A stretch of 64,000 nt of DNA. It comes from an uncultured Verrucomicrobiae bacterium (GTDB taxonomy: Bacteria > Verrucomicrobiota > Verrucomicrobiia > Palsa-1439). The position numbers and the translations under genes were made by a program. Positions within the stretch are counted from its first letter, which is position 1. Each line of letters starts with the position of its first letter. Positions 1 through 64,000 of this stretch are shown piece by piece. Below the pieces are notes generated by a model, which ran no database searches, was not told the origin of the DNA, and saw only the letters and a program-made list of their open reading frames with translations. Location of the stretch: contig CAWEWF010000004.1 of assembly GCA_963812605.1 (NCBI GenBank), forward strand, positions 320,001 through 384,000, read 5' to 3'.

Positions 1-1
1 G

Positions 2-1147
2 GAGCGCGTTCAGCAAGGTGGCGCAATTCGTGTCCGAGGAGAACCCGTGCGTAAACCAGAAGCGGGAGGTTCGCGTAACCACCTGGGAACTCGCGATGCT
101 GGCCAGCGACACATTCAGGGCGTCCAGCACTGCCCCAATGGGATTAGCGATGGCATTACCGGTAGAATCCCCAGCGAAGAGGAGCGCCACCGCATTATTG
201 TTGGCATCGACAATGGGTGAGCCGGAATCCCCGGCCGCCGCAAACGCGGGCGCGGTTCCGGTCGGCGAAACCACGATCTGGTTGGTGAACGTCGCCATCA
301 CGCAGGTGGCGCCGTCGTACATGACTGTAATTGTAACGTTGATCGCGCTGACGGTCCCTTCCGTGCAAAAGGTAGTCCGTCCGTTCTTCTGAACGGCTTG
401 GCCCACGAAAGCCGGCACCACATTGTTCACCTGCGGGCCCAGATTAAGAATGTCGGATGACACCTCCGCGTCGGAACTCAGCACGAAACCGCAGTCCACC
501 AGGTTATTACCACCCCCGAAAGAGATCGGGACGTCGCGGCTCAAGATGCCGATGTTTTGATCGGCAGTGCACGACGCATCAAGCAGACCCGGTTGATACA
601 ACGGGGTCCCAATGGGGGCCGCGCCAGGACACGCATTCGAACCAATACTAACGACATGGGCATTGCCAATCCAACCAATCGCTCCCGTAGCATTATCGCG
701 GACTTTGTACCCAATCGTGCCAGCGGCACAAAGAAGTGGATCACTTGTAGAAACCCCCAGCGGCACCGGAAGCGGGTAGGCAATCTGCGGGTTGCTCCCG
801 CCGCAAGCGAAAGCGTGAATTGCTCCCGTGACACGGATACTCACGGGCAAATCATCCAAGACAGGAGGCAATTCTGCAGCCCGATTCGTACCATCGACCA
901 GAACCGTAATCGCCAGGCTGCCATTCGTCTCGCCAATGCCGACTCCAAACACGCCATCACTTGCCAAAAGGGCCGATTGGTTGGCGGTCTGGACGGCAAC
1001 CGCATGGGCCAACTGGGCGCCCGTATAGAAGGGTCTCTCCGACTGCGCGTAGGAGTCCGTTTCGCGAATACCCAAGACCGCTGTGACCACACAAATAGCC
1101 ACCGTCATCTGTGCGCGCAATCGTCTCATAACCTTAGGGCCATTCAT
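2..1147 (-). CDS. Secreted Nal1-like/chymotrypsin-fold (S1) serine protease, runs off window edge
   Basis: Not in the ORF track because it has no stop in the window. Manual translation gives MNGPKVMRRLRAQMTVAICVVTAVLG...GNAHVV...NLVDCGF...AAAGDSGSPIV...LLFAG, a His/Asp/Ser triad in trypsin order with GDSGS. Alternative start at 1129. Confidence 0.8.
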   Translation of the reverse strand, partial: MNGPKVMRRLRAQMTVAICVVTAVLGIRETDSYAQSERPFYTGAQLAHAVAVQTANQSALLASDGVFGVGIGETNGSLAITVLVDGTNRAAELPPVLDDLPVSIRVTGAIHAFACGGSNPQIAYPLPVPLGVSTSDPLLCAAGTIGYKVRDNATGAIGWIGNAHVVSIGSNACPGAAPIGTPLYQPGLLDASCTADQNIGILSRDVPISFGGGNNLVDCGFVLSSDAEVSSDILNLGPQVNNVVPAFVGQAVQKNGRTTFCTEGTVSAINVTITVMYDGATCVMATFTNQIVVSPTGTAPAFAAAGDSGSPIVDANNNAVALLFAGDSTGNAIANPIGAVLDALNVSLASIASSQVVTRTSRFWFTHGFSSDTNCATLLNAL

Positions 1148-1253
1148 TCAAACAAAGCCACCGGCAATCGTAATGCCGACCAACATCAAAATCTGTTTCA
1201 TACATGTATCGTTGAGCCGTCACCCAACAAGACGTGCGGCCGCGCCAAGGACT

Positions 1254-4200
1254 CTACTTCGCTATCACCGTTGCTTTCACGACGTCGACCTTTGTCGGGT
1301 CGCTGACGGAAGTGAAGGTGAGCGTGAAGGTCGCCGCCGTGCCCTTTCCAACCAGGGTTTTGTCCGCGAAAACCTCGACGCGAATCATCGTGGCGTCACC
1401 GGTGGTGGCCGACGGCGCCAGCGTGTCGCTCGAAAACACGCCGGATTCGACGGCAGAAGTCACTTCCTTACTGTCGTTGGGGATGGCGCCGAGGAAGTAC
1501 TTCACCGTAAAGCCCGTGACATTGCCCACGCCCTGCACGGTGAACCGGTCGGGCGCGGAACCGACATTGCGTAGAGTCACAAAGAACCGCACGGCTTTTT
1601 TCGCGCCCGGGCGGATGCTTTGCTGGATTTCCTGCCCGGCGCCGCTGGCATTAATGATTCCATTGCCAACCATCTTTTTCGCATTCGTGTTCTTCCCGAT
1701 GGCGGCATCCGGCTGGCTCAGGCCGCCATTTCCTGTTAGCGGCAGTAGCTGGGGACCCCCGGAAACATTGTCCACGAACACCAGATTTGCCGTGCGCGGT
1801 CCGCCAGCGGTTGGGGCAAACTGCAGCGTGACGAGACAGGTGTCGCCCGTGGCGATGAAGACGCAGGTGTTCGAGATTTTGAAGAAATCCAGAGCATTGG
1901 CGCCGGTGACGGTCACGTTGCTGATCACCAAGGGAGCTGTCCCGCAGTTGGTAATGGTCACGCTCTGCACCGAACCGGTGAAACCCACGACGACATCTCC
2001 AAAGTCGATCGGGCTACTGGAGAAGCAGATGGAAGGCGCCAGCGCAACGCCGACACCTGTCAGGGCCAGCGTCGTCGGGCTTCCCGTGTCGTCCACGATC
2101 ACAAATTCGCATCCCGAGCGCCGGCCGCCTGGGGGTTAAACGTTACATTGACCGTGCAAAAACTGCCCGGGGCGATCGGCCCGCCGGTGCAATTCTGTGT
2201 CACGGTGAAGTCGTTCGACCCGAACCCGGTAACGGTCACGTTGGAAATATTCAAGTCGGCCGAACCGCAATTGGTGATCGTAATGCTTTGCACCGCGCTG
2301 GTCGTGGTGAGCAACTGGTTGCCGAAACTAAACGTATTGCTGCCGAACTCAGGCAGAGGACCGGCACCGCCGGGGTGCCAAAACCGCTTAGCGGCACGAT
2401 GCGCGGGCTGCCCGTGGCATTGTCCATGAAGATAAGGTTCGCCTGGCGCAAGCCCACGGATCCATTGGTAGTTGGTTGAGAACCCAATATTCACGCTGCA
2501 GTTCCTGCCTGACGGAAAAACACGGGCCACCCGCACAACTCTGGAGACACGATCGACGAAATCCGAGGCATTCGGAAGCCGCTAATGGTGGCGCTTGAAA
2601 TTTCAATGGGAGTGGCCGGCTGTGTTGTTTTGATAGGTTACGCTCTGCACCTGCTGGTGAGTCCGATCGGTTCACTGGGAAACACCAAGGGAACTTGGAG
2701 TGGCAACGATCGACGAAATGACGGCGTTGACATTCAGTACGAAATGGCCACCCGGCCCATTGTTATGCGGTTCCGCCACGATATAATAGTCATTGGATCC
2801 ATCAGCGGTAAATGTCAGCACCGATGAGATACCGCCGTTGGTCGAGGTCACTTCGATGAGCGCTCCGCATTCGCCCCTGACAAACACTGCTTCCGGGACG
2901 ACCTGCACTCTCCAGACGGACAACACATTGTCGAAATGCTGCCGGCCGTGCTGATCGTGAACTGCGCACCTGGCGTCGGGTTCGCGAGCCTGAAGAATTC
3001 CTCGGAGCCGCCAACGGCTGCCGAAGGACTCGGGGTGGACCCTTTGGTAGCATTCGATACGCGCTTGCATCAAGGTGTTGGTAAAGATGAACGGGAATTC
3101 CGTGATGACCACCGCTGTCCCGCATGAGTTGTTCGTCGGACAAATTGGGCATCGTCGGACCGATTGGTGGACGCCGCGTTGTAGACCACGAGCGCAAAAT
3201 CCTGACCCAGGACGCTGCCGACATTGGGCACACCCTGACCCGCGATATCGGTGGCGCGGACGACCACACTCCACACGCCAGTCTGGCCCGCTGGCAGGAA
3301 GACGCTCTCCATGTTATTGATGCTATCGGGGGTGCCGGCGTCGGGCACGGAGTTTGGCCCCGAGAAGACATTGCCCTTGTAGACATGTCCACCGATGGTG
3401 ACCTCCAAGTCCAAATCGTTGACCAGTTGCTTGCCCGCGCCCGGGACGCCCGCTGCATCCGTCCACGCCAGCGTGACGCGGAAAGGTTTGGTGGGATCGA
3501 ATATCTGTCCGCTCGACCGCGTAACTTTGGCCCGACTTGGCTGAAGAACGTCTGTTGCGGGACGGGGTTGGTCGTGATCAGCGGCGTATCGATCGCCCGT
3601 CGCGTCGATTCGTCACGAATCACGCGAGGAACCTGATCGAACATTCTCTGCAAATCCATCATGCCCATGCCTTGGGCAATCGAGGGCAACGTGTCCATAG
3701 CTCCCGTCGCCGGGTTGGTAATCGACAGGTAGCGGGCCGAATTGCAGAGGTAGGCCTTGGCCATCGCCGGGCTGGGTTGCAGCAACGGCGTGCCCAGTTC
3801 ATCCGTCAGCCGGTTTTGGAAGTACCACCACAAGAGACTGGATTCCTCCCGAAACTGCCGGCGCGGAAAAACTTGTGCCGCGAATCCCGTTGATGGGCGT
3901 CGGATTGGGTATCTGAATAACAATGCTGTTCGCTCCTGAACCGCAAAGGTAGACGTTGTTGCTATCTGACGGAATTCCCACGGGTACCGGAGTAACTTGA
4001 TTTCCCTCCAAGCCGCCGGTCCCGGCAGCGGCATTCGTCCAGAAGGTGCTGGCCACTCCGTAGATCGTCGTGTCCGGAGCGACGATCTCGGGTTTAAACC
4101 GGCCATCTTGCGTGGGGCCAAAAGCGGAGTATGGCGCGATCTCAAAGGAGTTTTCCTGAAGCAATTCCGGCTCGCAGCCGGAGCCATCCAGACGCACACT

Positions 4201-5927
4201 CGTCGTCGCTCCGACAGAAATGACATTCTTGGAGGTGGCCGGCGGCGCGAGAGTGGTGTTACCAAACCCCCCCGCATTACCGACGTTGCCCGCGTTGCCG
4301 TTCGCAAACACCATGATCATCTCCTGATTCAGGGGGAACGGCGACGGTGTGTTCGTCGATCCGGTCTGTTGCGCATCCCTGACACCGATGTCGTACGACT
4401 GGCAGGTCGCGTCGTAGAAGCCGTCGTTCTCATTCGGCGCGTTTGCGTTTCCATTTCCGAACACCAGGCCTTCGTCCCAACTGTTGTTGGAGATGCGCGC
4501 CGTAGCGCCATACTCGTTAAAGATAAGCTGCGGGAAATTTACCACGCAAAACACGTCATCGACATGGTACAGGCACGTCATTGCGTCGTCGACGATTACA
4601 TCCGGTTGGAAGACGCGCGTGGAGCCAACCAGGCCATACGGCGACACGCCCATTCCAAACTGAAATCCGCTGGGATCTTGATTCACGGTGTTAGTGTTGA
4701 AGCCGCTAATGATCGAGGCAATGGCCGTGCCGTGCCCGAAAGCCAAGGTATCTTCCCCCGCTCCGTTCATAATCTGCGCAATGCAGACCAAAGTGTTGGT
4801 GTTGGTGCCGCTGGCGCCGGTGACTTTGGCGATGTTATAAGGGCCGCAACTAAAATCGTACGTCGCGTAGAGTATGCGGAATCCGAAGCCGGGTTGAAAG
4901 AAATCAAGCGGGCGGGGACTGGCCGTGAACCCCGAGTCCGCGATATCGATAAGGGGATAGGCCAGTGGGTTGGTAAAGGCCGCGCTTCCACCTCCGACAG
5001 CGGTCGTCAAAAAGTTAAGGTAATGTTGTCCGCCCGAGGCCGGTGGCAAAGGCGCACCAATCCCTGGCCCCGGGCTATTGGTGTCGCTGGCAAGGATCAA
5101 TGCCTGGACCTCATCCATCGGCCGGATGCGATTGATGGGGTCGATCCAGAGCACTTCAGCAGCCGGGCGATTTCGCTCAACGCGGTCGCATCAATGCGAG
5201 CGCTAATCACGCGCTGATTCAGAACCCGGTTTGCGGAAGGCTCGGTTTGCCGCGCGAAGGAGCGAATAACTTCCAACGCGGCCTCGGCCTCGGGTGCATC
5301 GACGACCGCCACGCGAACATCGAGGGTGAGATCGGCGTTTTGCAGCGCCGGCGTGAGCTTGTACCACGGATGATAGGCTCCCACCCACTGACACAGCCCG
5401 GCCGGGTCGCGCAACGCCCTGACTTTCTTTTCCGCCGCGGCGTCCAGAAACACGAGATAGGCGTTGTTCGGGACGTAGTTGACGACCTTGACCCCGCTCA
5501 AACTCCCCAGCTGCGCCAGCCATTCCGGCTAACCGGTCCCTTGAATTGGACAATCCGGAGACGCCGTCCCGGGGTTTCGACCTGTTCCATGTCCGCAGGC
5601 ACCGCCGGTTCACTGCCCGACGTGTCGATCGAAGCGGCGCGCAGTTCGACATGATTGAGATTATTTGCCAGCACAACGCGGTCGCCGAACACCGCCTTCA
5701 GTTTGGCAAGGTTCTTGTCGGCGACCTCGACGACCCAGTACGAGCCGCAGTTATCCACCTTCTCAACGCCCGGCTGCTTGAGTTGATCGATGAAATCGCC
5801 GGGACCCGGGTAGACGATGACCTTGGTATTTGCCGGCATTATCGGCGAGCGCGACGGGCACAATAGATCCGAACGCGAGCCCAATCACGCCAACGAGTGA
5901 CCGGCAACGCCGTGCTGAAAATCTCAT
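1254..5927 (-). CDS. Large secreted S8 subtilase (KP-43-like) with C-terminal ASH/choice-of-anchor-D-like Ig domains; multiple frameshifts
   Basis: Contiguous fragments 5763-5948, 5498-5884, 5097-5501, 3799-5154, 2802-4307, 3070-3414, 2099-2536 and 1254-2102. Triad motifs IADSG, GHGTAIAS and GTSFSAPAVSG; oxyanion motif FANGN. C-terminal 'ITNCGxAxLxISNVTVTG...F.P...G.R.ANL' repeats. Could be a pseudogene or sequencing indels. Confidence 0.8.
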
Positions 5928-5960
5928 TCTCCAACCTCCATCAGCCATCTTTATCTTCGA

Positions 5961-8900
5961 TTATTGCTTCACGTGGAAATCGCCCGTTGACTGATCGGGC
6001 GCCGTCGCGATTTTCCAGTTTAACCGCGGGCTCTTCACCGACACCGTGCCTTTGCAGGCTTCCTGAACGACAACACCAAACTTTTGCCCATTGTTGTTTG
6101 TCGTCGGAACGCTGCCGATTTTGACGGAGCCAACTTCTGTGGCGGTGATTATACTAGCAGTAAATGTTCGCACGGTCACATTTTTAATCGCTCCACTGAC
6201 GGCGAGCGCGCTATTGGCCAGAGCGTTGATATTGATCGTGCCCAAACTGCCTCCCAACTGAATGCCCGCACCGGTCACATTGACAACCTTGCCGTTGATC
6301 GATTTAAGACCGCCGCTCCCCACGATGCTGCCGATATTCACCAATCCATCGCTGCTGCGTGAGCCGCGTTTTACCTGAATCGTGAGGCTGGTGGTGGCGT
6401 CGGTGTTCGTCAGCACGATGGAATCAATCGGGCCGGCGTCCGTGCCCCCGAGCAAGTGCACCTCCATGGTGCCGGCCCCCTTCAGCGTTACCGACACTCG
6501 ATTGGTGCTATTTCCCTCCACGTCGGCGATCGCCTGGGGGTTGGAGGCAACGGAAAAGGGCGGCGGAACGGGAACGACGATACTGGCCGCGATGGCGCTG
6601 TTGTTTCCAGCCTTTGGATCGGTTTCATTGGCGCTGACGGTCGTCGTGGCGCTGACCAAACCCAGCGTCGTGTTGGTTACGGTGTAGCTAGCGAAAGGCC
6701 GGCATCGGCGGCCAGACTGCCCACATTACAGACCAGCGTGCCTCCAACCATGACACACCCCGCCGAAGCCGAGACGAGACCCGCGCCCACAGGCAATGAA
6801 TTGCTGATTGTCACTCCGGTGGCGGAGACGGCCCGAGATTCGTCACGGTAATGCTGCACGTCAGATTGCTATCCACAATCACAGGGCTCGGGCTGAAGGA
6901 ACTGGAAACCGTGAGGTCGGCAATGCTGGTAACGCTGATCGTGCAATCGTTCTGACCGACATTGCCGCCGTGGTCGGTTGCCGTAACCGTGAAGCTGAAT
7001 GTCCCGGCCGCAGTGGGGACGCCGGTAAGTGTCCCCGCGCCCAACAAAGTCAAACTCACGGGTAACGAACCCGCCGAGTTCGTAAAGCTCTAAGGCGCCG
7101 TGCCGCCACTCGCGGTGATGACGCCATCGTAACTCCGACCCACCGCGGCGGCGGGGAGGTTTGACGGGCTCACCGTGATCGTAGGCGGCGGCGGGAACGG
7201 ATCGGCAAGGGTCAGCGTATAGATCTTGGTTGCCGTGCAGTTGTTCGAGTCGGTGGCCATCACAGTAAATGAGCTGCTCGACGAAGTCGGCGTCCCAGAA
7301 AGCACGCCATTACTGGAGATGGTCATGCCCGCCGGCAAGGCTCCCACCGTCTGGCTGAACGTGTATGGAGGTGTGCCTCCGGACGCGGTAAATGTCTGTG
7401 GATTGTACGCGACAAATTCCGTACCCATTGGCAGCGAATTCGGCAAAAGATTGATCGTCGGGCAACTCACAAGGACCGTGTACACCTTTTCGGCGGTGCA
7501 GCCGTTTGCATCCGTGAATCCCACTTCGAAACTGAACTGTCCAACCGTGGTGGGCGTCCCGGAAATCACGCCATTCGCGGACAGCAACAGACCCGGCGGC
7601 AGCGGTCCAATGGCCAGGAAGAACGTCAAGGGTGGCTGTCCGCCGATGGAGGTAAACGCGTTGCTGTAAACCTGACCGAGAAGAAGAGCATTCGTTATCG
7701 CGGCGGGCGCAAGCCCCAAGGTCGGACAGCTGTTGATGACAATGGTATACGCACCGCTCCCGGTGCAGCCGAATGCATCCGTAAATCCGACCACGAAATT
7801 GAATTGTCCAAGCGTTGTGGGCGTGCCGGAAACCACACCGTTGGTGCCCAGCACCAGTCCCGGCGGCAAGGAGCGGGTTTTCAAGGAGAACGTCACGGGT
7901 GGTTGTCCGCTACCGACGGTAAACGCGTTGCTGTAAATCTGACCAAGCGAGCCATTCGGCAATGCTGCGGGACTAAGCGTCAATGATGGACAACTGATTT
8001 GAAGGGTATACGGGTTGGTCCCGATGCATCCGAGCGCATCCGTGGCGGCGACTGTGAAGGTGAACACGCCGGTCGCAGTCGGCGTTCCCGAAAGGATCCC
8101 ATCCGATTGCAAAGCGAGGCCCGGCGGCAACGAACCGACCGTGTTGGTGAAGCTGTAGGGCGCGGTACCTCCAGAAGCCGTCAAAAGCTGGCTGTAGGGA
8201 AGAGCCACAGGCCCCACGGGCAGTATGCCCGGGTAATCGTGATGGGCGGACACGTAACCGTGATGGAGGCCGACAGCGTAGAGGCACAGTTATTGGAGGC
8301 CACCGCCTCCACCTGGAAGTTGAAAACTCCCAGGACCAGCGGGGTGCCGGAAACCACGCCGTTGGTGGCCAGCACCAGTCCCGGCGGGAAAGTACCGGCT
8401 ATCAAGGAGAACGTCACGGGTGGTTGTCCACCGCTGGCGGTATACGTGTTGTTGTAAACCTGACCGAGAAAAGCATTCGTCATCACGGCAGGCGCCAGCC
8501 CCAAGGACGGACAGTTGTTGACGACAATGCTATAGGTGTTGCTCCCCGTGCAGCCGAGCGAATCCGTGGCGGCGACCGTGAAGGTAAACACGCCGGTCGC
8601 GGTCGGCGTTCCCGAAAGGATCCCGCCCGATTGCAAGGTCAGGCCCGGCGGCAACGAACCGCCAGTCTTGGCAAAGCTGTAGGGCGCGGTGCCTCCCGAA
8701 GCCGTCAAGAGCTGCGGGTTGTAAGCCGCCGTCACGTGCCCCTGGGGCAGCGTGCCCGGAGTAATCGTGATGGGCGGACACGTAACCGTGATTGTGGCCG
8801 ACAGCGTGTCGACACAGTTATTGGAGGCCACCGCCTGCACCTGGAAGTTGAAAACCCCCGGGACCAGCGGCGTGCCGGAAACCGCGCCGTTGGTGGCCAG

Positions 8901-11900
8901 CACCAGTCCCGGCGGGAAGGAACCGGTTAGCAAGGAAACGTCACGGATGGTTGTCCGCCGACGGCGGTGAACGCGTTGTTGTAAACCTGACCGAGAAAAA
9001 CATTCGTCATGGCGGCAGGCCCAAGCCCCAAGGACGGACAAGTGCTGATGACAACGGTATAGGTGTTGCTCCCGTTGCAGCCGAGCGAATCCGTGGCGGT
9101 GACCGTGAAGGTAAACACGCCGGTCGTGGTCGGCGTTCCCGAAAGGATCCCACCGGATTGCAATGTCAGGCCCGGCGGCAACGAACCGGCCGAGTTGGTG
9201 AAGCTGTAGGGCGCGGTGCCTCCAGAAGCCGCCAAGAACTGCTGGTTGTAGGCCGCCGTCACGTGCCCCTGGGGCAGCGTGCCCGGAGTAATCGTGATCG
9301 GCGGACACGTAACCGTGATTGTCGCCGACAGCGTATCGGCACAATTATTGGAAGCCACCGCCTGCACCTGGAAGTTGAAAACCCCGGGGACCAGCGGCGT
9401 GCCGGAAACCACGCCGTTGGTGGCCAGCACCAGTCCCGGCGGGAAGGAACCGGCTTTCAAGGAGAACGCCACCAGTGGTGCCCGCCGCCGGCGGTATACG
9501 CGTTGCTGTAAACCTGACCGAGAAAAGCATTCGTCATCACGGCTGGGCCCAGCCCCAGGGACGGACAGTTGTTGACGACAATGATATACGTGTTGCTCCC
9601 GGCGCAGCCGAGCGAATCCGTGGCGGTGACCGTGAAGGTGAACACGTTGGTCACGGTCGGCGTCCCCGAAAGCACCCCATCCGGTTGCAAGGTCAGGCCC
9701 GGCGGCAAGGAACCGGCAGTTTTGGCAAAGCTGTAAGGCGCGGTGCCTCCAGAAGCCGTCAAGAGCTGCGGGTTGTAAGCCACAGACAGGTGCCCCTCGG
9801 GCAGTATGCCCGGAGAAACCGCGATGGGCGGACACGTAACCGTGATTGCGGCCGACAGCGTATCGGCACAGCTATTGGAGTCCACCGCCTGTACCTGGAA
9901 GTTGAAGACCCCCAGGACTGTCGGCGTGCCGGAAACCAAGCCATTGGTGGCCAGCACCAGTCCCGTCGGCAAGGAACGGTTTTCAAGGAGAACGTGATGG
10001 GTGGTTGTCCGCCGGCGGTAAACGCGTTGCTGTAGACCTGACCGACAAAACCGTTCGTCATCACGGCGGGCGCCAGCCCAAAGGACGGACAATGGTCGAT
10101 GACAATCGTATAGGCGTTGCTCGCGGCGCAGCCGAGCGCATCCGTGGCGGTGACCGTGAAGGTGAACGCGCCGGTCGTGGTCGGCGTTCCCAAAATCCTC
10201 CCGTCCGATTGGAAGGTCAGGCCCGGCGGCAACGAACCGGCGGGGTTGCTAAAGCTGAAGGGGCTGGCCCCGTCGATGACGGAGAACTGCGCGGTATACT
10301 CGATATTGGAATAACCGGGCGGAAGTTCCGCGGGAGACAGCGTGAGCGCGCAAGCCCTGGCGACGTTCAACACGAGATGCCCCCCGGCCCATTGTCCAGC
10401 GGCTCCGCAACAATGTAGTAATCATTCGAGCCGTCCGCAGTAAACGTTACATGCGAGTTCAATCCTTCCGTATTGGAGACGAGTTCCACCAGCGCGCCGC
10501 ATTCTCCGCGAACGAACACGGTCTGCGGGATAGCCTGGACCGTCCAGACGGACAGGAGCGTATTAAAATCACTGCCGATCGTGTCGATGGTGAATGCCGT
10601 TCCGGCCGTGGGCAGGACAATCTTGAAGAATTCATCGATACCGCCGAGCCCCGCGCTCGGGCTTGGCTGGACATTCCCGTCGAAGCCGGCGGATTTGGCG
10701 AGAGGATGTTTGAGAAGGTCGTCGGGAAGCTGGTGAGGTTGATCGCCGTCTGGCAGGAGTTGTTCGTCTTCAAATTGGGCACGTCGGACAGGGTATTCGT
10801 CGCTGCATTGTAAACGACGAGCGCGAAGTCCTGATCGTTGCCGCTACCCACGTTCGGAACGCCATCGCCGGCGATATTGGCGGCGCGCACGATGACTTGC
10901 CACGGGGCACCGGAAGTCACCGCGGCAATGCCGCCCAGCGAACCGATCGGGTTCAAGAACACACTCTGCATGTTGTTGACGGAGTCAAACGCGCCACCCG
11001 GCACCGACACGTTCTCGGCAAACACGTTGCCCTTGTACGTGACCCCGCCAATAATCACCTGTAAATCCAGGTTATTCACCAATTCTTGCGCGGCGCCCGG
11101 CGCCCCTGGGGCATCGGTCCAAGCCAACGTCACACGGAACGGCAAGCCGTTGCTGGCGATCTGGCCTGACAATTCGTAGCTCTGACCTGACTGGCTGAAG
11201 TAGGTCTGCTGCGGCTGCCGGATTCGTTGTGATCAGGGGTGAGTCAATCGCCCGCGGTGACGATTCGTCACGGATCGCCCGCCCCGCGCCATCGAACATA
11301 CGCGCCAAATCCAGTTCGCCCATGCCCTGGGCATTTGATGGCAATGTGTCCATGGCATGCGTCTGGGGATTGGTCAATGGCAGATAACGGGCCGAATTGC
11401 ACAGATAGGCTTTGGCCATCGCTGGGCTGGGCTGCAACAATGCCTGGCCCAGTTCATTGGTGAGACGATTCTGGAAATACCACCACAGGAGTTGAATGGC
11501 TCCGGAAACCACAGGCGCGGCATAGCTGCTGCCCGAATTGCATTGATACAGGCCGCCAGGGGGGACATACCTCGCGATCTCGTTGGAACAAGCAGTAAAG
11601 GGGGGACAATCAAAAAGATTCGTAATAGCACAAATGGTATTGTCGTCGTTGCCAAGATTCCCACACTCATCGCGGTTGACAAGGGGAGTGATCAGGCCCG
11701 AGGCATCGATCCCGAGCGCCAGTTCGGACGATGCGCCATAAATTGTGGTGCCGGGCGCCACAATCTCGGGCTTGAATCGCCCGTCGAGGGTCGGACCGAA
11801 CGCCGTGAACGGTGGGAGCATTAGTGAATTGTCCTGCTGGTTTTCCGGCGCGCAGCCACTGCCGTCCAGTCGCACGCTGTCGGATGAGCCGACCGTGATG

Positions 11901-13822
11901 ACGTTCTTGGCGGTGGCGGGAGCGGTGAGACGAATGTCCCCAAACCCACCGACATTTCCACCGGCGCCTTCATCGCCAAGGCCGGAATTGGCGGCGAAAA
12001 CCACGATAAACTCCTGATTCAACGGCGATGGACCGGGAACACTGTTCGTGTTTCCTCCAATTCCCAGGTCTCCCACGAGCAAGGCATCGCGAACGGCGAT
12101 GTCAAAGGTCTGCGAATCGGAAGTGTATTGCCCGCCATTCGAACCGTCTGTGTTCAACGCGTCGCTCCAACTGTCGTTCTGGATGCGCGCACCGAGCCCA
12201 TAAGCCGAGGCGATGAACGACGGCAGTGAGTTGATGCAAAGAGTTGTGGGATCGATCACCGGGGCGGGTGGAGTGCCTGCGGTATGCGCCGCCTGAGACC
12301 AAATGCGCGAGACGCCGATCTCGCCAAACGGCGAAACGCCAAGGCCGAGCTGGAACCCGCTCGCATCCCGGTGGGTGTTGTCAACCGACTGGGTGACGAT
12401 AATTTCCGTCGGGAGCGTCAGCGGTGGGCTAAGTACCAGCCCGCTTGTGCAGGTTACTACGAGAGTTGTCGCAAGCATGCACGGCAACGTCGGGTAAATA
12501 AAGGTGTTGGTCTCGCTATCCGTACCCGAGCAAGTATACGGGTTAATAGGAAGGAATGTTTGAGTTACTATTTCGTTGATGACGCATACCTCATCAGCAA
12601 CGTTCGTCTGAACATCGTATCCGGCAATGACCGAAGCCACCAGCGTGCCGTGCCCGTAAAAATCCTCGGACCCGGAGAAGTTGACATCGAAAGCCTGGCA
12701 CCCCAGTTGTGGCTGGCCGGCATCGATGTAGCTGGGTGGCTCTCGATACACCACACGCGACGCCCCGGCCCGAGTGCCAAACTCGTAAAATGATGGATGC
12801 ACCACGTTGTCCACATCAATTCCCGTGTCCGCAACGTCTACAATCGGATACGCGAACTGATTAGTGATCGATGACAGGCCACCGGCCACGGTGTTGGTTA
12901 TGAAATCCAAGTAATTGGTGTACAAAGCCGATGTGCCAGTGAGTGAGTTGGTCGGCCCGAAACCGGGAGCGTTGGTCTGGGTGGCGAGGATGAGGCCCTG
13001 CACTTCGTCCAAGAGCCGCTGCGGTTCGACCTTCTGGATCCACAACACGTCCGGCAGTTGCGCGATTTTGGCAATGGCCGATGGTGGCACGTCCATTTCG
13101 AAGATCTGCTGTCCGGAGCGCGTCAGGGACGTGTTGACGAAGCCCATCGTGGGGACCCGTGTGGCCTCCTGTGGCTCCTGCGAGCGATCCACCACGGCCA
13201 CCCGCACCCTTATCGATTCAGTCCCGGAAGCATACCGAAGCTCTGGCGGGATCTTGTAAAATGGATGATAAGCCCCGATCCACTGAATGGAACCGCCGGG
13301 CGAGCGCAGCTTTTCAAGCTCCTTTTCCGTCCCGGTATCCATGAAGACCAAATAGGCGTCATTGGGCACATAGGAGACAACTTGCACGCCACTTACGGAT
13401 TTTATCAGGCTCAGCCACTCGGGCGTGATGGGTCCGCGGAACTGCACCAGTCGCAGCCGCTTGCCAGGCACCTCTTCCTCGCGAAAATTGGCTGGAACTG
13501 CCGGGTCACCGGAGGTCGTGTCGAACGAAGTACCGCTCAACTGAATACGGTTCAAACGGTTCTCCTTTACGGCTCGCGCCCCGTAAAGCTGCGTCAACTG
13601 ATCGACTTGAGCATCGGTCGCTTCCACCAACCAGTAGGAACCGTAGTTCGTAACTTTCTGGAAACCCTTTGCATTGAGCTGGCCGATTTTCTCGTCTGCA
13701 GTCGGGTAAACGACGACCTTGTTGTCCGCCGCCGCGACGGGCAACGCCTGACAGTGGTGTCCCGCGAGGATAAGACACACGAGACCAACAAGTACTGACA
13801 ACCACGTTTTGCAGGATTTCAT
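5961..13822 (-). CDS. Giant secreted S8 subtilase with tandem putative Ig (He_PIG-like) repeats, DUF11-like domain and basic C-terminal domain; multiple frameshifts
   Basis: Fragments 11072-13852 (signal peptide, pro-region, VADTG/GHGTLVAS/GSSYAAP), 10459-11172, 9759-10373, 9457-10092, 8927-9835, 8181-9344, 7090-8253, 6811-7059 and 5961-6659. Repeated 'ASGGTAPYSF...GSLPPGLTL...G.LSGTPT..G.FTFTVTATD'. ADLTVS...ITVTNLGPS...TVSANETDP matches DUF11. Confidence 0.8.
7690..10270 (-). repeat. Intragenic tandem repeat, about 525-528 bp unit (two Ig domains), about 4-5 copies
   Basis: ggcgcggt(g/a)cctcc(a/c)gaagccg recurs near 8160, 8683, 9210 and 9738. 'agcaccagtcccg(g/t)cg' recurs near 7851, 8371, 8899, 9426 and 9953. 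Confidence 0.85.
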
Positions 13823-14256
13823 TGCTCGAGTCTTCTCCACCCTACCTATCATTCGGAAAGATTGGCTGGTGGACTATAAGGTATCAAAAGGGCTTTTGCC
13901 TTTGCAACCAGAATGTTTGCAAAATACTTTGGCACTCTCACGGTTGCGAAAAATCGGGCTAAAACACAGGATTTCACCATTTATTTCAACAAGCAGATGC
14001 CGTTGTGTAGTTTGGAGGCCTGATAAATGAATTGGCAATTATCGCCTTCCACACGAGTCGGTTACACCCGCACGCTGCCGAGCCGCAAGGCCTCCGCCCC
14101 GCTCGCACCGCCACCGGCGGCATCGGGAAAACGGATGCCCCAGGCTGCGCCTCCCGTCTTGGTAAACTCTTGATTTGTCACTGCGTTCGGCGAGACCCCG
14201 GTGACCAGGTTTGATCTAGTTTGATTTGGTTGAATTGAGTCCACGCGGGGACGGGG

Positions 14257-14920
14257 TCATTCGGGCAGTTTGACTTCCCCGCTGGCTTCTGGTGGGTCCT
14301 CGATTCCGAACACCGCCTTCCGCAACCACGCCTGCCTTTCCTCGGGTGTCTTGTCTCCCCGGCAGATTTCGTCGCGGTGTTCCTCGGCCCATTTCGAAAA
14401 CTCCTCCTCGCGCAGTTCGCGGAGTTGCTCGCGCTCGAACTCCAGCCGTTCCCGTTCAAGCTTGAGCCGCTCGGCACTGTGGTCGCCCTTGCGCAGCGCG
14501 ACAATGTCCGCGCAGAACTCGCGGAGGATTTTCAAATCGATTTCGCCCTCCGCATTCAACTGACTGAGGACCTTGGCCGCGATCACGTAATGGGCCGTCA
14601 ACCGTTGCGCCAGAAGGTCCGGCAGACCGGGCTTTGCTGGCCTGATTCAGTTCGTCGGCATCGGCGTCCATCTGTCGGACAAGGCCGATGATCTCCTGGT
14701 GAAGGCCCCAGTCGCGGTAGCCGCCCTGTTTCCATTCGGACAGGTTCTGCTCGCTGATGGGCTGTCCTTTGAAGTTGGCCTTCAGAACGGCCTCCACTTC
14801 GGGCAGGGAATTCAGCCAGTCCACCAGATGTGTCTGCAACTCACCGTCGGCGAGGCGGCGATTGAGTTGTTCGCGGATTTCGCGGGGCAGTCGGGCGATT
14901 TTCCCGGTGCGGGTGCTCAT
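14257..14920 (-). CDS. DUF3486/phage Mu gp27-like protein (frameshift near 14630)
   Basis: MSTRTGKIARLPREIREQLNRRLADGE...WLNSLPEV...ISEQNLSEWKQGGY continues into the 14257-14601 frame (ALRKGDHSAERLKLERERLEFER). Confidence 0.6.
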
Positions 14921-14978
14921 GGGGCAATCCTCACGGGAGACCGCGAATGAAAGGGAATGGACGCGAATTTCATAACGG

Positions 14979-15180
14979 TCACCTGTATTTCCCCCGGATG
15001 TAGCGGTTGTAGTCGGCCGGGCGACGAGGCATTCAGCAAGCCTTCGAAGTGGCGGGACGGCACGCCGGGGTGGTCGTAGACGCGTCCACTGCGGAATTCG
15101 ACGGTCAGCGTTCCGCCAGCGAAGCCGACGGCGCGAATCGCGGTCGAGGTGACGGTAATCATTTCAACGTAGTAGCTCAT
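14979..15180 (-). CDS. KTSC domain protein (frameshift near 15015)
   Basis: VTSTAIRAVGF..GTLTVEFRSGRVYDHPGVPSRHFEGLLNASSPG, then YNRYIRGKYR* in the shifted frame, which is the KTSC consensus. Confidence 0.75.
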
Positions 15181-15246
15181 GGCTTGCTCCTTTTTGAAGT
15201 TGGTTGGTGCTTCATCAAGGCAAGAGTGCCATTGAAGTTCCCGAAC

Positions 15247-16175
15247 TTAAATGACGATAAACGACCGCTGGGGTTTTTCGTTACCTGCTTCGCCCACCGC
15301 GTGTCTCAGCCGACAGCGGAGGAACTCAAAACGGAGGACCGGGCGGGTCCGAGTTCGCCCACCCTGCGTCTCACCGGACAAGGAAGGCTCGCCAAATGGG
15401 TACATCCTTTTGAATCGCTTCACTGTTTCAGACCGGGCTTGAAGCTGCCGTTGTGGATTTCGTTCCCAAACCTTGAAACCCTTCATTCTCAACTGGGATG
15501 GTGTGTAGTGGTGCAGCAGGCGCATGATCGCCAGCCCATCCAAGGCGGGTTGGACAGAAAATGCTCCACGCGACGTCCATCCCACAGCCTGAAAACGCCA
15601 GGTCTGCGCCTGGCATTGACCCACCGCGCAAACCCTTGCACGATTTCCTCGTTGGTGCAGAATCGCCAGTAGATGCGAAAGACGCCCACCTCGTACCCCT
15701 CGGTTTCGTCACAGAATGACGAAGGCTCATCTTCTGGTCGCAAGCGTCGCCACATTTCCGGGGTGAGGTGCGCTAAGTATTCATCCACCAGTTGTCTGAT
15801 TTTGATCGTCTCAACCCAGTGGCCGCGCCCAAACGGATGGGGCTTGTCGGCATTGGCAGGTAAAACACCTTTACGGCGATCTCTTTTTGACAATTGTTGC
15901 CAAGGAAGCGGGAACTGGCCAAGGCCAAAGAATCTATCGACGATCAACCACGGATATTTCCCGTAACCCTGTATCCGGGCCATGCTGCCGCAGCTAGGGT
16001 TGCCGTCGATGCTACGCTGATGCACAGATCGGATAAATGCCGATTCGCGCGCATACTCCCACCAGCAGCACACTTCCAATTCATCGGAAGGCACCCCGTC
16101 GAAGTTCCAGTTGCGAGGGTCGTCAATCGTCAGGTCTGGCGGCAGCGCTTCTCTCGTTTCGGACGCGTTGCTCAT
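15247..16175 (-). CDS. Hypothetical protein (probably one gene, frameshift near 15560)
   Basis: ORF 15489-16175 (CCWWEYARES) and ORF 15247-15624 (LDGLAIMRLLHHY) overlap on the same strand. Confidence 0.45.
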
Positions 16176-16288
16176 TTCAGTGGCGGGAAGACCCTCATGA
16201 TTTTTACCTTTTCAAGGCTGACGGTGAGGGCTTGACCGTGTAACCAGTAGCCCATGCCTTTTTTGCGGCCCGGCTTCTTATCTGCCAT
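16172..16288 (-). CDS. Small basic 38-aa protein
   Basis: MADKKPGRKKGMGYWLHGQALTVSLEKVKIMRVFPPLK*. Its TGA overlaps the ATG of the next gene (ATGA at 16175-16172). Confidence 0.35.
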   Translation of the reverse strand: MADKKPGRKKGMGYWLHGQALTVSLEKVKIMRVFPPLK

Positions 16289-16308
16289 ACACGTTTCAAA
16301 GGAATATC

Positions 16309-16590
16309 TCACACCCGTTTTGCGGCCAGGTGTTCGTCGAGAATTTCCCGGACGGTCAACGCGCGGATTTCGCGGCCTTCCTTGCGCTGGAATCGGTCGA
16401 TCTCGAAGCGCGCGTCCCCGCTGAAGTCGAAGCCGACGAAGTAGCCAAGCTTGCGGTCTTCACGAGCCATCACCGCCTCGAAGGCGTCGATATCCGGGCG
16501 GCCTACTTTGTCTTTTTGCTTCACCTGAACCGGATACCACACGTCCATGAATTCCAAATGACAGGTTTCCTTGCCGACGCGCTGTACCAT
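16309..16590 (-). pseudogene. C-terminal fragment of an Mrr-like restriction endonuclease domain
   Basis: WYPVQVKQKDKVGRPDIDAFEAVM..EDRKLGYFVGFDFSGDA contains the Mrr-type QxK motif. The N-terminal part of the domain is missing. Confidence 0.65.
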
Positions 16591-16643
16591 CAGGAAATCG
16601 TAGAGCGCGCCAGCCTAACGGCGATCACAAAGAGGATCCCCAC

Positions 16644-17019
16644 CTAAAGTCCTTCTGCGGCTTCAGCGGCAGGCGGATGATCTCGCTTCCACTTTTCCAC
16701 CGGATCCTCGGCAATAGTCTCCGGCTCGCTGGCTGGTTCCTCTGCGGGTGTAGCACTGGCCGTCTCGGCGACTACCTCCGATTTCAAAACCAATTCCCCG
16801 GCACAATGCGGGCACCGCGTCGATTTCGGATGGATCGACCGGTGGCAATACCAGCATGACACTCCGAGGCGAAACGCGCAGAATCACCGCCAGCGGACCA
16901 AAGACCAAGCCGTAGAGAAACCAGTTGGCGTCTTCCTCCCCGCGATTCCTGGCCACGGCGGCCGCCCCAAAGGCACAGCACAACCAAACAAAAACAATCA
17001 GTGGGGTCGACAAATCCAT
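16644..17019 (-). CDS. Small membrane protein with C-terminal zinc ribbon (frameshifted)
   Basis: TM segment VARNRGE...WFLYGLVFGPLAVIL (16663-17019) followed by CWYC...CPHC (16644-16862). Confidence 0.55.
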
Positions 17020-17022
17020 CGC

Positions 17023-17559
17023 TCACAGCCCCTTGGCGGCCTTGGCGGCGTCGGCCTTTTTCTTGGCCTCCACCTCTTCATAAAATTGCTGGGAGAGCTC
17101 GGAGTTATAGATCGTCACGAAGGCATCTCCTGGTGTATCGCGTGTAAACATTTGCACGATTTTCCCCTTCCATCGCTCCTCAGGGGTTGCCGTCCCTTTT
17201 ATCGCAGGGCCCGGCTCTCCGTAGGCCGCCACGAAAACATCCCGCACCTGTTCGAGATCTTCGTGAGCGATAATAATGGAAATTTCGTGCAGCTTTCCGC
17301 GCGTCGTTGAGTAGTAGATGGCTTTGGCGGTTGCAGTGCCAATGCTTAAATTCTCTGGCTTGCGCTCATATTCGTCCCAGTCCGAATCCTTCAAGCGAAC
17401 CATGTCCGCCCGGTTCGAAAGCACCTCCCCAAACTTCAAATCCCGAAACCCATTCCGCCAGTCCATATAAGCCAGCGTCCCCATTGGCGGCGCATTCGTG
17501 TCGGCGGCGAGCGTCAGGCTCGCCATTAAGAATACGACAACGGCCAAAGAGTATTTCAT
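17023..17559 (-). CDS. Secreted hypothetical protein
   Basis: Signal peptide MKYSLAVVVFLMASLTLAA, motif NGFRDLKFG; 178 aa. Confidence 0.65.
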   Translation of the reverse strand: MKYSLAVVVFLMASLTLAADTNAPPMGTLAYMDWRNGFRDLKFGEVLSNRADMVRLKDSDWDEYERKPENLSIGTATAKAIYYSTTRGKLHEISIIIAHEDLEQVRDVFVAAYGEPGPAIKGTATPEERWKGKIVQMFTRDTPGDAFVTIYNSELSQQFYEEVEAKKKADAAKAAKGL

Positions 17560-17714
17560 GTCTTGCCCTTTTCTTTTTTCGACCGATGCTGCACCAGTTC
17601 CTCACGAATGGTTTTCAGATTGTCGCCGCAATAGATAACGCGCGTGTCCACGAGTGAAGATGGACGGCCCGCACTTGCCGTGCCTGCGGATGAAGCCTGG
17701 CGCGCTTTCGCCAT
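17556..17714 (-). pseudogene. N-terminal fragment resembling a DNA N6/N4 methyltransferase
   Basis: Manual translation MAKARQASSAGTASAGRPSSLVDTRVIYCGDNLKTIREE...*. IYCGDNL is a typical start of a beta-class MTase. RBS-like agaagg lies upstream. Confidence 0.5.
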
Positions 17715-17821
17715 GCCCACCTTCTACTCGAAAATGGGAGGGCTGTAAAAGAGAAAAGGGCGATGACGCAGACCGCGCACCCGCCGCTCCCGCACTTTGC
17801 GCAAAGCCCAGGTGCCGTAAT

Positions 17822-17915
17822 TTGTAGGCGAGCGGCTCGCTTGCCGTCGTTTATGGACATGGCAGGCGGGCCGCCTGCCCTACAATCCAGAAACGCCTCC
17901 CTACAATCCAGAAAC
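17822..17915. repeat. Inverted GTAG-type REP pair followed by a 21-bp tandem duplication
   Basis: tgtaggcgagcggctcgcttgcc ... ggcaggcgggccgcctgccctaca, then ccctacaatccagaaac(g/a)cct twice. Confidence 0.55.
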
Positions 17916-17982
17916 ACCTCGATGAATCCTGAATTCAAACTGACGCTATACACCGCCGGCATCGGAAAATTGGCCGGACGCG

Positions 17983-18675
17983 TCAGCTTTTTACGAATTG
18001 CGGCCGGCCAATTGTCACGGCGCCTGCGCCCGGCGAGAAATTCGCGCCAGCCCGCCGCGTTTCGGGCCACCAGGCGAAACGCTCCCGCAACAAACTTTCA
18101 TCGTCTACCGTTACCTCCAGCCGCGTCTGCGGCCACGGTTCATGCCTCACCCGAAACATTCGCCGCAACCCATGCCACTCCGTGAAGGCCACGTACCGCT
18201 CCAGCAGGAATTCGTCGAGGCTGCCGTGTTCACAAGGCGCGAAACATATCGCGGCGTCCCGCTCCGCTTTGTAAGAAAATCCCGTCCCGCGACTCGTCAC
18301 GCGGCCCCGGATCATCCGCTCGCGATGCTCGTACTCGATTCTTCCAAGCCGATAGGGCAACCCAAATAGGGGCGGCCCCAACCAGGTTGCGACCCGTTTT
18401 GGCACCCACTCCGCAAGAAAGAAGATTCCCGTCTCGCCTGCGTGCCGCACATACGTGCGCACGTTGAGAAACTCGTGGTTCGCGAACCAGCACCCCACCC
18501 ATTTTGTCAGGCTCCCGCCGAAGGCAAACCGCAATCGCTCCTGCGAAAACGCCACCACGCTCACGTAAGCTTTCCCCTCGCGCACGTCCAGGGGAAACGG
18601 CACCGTTGCCTGCAACCGCGCCGGCTCCACTTCATAATGCAGGAACAACACACTCATCCATTTCGCTTTAAGCAT
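17983..18675 (-). CDS. DUF2071/YqjF family protein
   Basis: W.SVLFLHYEVEPARLQATVPFPLDVREGKAYVSVVAF...FLNVRTYVRH..ETGIFFL...LDEFLLERY...VRHEPWP. Confidence 0.85.
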   Translation of the reverse strand: MLKAKWMSVLFLHYEVEPARLQATVPFPLDVREGKAYVSVVAFSQERLRFAFGGSLTKWVGCWFANHEFLNVRTYVRHAGETGIFFLAEWVPKRVATWLGPPLFGLPYRLGRIEYEHRERMIRGRVTSRGTGFSYKAERDAAICFAPCEHGSLDEFLLERYVAFTEWHGLRRMFRVRHEPWPQTRLEVTVDDESLLRERFAWWPETRRAGANFSPGAGAVTIGRPQFVKS

Positions 18676-18700
18676 CCCAGCTCCACACACGATTTATCGA

Positions 18701-19651
18701 CTATCCAAAGCACCGACAGTCGTGCAGTCGAAATGCACCTGGTTTGGGCAACCCCTGATGAATTTGTGCATCCGTGAATTGAATTTCGGGCCGCAGATTT
18801 TCGGGCAATGAGCTGCAGGCCGGCAGGGGTTCCACGATTCCCTCCGAAAGAATGCGCACTTGCGCGATGGACACCAGTGGGGTCTTCATTACCCGCTCCA
18901 GGCAACAACCCAGCAGATAGTGAAACCATAATGGCATGGGGACATACAGCGGTTTCTTTCCAACCACCCGGGCCACCCGTTGCACGGCTTCGGTCAACAT
19001 CAGCTCTTCTGGTCCCGTCACTGCTACCGTCTGCCGCGACAGCCTTCCATCAAGCAAGCTCGCGCGCAGAATGCGAACAACGTCTTCAACTGCAGTCGGG
19101 CGTATCGGCTTGTCTTGGAAACCTACGAGCGCGAAAACTGGAAACGTGTAAAAAGCGTGGCTCAGATGGTCCAGCATGTGATCGCCAACCCCATAGATGA
19201 CGCCGCATTTCAGCACCGTGTAGTCCAGCCCCGAGGCGCGAACGATCTCTTCGGCAGCCCATTTCGATTCATGATAGCCGGAGCCACAACCGGGTCGCGC
19301 ACGGAGAAAACTCAGCAAGGCGACCTTCTTCACACCGGCCCGCGTCGCTGCGTTGACGACATGTCGCGTTCCTTCCACATGCACGCGCTGGTAGGTTTGC
19401 CGCCCGAGCTCACGATTGATTCCGGCGCAATGCGCGACCGCATCGCATCCGGCAAATGCTTCGGCCAGCTTCGACTCGTCTTCGAGACCCACCATCGCCA
19501 GCTGAACGCCCGCCAGCTGTCGAATGCTCTCATCACGGTTGTCCAATCCGCGCGCAACTAGCACCACTTCATGTCCGTCTTCCACCAGCGCCCGCGCGAC
19601 ATGTCGTCCCACGAACCCGGTTCCGCCAGTAATTGCCACTTTCATGTTCAC
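18701..19651 (-). CDS. NAD(P)-dependent epimerase/dehydratase, NDUFA9-like atypical SDR
   Basis: VAITGGTGFVGRHV, YHESKWAAEEIVRASGLDYTVL, RPTAVEDV. Confidence 0.85.
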   Translation of the reverse strand: MNMKVAITGGTGFVGRHVARALVEDGHEVVLVARGLDNRDESIRQLAGVQLAMVGLEDESKLAEAFAGCDAVAHCAGINRELGRQTYQRVHVEGTRHVVNAATRAGVKKVALLSFLRARPGCGSGYHESKWAAEEIVRASGLDYTVLKCGVIYGVGDHMLDHLSHAFYTFPVFALVGFQDKPIRPTAVEDVVRILRASLLDGRLSRQTVAVTGPEELMLTEAVQRVARVVGKKPLYVPMPLWFHYLLGCCLERVMKTPLVSIAQVRILSEGIVEPLPACSSLPENLRPEIQFTDAQIHQGLPKPGAFRLHDCRCFG

Positions 19652-19672
19652 ATTCTCCTTTGCACATTGAGA

Positions 19673-20047
19673 CTAGGCCATCATCGGCGGTTTCGCGTTC
19701 TCTTTCCCGCGCCGTCGGCTCGTCGAAAGAACGTACAGGTTGAAGAAGTGCATGACCCCAAGGACGACCAGCACCAAACCCACTTTGGTGCTCAGGAACT
19801 CGATCGCCTCCTGCAGGTTCCCCGGCTTCTCCCCGTACTTCAATGCCAGCGTCACGTATCCGATATTGATCAGGTAGAACCCGACCACCAGCAGATGATT
19901 CACCGAATCCGCAATGGCTTCGTTTCCCAGAAATGCGTCCACCAGGAAAACCCGCCCATTCTTATGCAGCGTCTGCGCCACCCACAGCGTCAGGGCCACG
20001 CTGATCACCACATAAAACGCATACGTCCAGACGATATACAGATTCAT
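19673..20047 (-). CDS. Conserved small integral membrane protein
   Basis: Three hydrophobic segments; LHKNGRVFLVDAF...ADSVNHLLVVGFYLINIGY. Confidence 0.75.
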   Translation of the reverse strand: MNLYIVWTYAFYVVISVALTLWVAQTLHKNGRVFLVDAFLGNEAIADSVNHLLVVGFYLINIGYVTLALKYGEKPGNLQEAIEFLSTKVGLVLVVLGVMHFFNLYVLSTSRRRGKENAKPPMMA

Positions 20048-20065
20048 ACCGGCTCCTTTCCGTGG

Positions 20066-21004
20066 CTAATGCCACCTTCTCGTGAGACTTTGCAGTCTCA
20101 GTTCCTTCTTGTTTTCCGCGACGATCCATCCGAGCAACCCGCACACGCTAAAACCCACCGCCTGCAATACCCCGTGCGTCCGCGCCATTTGCGGGATGGC
20201 GATCCACACCTCACCGAAATAATCAGCCACCGCGTAGACACTCGCATAAACCATCGCCACAACCGCCGCGATCGCCGACACTCCCAACAGCGCGCGGGCT
20301 GCCAAGGGTTCAATTTTTCTCAGGCTCCACAGCACCCACGCGGCCATCATCATCAACGCGACGACGAGCAATGTGGCTCCGGTCAATCTCACCGGCCGCG
20401 CGTGTAAGAGATATCCTGCGGCCAGTAGGGGTGACCCGCCTGCCGCACAGATTGTCAGCATCCATTTCATCTTCCCGTTTTCATCCCCGGTCCTGTCCAG
20501 GACTTCCGCCGCCATCAGCGGCGTCACGAACGCCGCAAAATGAAAGTGCACGGCCACCAACAGCACAAGCGGCTCTTGAAACCCCAGCGGCTGCATTCCC
20601 CAGCGCGATTGCAACAAGCCGACAGCGCCCACTGCCAATCCGATCATCCCCACCACGCGGCAAATCTCGCCAAGATGTTGTGTCGACGGAGTGAGATGTG
20701 TCCGGCGCTGCCACAGCCCACCGATGGCAATCCAGATGCATACCGCCAGCCACGGCGCCACCAGCATTCCCGCGATCGTACCGGTCGGCGCCAGAAAGGA
20801 AATCGCCGCGCCGACGGCTGCAATTAAGAGCAGCCACAGACTGTCCACCCCCGCGAGTTGTAGTCCCAACGGCGCGACGACGAGCGGTCCGAGCAGGAAA
20901 AGTCTCTCAATCGTTCCGATTCCGCGGTTCGGGTCCCAGGGAGCCAGAACGAAAGCGCCCCACAGAGCGCTTCCACTGGCAACCGGGAGGAGTTTCGCTT
21001 TCAT
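20066..21004 (-). CDS. YndJ-like membrane protein
   Basis: PLGFQEPLVLLVAVHFHFAAF and IPQMARTHGVLQAVGF match YndJ hallmarks. Confidence 0.8.
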   Translation of the reverse strand: MKAKLLPVASGSALWGAFVLAPWDPNRGIGTIERLFLLGPLVVAPLGLQLAGVDSLWLLLIAAVGAAISFLAPTGTIAGMLVAPWLAVCIWIAIGGLWQRRTHLTPSTQHLGEICRVVGMIGLAVGAVGLLQSRWGMQPLGFQEPLVLLVAVHFHFAAFVTPLMAAEVLDRTGDENGKMKWMLTICAAGGSPLLAAGYLLHARPVRLTGATLLVVALMMMAAWVLWSLRKIEPLAARALLGVSAIAAVVAMVYASVYAVADYFGEVWIAIPQMARTHGVLQAVGFSVCGLLGWIVAENKKELRLQSLTRRWH

Positions 21005-21441
21005 CAGTTCCCTCCGCCGGCGGCACACCAGTGCCAGAAGATCAACAACCAGTACGTTGCCGCCAGCGCGCAAAATAATCCCGTGAGCAACGCGTGACCG
21101 ACGGCAAACTGCCGGCCCTTCGGCCAATCGGTATGTTCGTAGTAGAAGAAGTCGACCGCAACCCGCGCGGTCCAATACGTGGCGATAAATGCCGCGATCC
21201 CCAGGGCCGCCCGCACGCCCAGCAACATGTCTTCATGCAAGAGAAGCGTCAGCAGGCCAAAAGTGGTGATCGTCAATATCGCAAACGCCCCATGGACCCA
21301 CATCAATTTGCGGTTGAAGGAACTGAGCCGCGGCAACTCGTCAACCCAGTGCAACCGCCAGGGCACCTGAAAGCTCGCGATGAGCACAACGAAGTGGCCG
21401 ATGCCCGCCAGCCAGAGCAGTACATTGAGTAATTCCTTCAT
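21004..21441 (-). CDS. Membrane protein (4 TM)
   Basis: MKELLNVLLWLAGIGHFVVLIASFQVPWRLHWVDELPRLSSFNRKLMWVH; translationally coupled to both neighbours. Confidence 0.7.
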   Translation of the reverse strand: MKELLNVLLWLAGIGHFVVLIASFQVPWRLHWVDELPRLSSFNRKLMWVHGAFAILTITTFGLLTLLLHEDMLLGVRAALGIAAFIATYWTARVAVDFFYYEHTDWPKGRQFAVGHALLTGLFCALAATYWLLIFWHWCAAGGGN

Positions 21442-21845
21442 GATATCACCCTCCAAGCTGCCAACGTGAACACCAGGCCAAGGTAAACGAACAAGAGCGT
21501 GAAGAAATAGTGGGCCAGGCGATTCTGCGCTTTGACCCGGTCGTCGTAATAGCCAAGCTGCACGACAATCCGCGGGAGCCAAAATGCGGCCATCAACAAG
21601 CTGAGGAATCGTCCCAGCCCCGGTCCGCTCGCCAGTTCGGGCGCAAACCACACGCTCAACGCGCCCAAACCGATCAACACCCCGACAATGTAGACCGCAT
21701 GCACGATGAAAATCTGGCGAACAATCGCCGACATTTTCATCAGATTCGCGCCGTACCCCAGCTTCCGGGGGATAAACAGGTTTGCCGCTGCGATTACCCA
21801 TTGGATGATTCCCGCCGCCCAGATATATGGCACCAGCCGATTCAT
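21438..21845 (-). CDS. Membrane protein, paralog of the downstream gene
   Basis: AANLFIPRKLGYGANLMKMSAIVRQIFIVH...FWLPRIVVQLGYY aligns by eye with the 21004-21441 protein. Confidence 0.7.
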   Translation of the reverse strand: MNRLVPYIWAAGIIQWVIAAANLFIPRKLGYGANLMKMSAIVRQIFIVHAVYIVGVLIGLGALSVWFAPELASGPGLGRFLSLLMAAFWLPRIVVQLGYYDDRVKAQNRLAHYFFTLLFVYLGLVFTLAAWRVIS

Positions 21846-21858
21846 GATCGTTCTCCTT

Positions 21859-23055
21859 TCAGTTGACCGCTCCAATCACGCGCAGGAACGGAACCACTAC
21901 GCGCTCGATGAACGGGGGATGAAACAGCCAGAACACCGGTCCAGCCACGATGATCCAGGTCATCAACCGCTGGCGGATGACGCTGCGGCCCCGACGTTGC
22001 CATCGTCTCTCAAGCAACATCCCCAGTCCTTGCAGAGTGAAATACAATGTCGGAAATCCAAACCCGGCTCGGGCCGGTACCGAGATCACCAATTCATGCA
22101 ATGCGCCCGACGCCAAAAATACGCCGAAGGTCGCCGCGCCCGCGCCGTAACGACGACGGAGCGGCGCAAACCACAGCACCTGCGCGAGATCACGAAAGGC
22201 TGTGTTCCACCGCGCACTCCAAAAATCTCGCAGGGAAGTCGCCAGAATCGGTGCGTGCATGATTGGCGGCACCCGCCACGCCAGTGCCAACAAATGCATC
22301 ACCCCGAAATGCAGCAGGAAGGCCAGCCCAACCCAACCGACCCAGCCAACCAGCAGGCTTTGCCCGGCGGGTAGCCGACGCGCCATCCACCAGACCAACA
22401 GCGCTCCCAGGGCGGTTTTGGTGGTCGCAAATACCCAGTCCAAAGGTCGTGCATCATGTCCCGCACCCGCAAAAGTGCTCGGTGACATTCCGGGCCACAA
22501 CAACCAATAGCCGAGACTGCGGCCGACTCCCATCCGCAGACCACTGCGCCGCGCGCGAATCCACGTGATCCATTTGAAGCCGAAAAACAGGGCCGCGGCC
22601 AGGCTCCACATCCACGCCCAGGCGGGAAGCTTTCTGCCAACTGCCAGGGCGAATCCCAGACCGCATCCTCCCGGCAACCAATCCGATGTTTGCTCCGCAG
22701 GGGTGCTCGCAATTTCACAGCCTCCTTGTCGGCAGTATCGCCGGGCCGCGAACTGGCGGTAACCGCACTCCAGCAGGCGCATCGCACCGGGCGCGCGACT
22801 CATGGCCCACAACGGCCACGCCCACCACACTCGTCGCGCCAGGTAAACCACCGCGCGGGCGCCGCCGATCAACTCGCCCGCGTCGGTCACCAGTTTCATC
22901 TCGTCCGCCGGTTCCGACAGCGGGACGAACCGGAACCCATATTTACCCAGCCAGCGCTGGCCACGCCGCGCCCAGGCCGTGCAGAACCGACATTCGGCGT
23001 CGTAGAACACGCATCCGCCATCTTTGTCAGTTATTTCTGTAATTTCAGAATTCAT
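21859..23055 (-). CDS. Fusion of DCC1/DUF393 thiol-disulfide oxidoreductase and MBOAT (wax-synthase type) acyltransferase
   Basis: N-terminal VFYDAECRFC (DxxCxxC). C-terminal PILATSLRDFWSARWN...FLASGALHEL (MBOAT Asn/His). Single uninterrupted ORF. Confidence 0.8.
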   Translation of the reverse strand: MNSEITEITDKDGGCVFYDAECRFCTAWARRGQRWLGKYGFRFVPLSEPADEMKLVTDAGELIGGARAVVYLARRVWWAWPLWAMSRAPGAMRLLECGYRQFAARRYCRQGGCEIASTPAEQTSDWLPGGCGLGFALAVGRKLPAWAWMWSLAAALFFGFKWITWIRARRSGLRMGVGRSLGYWLLWPGMSPSTFAGAGHDARPLDWVFATTKTALGALLVWWMARRLPAGQSLLVGWVGWVGLAFLLHFGVMHLLALAWRVPPIMHAPILATSLRDFWSARWNTAFRDLAQVLWFAPLRRRYGAGAATFGVFLASGALHELVISVPARAGFGFPTLYFTLQGLGMLLERRWQRRGRSVIRQRLMTWIIVAGPVFWLFHPPFIERVVVPFLRVIGAVN

Positions 23056-23067
23056 GGTCCAAAAAAA

Positions 23068-23590
23068 TCAGCGCAGCAGCGCGCCGACCTTTCCACCCAT
23101 CTTCATTAATTTTCGCAACGTCGCCGGCGGGAGTTTTCCGACATCCGCGTAGCAAGCTGAGGCGGCCTCGAAGAATTCGAGCATCTTCGCCAGTTGCTCC
23201 CGCGCGTATTCGTCCTCTTTCCCCCCGGCCCGTCCCTCTTCCACCGCCTCCCGCAGCAATCCCATCGTCGGTTCCACTTCGCGCCGCATCCGCTCGTGGA
23301 TCACAATCTGGAAAAGCGCCCAGAACGTCCTTGTGCGTCTCGAAATGATCGCGGCGATCCCCCAGGACATGGATCACCTTCACCAGGCCCCAATTCTGCA
23401 ATTCTTTCAGGCTGGTGCTGACGTTGGAGCGCGCCACGGACAAGGTCTGGGAAATCTCCTCCGCGTTCAGCGGCTTCGGCGAGACGAACAGCAGCGCATG
23501 GACCTGCGCGACCGTGCGGTTGATCCCCCAGCGGGTCCCCATCTCCCCCCAGTGCAGGATGAACTTTCTTGTGAGCGGCGTCAGCTTCAT
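23068..23590 (-). CDS. GbsR/MarR family transcriptional regulator (frameshift near 23325)
   Basis: KFILHWGEMGTRWGINRTVAQVHALL...SVARSNVSTSLKELQNWGLV...GDRRDHF, continuing as FWALFQIVIHERMRREVEP. Confidence 0.85.
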
Positions 23591-23616
23591 TTCTGTTATG
23601 ACAGAAATTACAGAAT
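23589..23616. promoter_or_regulatory. Putative GbsR operator palindrome abutting the regulator start codon
   Basis: ATTTCTGTTATGACAGAAAT inverted repeat plus an extra half-site TACAGAA. A similar site occurs at 23033-23051. Confidence 0.6.
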
Positions 23617-23629
23617 TAAATGCAGAATG

Positions 23630-24778
23630 TCAAGCGCCTTTTTCCAGCACGGCTCCGATGATTTCCGCCGGTGTGTCCCAACTGAAACGGGCGGCGTGCC
23701 GGCGTCCGCCTTCGCCCAGCCGTTGCCGCAAGGCCGGATCGGTCATAAGTTGCTGCAAGGCCTTCGCCAGCGCCGCCACATCACCCTCGGCGATGAGTAG
23801 TCCGGTTTCGCCGTCCACGACCGCTTCTGCGGTGCCGCCGCTACGGTAGCCCACGACCGGTTTCCCGTGGAACCCAGCTTCGAGATAGGTAATGCCGAAT
23901 CCTTCCACGCTTTTCGGCAATGTCCGGCTGGTCATGGCGAAGATGTCGCATTGCTGGTACGTGCGCGCGAGGGTGTCGGTGATCTCGCCGAGAGGATCGA
24001 AGGCCACGCCGGCGTTCCGACAGGTTTGTTCCACCCGCCGCAAGTATTCCACGTCGCCCTTGCCGCCAACCTGGTAAATGACCTTCGCCCGCAATTCGGC
24101 CGGCAACAGCGCCAGTGCCTGCGCGGTGTCGAGTTGCCCTTTGCGCGGGTGAACGCGGGCCAGTGTGAGGACGCGGATCTTGTCGTCGCCGGGCTTCGCG
24201 ACTGGACCCGACTGCATGGCGGCCGTACTGCACGAGCAGGGAGCCATGACAATCCGCCCAATCAACGAAGACAGGAAGCTCCGTTCGATCAACGACCGGG
24301 AGAACCGGGAAACCGTCAGCACGCACTCGGCGTGCGGAAAAAAACGCCGGGCCCAGAACCTCCAAAATGGGTTGCGCTCGAACCGCAGCACCTCGGAACC
24401 ATGCAGCAGCGAAAGGATGCGTCGGCATTTGACGCGGCCCAGAGGCAGGAGAATCATAAAGGCCATATGTGCGCCGACGCTCGTAAGCAGCACGGTCGCC
24501 GGCTCCAGTTGCGCCCGCCGCGCGACCAGTTCCCGCGCAAATTGCGTCATGTCCCAAAACCCGAGGCTGCCGCCGGCGCGCAATCGCACGACGGGAAACG
24601 TCTGCTTTTCGGGCGCGCCACGCGTTCCGTAGTCCGGCGCCCACACTTCGACGGTTTGACCGGCACGGTGAAGGGCCGCCGCCAATTCCGCGCTGTACGT
24701 GGCGACGCCGCCGCGAAACGGGGCGAACTCGTGGGTGACGATCACGATTCTCGGTTTTGCGCTTGCGGGTGGTGTCAT
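23630..24778 (-). CDS. Glycosyltransferase family 4
   Basis: VTHEFAPFRGGVATY, LARVHPRKGQ, EGFGITYLEAGFHGKPVV. Confidence 0.9.
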   Translation of the reverse strand: MTPPASAKPRIVIVTHEFAPFRGGVATYSAELAAALHRAGQTVEVWAPDYGTRGAPEKQTFPVVRLRAGGSLGFWDMTQFARELVARRAQLEPATVLLTSVGAHMAFMILLPLGRVKCRRILSLLHGSEVLRFERNPFWRFWARRFFPHAECVLTVSRFSRSLIERSFLSSLIGRIVMAPCSCSTAAMQSGPVAKPGDDKIRVLTLARVHPRKGQLDTAQALALLPAELRAKVIYQVGGKGDVEYLRRVEQTCRNAGVAFDPLGEITDTLARTYQQCDIFAMTSRTLPKSVEGFGITYLEAGFHGKPVVGYRSGGTAEAVVDGETGLLIAEGDVAALAKALQQLMTDPALRQRLGEGGRRHAARFSWDTPAEIIGAVLEKGA

Positions 24779-24898
24779 GCGTGGGCTACCGTCATCTCAA
24801 CAGACTGGCATGGCCCTGCCAACCCAAAAAAGCACTTTCACTTTGGCATGGGGTTTGGTATCAGTCTCGCGACGAACCAAAAATCAGAAGTGTAGTTT

Positions 24899-25828
24899 TT
24901 GATGAGCGTAACTTTGACCGAAAATGATGTGGCCGACCTGAAGGAAGGACTGCGCCGGTGCAGCCCGGAAACGATTGAAGCCGCCATCCGCTACCGCGAA
25001 AACGGCGATGTCGCCGCGATTCCGACCATCGTCTTCGGGATTCTCGACCGCTATCAACCCGCCACGGCAGCGGTAAAACTTTCGGAAGCGAATGAAAATA
25101 CGCGCCTCGTCGAAGACATCGGGCTGGACTCGCTGACGCTCCTCGAAATCGTCCTCTCCATCGAGGAAGTCCTCAAACTACGGATCGAGAATGAGGAACT
25201 TCGTGAAATCCGCACTCTCGGTCAGCTTAACAAGTTTCTCCACGACAAGATCACGGGCGCAACACGCGAAGCGCCCGCCAAGCGTTATACCCGCGAGCAA
25301 ATTGCGCTCGTGCTGCCGCAACAACCGCCCTTCCTGTTCCTCGACGAGGCCCTGCTCAGCGGGGACAGCGTAAAGGCCAGTTACACGATCAAGGGCGACG
25401 AGTTCTTCCTCGAAGGCCATTTCAAGGACGAACCGATTTTCCCGGCTTCGATTGTCTTCGAGGCGATGGGACAGGCCGCGTGCCTCTGGGTGTTGGAAAA
25501 CGGGCCCGCCCGGCTTGGCAAGGAAATCAAGTCGAACCACGTTTTCTTTGCGTCGCTGGATGGCGCACACTTCTATCGCAAGGCCAAACCCGGCGAAAAC
25601 CTGGAGTTCGAACAGAAGCTGGCGAAACTGCGCGAGCCACTGGCGGTTTTTGAGGGAACCGTGACTTCCAACGGCGAGCGGGTCGCCAAAGTCGAGCGTC
25701 TCGTGCTCGCGTTCGGTGAGCAGTTGCTGCCGGGCAGCGCCACGCCGGTGATTGTGCCAGAGTTGGAGGCTCCCGCAACGCTCGCGGTGCCCATCTCCTC
25801 CAACGGCTCGGAAAACGGTCCGTCCTGA
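24899..25828 (+). CDS. Acyl carrier protein fused to FabZ/FabA-like dehydratase
   Basis: ACP motif LVEDIGLDSLTLLEI. Hot-dog dehydratase motifs LPQQPPFLFLD and FLEGHFKDEPIFPASIVFEAMGQ. Confidence 0.85.
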   Translation: MMSVTLTENDVADLKEGLRRCSPETIEAAIRYRENGDVAAIPTIVFGILDRYQPATAAVKLSEANENTRLVEDIGLDSLTLLEIVLSIEEVLKLRIENEELREIRTLGQLNKFLHDKITGATREAPAKRYTREQIALVLPQQPPFLFLDEALLSGDSVKASYTIKGDEFFLEGHFKDEPIFPASIVFEAMGQAACLWVLENGPARLGKEIKSNHVFFASLDGAHFYRKAKPGENLEFEQKLAKLREPLAVFEGTVTSNGERVAKVERLVLAFGEQLLPGSATPVIVPELEAPATLAVPISSNGSENGPS

Positions 25829-25851
25829 TTCCACAGCAATCTATTCCGCCA

Positions 25852-27120
25852 ATGAAGCGTGTCGCCGTCACGGGCCTGGGGTTCATCACCAGCATCGGCA
25901 ACAATCGCGAGCAGGTACTGCGCAGTCTGCAGGAATGCCGCACGGGCGTCGAGCTGTTTCCGGATTTCGCCGCCCCCGAGATTCCCGTAAAACTGGCGGG
26001 TACCGTCAAGGGCTTCCAGTTTCCCACGCCCTACTTCGAGGATTGGATCTACCCGCCGGAATTCCAACTCACCCGCGAGCAGTTGCGACCGATGGCGCCA
26101 AACTCGCTTTACGCCTACTGCGCCATGCAACAGGCGATCGCCGGGGCGAAGCTGGCCCCCGACCTGATCTCGAACCCGCGCACCGGCGTCATGTGCGCTT
26201 CCGGCGGATCGATGTGGCTCGCCTATGACAACCTGCACACCATGCTCACCCGCGGCGTCGCTCGCTGCCAGCCAATGGGGATCATCAATAGCATTCCCGG
26301 CTCGCTCTACATCAATCTCGTCACGGCCTTCAAAATCAAGGGCGGCTCGGCCGGCTTCTCCAGTGCCTGCTCGTCCTCCGCCCACGCGCTCGGCGCCGCT
26401 TGCGACCTGATCCGCCTGGATCGCCAGGACGTGGTCTTCGTGGTCGGCGCGGAGGACTGCAATAAATTCAACATTCTTCCCTTCGCCGGCATTCGCGCCC
26501 TGAGCCTGCAGACCGATCCTCAAAAAACACCCTGCGCCTTCGACGTGAAGCGCGACGGATTCGTCGGCACGGGTGGGGCAACCGTTCTCGTGCTGGAAGA
26601 TCTGGATCATGCGCAACGCCGCGGCGCACCCATTGCCGCGGAAGTACTCGGGTGGGGCCAGTCCTCCGACGGCTATAACGTCATCGCGCCCGACCCCAAC
26701 GGCGATGGCCTGCGACGCGCGATGGAAGCCGCGTTGCAAGATGCGAAGCTGCAAAAGGACGATGTCGATTACATCAACGCGCATGCCACCTCCACGCCTG
26801 CGGGTGACGTCAGTGAGTGCCGCGCAATCCGCACATTATTCGGCAACGGCAAAACCCCGCCGGTCAGCAGCACGAAGAGTCTCACGGGCCACGGCCTGTC
26901 GCTGGCCGGGGCAATGGAAGCCGCGTTCTGCGTCCTCGCGGTGCAGGAAAAGTTTATCCCGGTTTCCGCGCACATTACCCAACTCGATCCGGCCTGCGCC
27001 ATTGTCCCCATCGTCACAAAACCGATCGCCGCCGCGCCGCGCGTCGCCCTCAACAATTCGAGCGGCTTTGGCGGCACCAACGTCTGTCTCGCGATCCGCC
27101 GCTGGGAAAATGGCCGCTAG
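25852..27120 (+). CDS. fabB: Beta-ketoacyl-ACP synthase (FabB/FabF family)
   Basis: Cys-His-His triad in FSSACSSS, YINAHATST and KSLTGHGL; C-terminal NSSGFGGTN. FabB versus FabF is not resolved. Confidence 0.85.
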   Translation: MKRVAVTGLGFITSIGNNREQVLRSLQECRTGVELFPDFAAPEIPVKLAGTVKGFQFPTPYFEDWIYPPEFQLTREQLRPMAPNSLYAYCAMQQAIAGAKLAPDLISNPRTGVMCASGGSMWLAYDNLHTMLTRGVARCQPMGIINSIPGSLYINLVTAFKIKGGSAGFSSACSSSAHALGAACDLIRLDRQDVVFVVGAEDCNKFNILPFAGIRALSLQTDPQKTPCAFDVKRDGFVGTGGATVLVLEDLDHAQRRGAPIAAEVLGWGQSSDGYNVIAPDPNGDGLRRAMEAALQDAKLQKDDVDYINAHATSTPAGDVSECRAIRTLFGNGKTPPVSSTKSLTGHGLSLAGAMEAAFCVLAVQEKFIPVSAHITQLDPACAIVPIVTKPIAAAPRVALNNSSGFGGTNVCLAIRRWENGR

Positions 27121-27931
27121 CGAACCCAGGAAGGTTTTCCTCACCGGCGCCAGTTCCGGCATCGGACTGGAAACGGCCCGACTTCTTGTCCAACACGGCT
27201 GCGAAGTGTGGGGAACATCCCGCGACGTGTCGCGCCTGCCGCAATTGCCGCGCTTCCACCCGGTGCGAATGGACCTGGCCAGTTTCGACTCGATCCGCCA
27301 GGGTTTTGCCATGGCCCAGCGGGAAGCCGGCGCATTCGACGCGCTGATCAACAATGCCGGCGATGGCGCGTTCGGCCCGCTGGAAACGATGCCGGCGCAG
27401 ATGGTGCGCGCGCAGTTTCAGGTGCTGGTCGACGCGCCGCTGGAGTTGATTCGATTGGCGCTCCCGAAAATGCGAGAACGCGGCCGCGGCGTCATCCTCA
27501 ATGTCACCTCGCTCGCCGCGCAGTTCCCGATTCCGTTCATGGCGCCCTACAGCGCGGCGAAATCCGCGCTCAGCCTGTTCACGCAGGGACTGCGGGTGGA
27601 GTTGTCCAACACGTCGATTCACGTCGTCGAGTTGCGGCCCGGGGACATTAACACGCCGTTTCACGAACGGACAAAGAAGGTGGCCACCGCAGCAAGCGCC
27701 GGGGAGCAACGCCGGCTGAAGGCGGTCTGGGATTCGCAAGTCCGCAACATGATGGCCGCGCCGCCGCCTGAGCGCGTCGCCCGGGCCATACTGCGCGCGA
27801 TCACGGCGCCGAACCCGCCACCGTTATTGGTTGTGGGAGGGTGTTTTCAGGCACGGGTAACACCGCTGGCGGCACGGCTCTTGCCGCTTCGATTATTGGA
27901 ATGGGCGCTGCGGCAATACTACCGGCTCTGA
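27110..27931 (+). CDS. Short-chain dehydrogenase/reductase
   Basis: True start at ATG 27110 (MAASEPRKVFLTGASSGIG); LINNAG and YSAAK; overlaps the KAS stop. Confidence 0.9.
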   Translation: MAASEPRKVFLTGASSGIGLETARLLVQHGCEVWGTSRDVSRLPQLPRFHPVRMDLASFDSIRQGFAMAQREAGAFDALINNAGDGAFGPLETMPAQMVRAQFQVLVDAPLELIRLALPKMRERGRGVILNVTSLAAQFPIPFMAPYSAAKSALSLFTQGLRVELSNTSIHVVELRPGDINTPFHERTKKVATAASAGEQRRLKAVWDSQVRNMMAAPPPERVARAILRAITAPNPPPLLVVGGCFQARVTPLAARLLPLRLLEWALRQYYRL

Positions 27932-29069
27932 CGCGGAGCGCCGCAATCGTCCGCACGATATCGCGCGGGTGCATCGGCGGGCAGGCCACTTTCATGGCCT
28001 GACGGACCGCCGCGGGCAGCTCCGGCTGCTTCCGCCACTGCCCCACGATCCGCGCCAGCCCTTCCGGACTGCGAATGAGTTCCGCGAGGCCGTGCTTGCG
28101 GCAGAACTTTACGGTGATGTGTTCCTGCGGCATGATGCCGCCAAGACAGTTCAGCAACAGGGGACAACCGCTGACGATCGCCTCGCTGGTCGTGCCAGTG
28201 CCCGGTCGCGCGACGATAGCCGACACCGAGCGCATCAGCTTGCCGACGTTCGTATTGTGGGGCAGCAGGCGCACCCGCGCCTGTGGGTTGGCCTTCGCCC
28301 ACGCCGAGATTTCGCGTTCGGCGATCTGCGATTTGCCGCAGAGCAGCACCACTTGCGCGTCGCTGTGGCGTTGCTTTAGCGCATCGAGAAAGCGGACGTG
28401 ATTGTGCGCGCCGCGGCTCGAGGCGCTGAGCAGCAAAATGAACTCGTTCGGATCGAGGTCCAACTGCTGGCGGATGAATGCCGCTCGGCCCTCCTCGTCA
28501 GAGGGTTCATCGTAAAAAAACCGGCGCAAGAGAAAGCCCCCGACCTGCGTCTTCTCCGGCGCCATGCCCCAGCGGATGGCGGCCTCGCAGGTTTCGGGAA
28601 CCGCGCCGATGAAAAGATCGGCCGATGGATTCACCCAGTGGCGACTAAAACCGTAGCCGCCCGACAATTCGCCGCAGTAGGTCACGCACTTCACGCGATC
28701 TTCGCCCAATACCTCACGGGCATGGTCGAAGAACGCGTGATTCAAGGAGTCATGCACGCTGAGGAGCACGTCGGGCTGCAGTTCCTCCAGTATCTTGCGA
28801 TACTTTCCCGCGCCCAGCGGCTTGTTCGTGCGAACAATCGCCACGACTTCGAGGAAATTGAAATAGACATGATGCAGGAACGGCGCGGTGCGCTGGATCC
28901 AATTATACAGCCAGACACCGAAAGCGTAGAGTTCGTGCGATTTTTCCAGGGGACGATGAAGCTGCGCCGAAGTATCCAGCGACGGCATCGTCTGGGCCCA
29001 TTCCTGGAAAGCGCGGGCCCGCATGTTGTGGCCCCCCCCTGTGCTCGACGTTAAAAGGACGACGCGCAT
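27801..29069 (-). CDS. MGDG-synthase/UgtP-like lipid glycosyltransferase (GT28)
   Basis: LTSSTGGGHNMRARAF, PDVLLSVH, IVARPGTGTTSEAIVSGCPL, IMPQE. Confidence 0.85.
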   Translation of the reverse strand: MRVVLLTSSTGGGHNMRARAFQEWAQTMPSLDTSAQLHRPLEKSHELYAFGVWLYNWIQRTAPFLHHVYFNFLEVVAIVRTNKPLGAGKYRKILEELQPDVLLSVHDSLNHAFFDHAREVLGEDRVKCVTYCGELSGGYGFSRHWVNPSADLFIGAVPETCEAAIRWGMAPEKTQVGGFLLRRFFYDEPSDEEGRAAFIRQQLDLDPNEFILLLSASSRGAHNHVRFLDALKQRHSDAQVVLLCGKSQIAEREISAWAKANPQARVRLLPHNTNVGKLMRSVSAIVARPGTGTTSEAIVSGCPLLLNCLGGIMPQEHITVKFCRKHGLAELIRSPEGLARIVGQWRKQPELPAAVRQAMKVACPPMHPRDIVRTIAALRVRAGSIAAAPIPIIEAARAVPPAVLPVPENTLPQPITVAGSAP

Positions 29070-29102
29070 AAACGGAGCGGATTATATGATACACCATTCC
29101 TA

Positions 29103-30065
29103 CTACAAGCTTCGAAATGGCTTGCGCCAGACCCAACCCAGCAGCGGGAGTTGTTTCACAATCGCCCCGCAAGACTGTTCATCGCGGTGAAGCGGCGCCG
29201 CAAGCAATAACAGCCCGACCAACAAAATCGTCTGGGTAAAGGTGATGCCCAGCAACAGATAAACGCCAATGTGAAATAGAATCAAGCCGGACCCCCACCA
29301 TCGTTGAAGCGCCGGCCGGAACGCCGCCCAAAAGGCGAACAATTCCACGTACACGGCCACCAATCCGAGCGGCCACCCAAACCAGGGATGGGCGAGGAGC
29401 CAGGGCCCCAGCCAGCTACTGGAGTTCGTTTGCAACAATCGATCCGCGATGATTGACGCAAGACCGGTCGGCAGGAAAAGGTTGTTCTGACCCGCGCCAA
29501 TCTGGTAGATCGCCCCGCCGATCTTTCCCACGCCCGACATCGTATAGGTCAGTAGTACAATCGCCTGGCAAACCCAGAAGATGAGCAAGAAACGTTGTCG
29601 TACTGCCCGACCAGCCGACCGCGCGGGCGCGTTTGGCAAAAACACCAACCAGAAAGCTGTCAACACCCACAGGTGGTAGTTGTGGCTGATCTTGCCAAAC
29701 GAATTGTCCAGCCCCGCAAATTCGAATAGTCCGGCAAACACCAGCGCCCGCGCCCAACGCCTCTCGGGGAAGATTGCGCCAAGAAACGCCGCGACCAGGT
29801 ACCCCGCCAGGATACCCACCCTGCCCACGCGCAACGGCACGGCGTTGAGCCAGCAAACTGGCCAAAGCGCCAGGGTTTCTCGTCGATCCAGGTAGGCCGA
29901 CCAATCGTGCAGTGTGGCCACAGCCATGAACAGGACTGCCACGTAGTAACAGCGCACGACAACTCGCGTGGTGCGAAACGATTCGGTCTGGCGACTCAGC
30001 GTTCCTCGCGGGGCTGGCTGATGGTCGAAACCGAAAAAACGCCGCACCCGCCGAAGGAGGGTCAC
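29103..30065 (-). CDS. Multi-pass membrane protein, HTTM-like
   Basis: About 8 TM segments; NSFGKISHNYH, YTMSGVGK, VYVELFA, ILFHIGVYLLLGITF. Confidence 0.6.
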   Translation of the reverse strand: MTLLRRVRRFFGFDHQPAPRGTLSRQTESFRTTRVVVRCYYVAVLFMAVATLHDWSAYLDRRETLALWPVCWLNAVPLRVGRVGILAGYLVAAFLGAIFPERRWARALVFAGLFEFAGLDNSFGKISHNYHLWVLTAFWLVFLPNAPARSAGRAVRQRFLLIFWVCQAIVLLTYTMSGVGKIGGAIYQIGAGQNNLFLPTGLASIIADRLLQTNSSSWLGPWLLAHPWFGWPLGLVAVYVELFAFWAAFRPALQRWWGSGLILFHIGVYLLLGITFTQTILLVGLLLLAAPLHRDEQSCGAIVKQLPLLGWVWRKPFRSL

Positions 30066-30529
30066 GGCGCTTCTCCCGGCGATACATACTCCGCGAGTGG
30101 TTGGACCTCGTATTGTCCCGTGCGCCAGCGGACCAACGGATCGAAGGTGATTGTCACAAGCTCATACCGGCATGGCGACGGCAGGTGGTTCTTCTCCAAA
30201 ACCTGGCGAATACGCTGTTGCTCGTCGGTTCTTCCCTGCTTCACCGCCAGCCCCAGTTGCTGCACCAGCTCATCGACGGTCACGCTCTGCGGATTCGCCA
30301 CGAAGTCTTCCGCGTCCTGGTAGAAGAGCGGCTGGGTCAATCTTTGCCCATGCGCTTCCTGCAAGCGCACGGCATAGCGCGACTCCGACCCGGGCACCAG
30401 TGGAAACAGGAACCATGAATAAACCGGAAAGACTTCCTGTCGCGGATGCAATGCCGTCGCCAATCCCAGCGCAAAGTAACCCGTCAAAAATAGTGCTACC
30501 CAGCCACGCAAGATTCGGTATGCTGCCAT
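30062..30529 (-). CDS. Membrane-anchored hypothetical protein, coupled to the HTTM-like gene
   Basis: N-terminal TM followed by EVFPVYSWFLF; 4-bp overlap with the downstream gene. Confidence 0.65.
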   Translation of the reverse strand: MAAYRILRGWVALFLTGYFALGLATALHPRQEVFPVYSWFLFPLVPGSESRYAVRLQEAHGQRLTQPLFYQDAEDFVANPQSVTVDELVQQLGLAVKQGRTDEQQRIRQVLEKNHLPSPCRYELVTITFDPLVRWRTGQYEVQPLAEYVSPGEAP

Positions 30530-30617
30530 TCAGTCGTCTCCGTGCCGTCATCCTATCCAAAGCGTACGGCGCGGGTCAGGCTTAAAGTTTTTTTGTGGGC
30601 GGAAATTCCGCGAGACC

Positions 30618-31676
30618 ATGGCCAGAGTCCTTTATGGAGTAATGGGAAATACGTTCGGGCACGTCTCCCGCGCCCTGGCTGTCGCGCGCCGATTGCCGGA
30701 ACATGAATTTCATTTTGTCGGCGGGGGTCGCGTGCCCGAAGTCTTGCGGGGTTTATATCCCGTCCTGGAAGTGCCCGTGGCGCGCACGGTTTATAAGAAA
30801 CAACGCGCTTACGTGCTGGCCACCTGCGGGCACCTCGCTCGTTGCGTGATGAACCAACCGCGCGTGCGTCAGGAGATCCTCGATCTCATCGACCGTTGGC
30901 GGCCCGACATCGCCATTTGTGATCGCGAGTTCTTCCTGCCTCATGCGGTCCGCCAGGCGGGGTTGCCGATGTTTTCGCTCGACCATTCGCATGTGCTACA
31001 GGTCTGCCGCTACAAGGTCCCTGCGTCGCAAGTGGTTTCGTGGTCGCTGTCACGCCTTGAAGATTTTCTCTTCTTCGACCACACCCGTCACAACCTGGTC
31101 ACCTCTTTTTTCCATCCCGAACTCAAGCGCCGCGGTCAAAATGAACTGCTTCCGCCAATCTTGCGACCTGCCGTGCGCGAAATTCAACCGCGGCGGGGCG
31201 ATTACGTCTTTATCTATCAATCAACGCCGACCTTTGGCGCTCTCATCGACGTCGCGCGCCAACTCCAACGACCCGCCATCGTCTACGGTTACCGCAACGA
31301 AAAGGCAGTCGAAGGCAATCTGACATTCAAACCGTTCGATCCGCGGGCCATCCTCGAAGACCTTGCGGGCAGCGCCTACGCTGTCGCCAATGCCGGCCAC
31401 AATCTTATTTGCGAGGCGCTCTACTTTGGCAAACCGCTCCTCTGCTTTCCTGTTGCGGTCAACTTCGAGCAATTTATCAACGCCTGGTACGTGCGCGAAC
31501 TCGGCTACGGCGATTTTTCGATCGGCTTCCAGCCTACCGCCGCGATGTTCGCGGATTTTGAGTCGCGCCTCGACATGTATCGCAGGAAGATTCAGGAAAC
31601 ATTCGTGGACGGCACGGAGATCGTCACCAACCGCGTCCGCGATCTTATCCGCGACTCCCACGGCGCAAAAAAATAA
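30618..31676 (+). CDS. Glycosyltransferase, MJ1255/VC2487-like (GT-B)
   Basis: RVLYGVMGNTFGHVSRALAV, ANAGHNLICEALYFGKPLLCFP..FEQFINA. Confidence 0.85.
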   Translation: MARVLYGVMGNTFGHVSRALAVARRLPEHEFHFVGGGRVPEVLRGLYPVLEVPVARTVYKKQRAYVLATCGHLARCVMNQPRVRQEILDLIDRWRPDIAICDREFFLPHAVRQAGLPMFSLDHSHVLQVCRYKVPASQVVSWSLSRLEDFLFFDHTRHNLVTSFFHPELKRRGQNELLPPILRPAVREIQPRRGDYVFIYQSTPTFGALIDVARQLQRPAIVYGYRNEKAVEGNLTFKPFDPRAILEDLAGSAYAVANAGHNLICEALYFGKPLLCFPVAVNFEQFINAWYVRELGYGDFSIGFQPTAAMFADFESRLDMYRRKIQETFVDGTEIVTNRVRDLIRDSHGAKK

Positions 31677-32904
31677 ATGAGCGCACCGCCAACCATCGCC
31701 TATATCTTCGAGCGTTACCCCGTGCTCTCGCAGACGTTTCTGCGGCGTGAGGTCGCGGGCGTGTGCGGCCAGGGCGTGCGCGTGGAAATCCATTCGATGC
31801 TCACGCCCAGCGCCGCCGATCGAACCCACGCGCTCGCCGACGTGCCCGTCGATTATTTCCGACTGGTGGGAAGCCGGGAAACTGGTCGTCGCCCTGCCCC
31901 GCGAACTGCTGCGCGATCCGGCATTGCTGCGCGACGGCTGGCGATTGTATCGCCGCTACCGTCCCACGAATGCCGAGAACTTCTGGAGCACTATGTGGGC
32001 TGCGATTTTTGCCATCTGCCGCGCCAGCCGCATGCGCCGTCACAAACCCGCCGTGGTTCACGGCGTCTGGGCGACCGGACCCGCCACGGCCGCCGCGATC
32101 CTGGGCCGGCTCTGCGGCATTCCGTTCAGCTTCGGCGGTCACGCCCATGATATTTACCGCCATGGCGGCGACGCATTTCTCGAACCCAAGCTCCGCGCCG
32201 CGAGTTTCGTGCACACAACCACCGCGGCCGGCGCCACGTATTTGCGAGAACACGCGCGTGGCGCGGCAGTGAAGATCATTCTCGCGCGCCGCGGTCTGGA
32301 TCGGCTTCCCCGAAAATCCGCTCGCGATACCGCAACGCGACCAATCCACCTGCTTTCCGTCGGCCGTCTCGTCCCGAAGAAGGGACACGACCACCAACTC
32401 GCTGCTTGCGCCTTGTTGAAGTCGCGGGGCGTGCCATTCGCCTTGAGAATTGTTGGTGACGGCCCATTGCGGGACGAATTACAACGACGGATCGACCACG
32501 ATGAACTCGGCAGTTTGGTCACGCTCTGCGGTGCGCTGTCTCCCGAACACGTCGAAGAAGAGTACCGGTGGGCGGACATTTTTTGGCACACCGGGGTGAT
32601 CGACCCGCAAGGTGACCGCGATGGTATTCCAAATGTGATCCCCGAAGCGTTCGCTCATTGCCTGCCCGTGATCTCCAGCCGTACAGCGGGACCGATGGAA
32701 GCGGTAGAACACGAAACGACCGGGCTGGTCGTGGATGTATCCGACGCCACGGAATTGGCGGGCGCGGTGAAACGTCTCGCCGGCGACCCGGCACTGCGCC
32801 AGCGGCTTGGTGAAAATGGCCGGCGCTGGGTCGAGGAGCATTTCTTGATTGCCCAAAACGCCGCAACATTGGCACGCGCTTTCCATGATGTTTCCCAACG
32901 ATAA
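31677..32904 (+). CDS. Glycosyltransferase family 4, WcaL-like (frameshift near 31860)
   Basis: IAYIFERYPVLSQTFLRREV, then the shifted frame gives FSFGGHAHDIY, SVGRLVPKKG and GDRDGIPNVIPEA. Confidence 0.85.
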
Positions 32905-33562
32905 ACACGCCGCGATCTCGTTTACCTTCGACGATGGCAGTCGCGAGCACTTCGACATGGCCGTGCCGCTGCTGAATGAATTCGGCTTCAAGGCAACGTT
33001 CTTCGTGATCGCCGGCCTGACTCGCGAGAATAAGAGCGATCCGCTCGTGGCCAATCGCCGCCGCGATTGGTGGGCGGAGGTAAGCTGGCAGGAATGGCGC
33101 AGCGCCGCGAACCAGGGCCATGAGATCGGCAATCACTCCCTGACCCATCCCGTTTTGACCCGCTTACGGGAAACGCAACGGTTGGGCGCGGAAGTCGTCG
33201 AAAGCGCGCGCCTCATCGAAGAAAAAATCGGGCAATGGCCGGCGAGCTTCGCATATCCGTACAACAAATCGAACACGACTGTGCGCGAATTGGTTCTCCA
33301 GCATCATCAGGCCGTGAGGGAAGAGCGGATTCGTTACGGCAGCCCCGGCTTTACCCTGGCCAAAGCGAATCGTCTGATTGACCGCGCCATTCGCAAAGGA
33401 GTTTGGGTTGTCTCCATGATTCACGGGATCGGTCGCGGTTACGATCCGCTCGATCCCGACCTGCTTCGCCAGCATCTCCAATACATAAAGGCCCGCGAAG
33501 CTGAAGTTTTGGTTGATACGTTCGGCGCTGTCAGCGCCTGGGTCAAACGGACTTCGGCTTGA
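32885..33562 (+). CDS. Polysaccharide deacetylase (CE4/NodB)
   Basis: ISFTFDDG, GHEIGNHSLTHP, FAYPY. Confidence 0.9.
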   Translation: MMFPNDKHAAISFTFDDGSREHFDMAVPLLNEFGFKATFFVIAGLTRENKSDPLVANRRRDWWAEVSWQEWRSAANQGHEIGNHSLTHPVLTRLRETQRLGAEVVESARLIEEKIGQWPASFAYPYNKSNTTVRELVLQHHQAVREERIRYGSPGFTLAKANRLIDRAIRKGVWVVSMIHGIGRGYDPLDPDLLRQHLQYIKAREAEVLVDTFGAVSAWVKRTSA

Positions 33563-34760
33563 GTCCCGCCTTCTTCATGGCCAACTTGAGCGCTTCGCCA
33601 AAGCGGTCGAGTTGTTCCCGGGTATGCAGCGCCGTCGCTGCGGCGCGAATCAGGTCTTTGCCGGGCGGCACGCCCGGGGCAATCGACATCACCGTGAAAA
33701 AACCCTCGTCCCACAGCGCCTTCCACATCCAATAACACTTCTCCTTGTCGCCGACGACGATCGGCAACGCCGGCGTCGGGCTCTGCCAGTAATCGAGACC
33801 CAGGCCTTCCACGATGTCGCGCAAATAATGATGGTTGGCCCACAATCGCTCCCGATGCTCCGGTTCTTCCTGGATCACCTGCAACGCCGCGAGGGCGCTT
33901 GCCGCCGCCGGGGGACTGATGGCCGCGCTGAAAATAATCTGTCGCGAACTGCTGCGCAGATACTCGATCAACGCCTTGCTTCCCGCCACGAATCCCCCGG
34001 TGCTCGCCAGCGACTTCGAAAAACTGCCCGCAATCAAATCCACGCGCTCCGTCACTCCGAGTTGATCGCACACGCCGCGCCCGTCACGGCCGAGAATCCC
34101 AAAGCCGTGGGCATCGTCCACGACCATCGCCGCGCCGTATTGCCCGGCCAGGTCGCACAATCGCGGGAGTGACGCGATATGCCCCTCCATCGAGTACACG
34201 CCGTCCACCGCGATGGCCTTGGCCTGTTTCGCGTCGAGATGTTCGAGCAGTTGCGCCAGCGAGTCCATGTCCTCGTGCGCGAACCGTTCGATCTTTGCGC
34301 CGCTCAGCAATGCGCCGTCCCACAGCGATGAATGAATGCTGGGATCGACGATCAGGACGTCGTCGCGCTGGACCAAAGAACTTAAACTGCACATGCAAGC
34401 CAGATAACCCGCCGAAGTGACGTGGCACGCCTCCTTGCCGAGGAATGCCGCCAGCGCTTCCTCCAATTCAATGTGGTACGCGCGGCTGCCGTTGGCCAGT
34501 CGCGAACCGCACGAGCTGGCACCCCAGACGTCGAGCGCCTTCTTCGCCGCGGCCACGACCTTCGGATGACGGATCAGGCCGAGGTACTCGTTGGTGGACA
34601 TCATCACCATCGGCCGGCCCTCGACCATGATGTTCACGCCGTCGGCGGAATCGATGACGCGGTAATATGGCGCATACTTCAGCCGCAACCGCGTATTCAC
34701 GTCCGACTCGCACCGCTCAATGATGGGTTTGGACTTGCGAGAAAACAAAACTCGACACAC
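33543..34760 (-). CDS. spt: PLP-dependent alpha-oxoamine synthase, serine palmitoyltransferase-like
   Basis: PYYRVIDS...STNEYLGL, SCGSRLANGS, IHSSLWDG, DGVYSMEG, VDDAHGFG and GSFSKSLASTGG. The FSKS(L)AS and GSRxxNG motifs resemble bacterial SPT more than BioF/KBL (LSKA/LGKA). Confidence 0.7.
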   Translation of the reverse strand: MCRVLFSRKSKPIIERCESDVNTRLRLKYAPYYRVIDSADGVNIMVEGRPMVMMSTNEYLGLIRHPKVVAAAKKALDVWGASSCGSRLANGSRAYHIELEEALAAFLGKEACHVTSAGYLACMCSLSSLVQRDDVLIVDPSIHSSLWDGALLSGAKIERFAHEDMDSLAQLLEHLDAKQAKAIAVDGVYSMEGHIASLPRLCDLAGQYGAAMVVDDAHGFGILGRDGRGVCDQLGVTERVDLIAGSFSKSLASTGGFVAGSKALIEYLRSSSRQIIFSAAISPPAAASALAALQVIQEEPEHRERLWANHHYLRDIVEGLGLDYWQSPTPALPIVVGDKEKCYWMWKALWDEGFFTVMSIAPGVPPGKDLIRAAATALHTREQLDRFGEALKLAMKKAGLKPKSV

Positions 34761-34941
34761 TCCTTTGCCTTCGCGCGAAGCTAATAGAACGTCCCCCGCC
34801 AGTCAAGTCAGGCGGAGGTCGGTAGTGGGCCGGTCAAATATGTGCCCCTCCAAGGAAGGGACGAAGGGCTGGGGCTTCTTGTCCTCGGTAGCTTTAGCAG
34901 AGAGGAGTGCTTCTCTTCCCAGATCTCCCATCCGGAGTCCA

Positions 34942-34965
34942 TGTAGCCGCAGGCTTTAGCCTGCG
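34942..34965. repeat. GTAG-type REP hairpin
   Basis: gtagccgcaggctttagcctgcg. Confidence 0.5.
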
Positions 34966-35139
34966 TTCGCACGCTTCCTGGAATTGTTGGACTCTATTCG
35001 GCTCGTGTGCTATTTGAGTGTGTTGCATACTGGTTCTTGCGGCCGTCCACTCGATGAAAGAAGATCCAGTCGATTGCTGCGTGTCTCGCTCTGGCGGGTC
35101 ACTGACTTTAGGCGCTAGGCCACAAACGCTTTTTTGGTT

Positions 35140-35382
35140 ATGAAAGATCACATTGTTGCCGATGGAGCGGAGAGGTCGCGGAAAAGCCCGGAGTTTCAGG
35201 GACGCCTGCGGGAATTGCACAAATCTATTCGAGCGCGACACGCCGCGGAGTTGGCCACGGCTGGTTTTTTTCGCCGTCTTGTTTTACGCTGGCGCATCGC
35301 TTCGGAGTATCGTCGAGAGCGCCGGAGGGTTGTTCCGTCACCTCATTCACTTTACGCCGGACATCTTTTAGGGAGGTTTTGA
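35140..35382 (+). CDS. Small basic hypothetical protein
   Basis: 80-aa ORF directly downstream of an attC-like half site. Confidence 0.5.
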   Translation: MKDHIVADGAERSRKSPEFQGRLRELHKSIRARHAAELATAGFFRRLVLRWRIASEYRRERRRVVPSPHSLYAGHLLGRF

Positions 35383-35610
35383 GTGATGAACGATTCGTGG
35401 CCTATTCCCCAGGATTTTTCCGATGCCCTGAAAGAAAGCGGGCTGGATGAGTTCTTTTCGGCCTACGCGGTTTCACACCGTCGAGAATATCTGAAGTGGA
35501 TTACCGAAGCCAAACGACCGGAGACGCGAAAGCAAAGAATCCAGAAAGCGGTGAAAATGCTTTCCGCCAAGCGCGTCGAAAAGGCTGCTCGCTCGAAGAA
35601 AAAAGCCTGA
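35383..35610 (+). CDS. YdeI/OmpD-associated family protein
   Basis: IPQDFSDAL...SHRREYLKWITEAKRPETRKQRIQKAVKML. Confidence 0.85.
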   Translation: MMNDSWPIPQDFSDALKESGLDEFFSAYAVSHRREYLKWITEAKRPETRKQRIQKAVKMLSAKRVEKAARSKKKA

Positions 35611-35691
35611 CATCGCACTGGTTGCGCCTTTCGTTCCACTACCGCAGGCTTGCCTTCGACTACGGCATGGTTTAGCTTTGAGCCGTTGGAC
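35605..35691 (+). other. Degenerate attC-like site
   Basis: GCCTGAC (R''-like, contains the stop codon) ... ggtttagctttgagccGTTGGAC (GTTRRRY), 9 nt before the next ATG. Confidence 0.4.
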
Positions 35692-35700
35692 GGAAGAAGC

Positions 35701-36234
35701 ATGAATACGGACAAGATTCCGTTGTCACTAAAGGTTGTTGCGTGGCTCTCCATTCTTTCGGGCATGGTCGGCATCGTCGAGATGATAATCATGCTCGCAC
35801 ATGGTCATTTCGTAATTAGTTGGGGCATTCTTCTAGTTTTAGCTGGCAGAGGACTGCTTCATTTGCAGCGTGGATGGCGAACGTTCACTTTGGTGCTCGC
35901 GTGGCTTTCCCTGCTTGTCTGGCCCTTCGCAGGCATTTGGTTCGCTTTGCATCCTAGCGCCGTCCGCGAGGAGATTCCAATGATGTTCGCCGGCCAGACC
36001 GTGGGTCACGTTCACTTTGCCGCCTATGCGTTATCTGTCATATTTTTCGCAGCCTATTCATTTTGGCAGCTGTGGGTGCTCACACGACCGCGTATCAAAG
36101 AGTTGTTTTTTGAAGGAAGCTTCCAGCAATTCGCTGCAGCAAATCCGGCGGCAGCCGAGATACAGGCGGACGTGAATGCAGGGCGACACGATCTCGCGCG
36201 AACCAAGCTCCAAGCATTCATGGATACGTGGTAG
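35701..36234 (+). CDS. Membrane protein (4 TM)
   Basis: Hydrophobic segments; QLWVLTRPRIKELF. Confidence 0.65.
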   Translation: MNTDKIPLSLKVVAWLSILSGMVGIVEMIIMLAHGHFVISWGILLVLAGRGLLHLQRGWRTFTLVLAWLSLLVWPFAGIWFALHPSAVREEIPMMFAGQTVGHVHFAAYALSVIFFAAYSFWQLWVLTRPRIKELFFEGSFQQFAAANPAAAEIQADVNAGRHDLARTKLQAFMDTW

Positions 36235-36237
36235 GGT

Positions 36238-37692
36238 TTGACCCACTCTCCAGCGCAGGCCGTGCGAAAGTCGTTGGCAAAGGGGCGGTTTGTCATTAAA
36301 ACTGCAACCACTTTGTCGCTGCGAGGAACCATCCTGTGGTTGATCGGCGCGCTGGCGTGCGCGCTGGGCGCCTTCGCGGAGAATGAGATCGTCTCCAACG
36401 TGGTGTCGCTCAACCAGCGTCCGCGCTACACGTTGCCGCAGTGCATCGACCGCGCGCTGGAGGACAATTCCGACATCCTGGTGGCGAAGAAGCATCTCGA
36501 AGAGGCCGCGGGCGCGATCATTGAAGCGCGCGCGGGTTACCTGCCGGCGCTCACCACCTACGCCAATTTCGAATGGCTCGAAGCCAACTACGCGACGCTG
36601 AATGGATCGGTGAGCAATCGGTCGGACATCTGGAACGTCAACATCCGCCTGACCGAAACCGTTTATGCGGGCGGCGCGGTGCGCGCCGGGATGGACATCG
36701 CGCGGTTGCAACAGCACTCGCGCACGCTCGACTACGAGGGCACGGTGAATCAGGTCATCATGGACGTGCGCATCGCCTTCTATGACATTCTGCGCAATCA
36801 ATCCGATGCCGCCGTCCACGAACAGGCCGTGAGTTTTCTATCCGAACAGGCCAAAAACGAACGCTCGCGGATGGAAGTCGGGACGGGCCAGAAGCTCAAC
36901 GTCCTCCGCGCCGAGGTGAATCTGGCCCTGGAACAGTCGGCGCTCGTCGATGCCCGCAATCGCCTGCGCAATTCCTATTTGCGACTCAGCCAACTCTTGT
37001 CGATCCCCTATTCCATCGATCAGGACGAAATCCCCTTTGATATCGAGGGGACGCTGGCTTACGAGAAAACCGCGCTCGAACTGGACGATTGTCTTTCGCG
37101 CGCGCTCGCGCAACGCCCCGAACTCACCGCCCGGGAAAACGACATCAACGTCCAGAAGAAACAACTGATCGTCGATCGCAGCGCGGTGCTGCCGCACGTC
37201 AGCCTGTTTGCCGGTTACGATGTCGTCAGCGAACCTGACCGCACGCAGTCAGCGGACCATTACGACGGTTATCTGGCGGGTGTCTCGGTCAGTTGGCAGT
37301 TGTTCGACGGTTTCGCCGCGCGGGGCCGCATGAACGCCACCCGCGCCCGCGTCGAAGCCGCCGAGATTTCCCATGACGCGGTTTATCGCAACATCGAGAC
37401 CGATGTGTTGCTCGCTTATCGCGACCTGCAACGGTCCGAGGAAAACATCCAGACGCAAACGGCCAACGTGCAACTCGCCACCGATTCCCTGAAACTTGCC
37501 ACGGCGAACTTTGGCCTCGGGCTGACAAGCCAATTGGAACTCCTGCAGAGCCAGTTGGACCTGACGCGTGCGCAGGTAGCGGAATTGTCGGCGCGATACG
37601 AATACAACGCCGCGCTGGCGCGGTTGGAGCGCGCCATGGGCACCCACTTTCAAATCACCGACGCCCGTTCCACGGGTAAAGGCGGCCCATGA
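36238..37692 (+). CDS. TolC family outer membrane efflux protein
   Basis: TLPQCIDRALEDN, EARAGYLPAL, ALAQRPEL, GVSVSWQLFDG, YEYNAALARLERAMG. Confidence 0.9.
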   Translation: MTHSPAQAVRKSLAKGRFVIKTATTLSLRGTILWLIGALACALGAFAENEIVSNVVSLNQRPRYTLPQCIDRALEDNSDILVAKKHLEEAAGAIIEARAGYLPALTTYANFEWLEANYATLNGSVSNRSDIWNVNIRLTETVYAGGAVRAGMDIARLQQHSRTLDYEGTVNQVIMDVRIAFYDILRNQSDAAVHEQAVSFLSEQAKNERSRMEVGTGQKLNVLRAEVNLALEQSALVDARNRLRNSYLRLSQLLSIPYSIDQDEIPFDIEGTLAYEKTALELDDCLSRALAQRPELTARENDINVQKKQLIVDRSAVLPHVSLFAGYDVVSEPDRTQSADHYDGYLAGVSVSWQLFDGFAARGRMNATRARVEAAEISHDAVYRNIETDVLLAYRDLQRSEENIQTQTANVQLATDSLKLATANFGLGLTSQLELLQSQLDLTRAQVAELSARYEYNAALARLERAMGTHFQITDARSTGKGGP

Positions 37693-39053
37693 GATGCGGA
37701 TGCTACAAAACTTGCATTCTGCTTCTCGTGCTTTGCGTCGCACAAACCTCGCTGGCGCAAATCGAGAAACAGGCGGAGACATATGACCTGACCTTGGAAG
37801 ACTGCCTGGTGTCAACGCTGACGGGGAACCCGGAGATCCAGCAGTTGCGGGTGGATGTCGAACGCGCGGCGGGCACCAGGCTCATATTTCGTTCGCGCGC
37901 GCTGCCGCAACTGGCTGCGCAAACCGAGGATGGCTGGCGGGGAGACCCGTTATACCCTCCCGCGGGCCTGTTCAGCATTGTCACCGCGCAGTTTTCCCAA
38001 CCACTCTTCGACGCGGGGATTCCGCCGTCACTTCGTCGCGGCCGATTGGAAGTCACCCTCGCCCAACAAAATCTCAATCGCGCAGTGACGGATCGCTTGC
38101 ACGAAGCCCGTCTTCTTTTTTTGCAAGCGCTGTATTTCCGCGATCTCGTCGCCGTGCATGAGGAACTCGGCAAGCATCTCCAGGCCAACGTGCAGAGCGA
38201 GCAACAGCGCCGCGACGTCGGTGCCGGTAATGAAGCGGCCTTGAAATGGGCGAAGATCCAACAACTGAACCTGGAATTTGCTCTCGCCAATCTGCGAAAT
38301 GCCCACTTTTCCACGGTGACGCGGATCGCCGAGGTATGCGGACGCGATTCGAGCCAGGGCACGAATGGCACACGGCGGTTATGGCTGCCAAAACCGGTCG
38401 GGGCCCTGCGCTACGAACCAGTGAAGATGGATCTGGCGCAGGAATCCGCCGACGCGCTGCAGCAGCGTGCCGACCTGAAATTGTTGCAGGCGCTTGTCGA
38501 CGCGACCGCCGCCGACAAGCAGACTGTTCGAGCGCAGTATCTTCCTGTGGTATCACTCGTGGCGTCGGGGTTGTTCGTTCCCCAGAACCTCCTGGTGAGC
38601 AAGCAGACCGATATCGTGCCCGGGCAGGACACACGCACAAGCGAACTGGAAGCCGGGGTGGCGTTGACCTGGCGTGTCATCGACAACGGACAGGTCATTG
38701 GCGCGAGCCACCGGCTGGAAGCCACGCAAGAGGCGTACGAGACCCTGCTGTTCAAGCTGGAGCAAAACATCCCGCGCGAACTCGCGACCATCCAGGGCGC
38801 CTGGCAAAGCGCGGACGCGCGCCGCGAAGCATTCCTCAAGTCCGTTGAGTCCGCCGAGGAGAATCTCCGGTTGATCGAAGCACAGGTTTCGCTGGGCCAG
38901 GCCACGCAGTTTGATTTTTTGAAGGCGCAAAGCAACCTGCTGGCCGTGCGCGCCGGCCTCCTGGAGGCAACGTACGCCTGCGAAGGGGCTCGGGCTGAAT
39001 TGGACCATGCCACCGGCCGCTATTTGCAATACGTCGCCGCCCCCGCGCCATGA
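37689..39053 (+). CDS. Second TolC family protein
   Basis: LTLEDCL...NPEI, FSQPLFDAG, ALQQRADL, AELDHATG; 4-bp overlap with the first TolC. Confidence 0.85.
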   Translation: MRCGCYKTCILLLVLCVAQTSLAQIEKQAETYDLTLEDCLVSTLTGNPEIQQLRVDVERAAGTRLIFRSRALPQLAAQTEDGWRGDPLYPPAGLFSIVTAQFSQPLFDAGIPPSLRRGRLEVTLAQQNLNRAVTDRLHEARLLFLQALYFRDLVAVHEELGKHLQANVQSEQQRRDVGAGNEAALKWAKIQQLNLEFALANLRNAHFSTVTRIAEVCGRDSSQGTNGTRRLWLPKPVGALRYEPVKMDLAQESADALQQRADLKLLQALVDATAADKQTVRAQYLPVVSLVASGLFVPQNLLVSKQTDIVPGQDTRTSELEAGVALTWRVIDNGQVIGASHRLEATQEAYETLLFKLEQNIPRELATIQGAWQSADARREAFLKSVESAEENLRLIEAQVSLGQATQFDFLKAQSNLLAVRAGLLEATYACEGARAELDHATGRYLQYVAAPAP

Positions 39054-39106
39054 GGGCACTTGCGTTGTCAGAGAGGCGTGATTAGTATCCCTCCGTCGTT
39101 TTCACG

Positions 39107-40225
39107 ATGAAAAAAATTGTCATTCTGGCGGCGCTCATCGTTTCGGCTACAGCCGTAATCCTCTACGGCATGTGGGCTTCCCGCCCGGCCGCGGAGGTGT
39201 ATGTCGCGCAACGCGGCACGGCTATTTCCGCGGTGTATGGCACGGTGAAAGTCGTGGCCTCCCTGACCATGAATGTTCGCGCGCGCAATAGCGGTACGAT
39301 CCGTTTTTCCGATCGCATCGCCACGAATACGATTGTTGGGCTGGTGGTTACGCAAGGTGAATTGCTCGCCACCATTGCCAACGAAGACCTCGACCGCGAA
39401 GTCGCCAAGGCCGAGTCGGATTTGAAGGCCGCCGAGGAGCGACGGAGAATCGGCCCGTCCGGTCAGCCGCCGCTTAATACACAAGAGGCCTTGCTGACGC
39501 GGTTGGAAAAACTGGCGCAAATGCAAAACGTGCCCGCAGCGGATCTCGAGCGGACCCGCAATGAGGTGCAAGCCCTGCGCGAACGCGTGCGCGTTGAGCA
39601 ACTGGAACTCGACCAGCAGGTGGCGGTCTATCGTGACCAGGCCGGGGTGTTGCACGACCGCAAAGCGCACTGCCTGATCACGTCGCCGATCGAAGGCTAT
39701 CTCAATAACGTCAACTGCCTCAACGGTGAGTTCATCGGCGACGGCAGCACGCCGTTCGTCGTCGCAACCGTGGCCACGTATCTCGAGGGCCAGATCAACG
39801 AAGAGGACGTCGGCCAGGTGGCGCCGGGGATGAAGGCCGCCGTGCGGCTCTACTCCTACGCCAATCAGGATTTTGCCGCCACCGTTGCCCAGATTCTTCC
39901 CACGGCGAACAACCAGCGCTATACGATCACCCTGACACTGGACAAGGCGCCGCCCAATCTGATGTCGGGCATGACGGGTGAGATGAACATCGTCGCCGGC
40001 AAACGCGAGGATGCGCTGATCATCCCATCGCGGGCGGTACTGGCTGACCACGTGTTCGTCGTCAAGGACAACGTGGTAAAGCCGCGCGCCGTGAAGATCG
40101 GTTTTCGCAATCTCGAACGCACGGAGATCCTGGAGGGATTGAAGGAAGGCGAGCAGGTGGTCGTCGCCGACCAGGATTTGTTCCGACCCGGCCAGCGCGT
40201 CCGCGCCATCACCACCAACCGGTAG
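39107..40225 (+). CDS. Efflux periplasmic adaptor (MFP)
   Basis: ITSPIEG, INEEDVGQVAPG, GMTGEMNI, VKIGFRNLERTEILEGLKEGEQVV. Confidence 0.9.
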   Translation: MKKIVILAALIVSATAVILYGMWASRPAAEVYVAQRGTAISAVYGTVKVVASLTMNVRARNSGTIRFSDRIATNTIVGLVVTQGELLATIANEDLDREVAKAESDLKAAEERRRIGPSGQPPLNTQEALLTRLEKLAQMQNVPAADLERTRNEVQALRERVRVEQLELDQQVAVYRDQAGVLHDRKAHCLITSPIEGYLNNVNCLNGEFIGDGSTPFVVATVATYLEGQINEEDVGQVAPGMKAAVRLYSYANQDFAATVAQILPTANNQRYTITLTLDKAPPNLMSGMTGEMNIVAGKREDALIIPSRAVLADHVFVVKDNVVKPRAVKIGFRNLERTEILEGLKEGEQVVVADQDLFRPGQRVRAITTNR

Positions 40226-40232
40226 CTTTCGC

Positions 40233-41480
40233 ATGCCTTCCCCGCTGTATATCGCGCTGCGTTTCATCGGTCATCGCAAGAAGGCGATCATTCTCAGCCT
40301 CGGCGGGATTATTCTCGGTGTGGCGTTTTTCATTTGCACCCAGGCGCAGACCCAGGGTTTCGAACGATTTTACATTCAAACGGTCCTGGGCACGACTGGC
40401 TCGATCATGGTGCAGGACCGGTTTCAGGACCGGTTTTCGGGCATTTTGCAGCCACAGGGCAACGCCGTTGTCAGCATCCAGAACGAAAAGCCGCGCAAAT
40501 ACTACGAGGGGATCACGGACTCGGACGAGGTCATGCGCGTGATTCGCACTTTCTCCAACGTCCTCGCCTGCGCGCCCGTCCTGGAAGGCAATGCGACGGT
40601 GGACACCGATTTTACCAGCGACGTTTTTCGGCCGCAAGGCATCGACCTGGACTCGCAACTGCAAGCCACCGATCTGCGCCGTTATATGACCGCCGGCGAT
40701 CTCGGCGATTTTCGCCAGAAATCCTCGGGACTGCTCCTCGGCGTGGCGCTCGCGCAGAAGCTGCGCGTCCAGGTGGGCAACACGGTCACGATCATGGGAC
40801 CGAGCGGCGAGCGGCGCAGTTTTGAAGTTTGCGGGATCTTCCGCACTGGCGACAATTTGATCGACGAGAAGCGCGGGTTCATCCATCTGCGCGTCGCGCA
40901 AAGTTTATTGAACAAGCCGTCTGAGGTTTCGTTTATTCTCGTCAAGCTGCGCGATCCCGACCGCGCGCCGCAACTGGCCGCGCACCTCGAGTCCCTGCTC
41001 CAGCATCGCTCGCGCAGTTGGCAGGAACGCGAGCATGGGAACCTGCAAATCTTCAAGGCCATCCGCTACTCCGCCGCTATCACGGTCTCGACGATCATCG
41101 TGCTCGCCGGCTTCGGCATTTTCAACATCCTCACGCTGATGGTCCTGGAGAAAGTGCGCGAGATCGCAATCCTTCGCTCCATGGGCTACCGCCGGGGCGA
41201 CATCAGCGCGATTTTTCTCTGGCAGGGCTTGCTGGTCGCCGTCATCGGCTCCCTGGCGGGCTGCGTGCTCGGGGCGGTGCTGACGTGGGGCGTGTCGCGG
41301 ATTCCGATCAAGATGCGCGGCTTCTTCGCGACGGAACATTTCCTCGTTTATTGGAGTTGGTACCACTATGCGGCGGCCATTGGCATCGCGTTCGTCGGCG
41401 TATTCCTGGCGAGCTACTTCCCGGCGCGGCGCGCGGCCAGGCTGGCCCCGGTAACCATTCTTCGGGGTTCCGGACAATGA
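40233..41480 (+). CDS. ABC transporter permease, LolC/E-MacB/FtsX family
   Basis: IALRFI, GIFNILTLMVLEKVREIAILRSMGY, ASYFPARRAARLAPV. Confidence 0.9.
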   Translation: MPSPLYIALRFIGHRKKAIILSLGGIILGVAFFICTQAQTQGFERFYIQTVLGTTGSIMVQDRFQDRFSGILQPQGNAVVSIQNEKPRKYYEGITDSDEVMRVIRTFSNVLACAPVLEGNATVDTDFTSDVFRPQGIDLDSQLQATDLRRYMTAGDLGDFRQKSSGLLLGVALAQKLRVQVGNTVTIMGPSGERRSFEVCGIFRTGDNLIDEKRGFIHLRVAQSLLNKPSEVSFILVKLRDPDRAPQLAAHLESLLQHRSRSWQEREHGNLQIFKAIRYSAAITVSTIIVLAGFGIFNILTLMVLEKVREIAILRSMGYRRGDISAIFLWQGLLVAVIGSLAGCVLGAVLTWGVSRIPIKMRGFFATEHFLVYWSWYHYAAAIGIAFVGVFLASYFPARRAARLAPVTILRGSGQ

Positions 41481-42217
41481 CGAACAGCGCCACATCCGCG
41501 GTCAAAGCCGACGCCAGAAGCACGCCGGTCGCGGCGTTGTCCTGCCATGGATTACAGCGCTATCTCGGCGAATTCGAATCGCGCGTGCATGTGCTGCGCG
41601 GAATCACACTGGACGTCCAAATCGGCTCGGTTCACTCGATTGTCGGCCCGTCCGGTTGCGGCAAGAGCACGCTGCTGTACGTATTGGGATTGCTCGACCT
41701 CCCCGACGAGGGGCGGATCATCATCGGCGGCCAGGACGTGTCGGGATTGTCCGACAATGATTTGTCGCAGAAGCGCAGCGAGTTGATCGGGTTCGTTTTT
41801 CAGTTTCATTTCCTGATGCACGAGTTCACCGCGCTGGAGAACGTGACCATCCCGATGCGGCGGCTGGCCAAATTAAGTCCCCGTGAAATGCGCGACCGGG
41901 CAGCGATGCTGCTCGATGCCGTGGGACTGGGCAGCAAACTGGAGCGGCCCGCCAATCATCTTTCCGGCGGGGAACAACAACGCGTCGCCATCGCTCGTTC
42001 GCTGGCCAACGACCCGAAAATCCTCCTCGCCGACGAGCCCACCGGCAATCTCGACGCCGAAAACTCCGAGCGCATCTTCAACCTGCTGACCGAACTGGTG
42101 AAACGCGAGCAAAAGGCCCTCCTGCTGGCCACCCACAACCCCCAAATCGCCCGAGCCGGCGATTTCATCCACGAAATGAAAGACGGCGTCGTGGTGCGCA
42201 GCGGCCCGCCGGGTTAG
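41477..42217 (+). CDS. ABC transporter ATP-binding protein, LolD-like
   Basis: GPSGCGKST, IGFVFQFHFL, LSGGEQQRVAIAR, LADEPTGNLD; true ATG at 41477. Confidence 0.92.
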   Translation: MTNSATSAVKADARSTPVAALSCHGLQRYLGEFESRVHVLRGITLDVQIGSVHSIVGPSGCGKSTLLYVLGLLDLPDEGRIIIGGQDVSGLSDNDLSQKRSELIGFVFQFHFLMHEFTALENVTIPMRRLAKLSPREMRDRAAMLLDAVGLGSKLERPANHLSGGEQQRVAIARSLANDPKILLADEPTGNLDAENSERIFNLLTELVKREQKALLLATHNPQIARAGDFIHEMKDGVVVRSGPPG

Positions 42218-42238
42218 AGATGCCTACGAGACCTATTA

Positions 42239-42283
42239 GGGATTCTAAATCCTGATTGACAGGATTCTAAATTGGCGTATGTT
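42239..42283 (+). promoter_or_regulatory. Putative vapBC promoter with GGATTCTAAAT direct repeat
   Basis: TTGACA (42256) followed after 16 nt by TATGTT; ggattctaaat occurs twice, flanking the -35 box. Confidence 0.5.
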
Positions 42284-42289
42284 GGAAGC

Positions 42290-42514
42290 ATGAAAACGAC
42301 CATTGATATTCCAGAAGAACTGCTTCGGGAAACCATCAAACGCACCCGCGCCAAGACGAAACGCGACGCGGTCGTTACCGCCCTTGAAAAATTCAACCGC
42401 CTCCAACGCCTTCGCGAATTGAATGCGAAATTGCGGGGAACATTCGTTGACTTCATGACCCAAGACGACCTCAAGATCATGCGCGAAGATGCGAAATGGA
42501 CGAGGACCTCGTGA
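42290..42514 (+). CDS. vapB: VapB-type antitoxin
   Basis: MKTTIDIPEELLRETIKRTRAKTKRDAVVTAL. Confidence 0.85.
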   Translation: MKTTIDIPEELLRETIKRTRAKTKRDAVVTALEKFNRLQRLRELNAKLRGTFVDFMTQDDLKIMREDAKWTRTS

Positions 42515-42888
42515 AACTTGTGGACACATCCGCGTGGGTGGAATACTTGCGCTCCGGGCACGGGGAGGTTGCTGAGAATGTAGAGTCGCTGATCCTGTCC
42601 GACGACGCTGCCTGGTGCGACATGGTGATGCTTGAGCTTTGGAACGGCGCACGCGGACAGGAAGAAAGACGAAAGCTGGCGGAATTGTCAGCCGCCGCTC
42701 CGCGCTTCGAAACCAATTCCGAAGTCTGGAAACTGGCGCATCGGTTGGCCACTCGCTGCCGCGACAAGGGTAAGACCATTCCGGCGACCGACATTTTGAT
42801 TGCCGCCTGCGCCACTCACCACGAGGTCGAGTTGGAGCACAAGGACGACCATTTTGACATAATTCTGCCGCTGGCAAAATCATTATGA
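42511..42888 (+). CDS. vapC: PIN domain toxin VapC
   Basis: LVDTSAWVEYLR, MLEL, TDILIAACA, HKDDHFD. Confidence 0.9.
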   Translation: MKLVDTSAWVEYLRSGHGEVAENVESLILSDDAAWCDMVMLELWNGARGQEERRKLAELSAAAPRFETNSEVWKLAHRLATRCRDKGKTIPATDILIAACATHHEVELEHKDDHFDIILPLAKSL

Positions 42889-43011
42889 ATCCGAACGCCG
42901 CCCTGCTCCGCTGCGGCAATCTGCCGGCGCTCAGATGGACGATTGAACCGAACACTGGCATTTCTGTCGCGAATGCGGAATTGACCCCGACAGCCGGCTG
43001 CCGTCACCGAT

Positions 43012-43359
43012 TCAGTCCTTCTTCCGTGCGGCACAAATACCACACCGAATGCGCGTGCCGATTCTGTCTTCGCTCAGGATTAGACTGACGAGTTTCCGGT
43101 CTGCATCCCAGCACGTGAGGCAATATGGCCGCTCCTTATTTTTGTCGTCGTCCAAGAAGTAACTGTTGCCGTCACGACGCAAGCGTGTTGTGATGTCGCT
43201 GGCTTCCTTCAGCGACTTAACCTGCTCGCGTAGTTCCAAATTCTCCTCGCGTAGTTGGAGAATTTCCTCGCGTAGTCCCACAATACGTTCGTAGAGATCT
43301 TGGTCGTTGTATTTCTTGACCAACTCTGCAATTTCTTTGGCGTGGTCCAGTATGCTCAT
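43012..43359 (-). CDS. Coiled-coil plus zinc-ribbon hypothetical protein
   Basis: Heptad region, then PYCLTCWD...RCGIC; RBS aggag. Confidence 0.7.
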   Translation of the reverse strand: MSILDHAKEIAELVKKYNDQDLYERIVGLREEILQLREENLELREQVKSLKEASDITTRLRRDGNSYFLDDDKNKERPYCLTCWDADRKLVSLILSEDRIGTRIRCGICAARKKD

Positions 43360-43392
43360 GATTTCTCCTAGACGGGCGTGATAAACCTAACG

Positions 43393-44250
43393 TCAGGCTG
43401 AGGAATCACCTTCAGAGATTTGCCTGCCCGACTCGTCCTTGAATTTTCCATTTTCAAACTCGACCAAGCTGGAGATGAAACGGACATCGTCCTCTGAAAG
43501 TTCAAACCACTCGCCATGAACCCTTTTCTTGGTAAACCAGCCGTGGAGTATCTTCTCAGCTTTGTAGCTATCATCTGCGCCGATCTCGTGCATGACTAGA
43601 ACTGTGAATGGAAGCAGGGTATTGACACCTTTGGATCGCGTCTTAGGTTCTCCGCTTACACCGATTTTGTATATGCGTCGTTCTTTGTTTCCTAGCAAAT
43701 ACACAAAGCCATCATACTCCTTATTGGTCGCTCTATTAGGATGCTGCCCGCACCGTTCTTTACATGGCCAACAAGCCTTTTTGCCTTCTATGTCAATGCA
43801 AACAGATTTCCTACCTTCTTTACCCTCGCAACGCTTGCTTGCTTGCAATTCACACACTGCCCATGTGTTAACACGGTGTATGCCAGGGAGAAGCACCTCG
43901 ATAAGTTCCTCAACGTCGCTGTGAAACAACTCCAGCTTAATGGGAGGCTTTCGACCAAAATAAAGTTCGAAGGGGTCCCGTGGAGAGCTAAACTCCAGGT
44001 TGTCTAAACGGTGGTCCCGTAGCCGTAGCTGTATACGGATACGAATGCCATTCCAATCCACCCATTCATACTCCAAGGCGGAGCCTTGGAAATGGTCACC
44101 GAAAGGTATAGCGCCACGTTCCTTGCTGGTGTCGAGTAGTCCTGAGATGAAGCCGAAATGCCAGACTGCATCAAAGAGCCAGTCGATGACCTTCCTCTGG
44201 ACGAGTTCTCTCGCCTGCTGCGAATCGCCAGTGTCATCTGTGTGAGACAT
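43393..44250 (-). CDS. T5orf172/MUG113 (GIY-YIG-like) nuclease domain protein
   Basis: GFVYLL...YKIGVSGEP.TR...AEKILHGWF.KKRVHGEWFELS; Cys cluster upstream; visibly AT-richer DNA. Confidence 0.8.
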   Translation of the reverse strand: MSHTDDTGDSQQARELVQRKVIDWLFDAVWHFGFISGLLDTSKERGAIPFGDHFQGSALEYEWVDWNGIRIRIQLRLRDHRLDNLEFSSPRDPFELYFGRKPPIKLELFHSDVEELIEVLLPGIHRVNTWAVCELQASKRCEGKEGRKSVCIDIEGKKACWPCKERCGQHPNRATNKEYDGFVYLLGNKERRIYKIGVSGEPKTRSKGVNTLLPFTVLVMHEIGADDSYKAEKILHGWFTKKRVHGEWFELSEDDVRFISSLVEFENGKFKDESGRQISEGDSSA

Positions 44251-44265
44251 TGCCGCGATGTGTGG

Positions 44266-44610
44266 TTACCTCTTCCGTTTTGCGCGGTACTTGGCTCGTG
44301 CCTCAGCGATTGTCGTGGACGGTGCTGGCGGCAGTTCACGAATGAACGACCAGGAGACTTCGGCGACTTCGTCGGTGTCGTAGGTGACTTTGAAATGGCT
44401 GCCCAGATCGTTGTCTACCTCTACACTCACCGGGATGGCTTTGGCGGAAATCCGGTTGGCCTTCTTGATGGCGGATTGCGGCTCAAGAAAGCAGAGGCCG
44501 TCCGCAAACTCCACTTCGAAGGCGTCTTCCCAGCCCAAATACCGGGCCCTGCGGACGCGGGCAAAGACCGCCTGGCCGTACGGTTTCTTAAGTTGAACGT
44601 GTGTCTTCAC
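44266..44610 (-). CDS. Hypothetical protein, possible DUF2442-like antitoxin
   Basis: ARYLGWEDAFEVEFADG resembles the DUF2442 N-terminus. Coupled (GTGA overlap) to an upstream gene remnant ending KLITELKNEGRL. Confidence 0.45.
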   Translation of the reverse strand: MKTHVQLKKPYGQAVFARVRRARYLGWEDAFEVEFADGLCFLEPQSAIKKANRISAKAIPVSVEVDNDLGSHFKVTYDTDEVAEVSWSFIRELPPAPSTTIAEARAKYRAKRKR

Positions 44611-44699
44611 AGGCGACCTTCGTTTTTCAATTCCGTGATCAGCTTAATCAGTTTGTCGTCCGGCGTCCAGCAAGCACCGTGTGGCTGTGTTTTAAAATT

Positions 44700-45178
44700 T
44701 GGCCGGCGGGCGTTGGGGTGGGTGAGATGCTCCAAGCGGTTGTGCTCGGCCACGCGCAGCGCCAGGACTTGTTGGCGACGGGTGACCAACTCCGCCAGTT
44801 GACTCTGGGCGGCGCTCAACGCGGCGGTGCCGGCCGGGTGTACGGCGGCGCCGTAAGCCGCCAGCACGGCGGCATCCAGTTGGTCAGTCTTGGCCAGCCG
44901 ACCGGTGGCGCGGGCGAAGTCGCGCACGTGACGCGCGTTGACTACCGAAACCACTACACCGGCGCGTGCAGGGCGGCCACGACGGCGCGTTCATAGCCGC
45001 CTGTGGCTTCGCCGATGACGTGCACGGATCCCAGAGCTTGCAGCCAACGCACCAAGGCGCGGTGGCCCTGAGGGTGGTTGGGAAACTGACGGAACTGCGC
45101 GCGGGATCCGCTGGCGGCGTGCAGATCCAGGGTGAGTTTGGCGACATCCATTCCGACGTAGACGATCGATGGCAACAT
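44700..45178 (-). pseudogene. IS110 DEDD recombinase, frameshifted and truncated
   Basis: YVGMDVAK, IGEATGGYE, VVNARHVRDFARATGRLAKTDQLDAAVLA, LVTRRQQV. The C-terminal Tnp (catalytic Ser) domain is missing. Confidence 0.88.
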
Positions 45179-45185
45179 GGTTAGA

Positions 45186-45385
45186 CTCCTCCTTGCAATG
45201 CGAGCTGGTGGTGGCGCGGATGGGCGCGACCGCCGCTCTGGCAACTGTTCGAGCGTACCGACAGGCAACGCGGATGGATCCAGCTCCAAACGGACAGGTC
45301 TGAACCGAACCGAGGGCCACGACGATCACTTCCGCGCGCCCTTGGGGGGCATGCCCCCCAAGGGCCATCCTGTCGCTCCCACACG
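45186..45385 (-). ncRNA. Putative IS110 bridge RNA
   Basis: 5' hairpin (45339-45364), then LTG CGTGGCCCT (45321-45313), RTG TTTGGAG (45290-45284), LDG ACAGTTGC (45248-45241) and RDG TTGCAAGG (45198-45191), in the same order as IS621. The RNA ends are approximate. Confidence 0.75.
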
Positions 45386-45426
45386 GTGGGAAACCAAGCC
45401 AGAGAGTACCAAAAATTCTAGATACA

Positions 45427-45488
45427 AGGGCCACGCTCCGTCGCGTCGCGTTCATTCAATGCGGCCACGACGGAGCGTGTCCCTCCAA
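45427..45488. repeat. Inverted REP pair; the left arm is interrupted by IS110
   Basis: agggccacgctccgtcgcgtcgc ... gcggccacgacggagcgtgtccctccaa. Confidence 0.7.
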
Positions 45489-45557
45489 GCCGCAGATCAG
45501 GACGTTACCCACCGTATTGTAATAATCCCGAGGCGGGACACCACGAGGAAGACCGGA

Positions 45558-46672
45558 CTACAGCGTCCGGCGAAACAGCAGCGTGGCGGCGGTCATGGCC
45601 AGGACGGTGAAAACCAACAGAAAAAGCAGGTCGCCGCTGACGGCCACAAGCCGGTGTTTTTCAAGACGAAGCTGTTTGAACCCGTGCACGGCGTAGGTGA
45701 ACGGGTCGACGACCGCGATGGCTTTCATCCAGGCCGGAAAGGATTGCGTGGGATAGACCGCGCCGCTGGGGAAATACAACACCGTGTTCAACATCCCGAA
45801 AATGGCGCGCGGCACCAGCGGGTCGCTCACGCGCACCATGATCAGAAACATCATGCTGATCAGCGCCAGCGCCGTCGCCACCACCAGCAACAGCATCTTC
45901 GCCAGTCGCAGCGGGATTCAACGGATCGGGAATTCCCGCGATGAGCGAGCCGAGAGTGATCAAAACCACCCCGGCGATGATGGCCTTGGCCGCGCCGGCG
46001 AGCGTGAAACCCAGAATCAATTCAAATTTGCGGATCGGCGTGACGAGATAGCCCTCGTGCAGGCCGCGCGCCTTGTCGTCGATGAAAATGATGCCGCCGC
46101 CGATCATGGCCGAAACAAAGATCGCCAGCACGATCGTGCCGGGCAGCAGGTACTGGATGTAAGGCACGTACGGATAAATCTCCACGACGGAGAGCGTCGC
46201 CGCCGCGGTCGTGCGCGGCGGAACGGCGGGTCCATTGTAGGGCGCAAGCATGCCATTGAGGCTGCCTTCGAGCGCGGACGCGGAGAATTGTCGGTGTTGT
46301 CTTCGACCAGCGCGATGCGCGGATTCGCTCCGGCGAGGACCTTGCGCGAAAACTCCGGCGGAATGTCAGCACGCCGTTGATTTTGCCGTTGCGCAGATCG
46401 CGCAGCGCGGCCGCCTTGGTCGCTGTAAGCAATCGGTGTCGAAGGTGCGCGCGTTGGCGGCGACGGCCTGGCACATTTCCTTCAGTTTGATCGCCGGCAC
46501 GCCGTGGTCCTGGTCGACGACGCCGACTTTCAGGTGCTTGACGTTGCCGCCGAACGCGTAGCCCGAGCACGACCAGCTGCACCAGCGGCATGACGATGGA
46601 GACGATGACCAGAACCGGGCTGCGCCGGAACCGGCGCAGGTCGCGTTCGATGATGGCCCAGATGCGGTGCAT
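45558..46672 (-). CDS. ABC-2 type transporter permease (several frameshifts)
   Basis: MHRIWAIIERDLRRFRR, YIQYLLPG, GLHEGYLVTPI, FPSGAVYP..SFPAWMKAIAVVDPFTYAVHGF. Confidence 0.8.
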
Positions 46673-46686
46673 ATCGTCTTGTCCTC

Positions 46687-47677
46687 TTATCCTCGCTGCA
46701 TCAGAAACGGGCTGTTGGCAGCCGCCGGGCGCCTGCAACGCGTCGCGCAGTTGATGGCCGGTGTAATGCACGAACACGTCGTCGAGCGTCGTGCTCTGCA
46801 CCGAAAGCGAAGTCACCGTGACGTTCGCGTTGCGCGCCGCTTCCATCAATGCCACCGTCGTGCGCGGGCCGTTGTTCGACGAAATCCGGAAGATGTTGTC
46901 CTCCGCCTTCACTTCGGCCACGTCGGGCAGGTGTTTTCACGTCTCCAGCCAGTGTTGCGGACGTTCGAGAAACTGACCTCCAGAATGTTCTTGCCGGGAA
47001 TCGAGGCCTTCAATTTCAGCGGCGAATCCAGCGCCACCAGTTTTCCGTGATCCACGATCGCGATGCGGTCGCAGAGCTTGTCGGCTTCGTCCATGTAATG
47101 CGTGGTGACGAGGATCGTCAGGTCGCGCTCGCGTTTCAGCCGCGAGAGCATCTCCCAGACCGCGACGCGCGAAACGGGGTCGAGGCCGGTGGTCGGCTCA
47201 TCGAGGAAGAAAAGCTTGGGCTCATGCACCAGGCCGCGCGCGATTTCCAGCCGGCGCCGCATTCCGCCGGAAAACATTTTCACCGGCTTGTCCGCCCATT
47301 GTTCAGGTCCACTGCCTTCAGCAACTGGTCGGATGGTGCGCAGCCGCTTTTCGCGCGGAATGCCGTAGAGCTTGGCGAAGATGCTCATGTTCTCCTCCGC
47401 GCTCAGATCGAGATCGGACGTCATCGCCTGCGGAATGACGCCGATGGACTGGCGCACGTCGTTGGCCTGCGCGGACGATGTCGAAGCCGTTGACGCGCGC
47501 CGTGCCGGAAGTCGGCGGCACCAGCGTCGTCAACATGCGGATGAGCGTGGATTTGCCCGCGCCGTTTGGCCCGAGCAGACCGAACACCTCGCCGTGCTCG
47601 ACGGAGAAGTTCAGCGCGTCCACGGCCGTAAAATCGCCGAAGCGCTTGGTCAAATTTTCAACGTCGATGTCAGCCAT
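46687..47677 (-). CDS. ABC transporter ATP-binding protein, DrrA-like (several frameshifts)
   Basis: [56 protein letters not shown]. Confidence 0.85.
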
Positions 47678-47681
47678 GGCC

Positions 47682-48544
47682 TCACGGGCCTTTCAACGGC
47701 AACGTAACGTAAGCGGTCATGCCGACCGCGAGGCGCGGTCGCGGTTGTCACAGCGCAGGCGGATTTCAAACGTCTTGATGTCGCGCTTGGTGCGGCTCAC
47801 GTCGCGTTGCGTGGCGTAATCCGCGTCCACGCCGCGATAGAACACCGTGCCTTCGCGCACTGCGCCGGAAGGCAGTCTCACCGGCAATTTGTCGCCGAGA
47901 CGAATGCGGTCGATGTACGTCTCCTCGACGTCGGCGCGCACCCAGAGATCGTCCGGGTTGATCAGGGTGACGATCGCCTGGCCGGGATTCACGACTTCGC
48001 CCTGCAGCGCCGCGCGCGTGTCCACGATGCCGTCGATCGGCGCGAGAATCCGGGTGTAACCCAGTTGCACCGTCGCCTTCGTGCTCTGGGCGCCCGCCGC
48101 TTGGGTTTGTTTGTTGACGGATTCGACCCGTGCTTTCGCGGCGTCGTAAGCCGTTCGCGCCTGATCGTAAGCCTGGGCGGACTCGGCGCCCTGGCGGTAT
48201 AAGGCCTCCTCGCGCTGATAGGTCAGGCGGGCATTTTCCAGATCGGCTTTTGCCTGCGTAATCTGCGCGGCGTACTGTTGTTCACTGCTCGCGTAAAACG
48301 CAACGTCAGCCTGCTGTTCCTGGGGTTGGATGACGCCGAGCAATTCGCCATTGGTGACCACGTCGCCTTCTTTGACGAAGAGTTGCTGCAAACGGCCCTG
48401 GATTTCAGGGCCAACAATCACCTCATCCGTCGTCACAATGCCGGTCAAAACGATTGCGACAGGTGGCCGGGTGCTGGCGTAATAAATGACAGCCGCGACA
48501 ACGGCGAGAATCACGATTAAAACAAGGATTTTGGGTTTGTTCAT
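47682..48544 (-). CDS. HlyD family secretion/efflux adaptor (frameshift near C-terminus)
   Basis: [44 protein letters not shown]. Confidence 0.85.
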
Positions 48545-49200
48545 GGTAGGCGAGATTTTGGATCCGTAAATAAACCGTGGCGGACGAAATCGAGCACCTC
48601 TTGTTTGCGCCGCTTCAAATTGCGCGCGCTATAAGCGTCCGGGTGTCCCAGCAATTGCAAGACCCGTGCGGCGGAGAAATAAAACACGATCAGGGACACG
48701 ATCGACACGGAGGTCTGGAAGGCATCCGCGTGGCGAAATTCTCTGTTGCGCATCCCGCGTTCGATCAACTTGCCAAGGGCCTCGCCGCGCGGCGCGAAAT
48801 ATTTATGGATCAGCCGCTCCAGAAAATCGCCGCCGGTCATCATCACCTGCTGGAACAACGGCGCGGATTGATGGCTGGCGCTGATGAAGTCAAAGTGCAG
48901 GCTCACATAACGAAGCAAGACCACTCGCGCTGGTCCCGGCGCATTGAGTGCTTCCAGTGCCTGGCGGTTGAATTCACGGAAATGGTCCTCAACCACCGCT
49001 TCATACAGACCTTCCTTGCTCTTGAAGTAGTAGTAAAGGAGCGCCTTGTTCACCCCGGCCGCGGCGGCAATGGCATCGGTGCGCGCTCCCGCCAGGCCGG
49101 ACTGCGCAAAGATGCGTCCGGCGGCGGCCAGAATCGCGGCGCGTGTCTCCGCGCTACGCCCTTGCCGTCCGGCCGGCTTGCCTGTTTTTGAAAGGCTCAT
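48541..49200 (-). CDS. TetR/AcrR family regulator
   Basis: ILAAAGRIFAQSGLAGARTDAIAAAAGVNKALLYYYFKSKEGLY. Confidence 0.92.
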   Translation of the reverse strand: MSLSKTGKPAGRQGRSAETRAAILAAAGRIFAQSGLAGARTDAIAAAAGVNKALLYYYFKSKEGLYEAVVEDHFREFNRQALEALNAPGPARVVLLRYVSLHFDFISASHQSAPLFQQVMMTGGDFLERLIHKYFAPRGEALGKLIERGMRNREFRHADAFQTSVSIVSLIVFYFSAARVLQLLGHPDAYSARNLKRRKQEVLDFVRHGLFTDPKSRLP

Positions 49201-49201
49201 G

Positions 49202-49225
49202 ATTTAACTAACCAGATAGTTAAAT
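49202..49225. promoter_or_regulatory. TetR operator palindrome
   Basis: ATTTAACTA-accaga-TAGTTAAAT, a perfect 9-bp inverted repeat immediately upstream of the TetR ATG. Confidence 0.75.
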
Positions 49226-49374
49226 TTTATCATTAGTTGAATTTCTGTCAAGCCGTACCCCTTCCCAGGCCGACGAAAGCCGGCTTGACTCAAACGGCCT
49301 GTTAGAGCCTAATCTAGCCGTTGTTCTGGGTTATGCCGGTGTTTGCCCTCTGGGGTTGTTTGAATGGGAATTCA

Positions 49375-52284
49375 ATGGTGAAGCCAGTTTTATTCTTCGG
49401 GATGGTTTTTTCCATCCTCGCTCTCGCATTCGCAGCCCCTGCCCAAGTGACGGAAAGGCAGGTTTTGCGGGGTCATGTGCCAAGGGCCGTTGCGGAGTTC
49501 AACTTGCAGCCGGTGGAGAAGCTTGCGAGTTCAACGAACCTGAATTTAGTGATCGGACTGCCGTTGCGCAATCAAGGCGCACTGACGAATCTGTTGCAAC
49601 AGCAATACACGCCAACAAGCTCCCAGTACCATCACTGGCTGACCCCAAAGGAATTCACGGCCAAGTTCGGACCGACGGAGGAGGATTACCAGGCAGTCAT
49701 CGCGTTTGCCAAGGCGAACGGGTTCACCATTACCGCAACACACCGCAATCGTACCCTGGTGGATGTGCGCGGCTCCGTGGCGGACATCGAGAGGACGTTC
49801 CGGGTGACACTGCGCACGTATCAACACCCGACGCAAGCCCGCAAGTTCTACGCGCCAGACGTTGAGCCGTCTGTCGACCTGACGGCCCCGGTATTGCACG
49901 TCGCCGGCTTGAACAATTACAAATTGCCGCATCCCTTAAGTGTCCGGGCGACTCCGGAAAGCAAGGTGGCGCCCGCCTCCGGTTCGGGGCCATCGGGCAG
50001 CTATATGGGGAACGATTTCAGGTCCGCTTATGCGCCGGGGGTTGCGCTCGATGGTTCCGGGCAAATGGTCGGCTTGGTGGAGCTGGATGGCTATGACGCC
50101 AGCGATATCACCAGTTACGAGAATCAAGGCGGCTTGCCGCATGTGCCGTTGAAGAATGTCTTGTTGGGCGGGTTCAGCGGAACCCCCACGGCCGATGCCG
50201 ACCAGGTGCAGGAAGTGTCCCTGGACATCGAGATGGCGGTTTCCATGGCACCGGGGCTGTCCCAGGTCATCGTCTATGAGGCCCCGAATGATTCAGCATT
50301 TACTGGTGATGTTTTGAACCAAATCGCGATGGACAACCTGGCCAAGCAAATCAGCTGTTCCTGGGAAATCGGCGACGACCCGACTTTTGACCAGATCTAT
50401 CAACAATATGCCGCGCAGGGCCAGTCGTTCTTCCAGGCCTCCGGGGACAACGGAGCGTTTACCTCACTTTGGTTCGGTCAGCAGCAAGCGGACAGCCCCT
50501 ATATCACCCTGGTTGGCGGAACGACCTTGACAACCGGGCCAGCAGGAAGCTGGCAGTCTGAAACTGTTTGGAACTGGAACGTAGGCACCGGAGTGGACGC
50601 GACGGACGGCGCCAGTGGCGGCGGGATCAGCGTCAATTACCCTATCCCGACTTGGCAACAGGGGATCGCCACGGGCTCAAACCAGGGATCGTCGTCCTCG
50701 CGAAACGTTCCGGACGTTGCCATGGTGGCAGACAGCGTGTACGTCATCTCCGACAACGGTAACGTAGCAACAGATATCGGCGGCACCAGTTGCGCCGCGC
50801 CGCTTTGGGCCGGCTTTACGGCGCTGGTCAACCAACAAGGCGAAGCCGGCGGTCTACCTACAGTCGGCTTTATCAACCCCGCGATTTATGCGATCGGCGA
50901 GGGGGTAACCTATGCCAGTTGTTTCCACGATATCACCAGCGGCAACAACGAAACCCATTTCAGTCCCTCCCAGTTTTCCGCCGCTTCCGGTTACGATCTC
51001 TGCACCGGCTGGGGCACGCCCAATGGCAGCGGCTTGATCAACGCCCTCACCCGCTCTGCGTGCACGAACGAGATCACGACAACCCCCGCGCCATCGGGCG
51101 GTGGCAGCACGAGCGGCGGCGGCACCGTGATCTGCGGATCGAGCGTCATTGTGATTGCGACGCCGAGTCCCTGTTATGCCTTCGTCAATTGGACCGAAAG
51201 CGGCGTTTCCGTGAGCACATCGCCGAACTATACGTTCACTGCGGCCAGCGATAGGACGCTGGTGGCCAACTTCACGCCCGTTACCACGGTACTGATCAAC
51301 TCGGACAGTTCACCTCCTGCTGGAGGGACCACCAGCGGCGGCGGCTCCGTAACTTGCGGGTCGAGCGTAATGCTCTCAGCCACTTCCTCCGCGGACTACA
51401 GTTTTGTAGATTGGACAGAAGGCGGGGTGGAGGTCAGCACCTCGCCGGATTACACGTTCACCGCGGCGGCTGACAGCACGCTGGTGGCCAACTTCACCTG
51501 TACCACCGCAATCCTGTCGACAAACGCATCTTACGACGGGACTGGCGGCCAGGGGACTGTCAATGTTTCAGCGGCATCTGATTGTGATTGGACAGCGAGC
51601 AGCCATGCATTTTGGATTACGATCACGTCGGGCATCAGCGGTTCCGGCACCGGGACGGTCAGCTACACGGTTGCTGCCAACATGAGAATCAGCGGGCGCA
51701 CCGGCACCATGATGATCGGAGGGCAAACGTTTACGGTCGACCAGGGTCCGCGCGTAAACTGCATCTTCGGTTTGAAAGGGTCGAGTATCACACTCCCGGC
51801 GAAAGGCGGCTCCAAGACGGTGAAGGTGGAGGCGTTTGGCACCACTTGCAATTGGACCGCTGTCAGCAATGATCCGTTTATCACGATCACCGAGGGCGCC
51901 ACCGGCACGGGTAATGGGACGGTTGGTTTCACCGTCCCCGGCAATACCAATACCGCGCCCTTGACCGGCACGATAACGATTGCTGACCAGACGTTCACGG
52001 TCAACCAGGCCGCGGGAGGATGCGCTTTCTCGCTGAGTCCGAAGGGCGCCAAATACAAGGCTACCGGCGGTTCCAAGGCGATCAAGGTAAAGCCCAAGCT
52101 GAACGATTGCGTTTGGACGGCAATCAGCAACGATCCGTTTATCACGCTCACCGGAGCTACCAGTGGCGTCGGGGCAGGAACGGTCAGTTACAGTGTCGCG
52201 GAGAACACGAATAGCACGCCGCTCACCGGCTCGATCACCATTGCCGGCGAAACCTTCACGATAACCGAGTCGGGCGCACCGTAG
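49375..52284 (+). CDS. S53 sedolisin/kumamolisin-like protease with pro-domain, 2 InlB-B-like repeats and 3 BACON-like domains
   Basis: Pro-domain YHHWLTPKEFTAKFGP. Catalytic motifs EVSLDIE, ASGDNG, GGTSCAAP and YDLCTGWGTP. C-terminal FVNWTE..YTF..RTLVANF twice and C.WTA.S...ITIT.G.SG.G.GTV three times. Confidence 0.9.
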   Translation: MVKPVLFFGMVFSILALAFAAPAQVTERQVLRGHVPRAVAEFNLQPVEKLASSTNLNLVIGLPLRNQGALTNLLQQQYTPTSSQYHHWLTPKEFTAKFGPTEEDYQAVIAFAKANGFTITATHRNRTLVDVRGSVADIERTFRVTLRTYQHPTQARKFYAPDVEPSVDLTAPVLHVAGLNNYKLPHPLSVRATPESKVAPASGSGPSGSYMGNDFRSAYAPGVALDGSGQMVGLVELDGYDASDITSYENQGGLPHVPLKNVLLGGFSGTPTADADQVQEVSLDIEMAVSMAPGLSQVIVYEAPNDSAFTGDVLNQIAMDNLAKQISCSWEIGDDPTFDQIYQQYAAQGQSFFQASGDNGAFTSLWFGQQQADSPYITLVGGTTLTTGPAGSWQSETVWNWNVGTGVDATDGASGGGISVNYPIPTWQQGIATGSNQGSSSSRNVPDVAMVADSVYVISDNGNVATDIGGTSCAAPLWAGFTALVNQQGEAGGLPTVGFINPAIYAIGEGVTYASCFHDITSGNNETHFSPSQFSAASGYDLCTGWGTPNGSGLINALTRSACTNEITTTPAPSGGGSTSGGGTVICGSSVIVIATPSPCYAFVNWTESGVSVSTSPNYTFTAASDRTLVANFTPVTTVLINSDSSPPAGGTTSGGGSVTCGSSVMLSATSSADYSFVDWTEGGVEVSTSPDYTFTAAADSTLVANFTCTTAILSTNASYDGTGGQGTVNVSAASDCDWTASSHAFWITITSGISGSGTGTVSYTVAANMRISGRTGTMMIGGQTFTVDQGPRVNCIFGLKGSSITLPAKGGSKTVKVEAFGTTCNWTAVSNDPFITITEGATGTGNGTVGFTVPGNTNTAPLTGTITIADQTFTVNQAAGGCAFSLSPKGAKYKATGGSKAIKVKPKLNDCVWTAISNDPFITLTGATSGVGAGTVSYSVAENTNSTPLTGSITIAGETFTITESGAP

Positions 52285-52310
52285 GCCGGACAGAAGACCT
52301 CCCCTGCCGG

Positions 52311-53165
52311 TTAAATCACGTCCGCGAAAGCGGCTTTGGTGCGCATGAAGAAGGCGTAGCCGAGCGTCATGGCGACGAAACAGGCGAGCAGCACAATCAG
52401 ATAGCGGTCCCACACCGGCGCGATGCCCCAGAGCACGGCGTTGCGCGCCTGGTCAATCACCAGCGCGAGGGGGTTATACCGCACTATCGGCAACAAGTTG
52501 GGCGGAACCTTGCTGATCGAATAAAAGATCGCGCTGGCGTACATGATAATGACCATTATTACCGGCACGGCGGCATTGATGTCGCGCACGAACACGCCGA
52601 GGCTGGCCAGAAACCACGACAGGCCAAGACACAACAAGATCAGCGGCAACAGAATCAATGGCAGATAAAGCGCCGTAAGCGGAATCGAACCATGCGCCAC
52701 CCACAAGCCGATGAATAGCGGCAACAAACTGATGAGCAGATGCGTGAACGCGGCGGCAATGGCGGACACGGAGAGAATTTCCAGCGGAAACACCACCTTG
52801 GTAACGTAATTGGAATTCGACAGGACCAGCGTCGGCGCGCGGCTGAGGCATTCGGCAAAAAAATCGAACAGCACCAGCCCGCAGAACAGCGCGAGCGTGA
52901 AATCCAGTTTGCTTTCGTTGGGATGGTTGCCCAGCTTCGACTCGAAAATGTAGCCGAAGACGACGGTATACACGGCCAGCATGAACAGCGGCCGCAATAG
53001 CGACCAAAAGATACCGAGAAACGATCCGCGATAGCGGGAGAGCACATCGCGCCTGGTGAGCTGCCGGATCAGGTCGCCGCGCTGCCGCAACTGGCGGATG
53101 ATTTGCCACGGCAGCAGCAACTGCAGCCAAGGAATTTTCTTGTTGGCGGAATAGGTCGCGTGCAA
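52311..53165 (-). CDS. wzm: Polysaccharide ABC transporter permease
   Basis: RDVLSRYRGSFLGIFWSLLRPL, NYVTKVVFPLE, YASAIFY, NPLA, FADVI. Confidence 0.92.
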   Translation of the reverse strand: MHATYSANKKIPWLQLLLPWQIIRQLRQRGDLIRQLTRRDVLSRYRGSFLGIFWSLLRPLFMLAVYTVVFGYIFESKLGNHPNESKLDFTLALFCGLVLFDFFAECLSRAPTLVLSNSNYVTKVVFPLEILSVSAIAAAFTHLLISLLPLFIGLWVAHGSIPLTALYLPLILLPLILLCLGLSWFLASLGVFVRDINAAVPVIMVIIMYASAIFYSISKVPPNLLPIVRYNPLALVIDQARNAVLWGIAPVWDRYLIVLLACFVAMTLGYAFFMRTKAAFADVI

Positions 53166-53252
53166 GATTAGCCAATAGACCAGTCAATTTTTCGGGGGAA
53201 TGCAAGCTGGAAATTGTCCCGCTGTCAGGTCGCGTGGCGGGAATAAATATTC

Positions 53253-54647
53253 ATGAGCGCCGAAGTCGCCATCCGGGTCGAAAACGTATCCAAGAGCTAC
53301 GCCATCTGGTCGTCACCGGCGGCGCGGCTCCATGGGCCCGTCCTCGGCCAACTCGGGCAGATTCCCTTCCTGCCGGCTCGCGCGCGCGATTTTTGCAAAC
53401 GAGTTTCGCATGAGTCGTTCAAGAACTTCTTCGCGCTGCAGGACGTGTCCTTTGAAGTGCGCAAAGGGGAGAGCATCGGAATTCTGGGCCGCAATGGCGC
53501 GGGCAAATCGACGCTGCTGCAAATCGTCGTGGGCACCCTGCAACCGACCACTGGCTCGGTCACGGTCGACGGCCGGGTCGCGGCGCTGCTGGAATTGGGA
53601 TCGGGCTTCAACCCCGAATTCACCGGCCGCGAAAATGTTTACCTTAACGCGACCATCCTGGGATTGACCAAGGCCGAGATCGACGAGAAGTTTGACGATA
53701 TCGCCGCGTTCGCGGACATCGGCGAGTTTATCGAACAACCGGTAAAGACCTACAGCAGCGGCATGCTCGTGCGGCTGGCGTTCGCGGTGCAGGTGCAGAT
53801 CCAGCCGGACATCCTGATTGTGGACGAAGCCCTGGCGGTCGGTGATTCGCTGTTTCAGAAGCGCTGCTTCCAACAGATGGAAAAGCTCATCGCCAACGGC
53901 ACGACCTTGATGTTTGTCTCCCACGATCAGGAAGCGGTCCGCACGCTCACGAGTCGGGCAATCCTCTTGAAGGAAGGCCGCATGAAATCCCACGGTAACT
54001 CCGCGGAAGTGATCCTCGATTACCGCCGGCTCCTGCACGAGGAGGAAAAGGCGTATTTCAATCACGTTACGGAACACCTGAAAGCGAAGGCGGACGCGCG
54101 GAAAGTCGTCACTGCGACCGGTGCACGCAGTGACGCACTCTCGTTCGGCGATCTGGATGGAGAGGTCGTGGACGTTAAAGTCCTCGATGCCAATGACGAG
54201 GCAGTCTCGCTCCTGTATCCGCGCGATCTCCTGCGAATTCTCATCGTGTGCAAGGTCCACAAGCCCCTGACCCACCTGAACGTGGGCGTGCGCCTCCGCA
54301 ACAAGGAAGGAATCAAGATTTATTCCTGGGGAACGTTGAACCAGGACATTGCGATCTGGGCCGGACTGACGACGGGAGAAGTGTTTTGGGACCGGCACTT
54401 CGACGCGGGCGAAGAAATCCGCGTCGTCCTCGAAGGCGCCTGCACGCTGGCGCCGAATCTGTATGAAATCCAGGCCCACATCAGCGAAGAGAACGACCGT
54501 TACTACGGGTCGCAGCGCATCCTCCAGTGGCGCGACGAGGCGGCGTTTTTCCAGGTCAACATGCGTTACCGCGAATACTTTTTTGGCGGAATCTGCGATT
54601 TGCAAATGAAGGCCATTACCGATGCATCCATCTCCGGAAAAGTCTAA
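53253..54647 (+). CDS. wzt: Polysaccharide ABC transporter ATPase with C-terminal Wzt_C carbohydrate-binding domain
   Basis: [47 protein letters not shown]; C-terminal extension of about 170 aa. Confidence 0.92.
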   Translation: MSAEVAIRVENVSKSYAIWSSPAARLHGPVLGQLGQIPFLPARARDFCKRVSHESFKNFFALQDVSFEVRKGESIGILGRNGAGKSTLLQIVVGTLQPTTGSVTVDGRVAALLELGSGFNPEFTGRENVYLNATILGLTKAEIDEKFDDIAAFADIGEFIEQPVKTYSSGMLVRLAFAVQVQIQPDILIVDEALAVGDSLFQKRCFQQMEKLIANGTTLMFVSHDQEAVRTLTSRAILLKEGRMKSHGNSAEVILDYRRLLHEEEKAYFNHVTEHLKAKADARKVVTATGARSDALSFGDLDGEVVDVKVLDANDEAVSLLYPRDLLRILIVCKVHKPLTHLNVGVRLRNKEGIKIYSWGTLNQDIAIWAGLTTGEVFWDRHFDAGEEIRVVLEGACTLAPNLYEIQAHISEENDRYYGSQRILQWRDEAAFFQVNMRYREYFFGGICDLQMKAITDASISGKV

Positions 54648-57394
54648 CCTGACCAGGCGGCAGGCCGATGATCTGGTTTCGCAGTCCTTTTCCGATACCC
54701 AACCGATCATCGAACAGGTGCTGGCCACGTGCGGCCTCGGCAAGATGCTCGATGTTGGTTGCGGCACGGGTTCGCTGGTGCGCCGTCTTCTCGAGCACGG
54801 CGTGGATGCTTACGGAGTGGATGCGGAGGAGGCGGCCGTTGCCCGGGCCAATGGAGGGGTGGCTGGCCGCTACCGGGTCGGATCGGTGCTGCACTTGCCG
54901 TATGAACCGGAGTCGTTCGATACGATCATTAGCATTGCCTGCCTGGAGCATCTTGCCGAGGCGGACATTGCGCCAGCAGCGTCGGAGTTGTACCGTGTCA
55001 CCAAACGCTTTTTATATCTTCAGTTGACGGCACACGATCGAGCCTGGTGGGAAAACCACTTCTTTGCGGCGGGTTTTCGGCGACACCCACTTCTCCTGAT
55101 GGCCGTGGGACTTCAATCGCTGAACACGAAAGCCGGGCCAATCACACTGCTGTTTGAGAAGATTCCCCAAGCGGCCTTGCAGAAATACCCACTTGCCGCT
55201 CTCCAGACCGAAGGCAACTCGCCGATGGACGCGCTACGGCGGTCCGATCCTCGTTCCCACGCAGCGATTGCGCGCTACAGCCTCGCGAAGGATTACATCC
55301 GCCCGAATGATGTGGTCCTCGATCTTGACTGCGGGTTCGGCTACGGCTCGGCGATCTTGTGGGACGGGTCGGAAGCGGCCAGGGTGATTGGCTTCGACCC
55401 GGGCCTGTCCGCCGTCGAATACGCGCAGGCAAATTTCTGCCCGCAACGACCAACGCTTGAATTCCGTCACGGCGACGCCGGCCAGTTGTCCGATTTCGCC
55501 GATGAGTCGGCGGACCTTGCCGTTTGCCTGGGAACGATCGAGAACCTGAAGGAAATCCGCCGCCTGCTCAAGCCGGGTGGTCGTTTGATCTGTTCCGCCT
55601 CGAAGGCGCAGTTTGATCTGCCCAAACTAACAGCGTTCGTCGGTAAACACCTATTGGTCGAACAGATCTTTGCGCAGATCGGCCAGCGCCTCGTCGAGGT
55701 CACGGCCAGCGCTCCTTTGCCCGATTCGGGAGGCGAGCAATGGCTGTTGATCGCGATGAAGGATCCCGTCGCAGGCCACAAGGCAAATTACGTGGAAACG
55801 GCTTTCCCGAGCGGCTTGAAACAGGAACTTAACATCACGGCTTTCGCGCGCGATTACCGCAACCCCTGGCTGGTGCGGTCGATGGTGACCATAGGGCAAC
55901 GTTGCCGTTCGGCAGTATTGTTGCGGGACATCGCCCGCCGCGTGCTGGAAAGCGCGCCTTTCAGTTCGGCCGACGCCGGCGCTGCCCTGTGCGTTTCCGG
56001 TTACCTGCAACTTGAATCGCAGACCCCCGACGCGCAGGAGCGTGAACGGCTGGTCGACCAACTTCGCCGCTATGCCGATTCGAATGGGAAGACCGCCCAC
56101 GCCGCGCGTTGGAGAATTTCCAATCGGTACCTGCTTGCGAAACTGCTCCTGAGCGCTGGACACATTGCCCAAGCGCGCGAAGAATTCTGGAAATGCGCCC
56201 AGATGGACTGCCTCGTTTTCAGTCCCCTGCTGGCGACAAAGACTGTCGACGCCGCATTTTGGGCGGGTTGGCTGTCCTCGCTCCAAGAACAACCGGATGA
56301 GGCGCGGATTGCCTGGCAGCAGGGCCTGAACGAAGCGCGCCGCGTGCTAAGCGGCAGTTGGGAAGAGATCGTGGGAAATCCCGACCGACCCGTCCTGTTT
56401 GGACTCCGCGAAGCGACCCTCGTGATGGATGCCGCGACGCATTGCGCGAACGGACTTTATGCGCTGGAAAACCTGCCCCAGCGCCCCGGCTGATTCGGCG
56501 TCGCAGGTGCTTTACTCTTTGTCGAGCGAACTGAAGCGGCAGCAAGCGATTGGCTCGCAGATCAGGTCGTGGATTGGCGATCTCGAGCAGGCCCGCGACT
56601 GGCTGGAAAAGCAGCGAGTCAACTGGCAACAGGCAGCCCAGGAACAGGAAAAAATCGTCCGCGACCAGGGTACGCAGGCGAAGTCCCTGGAAGAAGCCAT
56701 GCGCTGGCTCGAACAGCAACGCGCCGAATGGCAACGGGTCGCGGAGAACCGCGACAAACTGCTTAAAGAGCAAACGGCCTGGATCGAGAAGCGCGATCAG
56801 GCCGTGCGCTGGCTCGAACAACAACGCTCTGAATGGCAGCGCGTCGCGGAGAGCAATGACAAATTGCTCAAGGAACAAGCCGCTTGGATCGAGAAGCGCG
56901 ATCAGGCCGTGCGCTGGCTCGAACAACAGCGCACTGAATGGCAGCGCGTCGCGGAGAGCAATGACAAATTGCTCAAGGAACAAGCCGCTTGGATCGAGAA
57001 TCGCGATCAGGCCGTGCGCTGGCTCGAACAGCAACGCTCTGAATGGCAACGGGCCGCGGAGAACCGCGACAAATTGCTCCAAGAGCAAACGGCCTGGATT
57101 GAGAACCGCAACCAGGGCATGCGCTGGCTTGAACAACAGCGGGCCGATTGGCAGCGCGTCGCGGAAAGCCGCGACAAATTGCTGAAAGAACAAGCGGCTT
57201 GGATCGAGAATCGCAACCAGGGTGTACGCTGGCTGGAACAGCAACGTGCCGAATGGGAGAGACTGGCCACGGATCGCAATTTGACGATCCAGGAGCAAGA
57301 GAAAACATTGGCGGAATTGCGCGAGAAGACCGTCCTCTTGGAGCAGCAACTTGCCGTGCATCCGTTGAAACGCTGGCTCAGGCGGTGGCGTTGA
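54622..57394 (+). CDS. Tandem SAM methyltransferase domains plus helical region plus long repeat coiled coil (single frameshift near 56490)
   Basis: LDVGCGTG and LDLDCGFGYG in ORF 54622-56493. ORF 56429-57394 continues in the +1 frame without a convincing start of its own and ends in HPLKRWLRRWR. Confidence 0.75.
56596..57330 (+). repeat. 105-bp (35-aa) intragenic tandem repeat, about 6-7 units
   Basis: cgctggct(c/t/g)gaaca units start at 56701, 56806, 56911, 57016, 57121 and 57226, with a degenerate copy at 56596. Confidence 0.95.
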
Positions 57395-57447
57395 AGCCGG
57401 ATCGACCCAACAACCCGAATGCGTGAGGCACCGAAGAGAAACCAACG

Positions 57448-58488
57448 ATGCATGTGAGCATGCGGTCCATTCTGAATCTGTGGTTGTTGCCCCGAGAGGC
57501 GCGATCGCGCGTGGCGGTCCTCATCGATACCCACACCGGCGTGACCTCCGCCGAATACCTGGAGTTCCTCCATCCCTGGCGCTCGTGGTTGAACCTGGAA
57601 GCCGTGCTGGCCCTCAGCAAGCCTTTGGAGCCAGATGGTTTGAAGGGCTCGATGTCGCCCACCTGTCAGGCGGTCGTCATCGTGTCGGAGAGAGACGATT
57701 TTGTCAACGCAGCGCAACGAGAATGCCGGACACTCCATCTCCCTTCGGTGACCAGTGCCTACCCGTCGCAAGGCACACGGGCCGCTGCAATGCAGGCGGA
57801 GGTCGCCCATCACGACTACGAAACGGGAGGCCTCAATGAATGGGATGGCACTCCCGCGCAGTTCTCACCGTTTGTCCTCCAACACCTGAGCCCGGTTCAT
57901 TGCGTCCGGCTTTTTCCCAGTTATGCGCTGCCATATATCCGCCGGTTGCTTCAGGAACAGCGTGGAAACCCGCTGCTGGCGATCGATATCGGTTGCGGTC
58001 CGATCTCACGTCTGCGGTGGGGAGCGCTGCAGGGACTACTGACGATCACGGGTGTTGATCCGCTTTTGGAGATGTATCAAATCATCCTGCAGCGTCATGG
58101 AATCGCGGGGTTGCCGAAAATTTCCTGCGACCGGGAACTGTCCATCCTGGCGGAGGAACTGACCAAGTTCATGGCGCCGGGCGCGGTTGATTTTGTCTTT
58201 ACCAACAATGCCCTGGACCACGTCGAGGATCCGCGCATCGTGGTCGAGCAAGTCGCGACCTGTCTCCGGGCGGGAGGCGTATTTGCCCTCGCGTGTAATA
58301 CCCGCGAAGGCACCGCCCAAAAATGGTCGCAGATGCACCAATTCGACATCTACCTTGACAAGAGCGGGCAACTCGTTTGCGAAACCCAGCAAGGGAAAGT
58401 GCGCTCCCTGATCCCACCGACACTGGCCCTGCGACAGGTTGTGGCCAACACGGGGACAGCAACGGTTGTCATCCTGGAACGGCAATGA
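57448..58488 (+). CDS. Class I SAM-dependent methyltransferase
   Basis: AIDIGCGP, ITGVDPL, DFVFTNNALDHVEDP, LRAGG. Confidence 0.85.
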   Translation: MHVSMRSILNLWLLPREARSRVAVLIDTHTGVTSAEYLEFLHPWRSWLNLEAVLALSKPLEPDGLKGSMSPTCQAVVIVSERDDFVNAAQRECRTLHLPSVTSAYPSQGTRAAAMQAEVAHHDYETGGLNEWDGTPAQFSPFVLQHLSPVHCVRLFPSYALPYIRRLLQEQRGNPLLAIDIGCGPISRLRWGALQGLLTITGVDPLLEMYQIILQRHGIAGLPKISCDRELSILAEELTKFMAPGAVDFVFTNNALDHVEDPRIVVEQVATCLRAGGVFALACNTREGTAQKWSQMHQFDIYLDKSGQLVCETQQGKVRSLIPPTLALRQVVANTGTATVVILERQ

Positions 58489-58638
58489 GACCGGGCATAG
58501 ATGGCGAAGGCAAGGCGCTATTCACGCTCCACCGCCAGGCCACGGCGGCCTTGTGTCTGGGGCGCGATCTGTTACAGTTGCGCGAGCGCAGAAACATCGT
58601 TTTGAGAACATTGGTTGCCGACATGAAGAGGCGAAGCC

Positions 58639-59328
58639 ATGCAGCATTTTTCTGATTTACGCGATGAGTACATCGCCAGGGTTGTCTCCGGTAAGACCTT
58701 TGCGGAAGTCGGCGGACTTTGGGGCACCATCAACGAGAAAGTGTCGGTGGCGCACCAGAACGGCGCCACCTCGCTGACCATGATCGATATTCAACCGGAA
58801 GGCGGCGAATTGTGGCAAAAGTTTCACGAGCGAGCAGCGGATTTGGGAATTACGAAGAATATCCAATGTCTGAGCCGGGATATCTGCCAGGTGGCTGAAC
58901 GCGACGGAGTCGGCCCCTTTGATGTGGTGCATTGCTCGGGCGTACTCTATCACCATCCGAATCCCATGCACATGCTGGCGGTATTGCGCGGCATCACGCG
59001 CGAATACCTCGTGTTGACCTCGGCCATCACGCAAACCTTGATCGAGAACGAGCAAGGGCGCTACGAAATCCCGTCTTCCGGCGTGCTTTTCGTCCCGGCA
59101 CTCACCGATCACGAACGCTCGATCATGAAAACCTACTGGGAAAGCCAGGGGGCCAAGGGCCAGGGACTTACCGAGAAGTGCGCCTACGACATGGCCGACA
59201 CGGCGCCGTGGTGGTGGCTGCCAACTTCAACCGCCCTGACGGCAATGTGTGAAGCCGCCGGCTTCAAGGTGCGCGCCGCCGCCCCAACGTGGAACGGCAA
59301 CTCCTACACGCTCTTGTTGGCGGCCTAG
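58639..59328 (+). CDS. SAM-dependent methyltransferase-like protein
   Basis: KTFAEVGGLWG, FDVVHCSGVLYHHPNP, WWWLPT. Confidence 0.8.
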   Translation: MQHFSDLRDEYIARVVSGKTFAEVGGLWGTINEKVSVAHQNGATSLTMIDIQPEGGELWQKFHERAADLGITKNIQCLSRDICQVAERDGVGPFDVVHCSGVLYHHPNPMHMLAVLRGITREYLVLTSAITQTLIENEQGRYEIPSSGVLFVPALTDHERSIMKTYWESQGAKGQGLTEKCAYDMADTAPWWWLPTSTALTAMCEAAGFKVRAAAPTWNGNSYTLLLAA

Positions 59329-59334
59329 AGATCC

Positions 59335-61551
59335 GTGACGAACGGCAGCGAAATGAATCCTCATTCGTCAAACTCCCCTGAAATTCCCCGGTCAACCCCG
59401 CCAGCGGTCACCATTCTCACCCGCTTCGACGAGGACGATTCGACGTTTGCCGAGACCGCGCAGTCCATTCTTGACCAGTCGCTGCTGGATTGGGAGTGGC
59501 TGATCCTGCGGCTGGCTGTTAACCCCACTGATTCGCGATCACGGGAGGTCATTGATCGGTACCGGAACATGGACGCCCGGATCCGCATCATCGATATTCC
59601 AGGAAAGAATGGTGGCGCGGTATGGAACCGTGGCTTTCAGGAAGCGCGTGCACCATACGTGCTGCGGGCGAGCGATGGTGTTCAGCTGGATCGAACCTGC
59701 GCAGAGAAGTTCCTTTGGTACCTGGAATCGCATCCCGAATCCAGCTTCGTGGATGCACAGACGACAAGCGCGGATTCCGATCAGCCGCTTCTCATTGACG
59801 GGTTTTCCCAGGGACAACGGTTTCTCGAGCAACCGGTCCCGGTGGCGAGCGCGCTCATCCGTGTTAGCGTCCATCGGGCCGTCGGGGGTTACGATGAGAC
59901 GCTGCCTGACGAATTTGTCGATGGAGACTTTTGGCTGGCATGCGCGGATCGTGGATATTGGGGTGCGACGATTCCGGAAGTGCTCAGCCGTTGCCGTGGC
60001 GTGGCGCAGGATGGAAACGTCGGCTCCAATGGTAACCGCGAGTTCCGCCAGCGTGCGGAAATGAAGTACCCCCGCCTTTTCAAAACTGGTATTCCCGCGA
60101 TTGCGGAAGCCGGACACCCGGCTTTTGCGAGCGTGCCGGTGACCCTCCCCTGCTCGAACCGCCTTCCCAAAACCAAACCGCGATTGCTTATCATCCTGCC
60201 CTGGCTGAACGTGGGCGGCGCCGACAAATTCAACCTGGATTTGGTGGAGCAAGTGACGAAACGCGGTTGGGAAGTCACGATCGCCACGACGTTGCCAAGT
60301 GATCACCCATGGCTGGGCGAATTCATGCGTTTCACGACCGACATTTTTCTATTGTCGCGATTTCTGCGTTTGACCGACCAGCCGAGATTTCTTCGCTACC
60401 TCATCGAATCGCGCCAACCCGAGGTCGTGCTGCTGACGCACAGCGAATTCGCTCAACTGCTGTTACCATTTCTGCGCGCCTACTGTCCCCAGCCCGTGTA
60501 CCTCGACTATTGTCACATAGAAGAAGAGTCCTGGAAGAGCGGCGGACACGCCCGCGGCGCGGTGGATTACCAGGAACAACTCGATCTGGCGATTGTGACT
60601 AGCGAACATCTCAAGCAATGGATGGTGCGGCACGGCGCTGAACCGGACCGAGTCGAAGTCTGCTACATCAATGTGGATCCGGATCGTTGGCGCCCCGATC
60701 CGGCCCTGCGCGCGGAAGTCCGACGTGAAATGGGGATTGGGGACACGATCCCGGTTCTCTTATACGCTGGACGACTCTGCGAACAGAAGCAGCCAAAAGT
60801 ATTTGCGAGCGTGATGAAGAACCTGCGGCAACATGGGCTGGGCTTTCTGGCCCTGGTGGCCGGCGACGGCGGGGATTGGCCGTGGCTGGAACAGTTTGTC
60901 GGGCAACACCACCTCGGCGAGTGCATCTGGATGTTAGGGGCGGTCTCCAGCGCGCAGATGCAGCGATTGATGACAGCGAGCGATCTCTTCTTCCTGCCCT
61001 CGAAATGGGAAGGTATCGCGCTCTCGGCGTACGAGGCGATGGCTTCGGGATTGGTCGTGGTGGGGGCGGATGTAGGCGGCCAGCGGGAATTGATTACGGA
61101 AGACTCCGGGGTCCTCCTGCCAAAAGCGGAAACCGCTGTGGAAGTCGATCGCTATACGACCGCCATCGCCTGCTTGCTCGCGGAGCCACAACGCCGCGCG
61201 GAGATGGGGCAACATGCGCGCGCGCGCATCTGTCAGCACTTTCGTCTGGACGCCATGGGCGATCGGATGTTGGCGTTGTTCGACAAGGCGCGGTCCCTAC
61301 AGGCGACGCAGCCCCGTCCCCCGGTCAGCCGCGGGTTGGGTCGGGCTTGCGCGATTCAAGCCGTGGAATACACGCGACTGGATCGCCATGGCGACTGGAT
61401 GTGGCAACAACTGAATCGGAAATCTTCCTCCGCCAAAGACGATGAAACTCGGCCGGGAAGCGACGGCGGTAAGATTTGGACGAAACTTGGGCTTCGCGTC
61501 CTACCGCGACGGCGGCCGGGGCAAACCGCTCCGATTCCGCGACGCGGATAA
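59335..61551 (+). CDS. Bifunctional glycosyltransferase (degenerate GT2 plus GT4)
   Basis: The N-terminal GT2-like region (QSILDQSLLDWEWLI, VGGYDE) lacks a clear DxD. The C-terminal GT4 has LNVGGADKF, AGRLCEQKQP and WEGIALSAYEAMASG. Confidence 0.85.
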   Translation: MTNGSEMNPHSSNSPEIPRSTPPAVTILTRFDEDDSTFAETAQSILDQSLLDWEWLILRLAVNPTDSRSREVIDRYRNMDARIRIIDIPGKNGGAVWNRGFQEARAPYVLRASDGVQLDRTCAEKFLWYLESHPESSFVDAQTTSADSDQPLLIDGFSQGQRFLEQPVPVASALIRVSVHRAVGGYDETLPDEFVDGDFWLACADRGYWGATIPEVLSRCRGVAQDGNVGSNGNREFRQRAEMKYPRLFKTGIPAIAEAGHPAFASVPVTLPCSNRLPKTKPRLLIILPWLNVGGADKFNLDLVEQVTKRGWEVTIATTLPSDHPWLGEFMRFTTDIFLLSRFLRLTDQPRFLRYLIESRQPEVVLLTHSEFAQLLLPFLRAYCPQPVYLDYCHIEEESWKSGGHARGAVDYQEQLDLAIVTSEHLKQWMVRHGAEPDRVEVCYINVDPDRWRPDPALRAEVRREMGIGDTIPVLLYAGRLCEQKQPKVFASVMKNLRQHGLGFLALVAGDGGDWPWLEQFVGQHHLGECIWMLGAVSSAQMQRLMTASDLFFLPSKWEGIALSAYEAMASGLVVVGADVGGQRELITEDSGVLLPKAETAVEVDRYTTAIACLLAEPQRRAEMGQHARARICQHFRLDAMGDRMLALFDKARSLQATQPRPPVSRGLGRACAIQAVEYTRLDRHGDWMWQQLNRKSSSAKDDETRPGSDGGKIWTKLGLRVLPRRRPGQTAPIPRRG

Positions 61552-61622
61552 GGTCGCGGGTCCGCCCGAAAGATTTTGCTTCCCTAATCATCGGGGATTT
61601 TGTTGAGTGACTTGAGAATACA

Positions 61623-63017
61623 GTGAAAGTGAAAGCACAACGCAACGGTCAACCGATGGTGTCAGTAGTGATTCTGTCCCACAATTACGGACATGATCTC
61701 GCCCGTGCCTCCCGCAGCGTTTTCGAGCAAACATATGCGCCCATCGAGATCGTCATCCTCGATGTGGGCAGCGACGATAATACCTGGGAAGTTGCGCAGC
61801 AGATGGCCGGCGAGAACACGGGCATCCCCGTGCTCATGGAGCGATTGCCGAATGTCGGCCCCTCTCTTGCGCGCAACCGCGGCGTGGCGATGACCCGCGG
61901 TGAGTTTCTGTTGTTCCTCGACGCGGACGACTACCTGTCCCCCGAATACCTTGAGAAGACCGTGCCGATACTCGCCGCCAATCCCCGTGCTTCCTTGGTG
62001 TACGTGGACAGCCAGATGTTCGGCGATCAGACCGGTCGTTGGTCGCTTGGTCCCTACGATTTCAAGCGATTGTGTCGCGAGAACATGTTCCATTACTGCG
62101 CGCTGCTGCGGCGCGAGGCGTTCGATCAGGTCGGCGGCTTCGATGAGGAGAACTTTGGTTACTACGAGGACTGGGAACTGTGGATCCGCCTTGGCAAACA
62201 CGGATGGGACGCGATCCAGTTGCATGAGCCGTTGTTCTTCTATCAAAGCCATTACAACACCTCGTTGATGTCCTACTCGAAGCGGCTCAACAAAATTTAC
62301 CGCGCGTACGTCGTCAATCGGCACCCGGATCTCTACACCCGCGAAGAGTCGCAGGCGGCGCAGTCAACCCTCGCGGAGGCCCCCTCCGGTTGGCACAAAC
62401 GCCCCCCGATGAAGGGCGTCGAAAACATGAAACTCCTGGTCGCGCAATTTCCTGACAACCGCCACGCACTCTATTTTCTCGGGCTGGCCTTCCTCCAGGA
62501 ATGCCGGCCTCACGAGGCAGTCGCGATACTGGAGCACCTCTTGCAACTCCACCCGCAGGATGCCGACGCAAAGGTCGCGCTCCACAAGGCGCGACGGCTC
62601 GCTCCGTATTCCCGCGATCTGTCCGCGCTGGCCGTTGCGTACATGAAACGCACGAAACAATGCATCAACCGCAACGATTCCGAAGCCGCGCGCGATGAGT
62701 TGGCCCGGTACATTGGTGAACTGTTCGAGATTCCGGAAGACGACCCGCGCTTGATGCAGGCTGCCGACGTTGCCACGAATCACATACTCGATGTCGCGGA
62801 TGATTGGCAGCGGCTGGCGGAAGATCGTGAACGCCTCATCCATGAATTGCGCAATTGGATCGAAGAATTGCATAAGGGCAACGTCTGGCTTGAGGAACAG
62901 CGGAAGTTTTGGGAGCGCAAAGCCAAGGACGACAAGGTCCGCTGGTGGCGAACTCCCTCCAAGTCGGTCACTCGTTTTCTTAAGAACGAACGTCCCGCCA
63001 GCAAGACGACGAACTGA
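61623..63017 (+). CDS. GT2 glycosyltransferase with TPR-like segment and C-terminal coiled coil
   Basis: VSVVILSHNY, FLDADD, VGGFDE..GYYEDWELW; TPR-like ALYFLGLAF...LQLHPQDADA. Confidence 0.88.
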   Translation: MKVKAQRNGQPMVSVVILSHNYGHDLARASRSVFEQTYAPIEIVILDVGSDDNTWEVAQQMAGENTGIPVLMERLPNVGPSLARNRGVAMTRGEFLLFLDADDYLSPEYLEKTVPILAANPRASLVYVDSQMFGDQTGRWSLGPYDFKRLCRENMFHYCALLRREAFDQVGGFDEENFGYYEDWELWIRLGKHGWDAIQLHEPLFFYQSHYNTSLMSYSKRLNKIYRAYVVNRHPDLYTREESQAAQSTLAEAPSGWHKRPPMKGVENMKLLVAQFPDNRHALYFLGLAFLQECRPHEAVAILEHLLQLHPQDADAKVALHKARRLAPYSRDLSALAVAYMKRTKQCINRNDSEAARDELARYIGELFEIPEDDPRLMQAADVATNHILDVADDWQRLAEDRERLIHELRNWIEELHKGNVWLEEQRKFWERKAKDDKVRWWRTPSKSVTRFLKNERPASKTTN

Positions 63018-63045
63018 CTCTGCGCCATCTCGCCCGGGGCAATGA

Positions 63046-64000
63046 ATGAATGATCCCTTTTTCAGCCGATGGAGACCCGGTCACGCAGATTATGAACCAT
63101 CTTCGGTTCGTTTGACCGACCTGCTTTTTTTGTTGTCTTGCGTGATCCTGGTCTACCTTCCCGTTATTGTGGCCACGTACGCCTTCCAGGACGATTACAT
63201 GTATCTTGAGACTACGCGCGGAGGTTTCCACTGGATATGGACGGAGTTTGCAGCGGGTGGCCGGCCCTTGTTGATCATCCCAAACTTCCTGTCTTTTTCG
63301 ATGGTGTCCACGGTCCACGGCCTGAGTTTTGTGCGCGCCGCCACCGTTGCGGCCCTATGCCCGCTTGCGGTGGTGATTTATTTGGCCCTGTTCAGGGCCG
63401 GCTTTTCCACCAGACTGTCCGCGCTGCTGGCCTTCATACTTGTTACCCTGCCGGCTTTCCAAGTGGTCGCCGCCGTGTCGGGATGTGCCGTGTTTCCGTT
63501 GGTGGCAGCCACCACCGGCGTTTCTGCCTTTCTGGTCATGCAATCCACTGGAGACGCCAAAGCATTCGTGAGACTTGGAAGACTGGGTCTGGCTTGTTTG
63601 CTTTTACTGGCCGGAATGATGGTCTACCAGCCCGATGTCATGTTCTTCTGGGTCTTTGTTGCGATCCTCGCGTTGAGCCCGCGGGAGGGCATTCCCTTGG
63701 TGGCGCGGAAGGTATTCTACTGTCTGTTTGTTGGTGCCGTTGCCTGCATCATGGAGTTCCTTGTCGCGAAACTTGGAGTCGCGGTTTATGGACCTGTCGC
63801 GGGCTCGGCCCGATCCGGCATAACCCATGATGTGGTCGGGAAAATCCATTGGTTTCTCAAAGAGCCCCTCAAGAACGCGTTGAACCTGAATTCGATTGAC
63901 CCCACGGGGCGGTTCGCCGTCGCGAGCGCTATTTTCATCGTGGTCGGACTGTTCCTCTACTTCGGCGGTTCCCTGCGGTATCGGCTAACCATGTTGGCCA
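63046..64000 (+). CDS. GtrII-like (GT-C) membrane glucosyltransferase, partial
   Basis: Not in the ORF track because it has no stop in the window. Manual translation MNDPFF...VILVYLPVIVATYAFQDDYMY...AAGGRPL shows a TM followed by the DD and GRP pattern. Confidence 0.65.
   Translation, partial: MNDPFFSRWRPGHADYEPSSVRLTDLLFLLSCVILVYLPVIVATYAFQDDYMYLETTRGGFHWIWTEFAAGGRPLLIIPNFLSFSMVSTVHGLSFVRAATVAALCPLAVVIYLALFRAGFSTRLSALLAFILVTLPAFQVVAAVSGCAVFPLVAATTGVSAFLVMQSTGDAKAFVRLGRLGLACLLLLAGMMVYQPDVMFFWVFVAILALSPREGIPLVARKVFYCLFVGAVACIMEFLVAKLGVAVYGPVAGSARSGITHDVVGKIHWFLKEPLKNALNLNSIDPTGRFAVASAIFIVVGLFLYFGGSLRYRLTMLA

Follow-up and report, generated by a model that had tools for sequence, protein, structure and literature searches.

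A Verrucomicrobial gene block as a candidate pathway for a glycosylated sphingoid-base lipid fed from a dedicated ACP

The Caulobacter-type ceramide pathway, as outlined in the parts of two reports that deal with it (PMC11087976, PMC11334938), relies on Spt, a dedicated ACP, an acyl-ACP synthetase, bCerS and CerR. In Bacteroidota, the sphingolipid genes are not clustered according to the corresponding section of Ding et al. (PMC11334938), and the 7-kb stretches that we fetched around two Bacteroidales SPT genes contained no mini-FAS genes. PKS-derived sphingolipids are produced by SgaAB of Pseudomonas fluorescens MYb115, whose SgaA component is presented, in the portion of the paper concerned, as one iterative type I PKS (PMC12134224). 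For the sulfonolipid/capnine pathway, the relevant excerpt has the cysteate fatty acyltransferase CapB/SulA use acyl-ACP, with SDR reduction thereafter (PMC13692747). Spt-like proteins have previously been reported, in the passage of PMC11334938 on this group, from 22 Verrucomicrobiota metagenome-assembled genomes.

Our analysis concerns a locus from a soil-type Verrucomicrobium, situated in a window of 64,000 nt (the whole stretch of DNA that was analyzed), in which a block at 23630-34760 is delimited by gene ends, the stop of GT4a at 23630 and the start of the alpha-oxoamine synthase (AOS) at 34760 (ORF calls). Judged from its genes, this block most likely directs the synthesis of a membrane lipid that resembles a sphingolipid and bears sugars, and does so in a way unlike the known bacterial pathways. 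We put the chances about even that the cluster is a pathway for a glycosylated sphingoid-base lipid fed from a dedicated ACP, the lipid itself being a prediction. The literature that we searched yielded no report of sphingolipids in Verrucomicrobia, which counts against the sphingoid reading; the Spt-like proteins already reported from Verrucomicrobiota count in its favor.

Gene content of the block

Family calls derive from Pfam and NCBIfam profile searches unless another method is named. The ten genes listed by a preceding sequence-only reading are all present, and their calls are correct:

23630-24778, minus strand: GT4a, family 4 glycosyltransferase (PF00534, 98.5 bits)
24899/24902-25828, plus strand: ACP-FabZ fusion, ACP plus 3-hydroxyacyl-ACP dehydratase (Pfam PP-binding at 65-110, FabA-like at 139-265)
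25852-27120, plus strand: KAS, elongating beta-ketoacyl-ACP synthase of the FabB/FabF type (Pfam ketoacyl-synt N and C domains)
27110-27931, plus strand: classical SDR, 273 aa (PF00106, 133 bits)
27801-29069, minus strand: GT28-like lipid glycosyltransferase related to MGDG synthase/UgtP (PF04101, 26.6 bits)
29103-30065, minus strand: HTTM-fold polytopic membrane protein, 320 aa (AlphaFold model)
30062-30529, minus strand: 155-aa protein with one N-terminal hydrophobic stretch (ORF without family match)
30618-31676, plus strand: MJ1255/VC2487-type glycosyltransferase (PF13528, 193 bits)
31747-32904, plus strand: GT4b, family 4 glycosyltransferase (PF00534, 107 bits)
32849-33562, plus strand: CE4 (NodB-type) deacetylase (PF01522, 86.7 bits)
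33543-34760, minus strand: AOS, PLP-dependent, of an SPT-like clade (PF00155, 172.8 bits)

The ACP-FabZ fusion, which likely starts with the ATG at 24902 (308 aa), carries the DSL serine, the GHF histidine and the EAMGQ glutamate; its best PDB matches are FabZ and ACP, and it reaches 74.7 bits with the NCBIfam FabZ model (cut-off 113). KAS possesses the Cys-His-His residues (motifs ACSSS, HATST and GHG) and resembles both FabB (351 bits, cut-off 630) and FabF (349 bits, cut-off 494), passing neither. The ATG of the SDR overlaps the KAS stop by 11 nt, the two genes being translationally coupled; at its 3' end, the SDR gene shares 131 nt with the GT28-like gene. The SDR contains the motif TGASSGIG and scores 159 bits with PRK06182 (NCBIfam) and 139.7 bits over its full length with KdsR, the 3-ketodihydrosphingosine reductase (cut-off 400). 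None of the 15 families listed for it at E<=1e-28 is a FabG model; in a scan of the longer ORF 26573-27931, FabG reached 88.6 bits. These scores count for the sphingoid reading. The enzyme could reduce ketosphinganine or else serve as keto-reductase in chain building; given the translational coupling to KAS, the latter role fits equally well, and this counts against the sphingoid reading.

Among the transferases, the GT28-like protein scores below the cut-off with MGDG_synth (Pfam, 17.1 bits) and reaches 69.9 bits with the diglucosyl-DAG synthase model (NCBIfam, cut-off 500). Among solved structures, it comes closest to MGDG synthase (4wyi, 51.7 bits over residues 2-365, which is nearly the full length) and, next, to a processive diacylglycerol glucosyltransferase (9wde, 48.7 bits). 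That these relatives glycosylate a membrane lipid counts for the sphingoid reading; that the known ones use diacylglycerol, not ceramide, counts against it. They also favor a distinctly unlikely alternative, in which the transferases and the mini-FAS would make a glycosyl-diacylglycerol with a special fatty acid and the AOS would be a conserved neighbor with a separate role. It would suit such a role that the AOS is a single convergent gene and shares no operon with the others; against it, GT4b abuts the AOS as its commonest neighbor, in 18 of the 36 Verrucomicrobial loci for which 2.5 kb or more of sequence downstream of the AOS was available. The MJ1255-type enzyme (TIGR00661, 126.6 bits, cut-off 195.9) is found in close relatives and, at 37-39% identity, in two variant loci (L023, L027). 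GT4a, divergent from the ACP-FabZ gene, forms the left edge of the conserved block and occupies the corresponding place both in close relatives, at 70-84% identity, and in Opitutaceae, at 37-40%.

Neither GT4 has meaningful similarity to the GT4 adjoining the Roseomonas SPT, which again counts against the sphingoid reading, and both score best with exopolysaccharide models, e.g., EpsE at 132.6 bits (NCBIfam). One might envisage that there is no single product, the transferases serving a surface polysaccharide or LPS and ACP-FabZ, KAS and SDR an unrelated lipid or polyene in a drifting neighborhood. The precomputed Pfam lists of the 748 ACP-FabZ homologues, all named ones of which are from Verrucomicrobia, include PF22818 and PF22817, presumably aryl-polyene dehydratase-like families, and the accessories vary between lineages (CE4, HTTM pair, radical SAM genes, a thioesterase, giant multi-GT genes). 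We nevertheless consider this explanation very improbable: the block harbors no polysaccharide polymerase, flippase or priming transferase (Pfam, NCBIfam), there is one KAS only and no chain-length factor, and the core order is kept across classes.

CE4 and the HTTM-like pair are treated here as accessory inserts. CE4 carries the motifs TFDD and HSLTH; no homologue occurs in any of the 52 fetched loci, and 32885-33542 is unaligned in L031, L014, L005 and L015 (DNA comparison), so that the gene is an insert specific to this window. De-N-acetylation, put forward by the sequence-only reading as a pathway step, therefore falls outside the conserved pathway. The HTTM-like pair is present in three of the 52 loci (L005, L014, L015; both genes together), with a fragment in a fourth (L008); the 320-aa gene is absent from L031, the nearest relative. 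The 155-aa gene overlaps the start of its partner by 4 nt. Pfam gave no match for either protein even at E<=5, nor did NCBIfam, and the 155-aa protein matches nothing known. The AlphaFold (AF2) model of the 320-aa protein (pLDDT 90.4) has chains of vitamin-K gamma-carboxylase (gamma-glutamyl carboxylase) as its ten best PDB matches, with TM of about 0.5 over 280-293 columns, probability 0.96-1.00 and E 0.2-0.5. A precomputed Pfam domain is found in only two of its 115 homologues, fused to a DCC domain, and its third-nearest cluster in the atlas has HTTM on 13% of members.

The alpha-oxoamine synthase

SPT-CFB (NF047600) is the best NCBIfam model for the AOS with 398 bits (cut-off 640), ahead of bioF (337, cut-off 426) and KBL (313, cut-off 460); that the curated SPT cut-off is not passed counts against the sphingoid reading. 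The best PDB match is Sphingobacterium multivorum SPT (315 bits), followed by Thermus BioF/KBL (247), KBL (221) and BioF (194). Four reference SPTs pass NCBIfam cut-offs (L053 and L054 from Bacteroidales, L055 and L061 from Roseomonas), as do nine BioF/KBL references. In the careful 38-row tree, the Verrucomicrobial AOS (support 100/100) join all four SPT references in a 24-row clade (UFBoot 98 / SH-aLRT 92), and all nine BioF/KBL references lie outside it. The suggested SPT-like nature of the PLP enzyme is thus borne out by the phylogeny. This placement, like the SPT best matches among NCBIfam models and PDB structures, counts for the sphingoid reading; the placement also speaks against the glycosyl-diacylglycerol alternative. 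A quick 92-row tree places the AOS in a polytomy beside, not inside, the SPT-reference group, which counts against the sphingoid reading.

Hand mapping on the PDB-search alignment with S. multivorum SPT showed N57, Y59, G85, S86, H143, S190, D215, A217, H218, S248, K249 and A279 to be conserved, the PLP and serine-network residues being those named for that enzyme in the pertinent part of PMC10196870. These residues are largely common to all AOS enzymes, which counts against an SPT-specific reading, and four positions near the substrate differ (A79C, F83L, N117C, M271I), which counts against the sphingoid reading. The same differences would suit an AOS that uses glycine, alanine, cysteate or another amino acid, leading to a 1-deoxy, sulfonated or non-classical amino-lipid that is then glycosylated. 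The long, separate branch (length 0.78), specific to Verrucomicrobia, and the failure to pass any SPT cut-off point in this direction, as do a G-Y where the cysteate enzyme has its F-G-Y region in the stretch described (PMC13692747) and the proposal in the relevant section of Ding et al. (PMC11334938) that enzymes of the Spt-like kind may accept other amino acids. We nonetheless regard such a substrate as rather unlikely: the Asn/Gly/Ser/Ser network, which reaches the serine hydroxyl via water, is kept, cysteate acyltransferase structures attain 181-191 bits in the PDB search against 315 for SPT, and a cysteate synthase gene was not found in the window.

Gene order, linkage and the neighboring exporter

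AOS homologues with 74-96% identity are found in Verrucomicrobia metagenome-assembled genomes. The core, which we define as the AOS, a GT4, the GT28/MGDG-synthase-like transferase, the SDR, KAS, the ACP-FabZ fusion and a second GT4, keeps the order AOS, GT4b, GT28, SDR, KAS, ACP-FabZ, GT4a in L014, L017 and L031, and does so identically in Opitutaceae (L032, L040, L043), whose AOS is only 52-56% identical; such same-order adjacency between classes counts for the sphingoid reading and against an AOS that is just a neighbor of glycosyl-diacylglycerol genes. At the DNA level, 23676-34811 aligns with related loci, the synteny with L031 and L014 beginning at 23676. Because the block aligns at the DNA level and the core recurs across two classes, the arrangement is no chance juxtaposition. 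Among the 27 Verrucomicrobial loci that offer 8 kb or more of sequence downstream of the AOS, nine have KAS and ACP-FabZ, 15 have at least one core gene, and 12 have none; these 12 count against the sphingoid reading and favor the glycosyl-diacylglycerol alternative. The AOS-core linkage is therefore frequent, not universal, and the assumed co-conservation holds for the AOS with the mini-FAS and the GT4/GT28 genes, even in distant Opitutaceae, yet fails in those 12 loci. That 18 longest-contig sizes are common to the homologue tables of AOS and ACP-FabZ counts for linkage; one 324356-bp contig (L002) is also listed for an ACP-FabZ homologue, and no core gene adjoins its AOS.

Beyond the AOS, 36238-42217 (plus strand) encodes a tripartite MacB/DevBCA-type exporter (Pfam):

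36238-37692, plus strand: outer-membrane factor
37689-39053, plus strand: second outer-membrane factor
39107-40225, plus strand: HlyD-type adaptor
40233-41480, plus strand: FtsX/MacB permease
within 41018-42217, plus strand: ABC ATPase

Of the 34 loci with at least 6 kb upstream of the AOS, 17 have three or more of the four exporter genes there, which counts for the sphingoid reading. In Rariglobus (L033, L034), adaptor, permease and ATPase run in the same direction as the AOS, with 46 nt between the end of the ATPase match and the start of the AOS match. We propose that the exporter belongs to the lipid system. In the heterocyst glycolipid system, FAS/PKS-like chain synthesis, a glycosyltransferase and a MacB-type exporter (DevBCA-TolC) occur together and yield an envelope glycolipid, a glycosylated fatty alcohol made without an AOS step. 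On the other side, an extended SDR with weak resemblance to CerR is present at 18701-19651, 4 kb away from the block; it is non-syntenic in relatives.

Proposed route and comparison with known systems

There is roughly an equal chance either way that the product of the locus is a glycosylated long-chain amino-alcohol (sphingoid-type) membrane lipid. To make it, the dedicated ACP within ACP-FabZ would carry malonate, with which KAS would condense a fatty acyl thioester. The chain would thereby end up on that ACP, a loading task that in Caulobacter falls to an acyl-ACP synthetase. The beta-keto group would be processed by a reductase, the fused FabZ domain and housekeeping enzymes, and the SPT-clade AOS would join the acyl-ACP to an amino acid, most probably serine, to form a 3-keto long-chain base whose keto group the KdsR-like SDR would reduce. 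A short sugar head group would be added by the GT28/MGDG-synthase-like enzyme, the two GT4s and the MJ1255-type transferase; in this genome only, CE4 may de-N-acetylate an amino sugar and the HTTM-fold membrane enzyme may add a further modification. The MacB-type exporter may then carry the lipid to the outer membrane. This route builds on established gene identities, catalytic residues, clade membership of the AOS and synteny; which substrates are used, in which order the steps run, what the SDR does, any N-acylation and export are predictions.

The cluster had been taken to be self-contained. This does not hold, because a bCerS-like gene, an acyl-ACP synthetase, an enoyl reductase and a malonyl-CoA:ACP transacylase are absent, as are a phosphopantetheinyl transferase and an N-acyltransferase (Pfam and NCBIfam for the cluster). 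The earlier remark that no GNAT-type bCerS is visible stands and now extends from the window to 44 Verrucomicrobial loci (tblastn, two SPT-adjacent 380-aa proxies); the absence of an N-acyltransferase of this kind counts against the sphingoid reading.

The sulfonolipid/capnine pathway shares with our proposal an AOS that uses acyl-ACP, followed by SDR reduction, but the cysteate enzymes form their own branch, with the lower scores given above, and cysteate synthase is lacking here. The resemblance to the heterocyst glycolipid system is functional only. The Bacteroidota SPT and KdsR models (NF047600, NF049977) provide the best AOS model and the full-length SDR match, and the S. multivorum enzyme the best solved AOS structure, yet the scores are far below the curated cut-offs. 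With the Caulobacter pathway, the locus shares the linkage between an AOS of the SPT clade and a dedicated ACP, and a product that is presumably an outer-membrane lipid, later glycosylated. It differs in that the ACP forms one protein with a FabZ dehydratase and has KAS, rather than an acyl-ACP synthetase, as its partner; a bCerS-like gene was not found, and the reductase in the linkage group belongs to the classical SDRs and not to the extended, NDUFA9-like ones. With SgaAB, as far as the corresponding part of PMC12134224 describes it, the locus would have in common that an acyl thioester is built by machinery devoted to this task and then passed on to an AOS that stands apart from it (SPT activity in SgaAB); what distinguishes it are the discrete type II parts (KAS, ACP-dehydratase fusion, SDR) and four glycosyltransferases.

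Gene content of the block and its conservation

Both limits that the sequence-only reading had drawn around the cluster, 23630 and 34760, coincide with gene ends, and the observation is confirmed. The genes between them, in a window with a G+C content of approximately 59%, are as follows.

Genes of the block (window coordinates, strand, product)
23630-24778 (-), GT4a, a family 4 glycosyltransferase
24899-25828 (+), ACP-FabZ fusion, probable start at the ATG at 24902
25852-27120 (+), KAS
27110-27931 (+), SDR
27801-29069 (-), GT28-like glycosyltransferase
29103-30065 (-), 320-aa membrane protein
30062-30529 (-), 155-aa protein
30618-31676 (+), MJ1255-type GT
31747-32904 (+), GT4b
32849-33562 (+), CE4 deacetylase
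33543-34760 (-), AOS, a PLP-dependent alpha-oxoamine synthase

Apparent transcription units join ACP-FabZ, KAS and SDR on the plus strand, the 155-aa, 320-aa and GT28-like genes on the minus strand, and the MJ1255-type GT, GT4b and CE4 genes again on the plus strand; AOS stands alone and is convergent with CE4. The SDR gene and the convergent GT28-like gene overlap by 131 nt at their 3' ends (27801-27931), with tblastn coordinates pointing to a comparable overlap in the related loci L031 and L014.

As read from the translations, the ACP-FabZ fusion carries the serine of the ACP DSL motif (the phosphopantetheine site) together with the FabZ His and Glu, and the Cys-His-His triad of KAS is intact; the domain matches agree. 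With the catalytic residues of KAS, ACP and dehydratase all in place, the block matches a type II fatty-acid synthase elongation module in these residues. In CE4, both the TFDD and the HSxxH motifs are found. The similarity of the GT28-like protein spans both Rossmann halves of membrane-lipid-glycosylating enzymes: in a PDB sequence search, 4wyi matches residues 2-365 with 51.7 bits and 9wde reaches 48.7 bits, the Pfam and NCBIfam scores being weak. We regard this protein as a putative lipid glycosyltransferase and as kin of MGDG synthase and UgtP. GT4b has no PDB relative at E≤1e-12, and a kinship of GT4a and GT4b with the GT4 enzyme encoded beside the Roseomonas SPT (serine palmitoyltransferase) was rejected, as the best E values (0.32 and 0.003) concern short stretches only. 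An Rfam scan of 17000-42500 gave no match at gathering scores.

The 320-aa and 155-aa proteins had been described as an HTTM-like pair. For the larger protein this holds at the level of the fold but not through Pfam family PF05090, and its 155-aa partner matches no family. A Pfam search with the 320-aa protein returned nothing at E≤5, so that PF05090 was not matched, and this family is likewise found on none of its 115 homologues, whose precomputed domain lists hold no Pfam domain except in two proteins with a fused DCC domain. The ten best Foldseek matches of its AlphaFold model (pLDDT 90.4) are all GGCX (gamma-glutamyl carboxylase) chains, with TMq values of 0.44-0.51 and probabilities of 0.96-1.00, at E values of only 0.2-0.5. 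Since these TM values of about 0.5 compare with 0.1-0.2 for unrelated matches, the model supports a predicted HTTM/vitamin-K gamma-carboxylase-like membrane fold.

One scan of species-representative genomes provided 52 loci, 44 of them Verrucomicrobial, with AOS identities of 52-95%, against which the window proteins were compared by tblastn. The order AOS, GT4b, GT28-like, SDR, KAS, ACP-FabZ, GT4a is identical in close relatives (L014, L017, L031) and in Opitutaceae (L032, L040, L043). Cephaloticoccus capnophilus CV41 and C. primus CAG34 carry AOS, GT4s and an SDR only. GT4b occurs in half of the loci with at least 2.5 kb downstream of AOS (18/36). Among the 27 loci with at least 8 kb downstream, nine have both KAS and ACP-FabZ, 15 have at least one of GT4b, GT28 and KAS, and 12 have none. 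Co-conservation of the cluster is upheld by the core order kept in relatives and Opitutaceae, but not by the 12 coreless loci. In the five coreless loci that were annotated (L001, L002, L004, L007, L013), AOS is followed by a gene of the size of an AraC/PocR regulator and by unrelated genes; a Pfam scan of all but L004 bore out the regulator in each of the four. At least one coreless genome, that of L002, seems to carry an ACP-FabZ homologue elsewhere on its AOS contig (324356 bp; entries matched by eye through their size in bp), and the homologue tables of AOS and ACP-FabZ have 18 contig sizes in common, again a by-eye match of sizes.

Two other readings of the block were weighed. That the genes form a glycoglycerolipid cluster, to which AOS is merely an unrelated neighbour, appears distinctly improbable to us with the same core order found in two groups of genomes, the lipid-glycosylating kinship of the GT28-like enzyme and the loci in which AOS has no core gene beside it being the observations on its side. 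That no single product arises from these genes we consider very improbable, and here the changing accessory genes have to be weighed against the same shared order.

The DNA of L031, whose AOS is 95% identical, aligns to the window at 23676-29051, 30618-32884 and 33543-34807, and the gaps in this alignment mark the 320-aa/155-aa pair and CE4 as inserts relative to L031. In the DNA alignment, L014 carries the pair and lacks CE4, for which all 52 fetched loci gave zero homologues. Other lineages possess accessories of their own: in Methylacidiphilum (L023, L027) these are a radical SAM/SPASM gene and one for a PlsC-like acyltransferase, joined in L027 by a B12-radical SAM gene; Opitutaceae have a 4HBT thioesterase behind GT4a, and L022 encodes a 1122-aa multi-GT protein. 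The upstream genes at 17983-23590 (DUF2071, YndJ-like, DCC1::MBOAT_2, MarR) were rejected as cluster members because synteny with relatives begins only at 23676. One of them, at 21859-23055(-), lies outside the syntenic block, some 6 kb away from the HTTM-fold gene, and encodes a DCC1-like thiol-disulfide oxidoreductase domain fused to an MBOAT_2 acyltransferase domain.

The alpha-oxoamine synthase

A grouping of AOS with BioF or KBL (other alpha-oxoamine synthase groups), which the sequence-only reading had named as grounds for refutation, is seen in neither of two phylogenies, and one of them places AOS with SPTs. The SPT references were two Bacteroidales proteins above the SPT-CFB cut-off and two from Roseomonas above that of SPT-Beta; E. 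coli BioF and Kbl were included as further references. In a quick tree of 92 rows, all BioF- and KBL-passing rows form one clade (SH-aLRT 99) with the window AOS outside; the Verrucomicrobial AOS proteins form a clade of their own (100) in a polytomy beside the group that holds the SPT references. A careful tree of 38 rows, chosen by hand from the 92, unites the Verrucomicrobial AOS proteins with all four SPT references in a 24-row clade (UFBoot 98/SH-aLRT 92), which includes the SPT-like proteins of Rubrobacter and Aureispira and none of the nine BioF/KBL references. Membership of AOS in BioF/KBL is thus rejected by both trees and by the order of scores. SPT-type genes also occur on replicons catalogued as plasmids, in two Roseomonas loci (L055, L061) and in Rubrobacter (L056). 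The Roseomonas genes have an ACP, a diacylglycerol-kinase-family gene and a CDP-alcohol phosphatidyltransferase as neighbours, with glycosyltransferases in L055 too, and the Rubrobacter gene adjoins a 380-aa protein and an oxidoreductase.

AOS passed none of the NCBIfam SPT models, scoring 398 bits against a cut-off of 640 for NF047600 (SPT-CFB), 332 against 500 for NF047599 and 269 against 670 for NF047603, and it stays below the cut-offs for bioF (337 versus 426 bits) and KBL (313 versus 460 bits) as well; its relatives in L023, L032, L038 and L019 likewise fail the SPT cut-offs. Among PDB proteins, the SPT of Sphingobacterium multivorum ranks first (315 bits), followed by Thermus BioF/KBL (247), Sphingomonas SPT (234), KBL (221), BioF (194) and the cysteate acyltransferases (181-191 bits). 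All named AOS homologues, at 74-96% identity, are from Verrucomicrobia, which points to a member of the Verrucomicrobiia as the source of the window. Among 1.84 billion 50%-identity representatives, a search brought up a single full-length protein of the same kind (P0125, 64%) plus three shorter sequences (53-64%), the next being 41-45% identical. NCBIfam labels were assigned to 74 of the 150 best representatives, namely those of 340-470 aa minus two fragmentary rows: 11 pass bioF, one passes the BioF/KBL models and none passes an SPT model, with most scoring best on the SPT model.

When aligned by hand with the S. multivorum SPT, whose functional residues are named in the accessible portion of PMC10196870, K249, H143, D215 and H218 of AOS correspond to K244, H138, D210 and H213. 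AOS consequently fits a fold-type I PLP enzyme with a Schiff-base lysine and PLP-binding His/Asp/His residues. In the same hand mapping onto the residues named in that portion, those on the substrate side depart from the S. multivorum enzyme, and the AOS branch is long and separate (length 0.78). Given these two features, serine can be considered only a putative substrate of what the careful tree indicates to be an SPT-clade enzyme outside BioF/KBL. The same two features speak for the use of another amino acid, an alternative that we judge rather unlikely.

Reduction, N-acylation and export

The SDR, which is of the PRK06182/KdsR kind and has a TGxxxGxG motif, is the only reductase that NCBIfam finds among the genes at 23630-34760. 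Its full-length match to the model of KdsR (3-ketodihydrosphingosine reductase), at 139.7 bits, makes it a candidate ketosphinganine reductase; no FabG model is among the families listed at E≤1e-28, and FabG reached 88.6 bits in a scan of the longer ORF that contains the SDR. Translational coupling, seen as an 11-nt overlap between the ATG of the SDR and the stop codon of KAS, favours it as a candidate keto-reductase of the chain-building module. PDB searches with the SDR gave no relative at E≤1e-25 and, at E≤1e-17, nothing but generic oxidoreductases; the positional SDR of Opitutaceae L032 has no NCBIfam match at E≤1e-28. An AOS-linked SDR of Cephaloticoccus was dropped as support for the ketosphinganine role, being about 30% identical and scoring like a generic FabG-type enzyme. 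An extended SDR of 316 aa at 18701-19651(-), NAD-epimerase-like with a GGTGFVG motif and generic NCBIfam matches only, shares 36% identity across 165 aa with the oxidoreductase whose gene neighbours the SPT-like one on the Rubrobacter plasmid. It has no counterpart near AOS in relatives and is not syntenic; it could be a reductase like CerR of the ceramide pathway, or unrelated.

As proxies for bCerS, the N-acyltransferase of that pathway, we used the 380-aa and 385-aa proteins encoded after the SPT-like genes of Rubrobacter (L056) and Aureispira (L062), which are 32% identical to each other and whose bCerS identity derives from position only. With these proxies, tblastn found a homologue in Latescibacterota (L049), none in the window (E≤1e-3) and none among the 44 Verrucomicrobial loci (E≤1e-5). 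The earlier remark that the window lacks a bCerS therefore agrees with the search by these two proxies, and N-acylation is not accounted for by the cluster. In addition, Pfam and NCBIfam disclosed no FabG-type keto-reductase, enoyl reductase or malonyl transacylase among the genes at 23630-34760, and a phosphopantetheinyl transferase and an acyl-ACP synthetase are absent from the block as well. With these chain-building partners and a bCerS-proxy homologue missing, the description of the cluster as self-contained had to be given up. A candidate for the missing acylation step in relatives is a PlsC-like acyltransferase found within 10 kb of AOS in 8 of the 44 Verrucomicrobial loci (L023, L027, L002, L005, L007, L008, L014, L026). 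Located at 11240-11962 in L023 and at 12682-13398 in L027, it adjoins the radical SAM/SPASM gene in these two. The window has no homologue of it.

Divergent from AOS, Pfam identifies two outer-membrane factor genes, an HlyD adaptor, an FtsX/MacB permease and an ABC ATPase. All parts of a MacB/DevBCA-type tripartite exporter are thus present, including an FtsX permease with a MacB periplasmic domain. Exporter genes, at least three of them, lie upstream of AOS in 17 of the 34 loci with at least 6 kb of upstream sequence. In Rariglobus (Opitutaceae; L033 534-4706, L034 2-3057), adaptor, permease and ATPase are co-directional with AOS, with 46 nt between the end of the ATPase match and the start of the AOS match, and this looks like an operon. 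That AOS and the exporter are linked in two different arrangements speaks for something beyond a gene order handed down by descent, and lipid would be a putative substrate of the exporter. According to the available excerpts of a 2024 Caulobacter article (PMC11087976), no flippase or transporter for bacterial sphingolipids has been identified so far. The 1.5-kb gap between AOS and exporter holds two short DNA matches to L031, a 75-aa OmdA-like ORF and a 194-aa membrane ORF lacking a family match; no regulator was found in it.

Directly after the exporter, G+C falls to 0.527 at 42000-44300, where a PIN-domain gene (42496-42888) and a T5orf172/MUG113-domain gene (43393-44250(-)) probably form a small mobile or defence islet. 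At 45558-47457(-), a 299-aa ORF with no family match lies between partial ORFs for an ABC-2 membrane protein (112 aa) and an ABC ATPase (182 aa); adjoining HlyD and TetR genes, this may be a disrupted transporter. A polysaccharide cluster of the O-antigen type that uses an ABC transporter occupies 52311-63017; it contains a Wzm/Wzt transporter (Wzt C-terminal domain included), GT2/GT4 genes and several methyltransferases. At the other end of the window, 3799-13852 codes for two subtilases (451 and 926 aa) and for two proteins with He_PIG Ig domains, probably secreted or surface proteins.

A possible sphingoid glycolipid and its relation to known pathways

The sequence-only proposal of a glycosphingolipid or aminolipid cluster is supported in part: the SPT clade of AOS and the linkage of the core genes speak for it, self-containment and conservation of CE4 (0/52 loci) against it. 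What the genes most likely make is a glycosylated lipid of the sphingoid type, built from a chain carried on ACP, a reading that we hold to be about evenly balanced. A further-reaching scheme, which we put forward as a long shot, would have Verrucomicrobia make sphingosine-type glycolipids without acyl-ACP synthetase, bCerS or desaturase. KAS would load the chain onto the ACP-FabZ fusion, and the fused dehydratase would leave a trans-2-enoyl-ACP because no enoyl reductase acts. AOS would then condense the enoyl-ACP with serine, so that the long-chain base would receive its 4,5-double bond while the chain is being assembled. In the MacB-type exporter one would have the sphingolipid transporter that the Caulobacter field, in the excerpted 2024 text (PMC11087976), reports as not yet identified.

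The accessible sections of Ding et al. (PMC11334938) count Spt-like proteins in 22 Verrucomicrobiota metagenome-assembled genomes and give no gene context for them. In the literature within reach of our search, beyond which most subscription journals lie, we found neither this architecture or Spt gene context nor any Verrucomicrobial sphingolipid described.

What is understood of sphingolipid synthesis in bacteria comes from a few Proteobacteria and Bacteroidota. If our reading is true, a phylum widespread in soil and freshwater would possess an outer-membrane glycosphingolipid derived from a dedicated ACP-dehydratase/KAS module, and this module would be a new way of feeding an SPT. The conserved exporter beside AOS would then be a concrete candidate for sphingolipid transport, and the locus a genomic marker by which environmental glycosyl-ceramide signals could be assigned to Verrucomicrobia.

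As far as the consulted excerpts on the Caulobacter pathway describe it, an SPT-clade enzyme and a dedicated ACP are common to both systems, whereas ACP loading differs here, no homologue of the bCerS proxies is found and no linked CerR is evident. With Bacteroidota, the cluster shares the SPT and KdsR models as the best-scoring ones, both remaining below their cut-offs. Pseudomonas SgaAB, in the portion of PMC12134224 available, resembles the cluster in that a dedicated chain builder feeds an AOS; in contrast, the builder encoded here consists of type II parts.

Follow-up and report, generated by a model that had tools for sequence, protein, structure and literature searches.

A truncated IS110-group insertion sequence in a REP palindrome of an uncultured Verrucomicrobiae bacterium and the bridge RNA predicted in its left end

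The locus considered here lies in a stretch of 64,000 nucleotides from an uncultured Verrucomicrobiae bacterium (hereafter the window) and raises two questions, namely what kind of element occupies one arm of a REP palindrome and what is encoded by the long leader ahead of its gene. The first-pass annotation, made from the letters of the DNA, had proposed an IS110 bridge RNA whose four guides match its own insertion site. Our analysis indicates, with a probability of roughly 0.9, that the locus is the left end of a 1203-bp insertion sequence of the IS110 group, a relative of IS621, with a leader of about 250 nt that encodes a predicted bridge RNA. The same explanation also covers the CT-core insertion in the right REP arm and a leader in which two 5' hairpins are followed by one loop for binding the target and another for binding the donor.

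A genome-wide blastn search with a full copy as query recovered four copies of 1203 bp and a 726-nt piece in the window, and nothing else. The latter (44702..45426; this and the features below are on the minus strand unless stated otherwise) corresponds to nucleotides 1-726 of the element and begins with TGTATCTAGAAT at 45426, and the same search found no separate 3' fragment of the IS in the genome. An intact 313-aa recombinase is encoded by three of the full copies, which look functional, and the remaining one carries a 1-bp frameshift. The leader together with 14 nt of flank occurs five times in the genome at 99-100% identity, and upstream of all five copies stands ...ACGACGGAGCGTGGCC-CT, the right arm of a REP palindrome, with the left target CGTGGCC-CT directly before the element. 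At the opposite end all four full-length copies terminate in ...GACAGTTG-CT, i.e. ACAGTTG-CT, and are followed by CCAAGT, CCGAAG, CCAACG and CCAGAT, respectively; the eight genomic sites of ACAGTTGCTCC comprise these four right ends and four positions in unrelated sequence. The CT core is present at both ends of each of the four full copies, there is no longer duplication, and empty sites read CGTGGCC-CT-CC with one CT only. The window copy is truncated at its 3' side, and therefore its own right target is unreadable in the window. Looking for the lost half of this target by way of the common REP tail motif gave three matches with 3 mismatches, where chance would give 5.3, none of them of use. 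The junction CGTGGCC-CT-TGTAT that had been noticed earlier is present at 45435-45422, and the donor ACAGTTG-CT-TGTAT proposed with it proved correct. The accompanying expectation for full-length copies was a right end of ACAGTTG-CT followed by CCAA; the end itself is found in 4/4, the next bases are CC in 4/4, CCA in 3/4 and CCAA in 2/4, and the proposed target CGTGGCC-CT-CCAA stands as CGTGGCC-CT-CC, its last two bases varying as CC(A/G)(A/G).

At the level of contigs, four DNA runs from one study contained neither a circle junction nor an empty-site joint. A metagenome contig (run X1, record 3; L003:1510-1539) links the left end of the IS to a flank ...GGGGAACGCA that is unlike any of the five sites, and this single low-depth contig may come from a further, sixth site of insertion within the population, with about 5/7 of the left target matched there.

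The intact 313-aa protein shows matches in Pfam to PF01548 DEDD_Tnp_IS110 (E 1.7e-24) and PF02371 Transposase_20 (E 4.6e-15), and aligns over residues 5-300 with the IS621 chain 8wt6_A (E 3.9e-39). The catalytic residues of IS621 given in the structure paper, namely D11, E60, D102, D105 and S241, together with G242 (PMC11208158), have conserved equivalents in the motifs GMDVAK, GEATGGY, KTDQLDA and RDSG. The recombinase domains and catalytic residues, the left-end RNA with its two loops, the four guides, the CT core and the first handshake base (see below) are those that define the IS110 group within its family; a junction promoter is present as a candidate. The IS1111 group shares with it the recombinase family and an RNA-guided choice of site, and there the seekRNA lies downstream of the recombinase gene. 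This arrangement is excluded in the present case, because just 11 nt and the CT follow the stop codon before the end of the element, and thus only the left end has room for the RNA.

The left end is followed by a leader of 248 nt, an AGGAGG ribosome-binding site and the ATG at 45178. The 5' part of the leader (45338..45390) forms two hairpins, one at 45390-45378 and one with a 12-bp stem at 45366-45338, both of which are seen in folds and show compensatory pairs in RNAalifold; the first-pass annotation had mentioned a single 5' hairpin before the guides. These are followed by the target-binding loop (TBL; 45270..45335), in which an outer stem of 45335-45324 with 45280-45270 and an inner hairpin at 45312-45291 enclose the LTG CGUGGCCCU (45321-45313) on the 5' side and the RTG UUUGGAG (45290-45284) on the 3' side, the latter continued by the handshake dinucleotide CU (45283-45282). 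The donor-binding loop (DBL; 45185..45254) is closed by an outer stem of GCUC (45254-45251) with GAGU (45188-45185), has an inner hairpin at 45238-45202, and contains the LDG ACAGUUGC (45248-45241), the RDG AUUGCAAG (45199-45192) and the handshake dinucleotide GA (45191-45190). Minimum-energy folds of the leader display the 12-bp hairpin and then a stem around an internal loop that exposes CGUGGCCCU on its 5' side and UUUGGAG on its 3' side. The folding z-scores are modest, at about -2.2 (-2.24) when the leader is folded as a whole and at -1.85 and -0.66 when the DBL and the TBL, respectively, are folded by themselves; folding energy on its own is not discriminating, and the guides of the unbound RNA are in part paired with one another.

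A search for related loci yielded 79, some of which form a close clade within the Verrucomicrobiae, at 59-74% identity of the protein, and many of which are elements at 36-51%. Applied to the nine distinct leaders of the clade, RNAalifold recovered both internal loops, and 13 of its 60 pairs show compensatory changes. The covariance model that we built for the two loops from these nine members scores 145 bits on the window (45339-45182). It also has full-length matches in 27 elements that are more distant, every one of them located upstream of the recombinase gene, at E-values from 2.7e-8 to 0.057. Two loci searched with this model (L045 and L047) gave no match at E up to 1 and stand outside the counts, and three that it misaligned (L056, L082 and L089) are kept in them as misses. 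Over the alignment of 36 distinct rows 97.5% of the cells are standard pairs, as against 34-48% when the partner is shifted by 1-3 columns, changes on both sides occur in 24 of 27 pairs, and 0/500 shuffles match the observed values; the pair counts are inflated, the alignment being fitted to the covariance model and the sequences being related. Comparison of the sequences thus supports all four helices by covariation, though the figures are generous, and the two internal loops exposing the guides, the lack of which would have spoken against the first-pass annotation, are recovered. Scanning 44400-45700 against Rfam 15, with E-values up to 10 allowed, gave no matching family and no bridge-RNA family; its matches are all sub-threshold ones of the microRNA/snoRNA type, mostly on the REP palindrome.

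The guides can be compared with those of IS621 by way of the residue numbers quoted in the papers on that element. As described there (PMC11208160, PMC11208158), the 9-nt LTG of IS621 has the top-strand sequence of left target and core, the RTG of 4 nt, extendable to 7, is complementary to the core plus the right target, and two handshake bases come after the RTG and two after the RDG; the LDG has 8 nt, A123-C130 (PMC11208158). In the present element the LTG CGUGGCCCU equals the left target plus core in 9/9 positions at all five sites. The GGAG part of the RTG (core plus CC) is matched at 4/4 sites and the next U at three of them. The LDG ACAGUUGC equals the right end plus C in 8/8 positions, the ninth base being C and not U. 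The handshake C at 45283 is complementary to the G at donor position 7, and the second handshake base of the window copy is unpaired. The leader strings quoted in the first-pass annotation, namely CGTGGCCCT (45321-45313), TTTGGAG (45290-45284), ACAGTTGC (45248-45241) and TTGCAAGG (45198-45191), are all present as written, and their assignment to four guides holds, inasmuch as these lie at the IS621 structural positions of LTG, RTG, LDG and RDG and covary with target and donor in relatives (see below). It has to be narrowed for the RTG TTTGGAG, of which 4-5 nt (core plus CC, often A) are matched, the UUU extension being fully matched at none of the four occupied sites.

The REP palindrome used as target in the window (45427..45486) consists of a left arm at 45486-45468 and a right arm at 45443-45427, and ends in ...CGACGGAGCGTGGCC-CT; the left target CGTGGCC (45435-45429) and the core CT (45428-45427) form the end of its right arm. 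CGTGGCCCTCC occurs 15 times in the genome, where base composition would predict 5.5 occurrences, and at least 10 of the 15 belong to REPs that are intact and unoccupied and have the form GGAGGGACGCGCTCCGTCGCGTCCG-loop-CGGCCACGACGGAGCGTGGCCCTCC. Another repeat family (...GGCCACGATCCTTCGGC...GCTCAGGACAGGCTCCG) likewise ends in CGTGGCCCTCC, e.g. at C8:184828, C10:188060 and C12:35132, and provides perfect bridge-RNA targets in another sequence context, of which none is occupied. The sister arm of the window REP, where CTCCAA had been noted earlier and is indeed found (45483..45488, plus strand), reads ...CGTGTCC-CT-CCAA, with one of seven left-target bases unlike the used arm. The two arms of the REP differ in general, the complement of the left arm being CGCGTCC-CT-CC and in the window CGTGTCC-CT-CC, and the use of one arm only would be explained by this lack of identity. 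An IS110 element in REPs is also ISPpu10 of Pseudomonas putida, whose left target occupies the 3' arm of a stem-loop situated 5' of the CT core (10.64898/2026.03.19.712850); the REP of the present genome is a different palindrome and far longer, each arm measuring about 25 nt. As a structural gate has been reported for ISPpu10 in that preprint, it is conceivable, albeit the less probable reading, that the RNA pairing is real and the REP stem-loop 5' of the core nevertheless co-determines or even dominates the choice of site. This would accord with the REP hairpin directly 5' of the core at 5/5 occupied sites and with the lack of insertions at CGTGGCCCTCC sites in other contexts, such as C5:220820. 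However, at least 10 perfect sites in REP context are unoccupied too, relatives insert where the flanks show no such REP, and five insertions are too few to part sequence from structure. Choice of the site by the guides of the bridge RNA is the reading that we retain.

The RDG of IS621 is discontiguous, with A157-U158, a flipped-out U159-U160, G161 opposite dT12, and C162-G165, as given in the structure paper (PMC11208158). In an equivalent register the RDG of the present element, AU-U-G-CAAG, faces CT-TGTAT, with CAAG complementary to CT-TG. The first-pass annotation had read this guide as the complement of CTTGTA with a wobble; of this reading CAAG stands, though the guide is better placed in the IS621 register, and the last G of TTGCAAGG is the handshake position rather than part of the RDG. 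The G-T wobble likewise finds a precedent in the G161:dT12 of IS621 (PMC11208158), but is not conserved among relatives. Contiguous pairing of UUGCAAG with CTTGTA, with one G-T wobble, is an unlikely alternative to the discontiguous register: either of the two gives 6 to 7 pairs with CT-TGTAT, but the relatives conserve A-U, one to four variable bases and (G)-CAAG in combination with a constant donor TGTAT, a pattern that mirrors the IS621 arrangement of residues 157-165 quoted above. Among the clade members the two bases before CAAG are variable, the donor TGTAT being constant. In relatives whose left ends start with AG or TA, CUAG or UAAG is found where others have CAAG.

The relatives offer a comparison of guides and flanks across elements with other targets. 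In a relative with four copies the RTG is UUUGUAG and the flank CT-ACAAA at 4/4 sites. An LTG of UCCAGCC occurs with TCCAGCC at two of three readable sites, the third (L013) matching in only 3/7 positions. A relative with 17 copies has the RTG UUGGUAG and a flank of CT-ACCAA at 13 of 14 readable right flanks, the other flank being ACCAGT; its LTG AGUCGCC is found after AGCCGCC at 12/17 sites, where the U would face a bottom-strand G, and its other left targets are AAGCGCC (3/17) and ACGCGCC (2/17), each a 5/7 match. The left target of L014 matches in only 3/7. Counted over distinct elements, a full match of the 7-nt RTG is seen in 16 of 32 cognate versus 5 of 990 non-cognate pairs, with means of 6.0 and 3.5, and the mean LTG match is 6.8/9 for cognate (n=23) versus 4.5 for non-cognate pairs (n=502). 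The RTG misses include L043, L053 and L038, at 4/7 each, and the misaligned L056, at 2/7. The right-end variants ACAGCTG, ACAACTG, ACGGTTG, ACAGTTA, ACAGTCG, ACGGATA and ACAGGTA are each accompanied by an LDG of the same sequence, with exceptions in L046 and L048, which are off by one base, and L047, with a G facing T. In 27 of 28 elements the base that comes next to the RTG on its 3' side complements the final base of the right end (25 C-G, 2 U-A, the one miss being in a misaligned row), and for the second handshake base pairing is seen in no more than 6 of the 28. On these alignments the agreement of guides and flanks in the relatives is to be taken as a code and not as coincidence.

To gauge the role of chance, the 248-nt leader was shuffled 200,000 times at the mononucleotide level. 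The LTG 9-mer turned up in 0.32% of the shuffles, the LDG 8-mer in 0.29% and the RTG 7-mer in 1.4%, and 2/200,000 had both the 9-mer and the 8-mer; the 4-nt cores alone are not significant, GGAG being found in 72% and CAAG in 43% of the shuffles. That the guide matches are fortuitous, the leader being only a structured 5' UTR and the REP sites being picked by the recombinase protein on its own, would sit well with these frequent cores and the modest z-scores but is extremely improbable, in view of the rarity of the joint match, the corresponding bases that relatives with other flanks bear at the same loop positions, and the compensatory changes in all four stems, a covariation that already contradicts it.

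The same genome has two diverged copies of a second, different IS110-group element, about 1.2 kb long, at C8:~246500-247900 (minus strand) and at C4:~305300-306600, about 14 kb before the start of the window. Its ends are CT-TGTATCTTGCCC and ...GACGGTAT-CT-ACA. The C8 and C4 copies differ at the LTG position, with AAGCGCGG versus GACCGCCG, and their own left flanks, GAAGCGCGG-CT versus AGACCGCCG-CT, match accordingly; the pair is a case of natural retargeting within a genome. Two relatives from Dehalococcoidia (L053 and L042) have AT instead of CT at the left junction, an LTG ending in AU (9/9 in L053) and CT at the right junction, and thus constitute a type of natural element with a target core that is unlike the donor core at the first base.

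By analogy with IS621 these features can be placed in a potential recombination cycle, in which transcription of the RNA, a promoter at the junction and the chemistry of strand exchange are steps that we infer. An excised circle would join the right end to the left end, giving ACAGTTG-CT-TGTAT, and this RE-LE junction would create a promoter for the bridge RNA, as the IS621 papers describe a promoter rebuilt on the circle (PMC11208158/PMC11208160). The LDG ACAGUUGC and the RDG AU/G/CAAG would hold the donor junction, the DEDD/Ser recombinase would exchange strands at CT, and the handshake C after the RTG could pair with the last donor base, G, once the strands have been exchanged. A candidate -10 box, TAGAAT (45415..45420), gains a -35 element, ATGAAA, only where the right end is linked to the left end: the computed junction contains one sigma-70-like site, ATGAAA-17-TAGAAT, with 9/12 consensus matches and with ATGAAA overlapping the recombinase stop codon, and by the same pattern criteria the integrated context contains none. 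Over 12 elements scanned the junction site is present in eight and absent in four relatives, and in the integrated state it is found in 0/12. More distant relatives have TTGAC(A/T)-17-TATCTT at the junction, in comparison to which the -35/-10 pair of the present element is 4 nt further downstream. A site confined to the junction fits the IS621 model of a promoter rebuilt on the circle, as a weak, pattern-matching indication.

The 3' strand of the DBL outer stem, GAGU (45188-45185), overlaps the Shine-Dalgarno AGGAG, and CAAGGAGGAGUCUAACC-AUG is invariant in 9/9 members of the clade. One might speculate that the ribosome-binding site is hidden once the bridge RNA folds or is captured by the recombinase, such that in this clade there would be competition for AGGAG and a transcript would serve either as guide or as mRNA. 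We regard this as doubtful; if true, occlusion of the ribosome site would be a built-in negative feedback of the recombinase on its own synthesis.

Judged by the IS621 papers (PMC11208160, PMC11208158), the element has in common with IS621 of E. coli the DEDD RuvC-like domain, coiled coil and Tnp-Ser domain of the recombinase, an RNA encoded in front of the gene, within the left end, with the order 5' stem-loop, TBL and DBL, guides of 9 nt (LTG), 4-7 nt (RTG) and 8 nt (LDG) with a discontiguous RDG, a CT core, REP targets, nearly the same donor, a handshake base complementary to donor position 7, and a promoter split across the RE-LE junction, the last being in the present case a candidate from pattern matching. 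It differs on the same sources in its target, CGTGGCC-CT-CC as opposed to ATCAGGC-CT-AC (PMC11208160), in having two 5' hairpins rather than one and one unpaired RDG base rather than two, in its handshake base, which is C (donor position 7 G) and not A (T), and in a DBL outer stem of only 4 bp that coincides with the Shine-Dalgarno; the host is of Verrucomicrobiae type, as judged from the related loci, instead of E. coli. These differences are matters of detail: the mechanism is well known and the member new. As the study of Durrant et al. 2024 analysed thousands of ncRNA-target pairs (PMC11208160), a new set of guides is to be expected and not surprising, and the distinct natural specificity claimed in the first-pass annotation is true, though routine, each relative in the clade carrying its own guides. 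The element, or a near-identical one, may be among the catalogued IS110 orthologues in the supplements of the IS621 papers. What it adds is a fully readable natural bridge-RNA system of a Verrucomicrobiae-type genome from soil, in which the ends, the target, four guides and one handshake base are defined, and its close relatives with naturally retargeted LTG and RTG are possible orthogonal bridge recombinases or a natural test set for the guide rules. The understanding of the mechanism is unchanged, and only the clade-specific overlap of donor-loop stem and ribosome-binding site might teach something new.

The differences between copies of the element are mainly in homopolymer length, and one of them is restored by short-read contigs (an extra G at L003:1582), because of which the single-base frameshifts in the assembly, including that of the window copy, may be assembly errors. 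Beside the REP, the ABC-2 transporter genes for an ATPase and a permease (45558-47677) are broken into several frames. Taken with the homopolymer differences among the IS copies and the extra G in the short-read contigs, the split frames suggest indel errors of the assembly and not true pseudogenes.

The recombinase gene remnant of the window copy (44702..45178, ATG at 45178) is one base short near 44957 relative to the other copies and is cut within the part for the coiled coil, such that the open frame keeps the DEDD part only (DEDD_Tnp_IS110 domain) and the Tnp (serine) domain is absent. After 44702 the sequence diverges from all other copies, and the 3' 477 nt of the element, right end and Tnp domain included, are missing. 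Unlike the possibly artefactual frameshifts, this 3' truncation is real. The window copy is an immobile relic, which can neither excise via donor ends nor make a recombinase, because the right end and the Tnp domain are absent; its bridge RNA gene is intact, with both guide loops identical to those of the intact copies. The DNA past 44702 has a lower GC content (46-51% versus about 60%) and contains unrelated genes. The segment that abuts the truncated IS (43000-44702, GC 46-55%) encodes a 114-aa ORF that has no Pfam match (44266-44610), a 285-aa ORF with a T5orf172/MUG113 domain (43393-44250) and a 115-aa ORF with a coiled coil and Cys pairs (43012-43359), all on the minus strand. A VapB/VapC (PIN) pair is found at 42272-42888 on the plus strand. 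This low-GC segment looks like a small foreign island, the arrival of which took away the 3' part of the IS.
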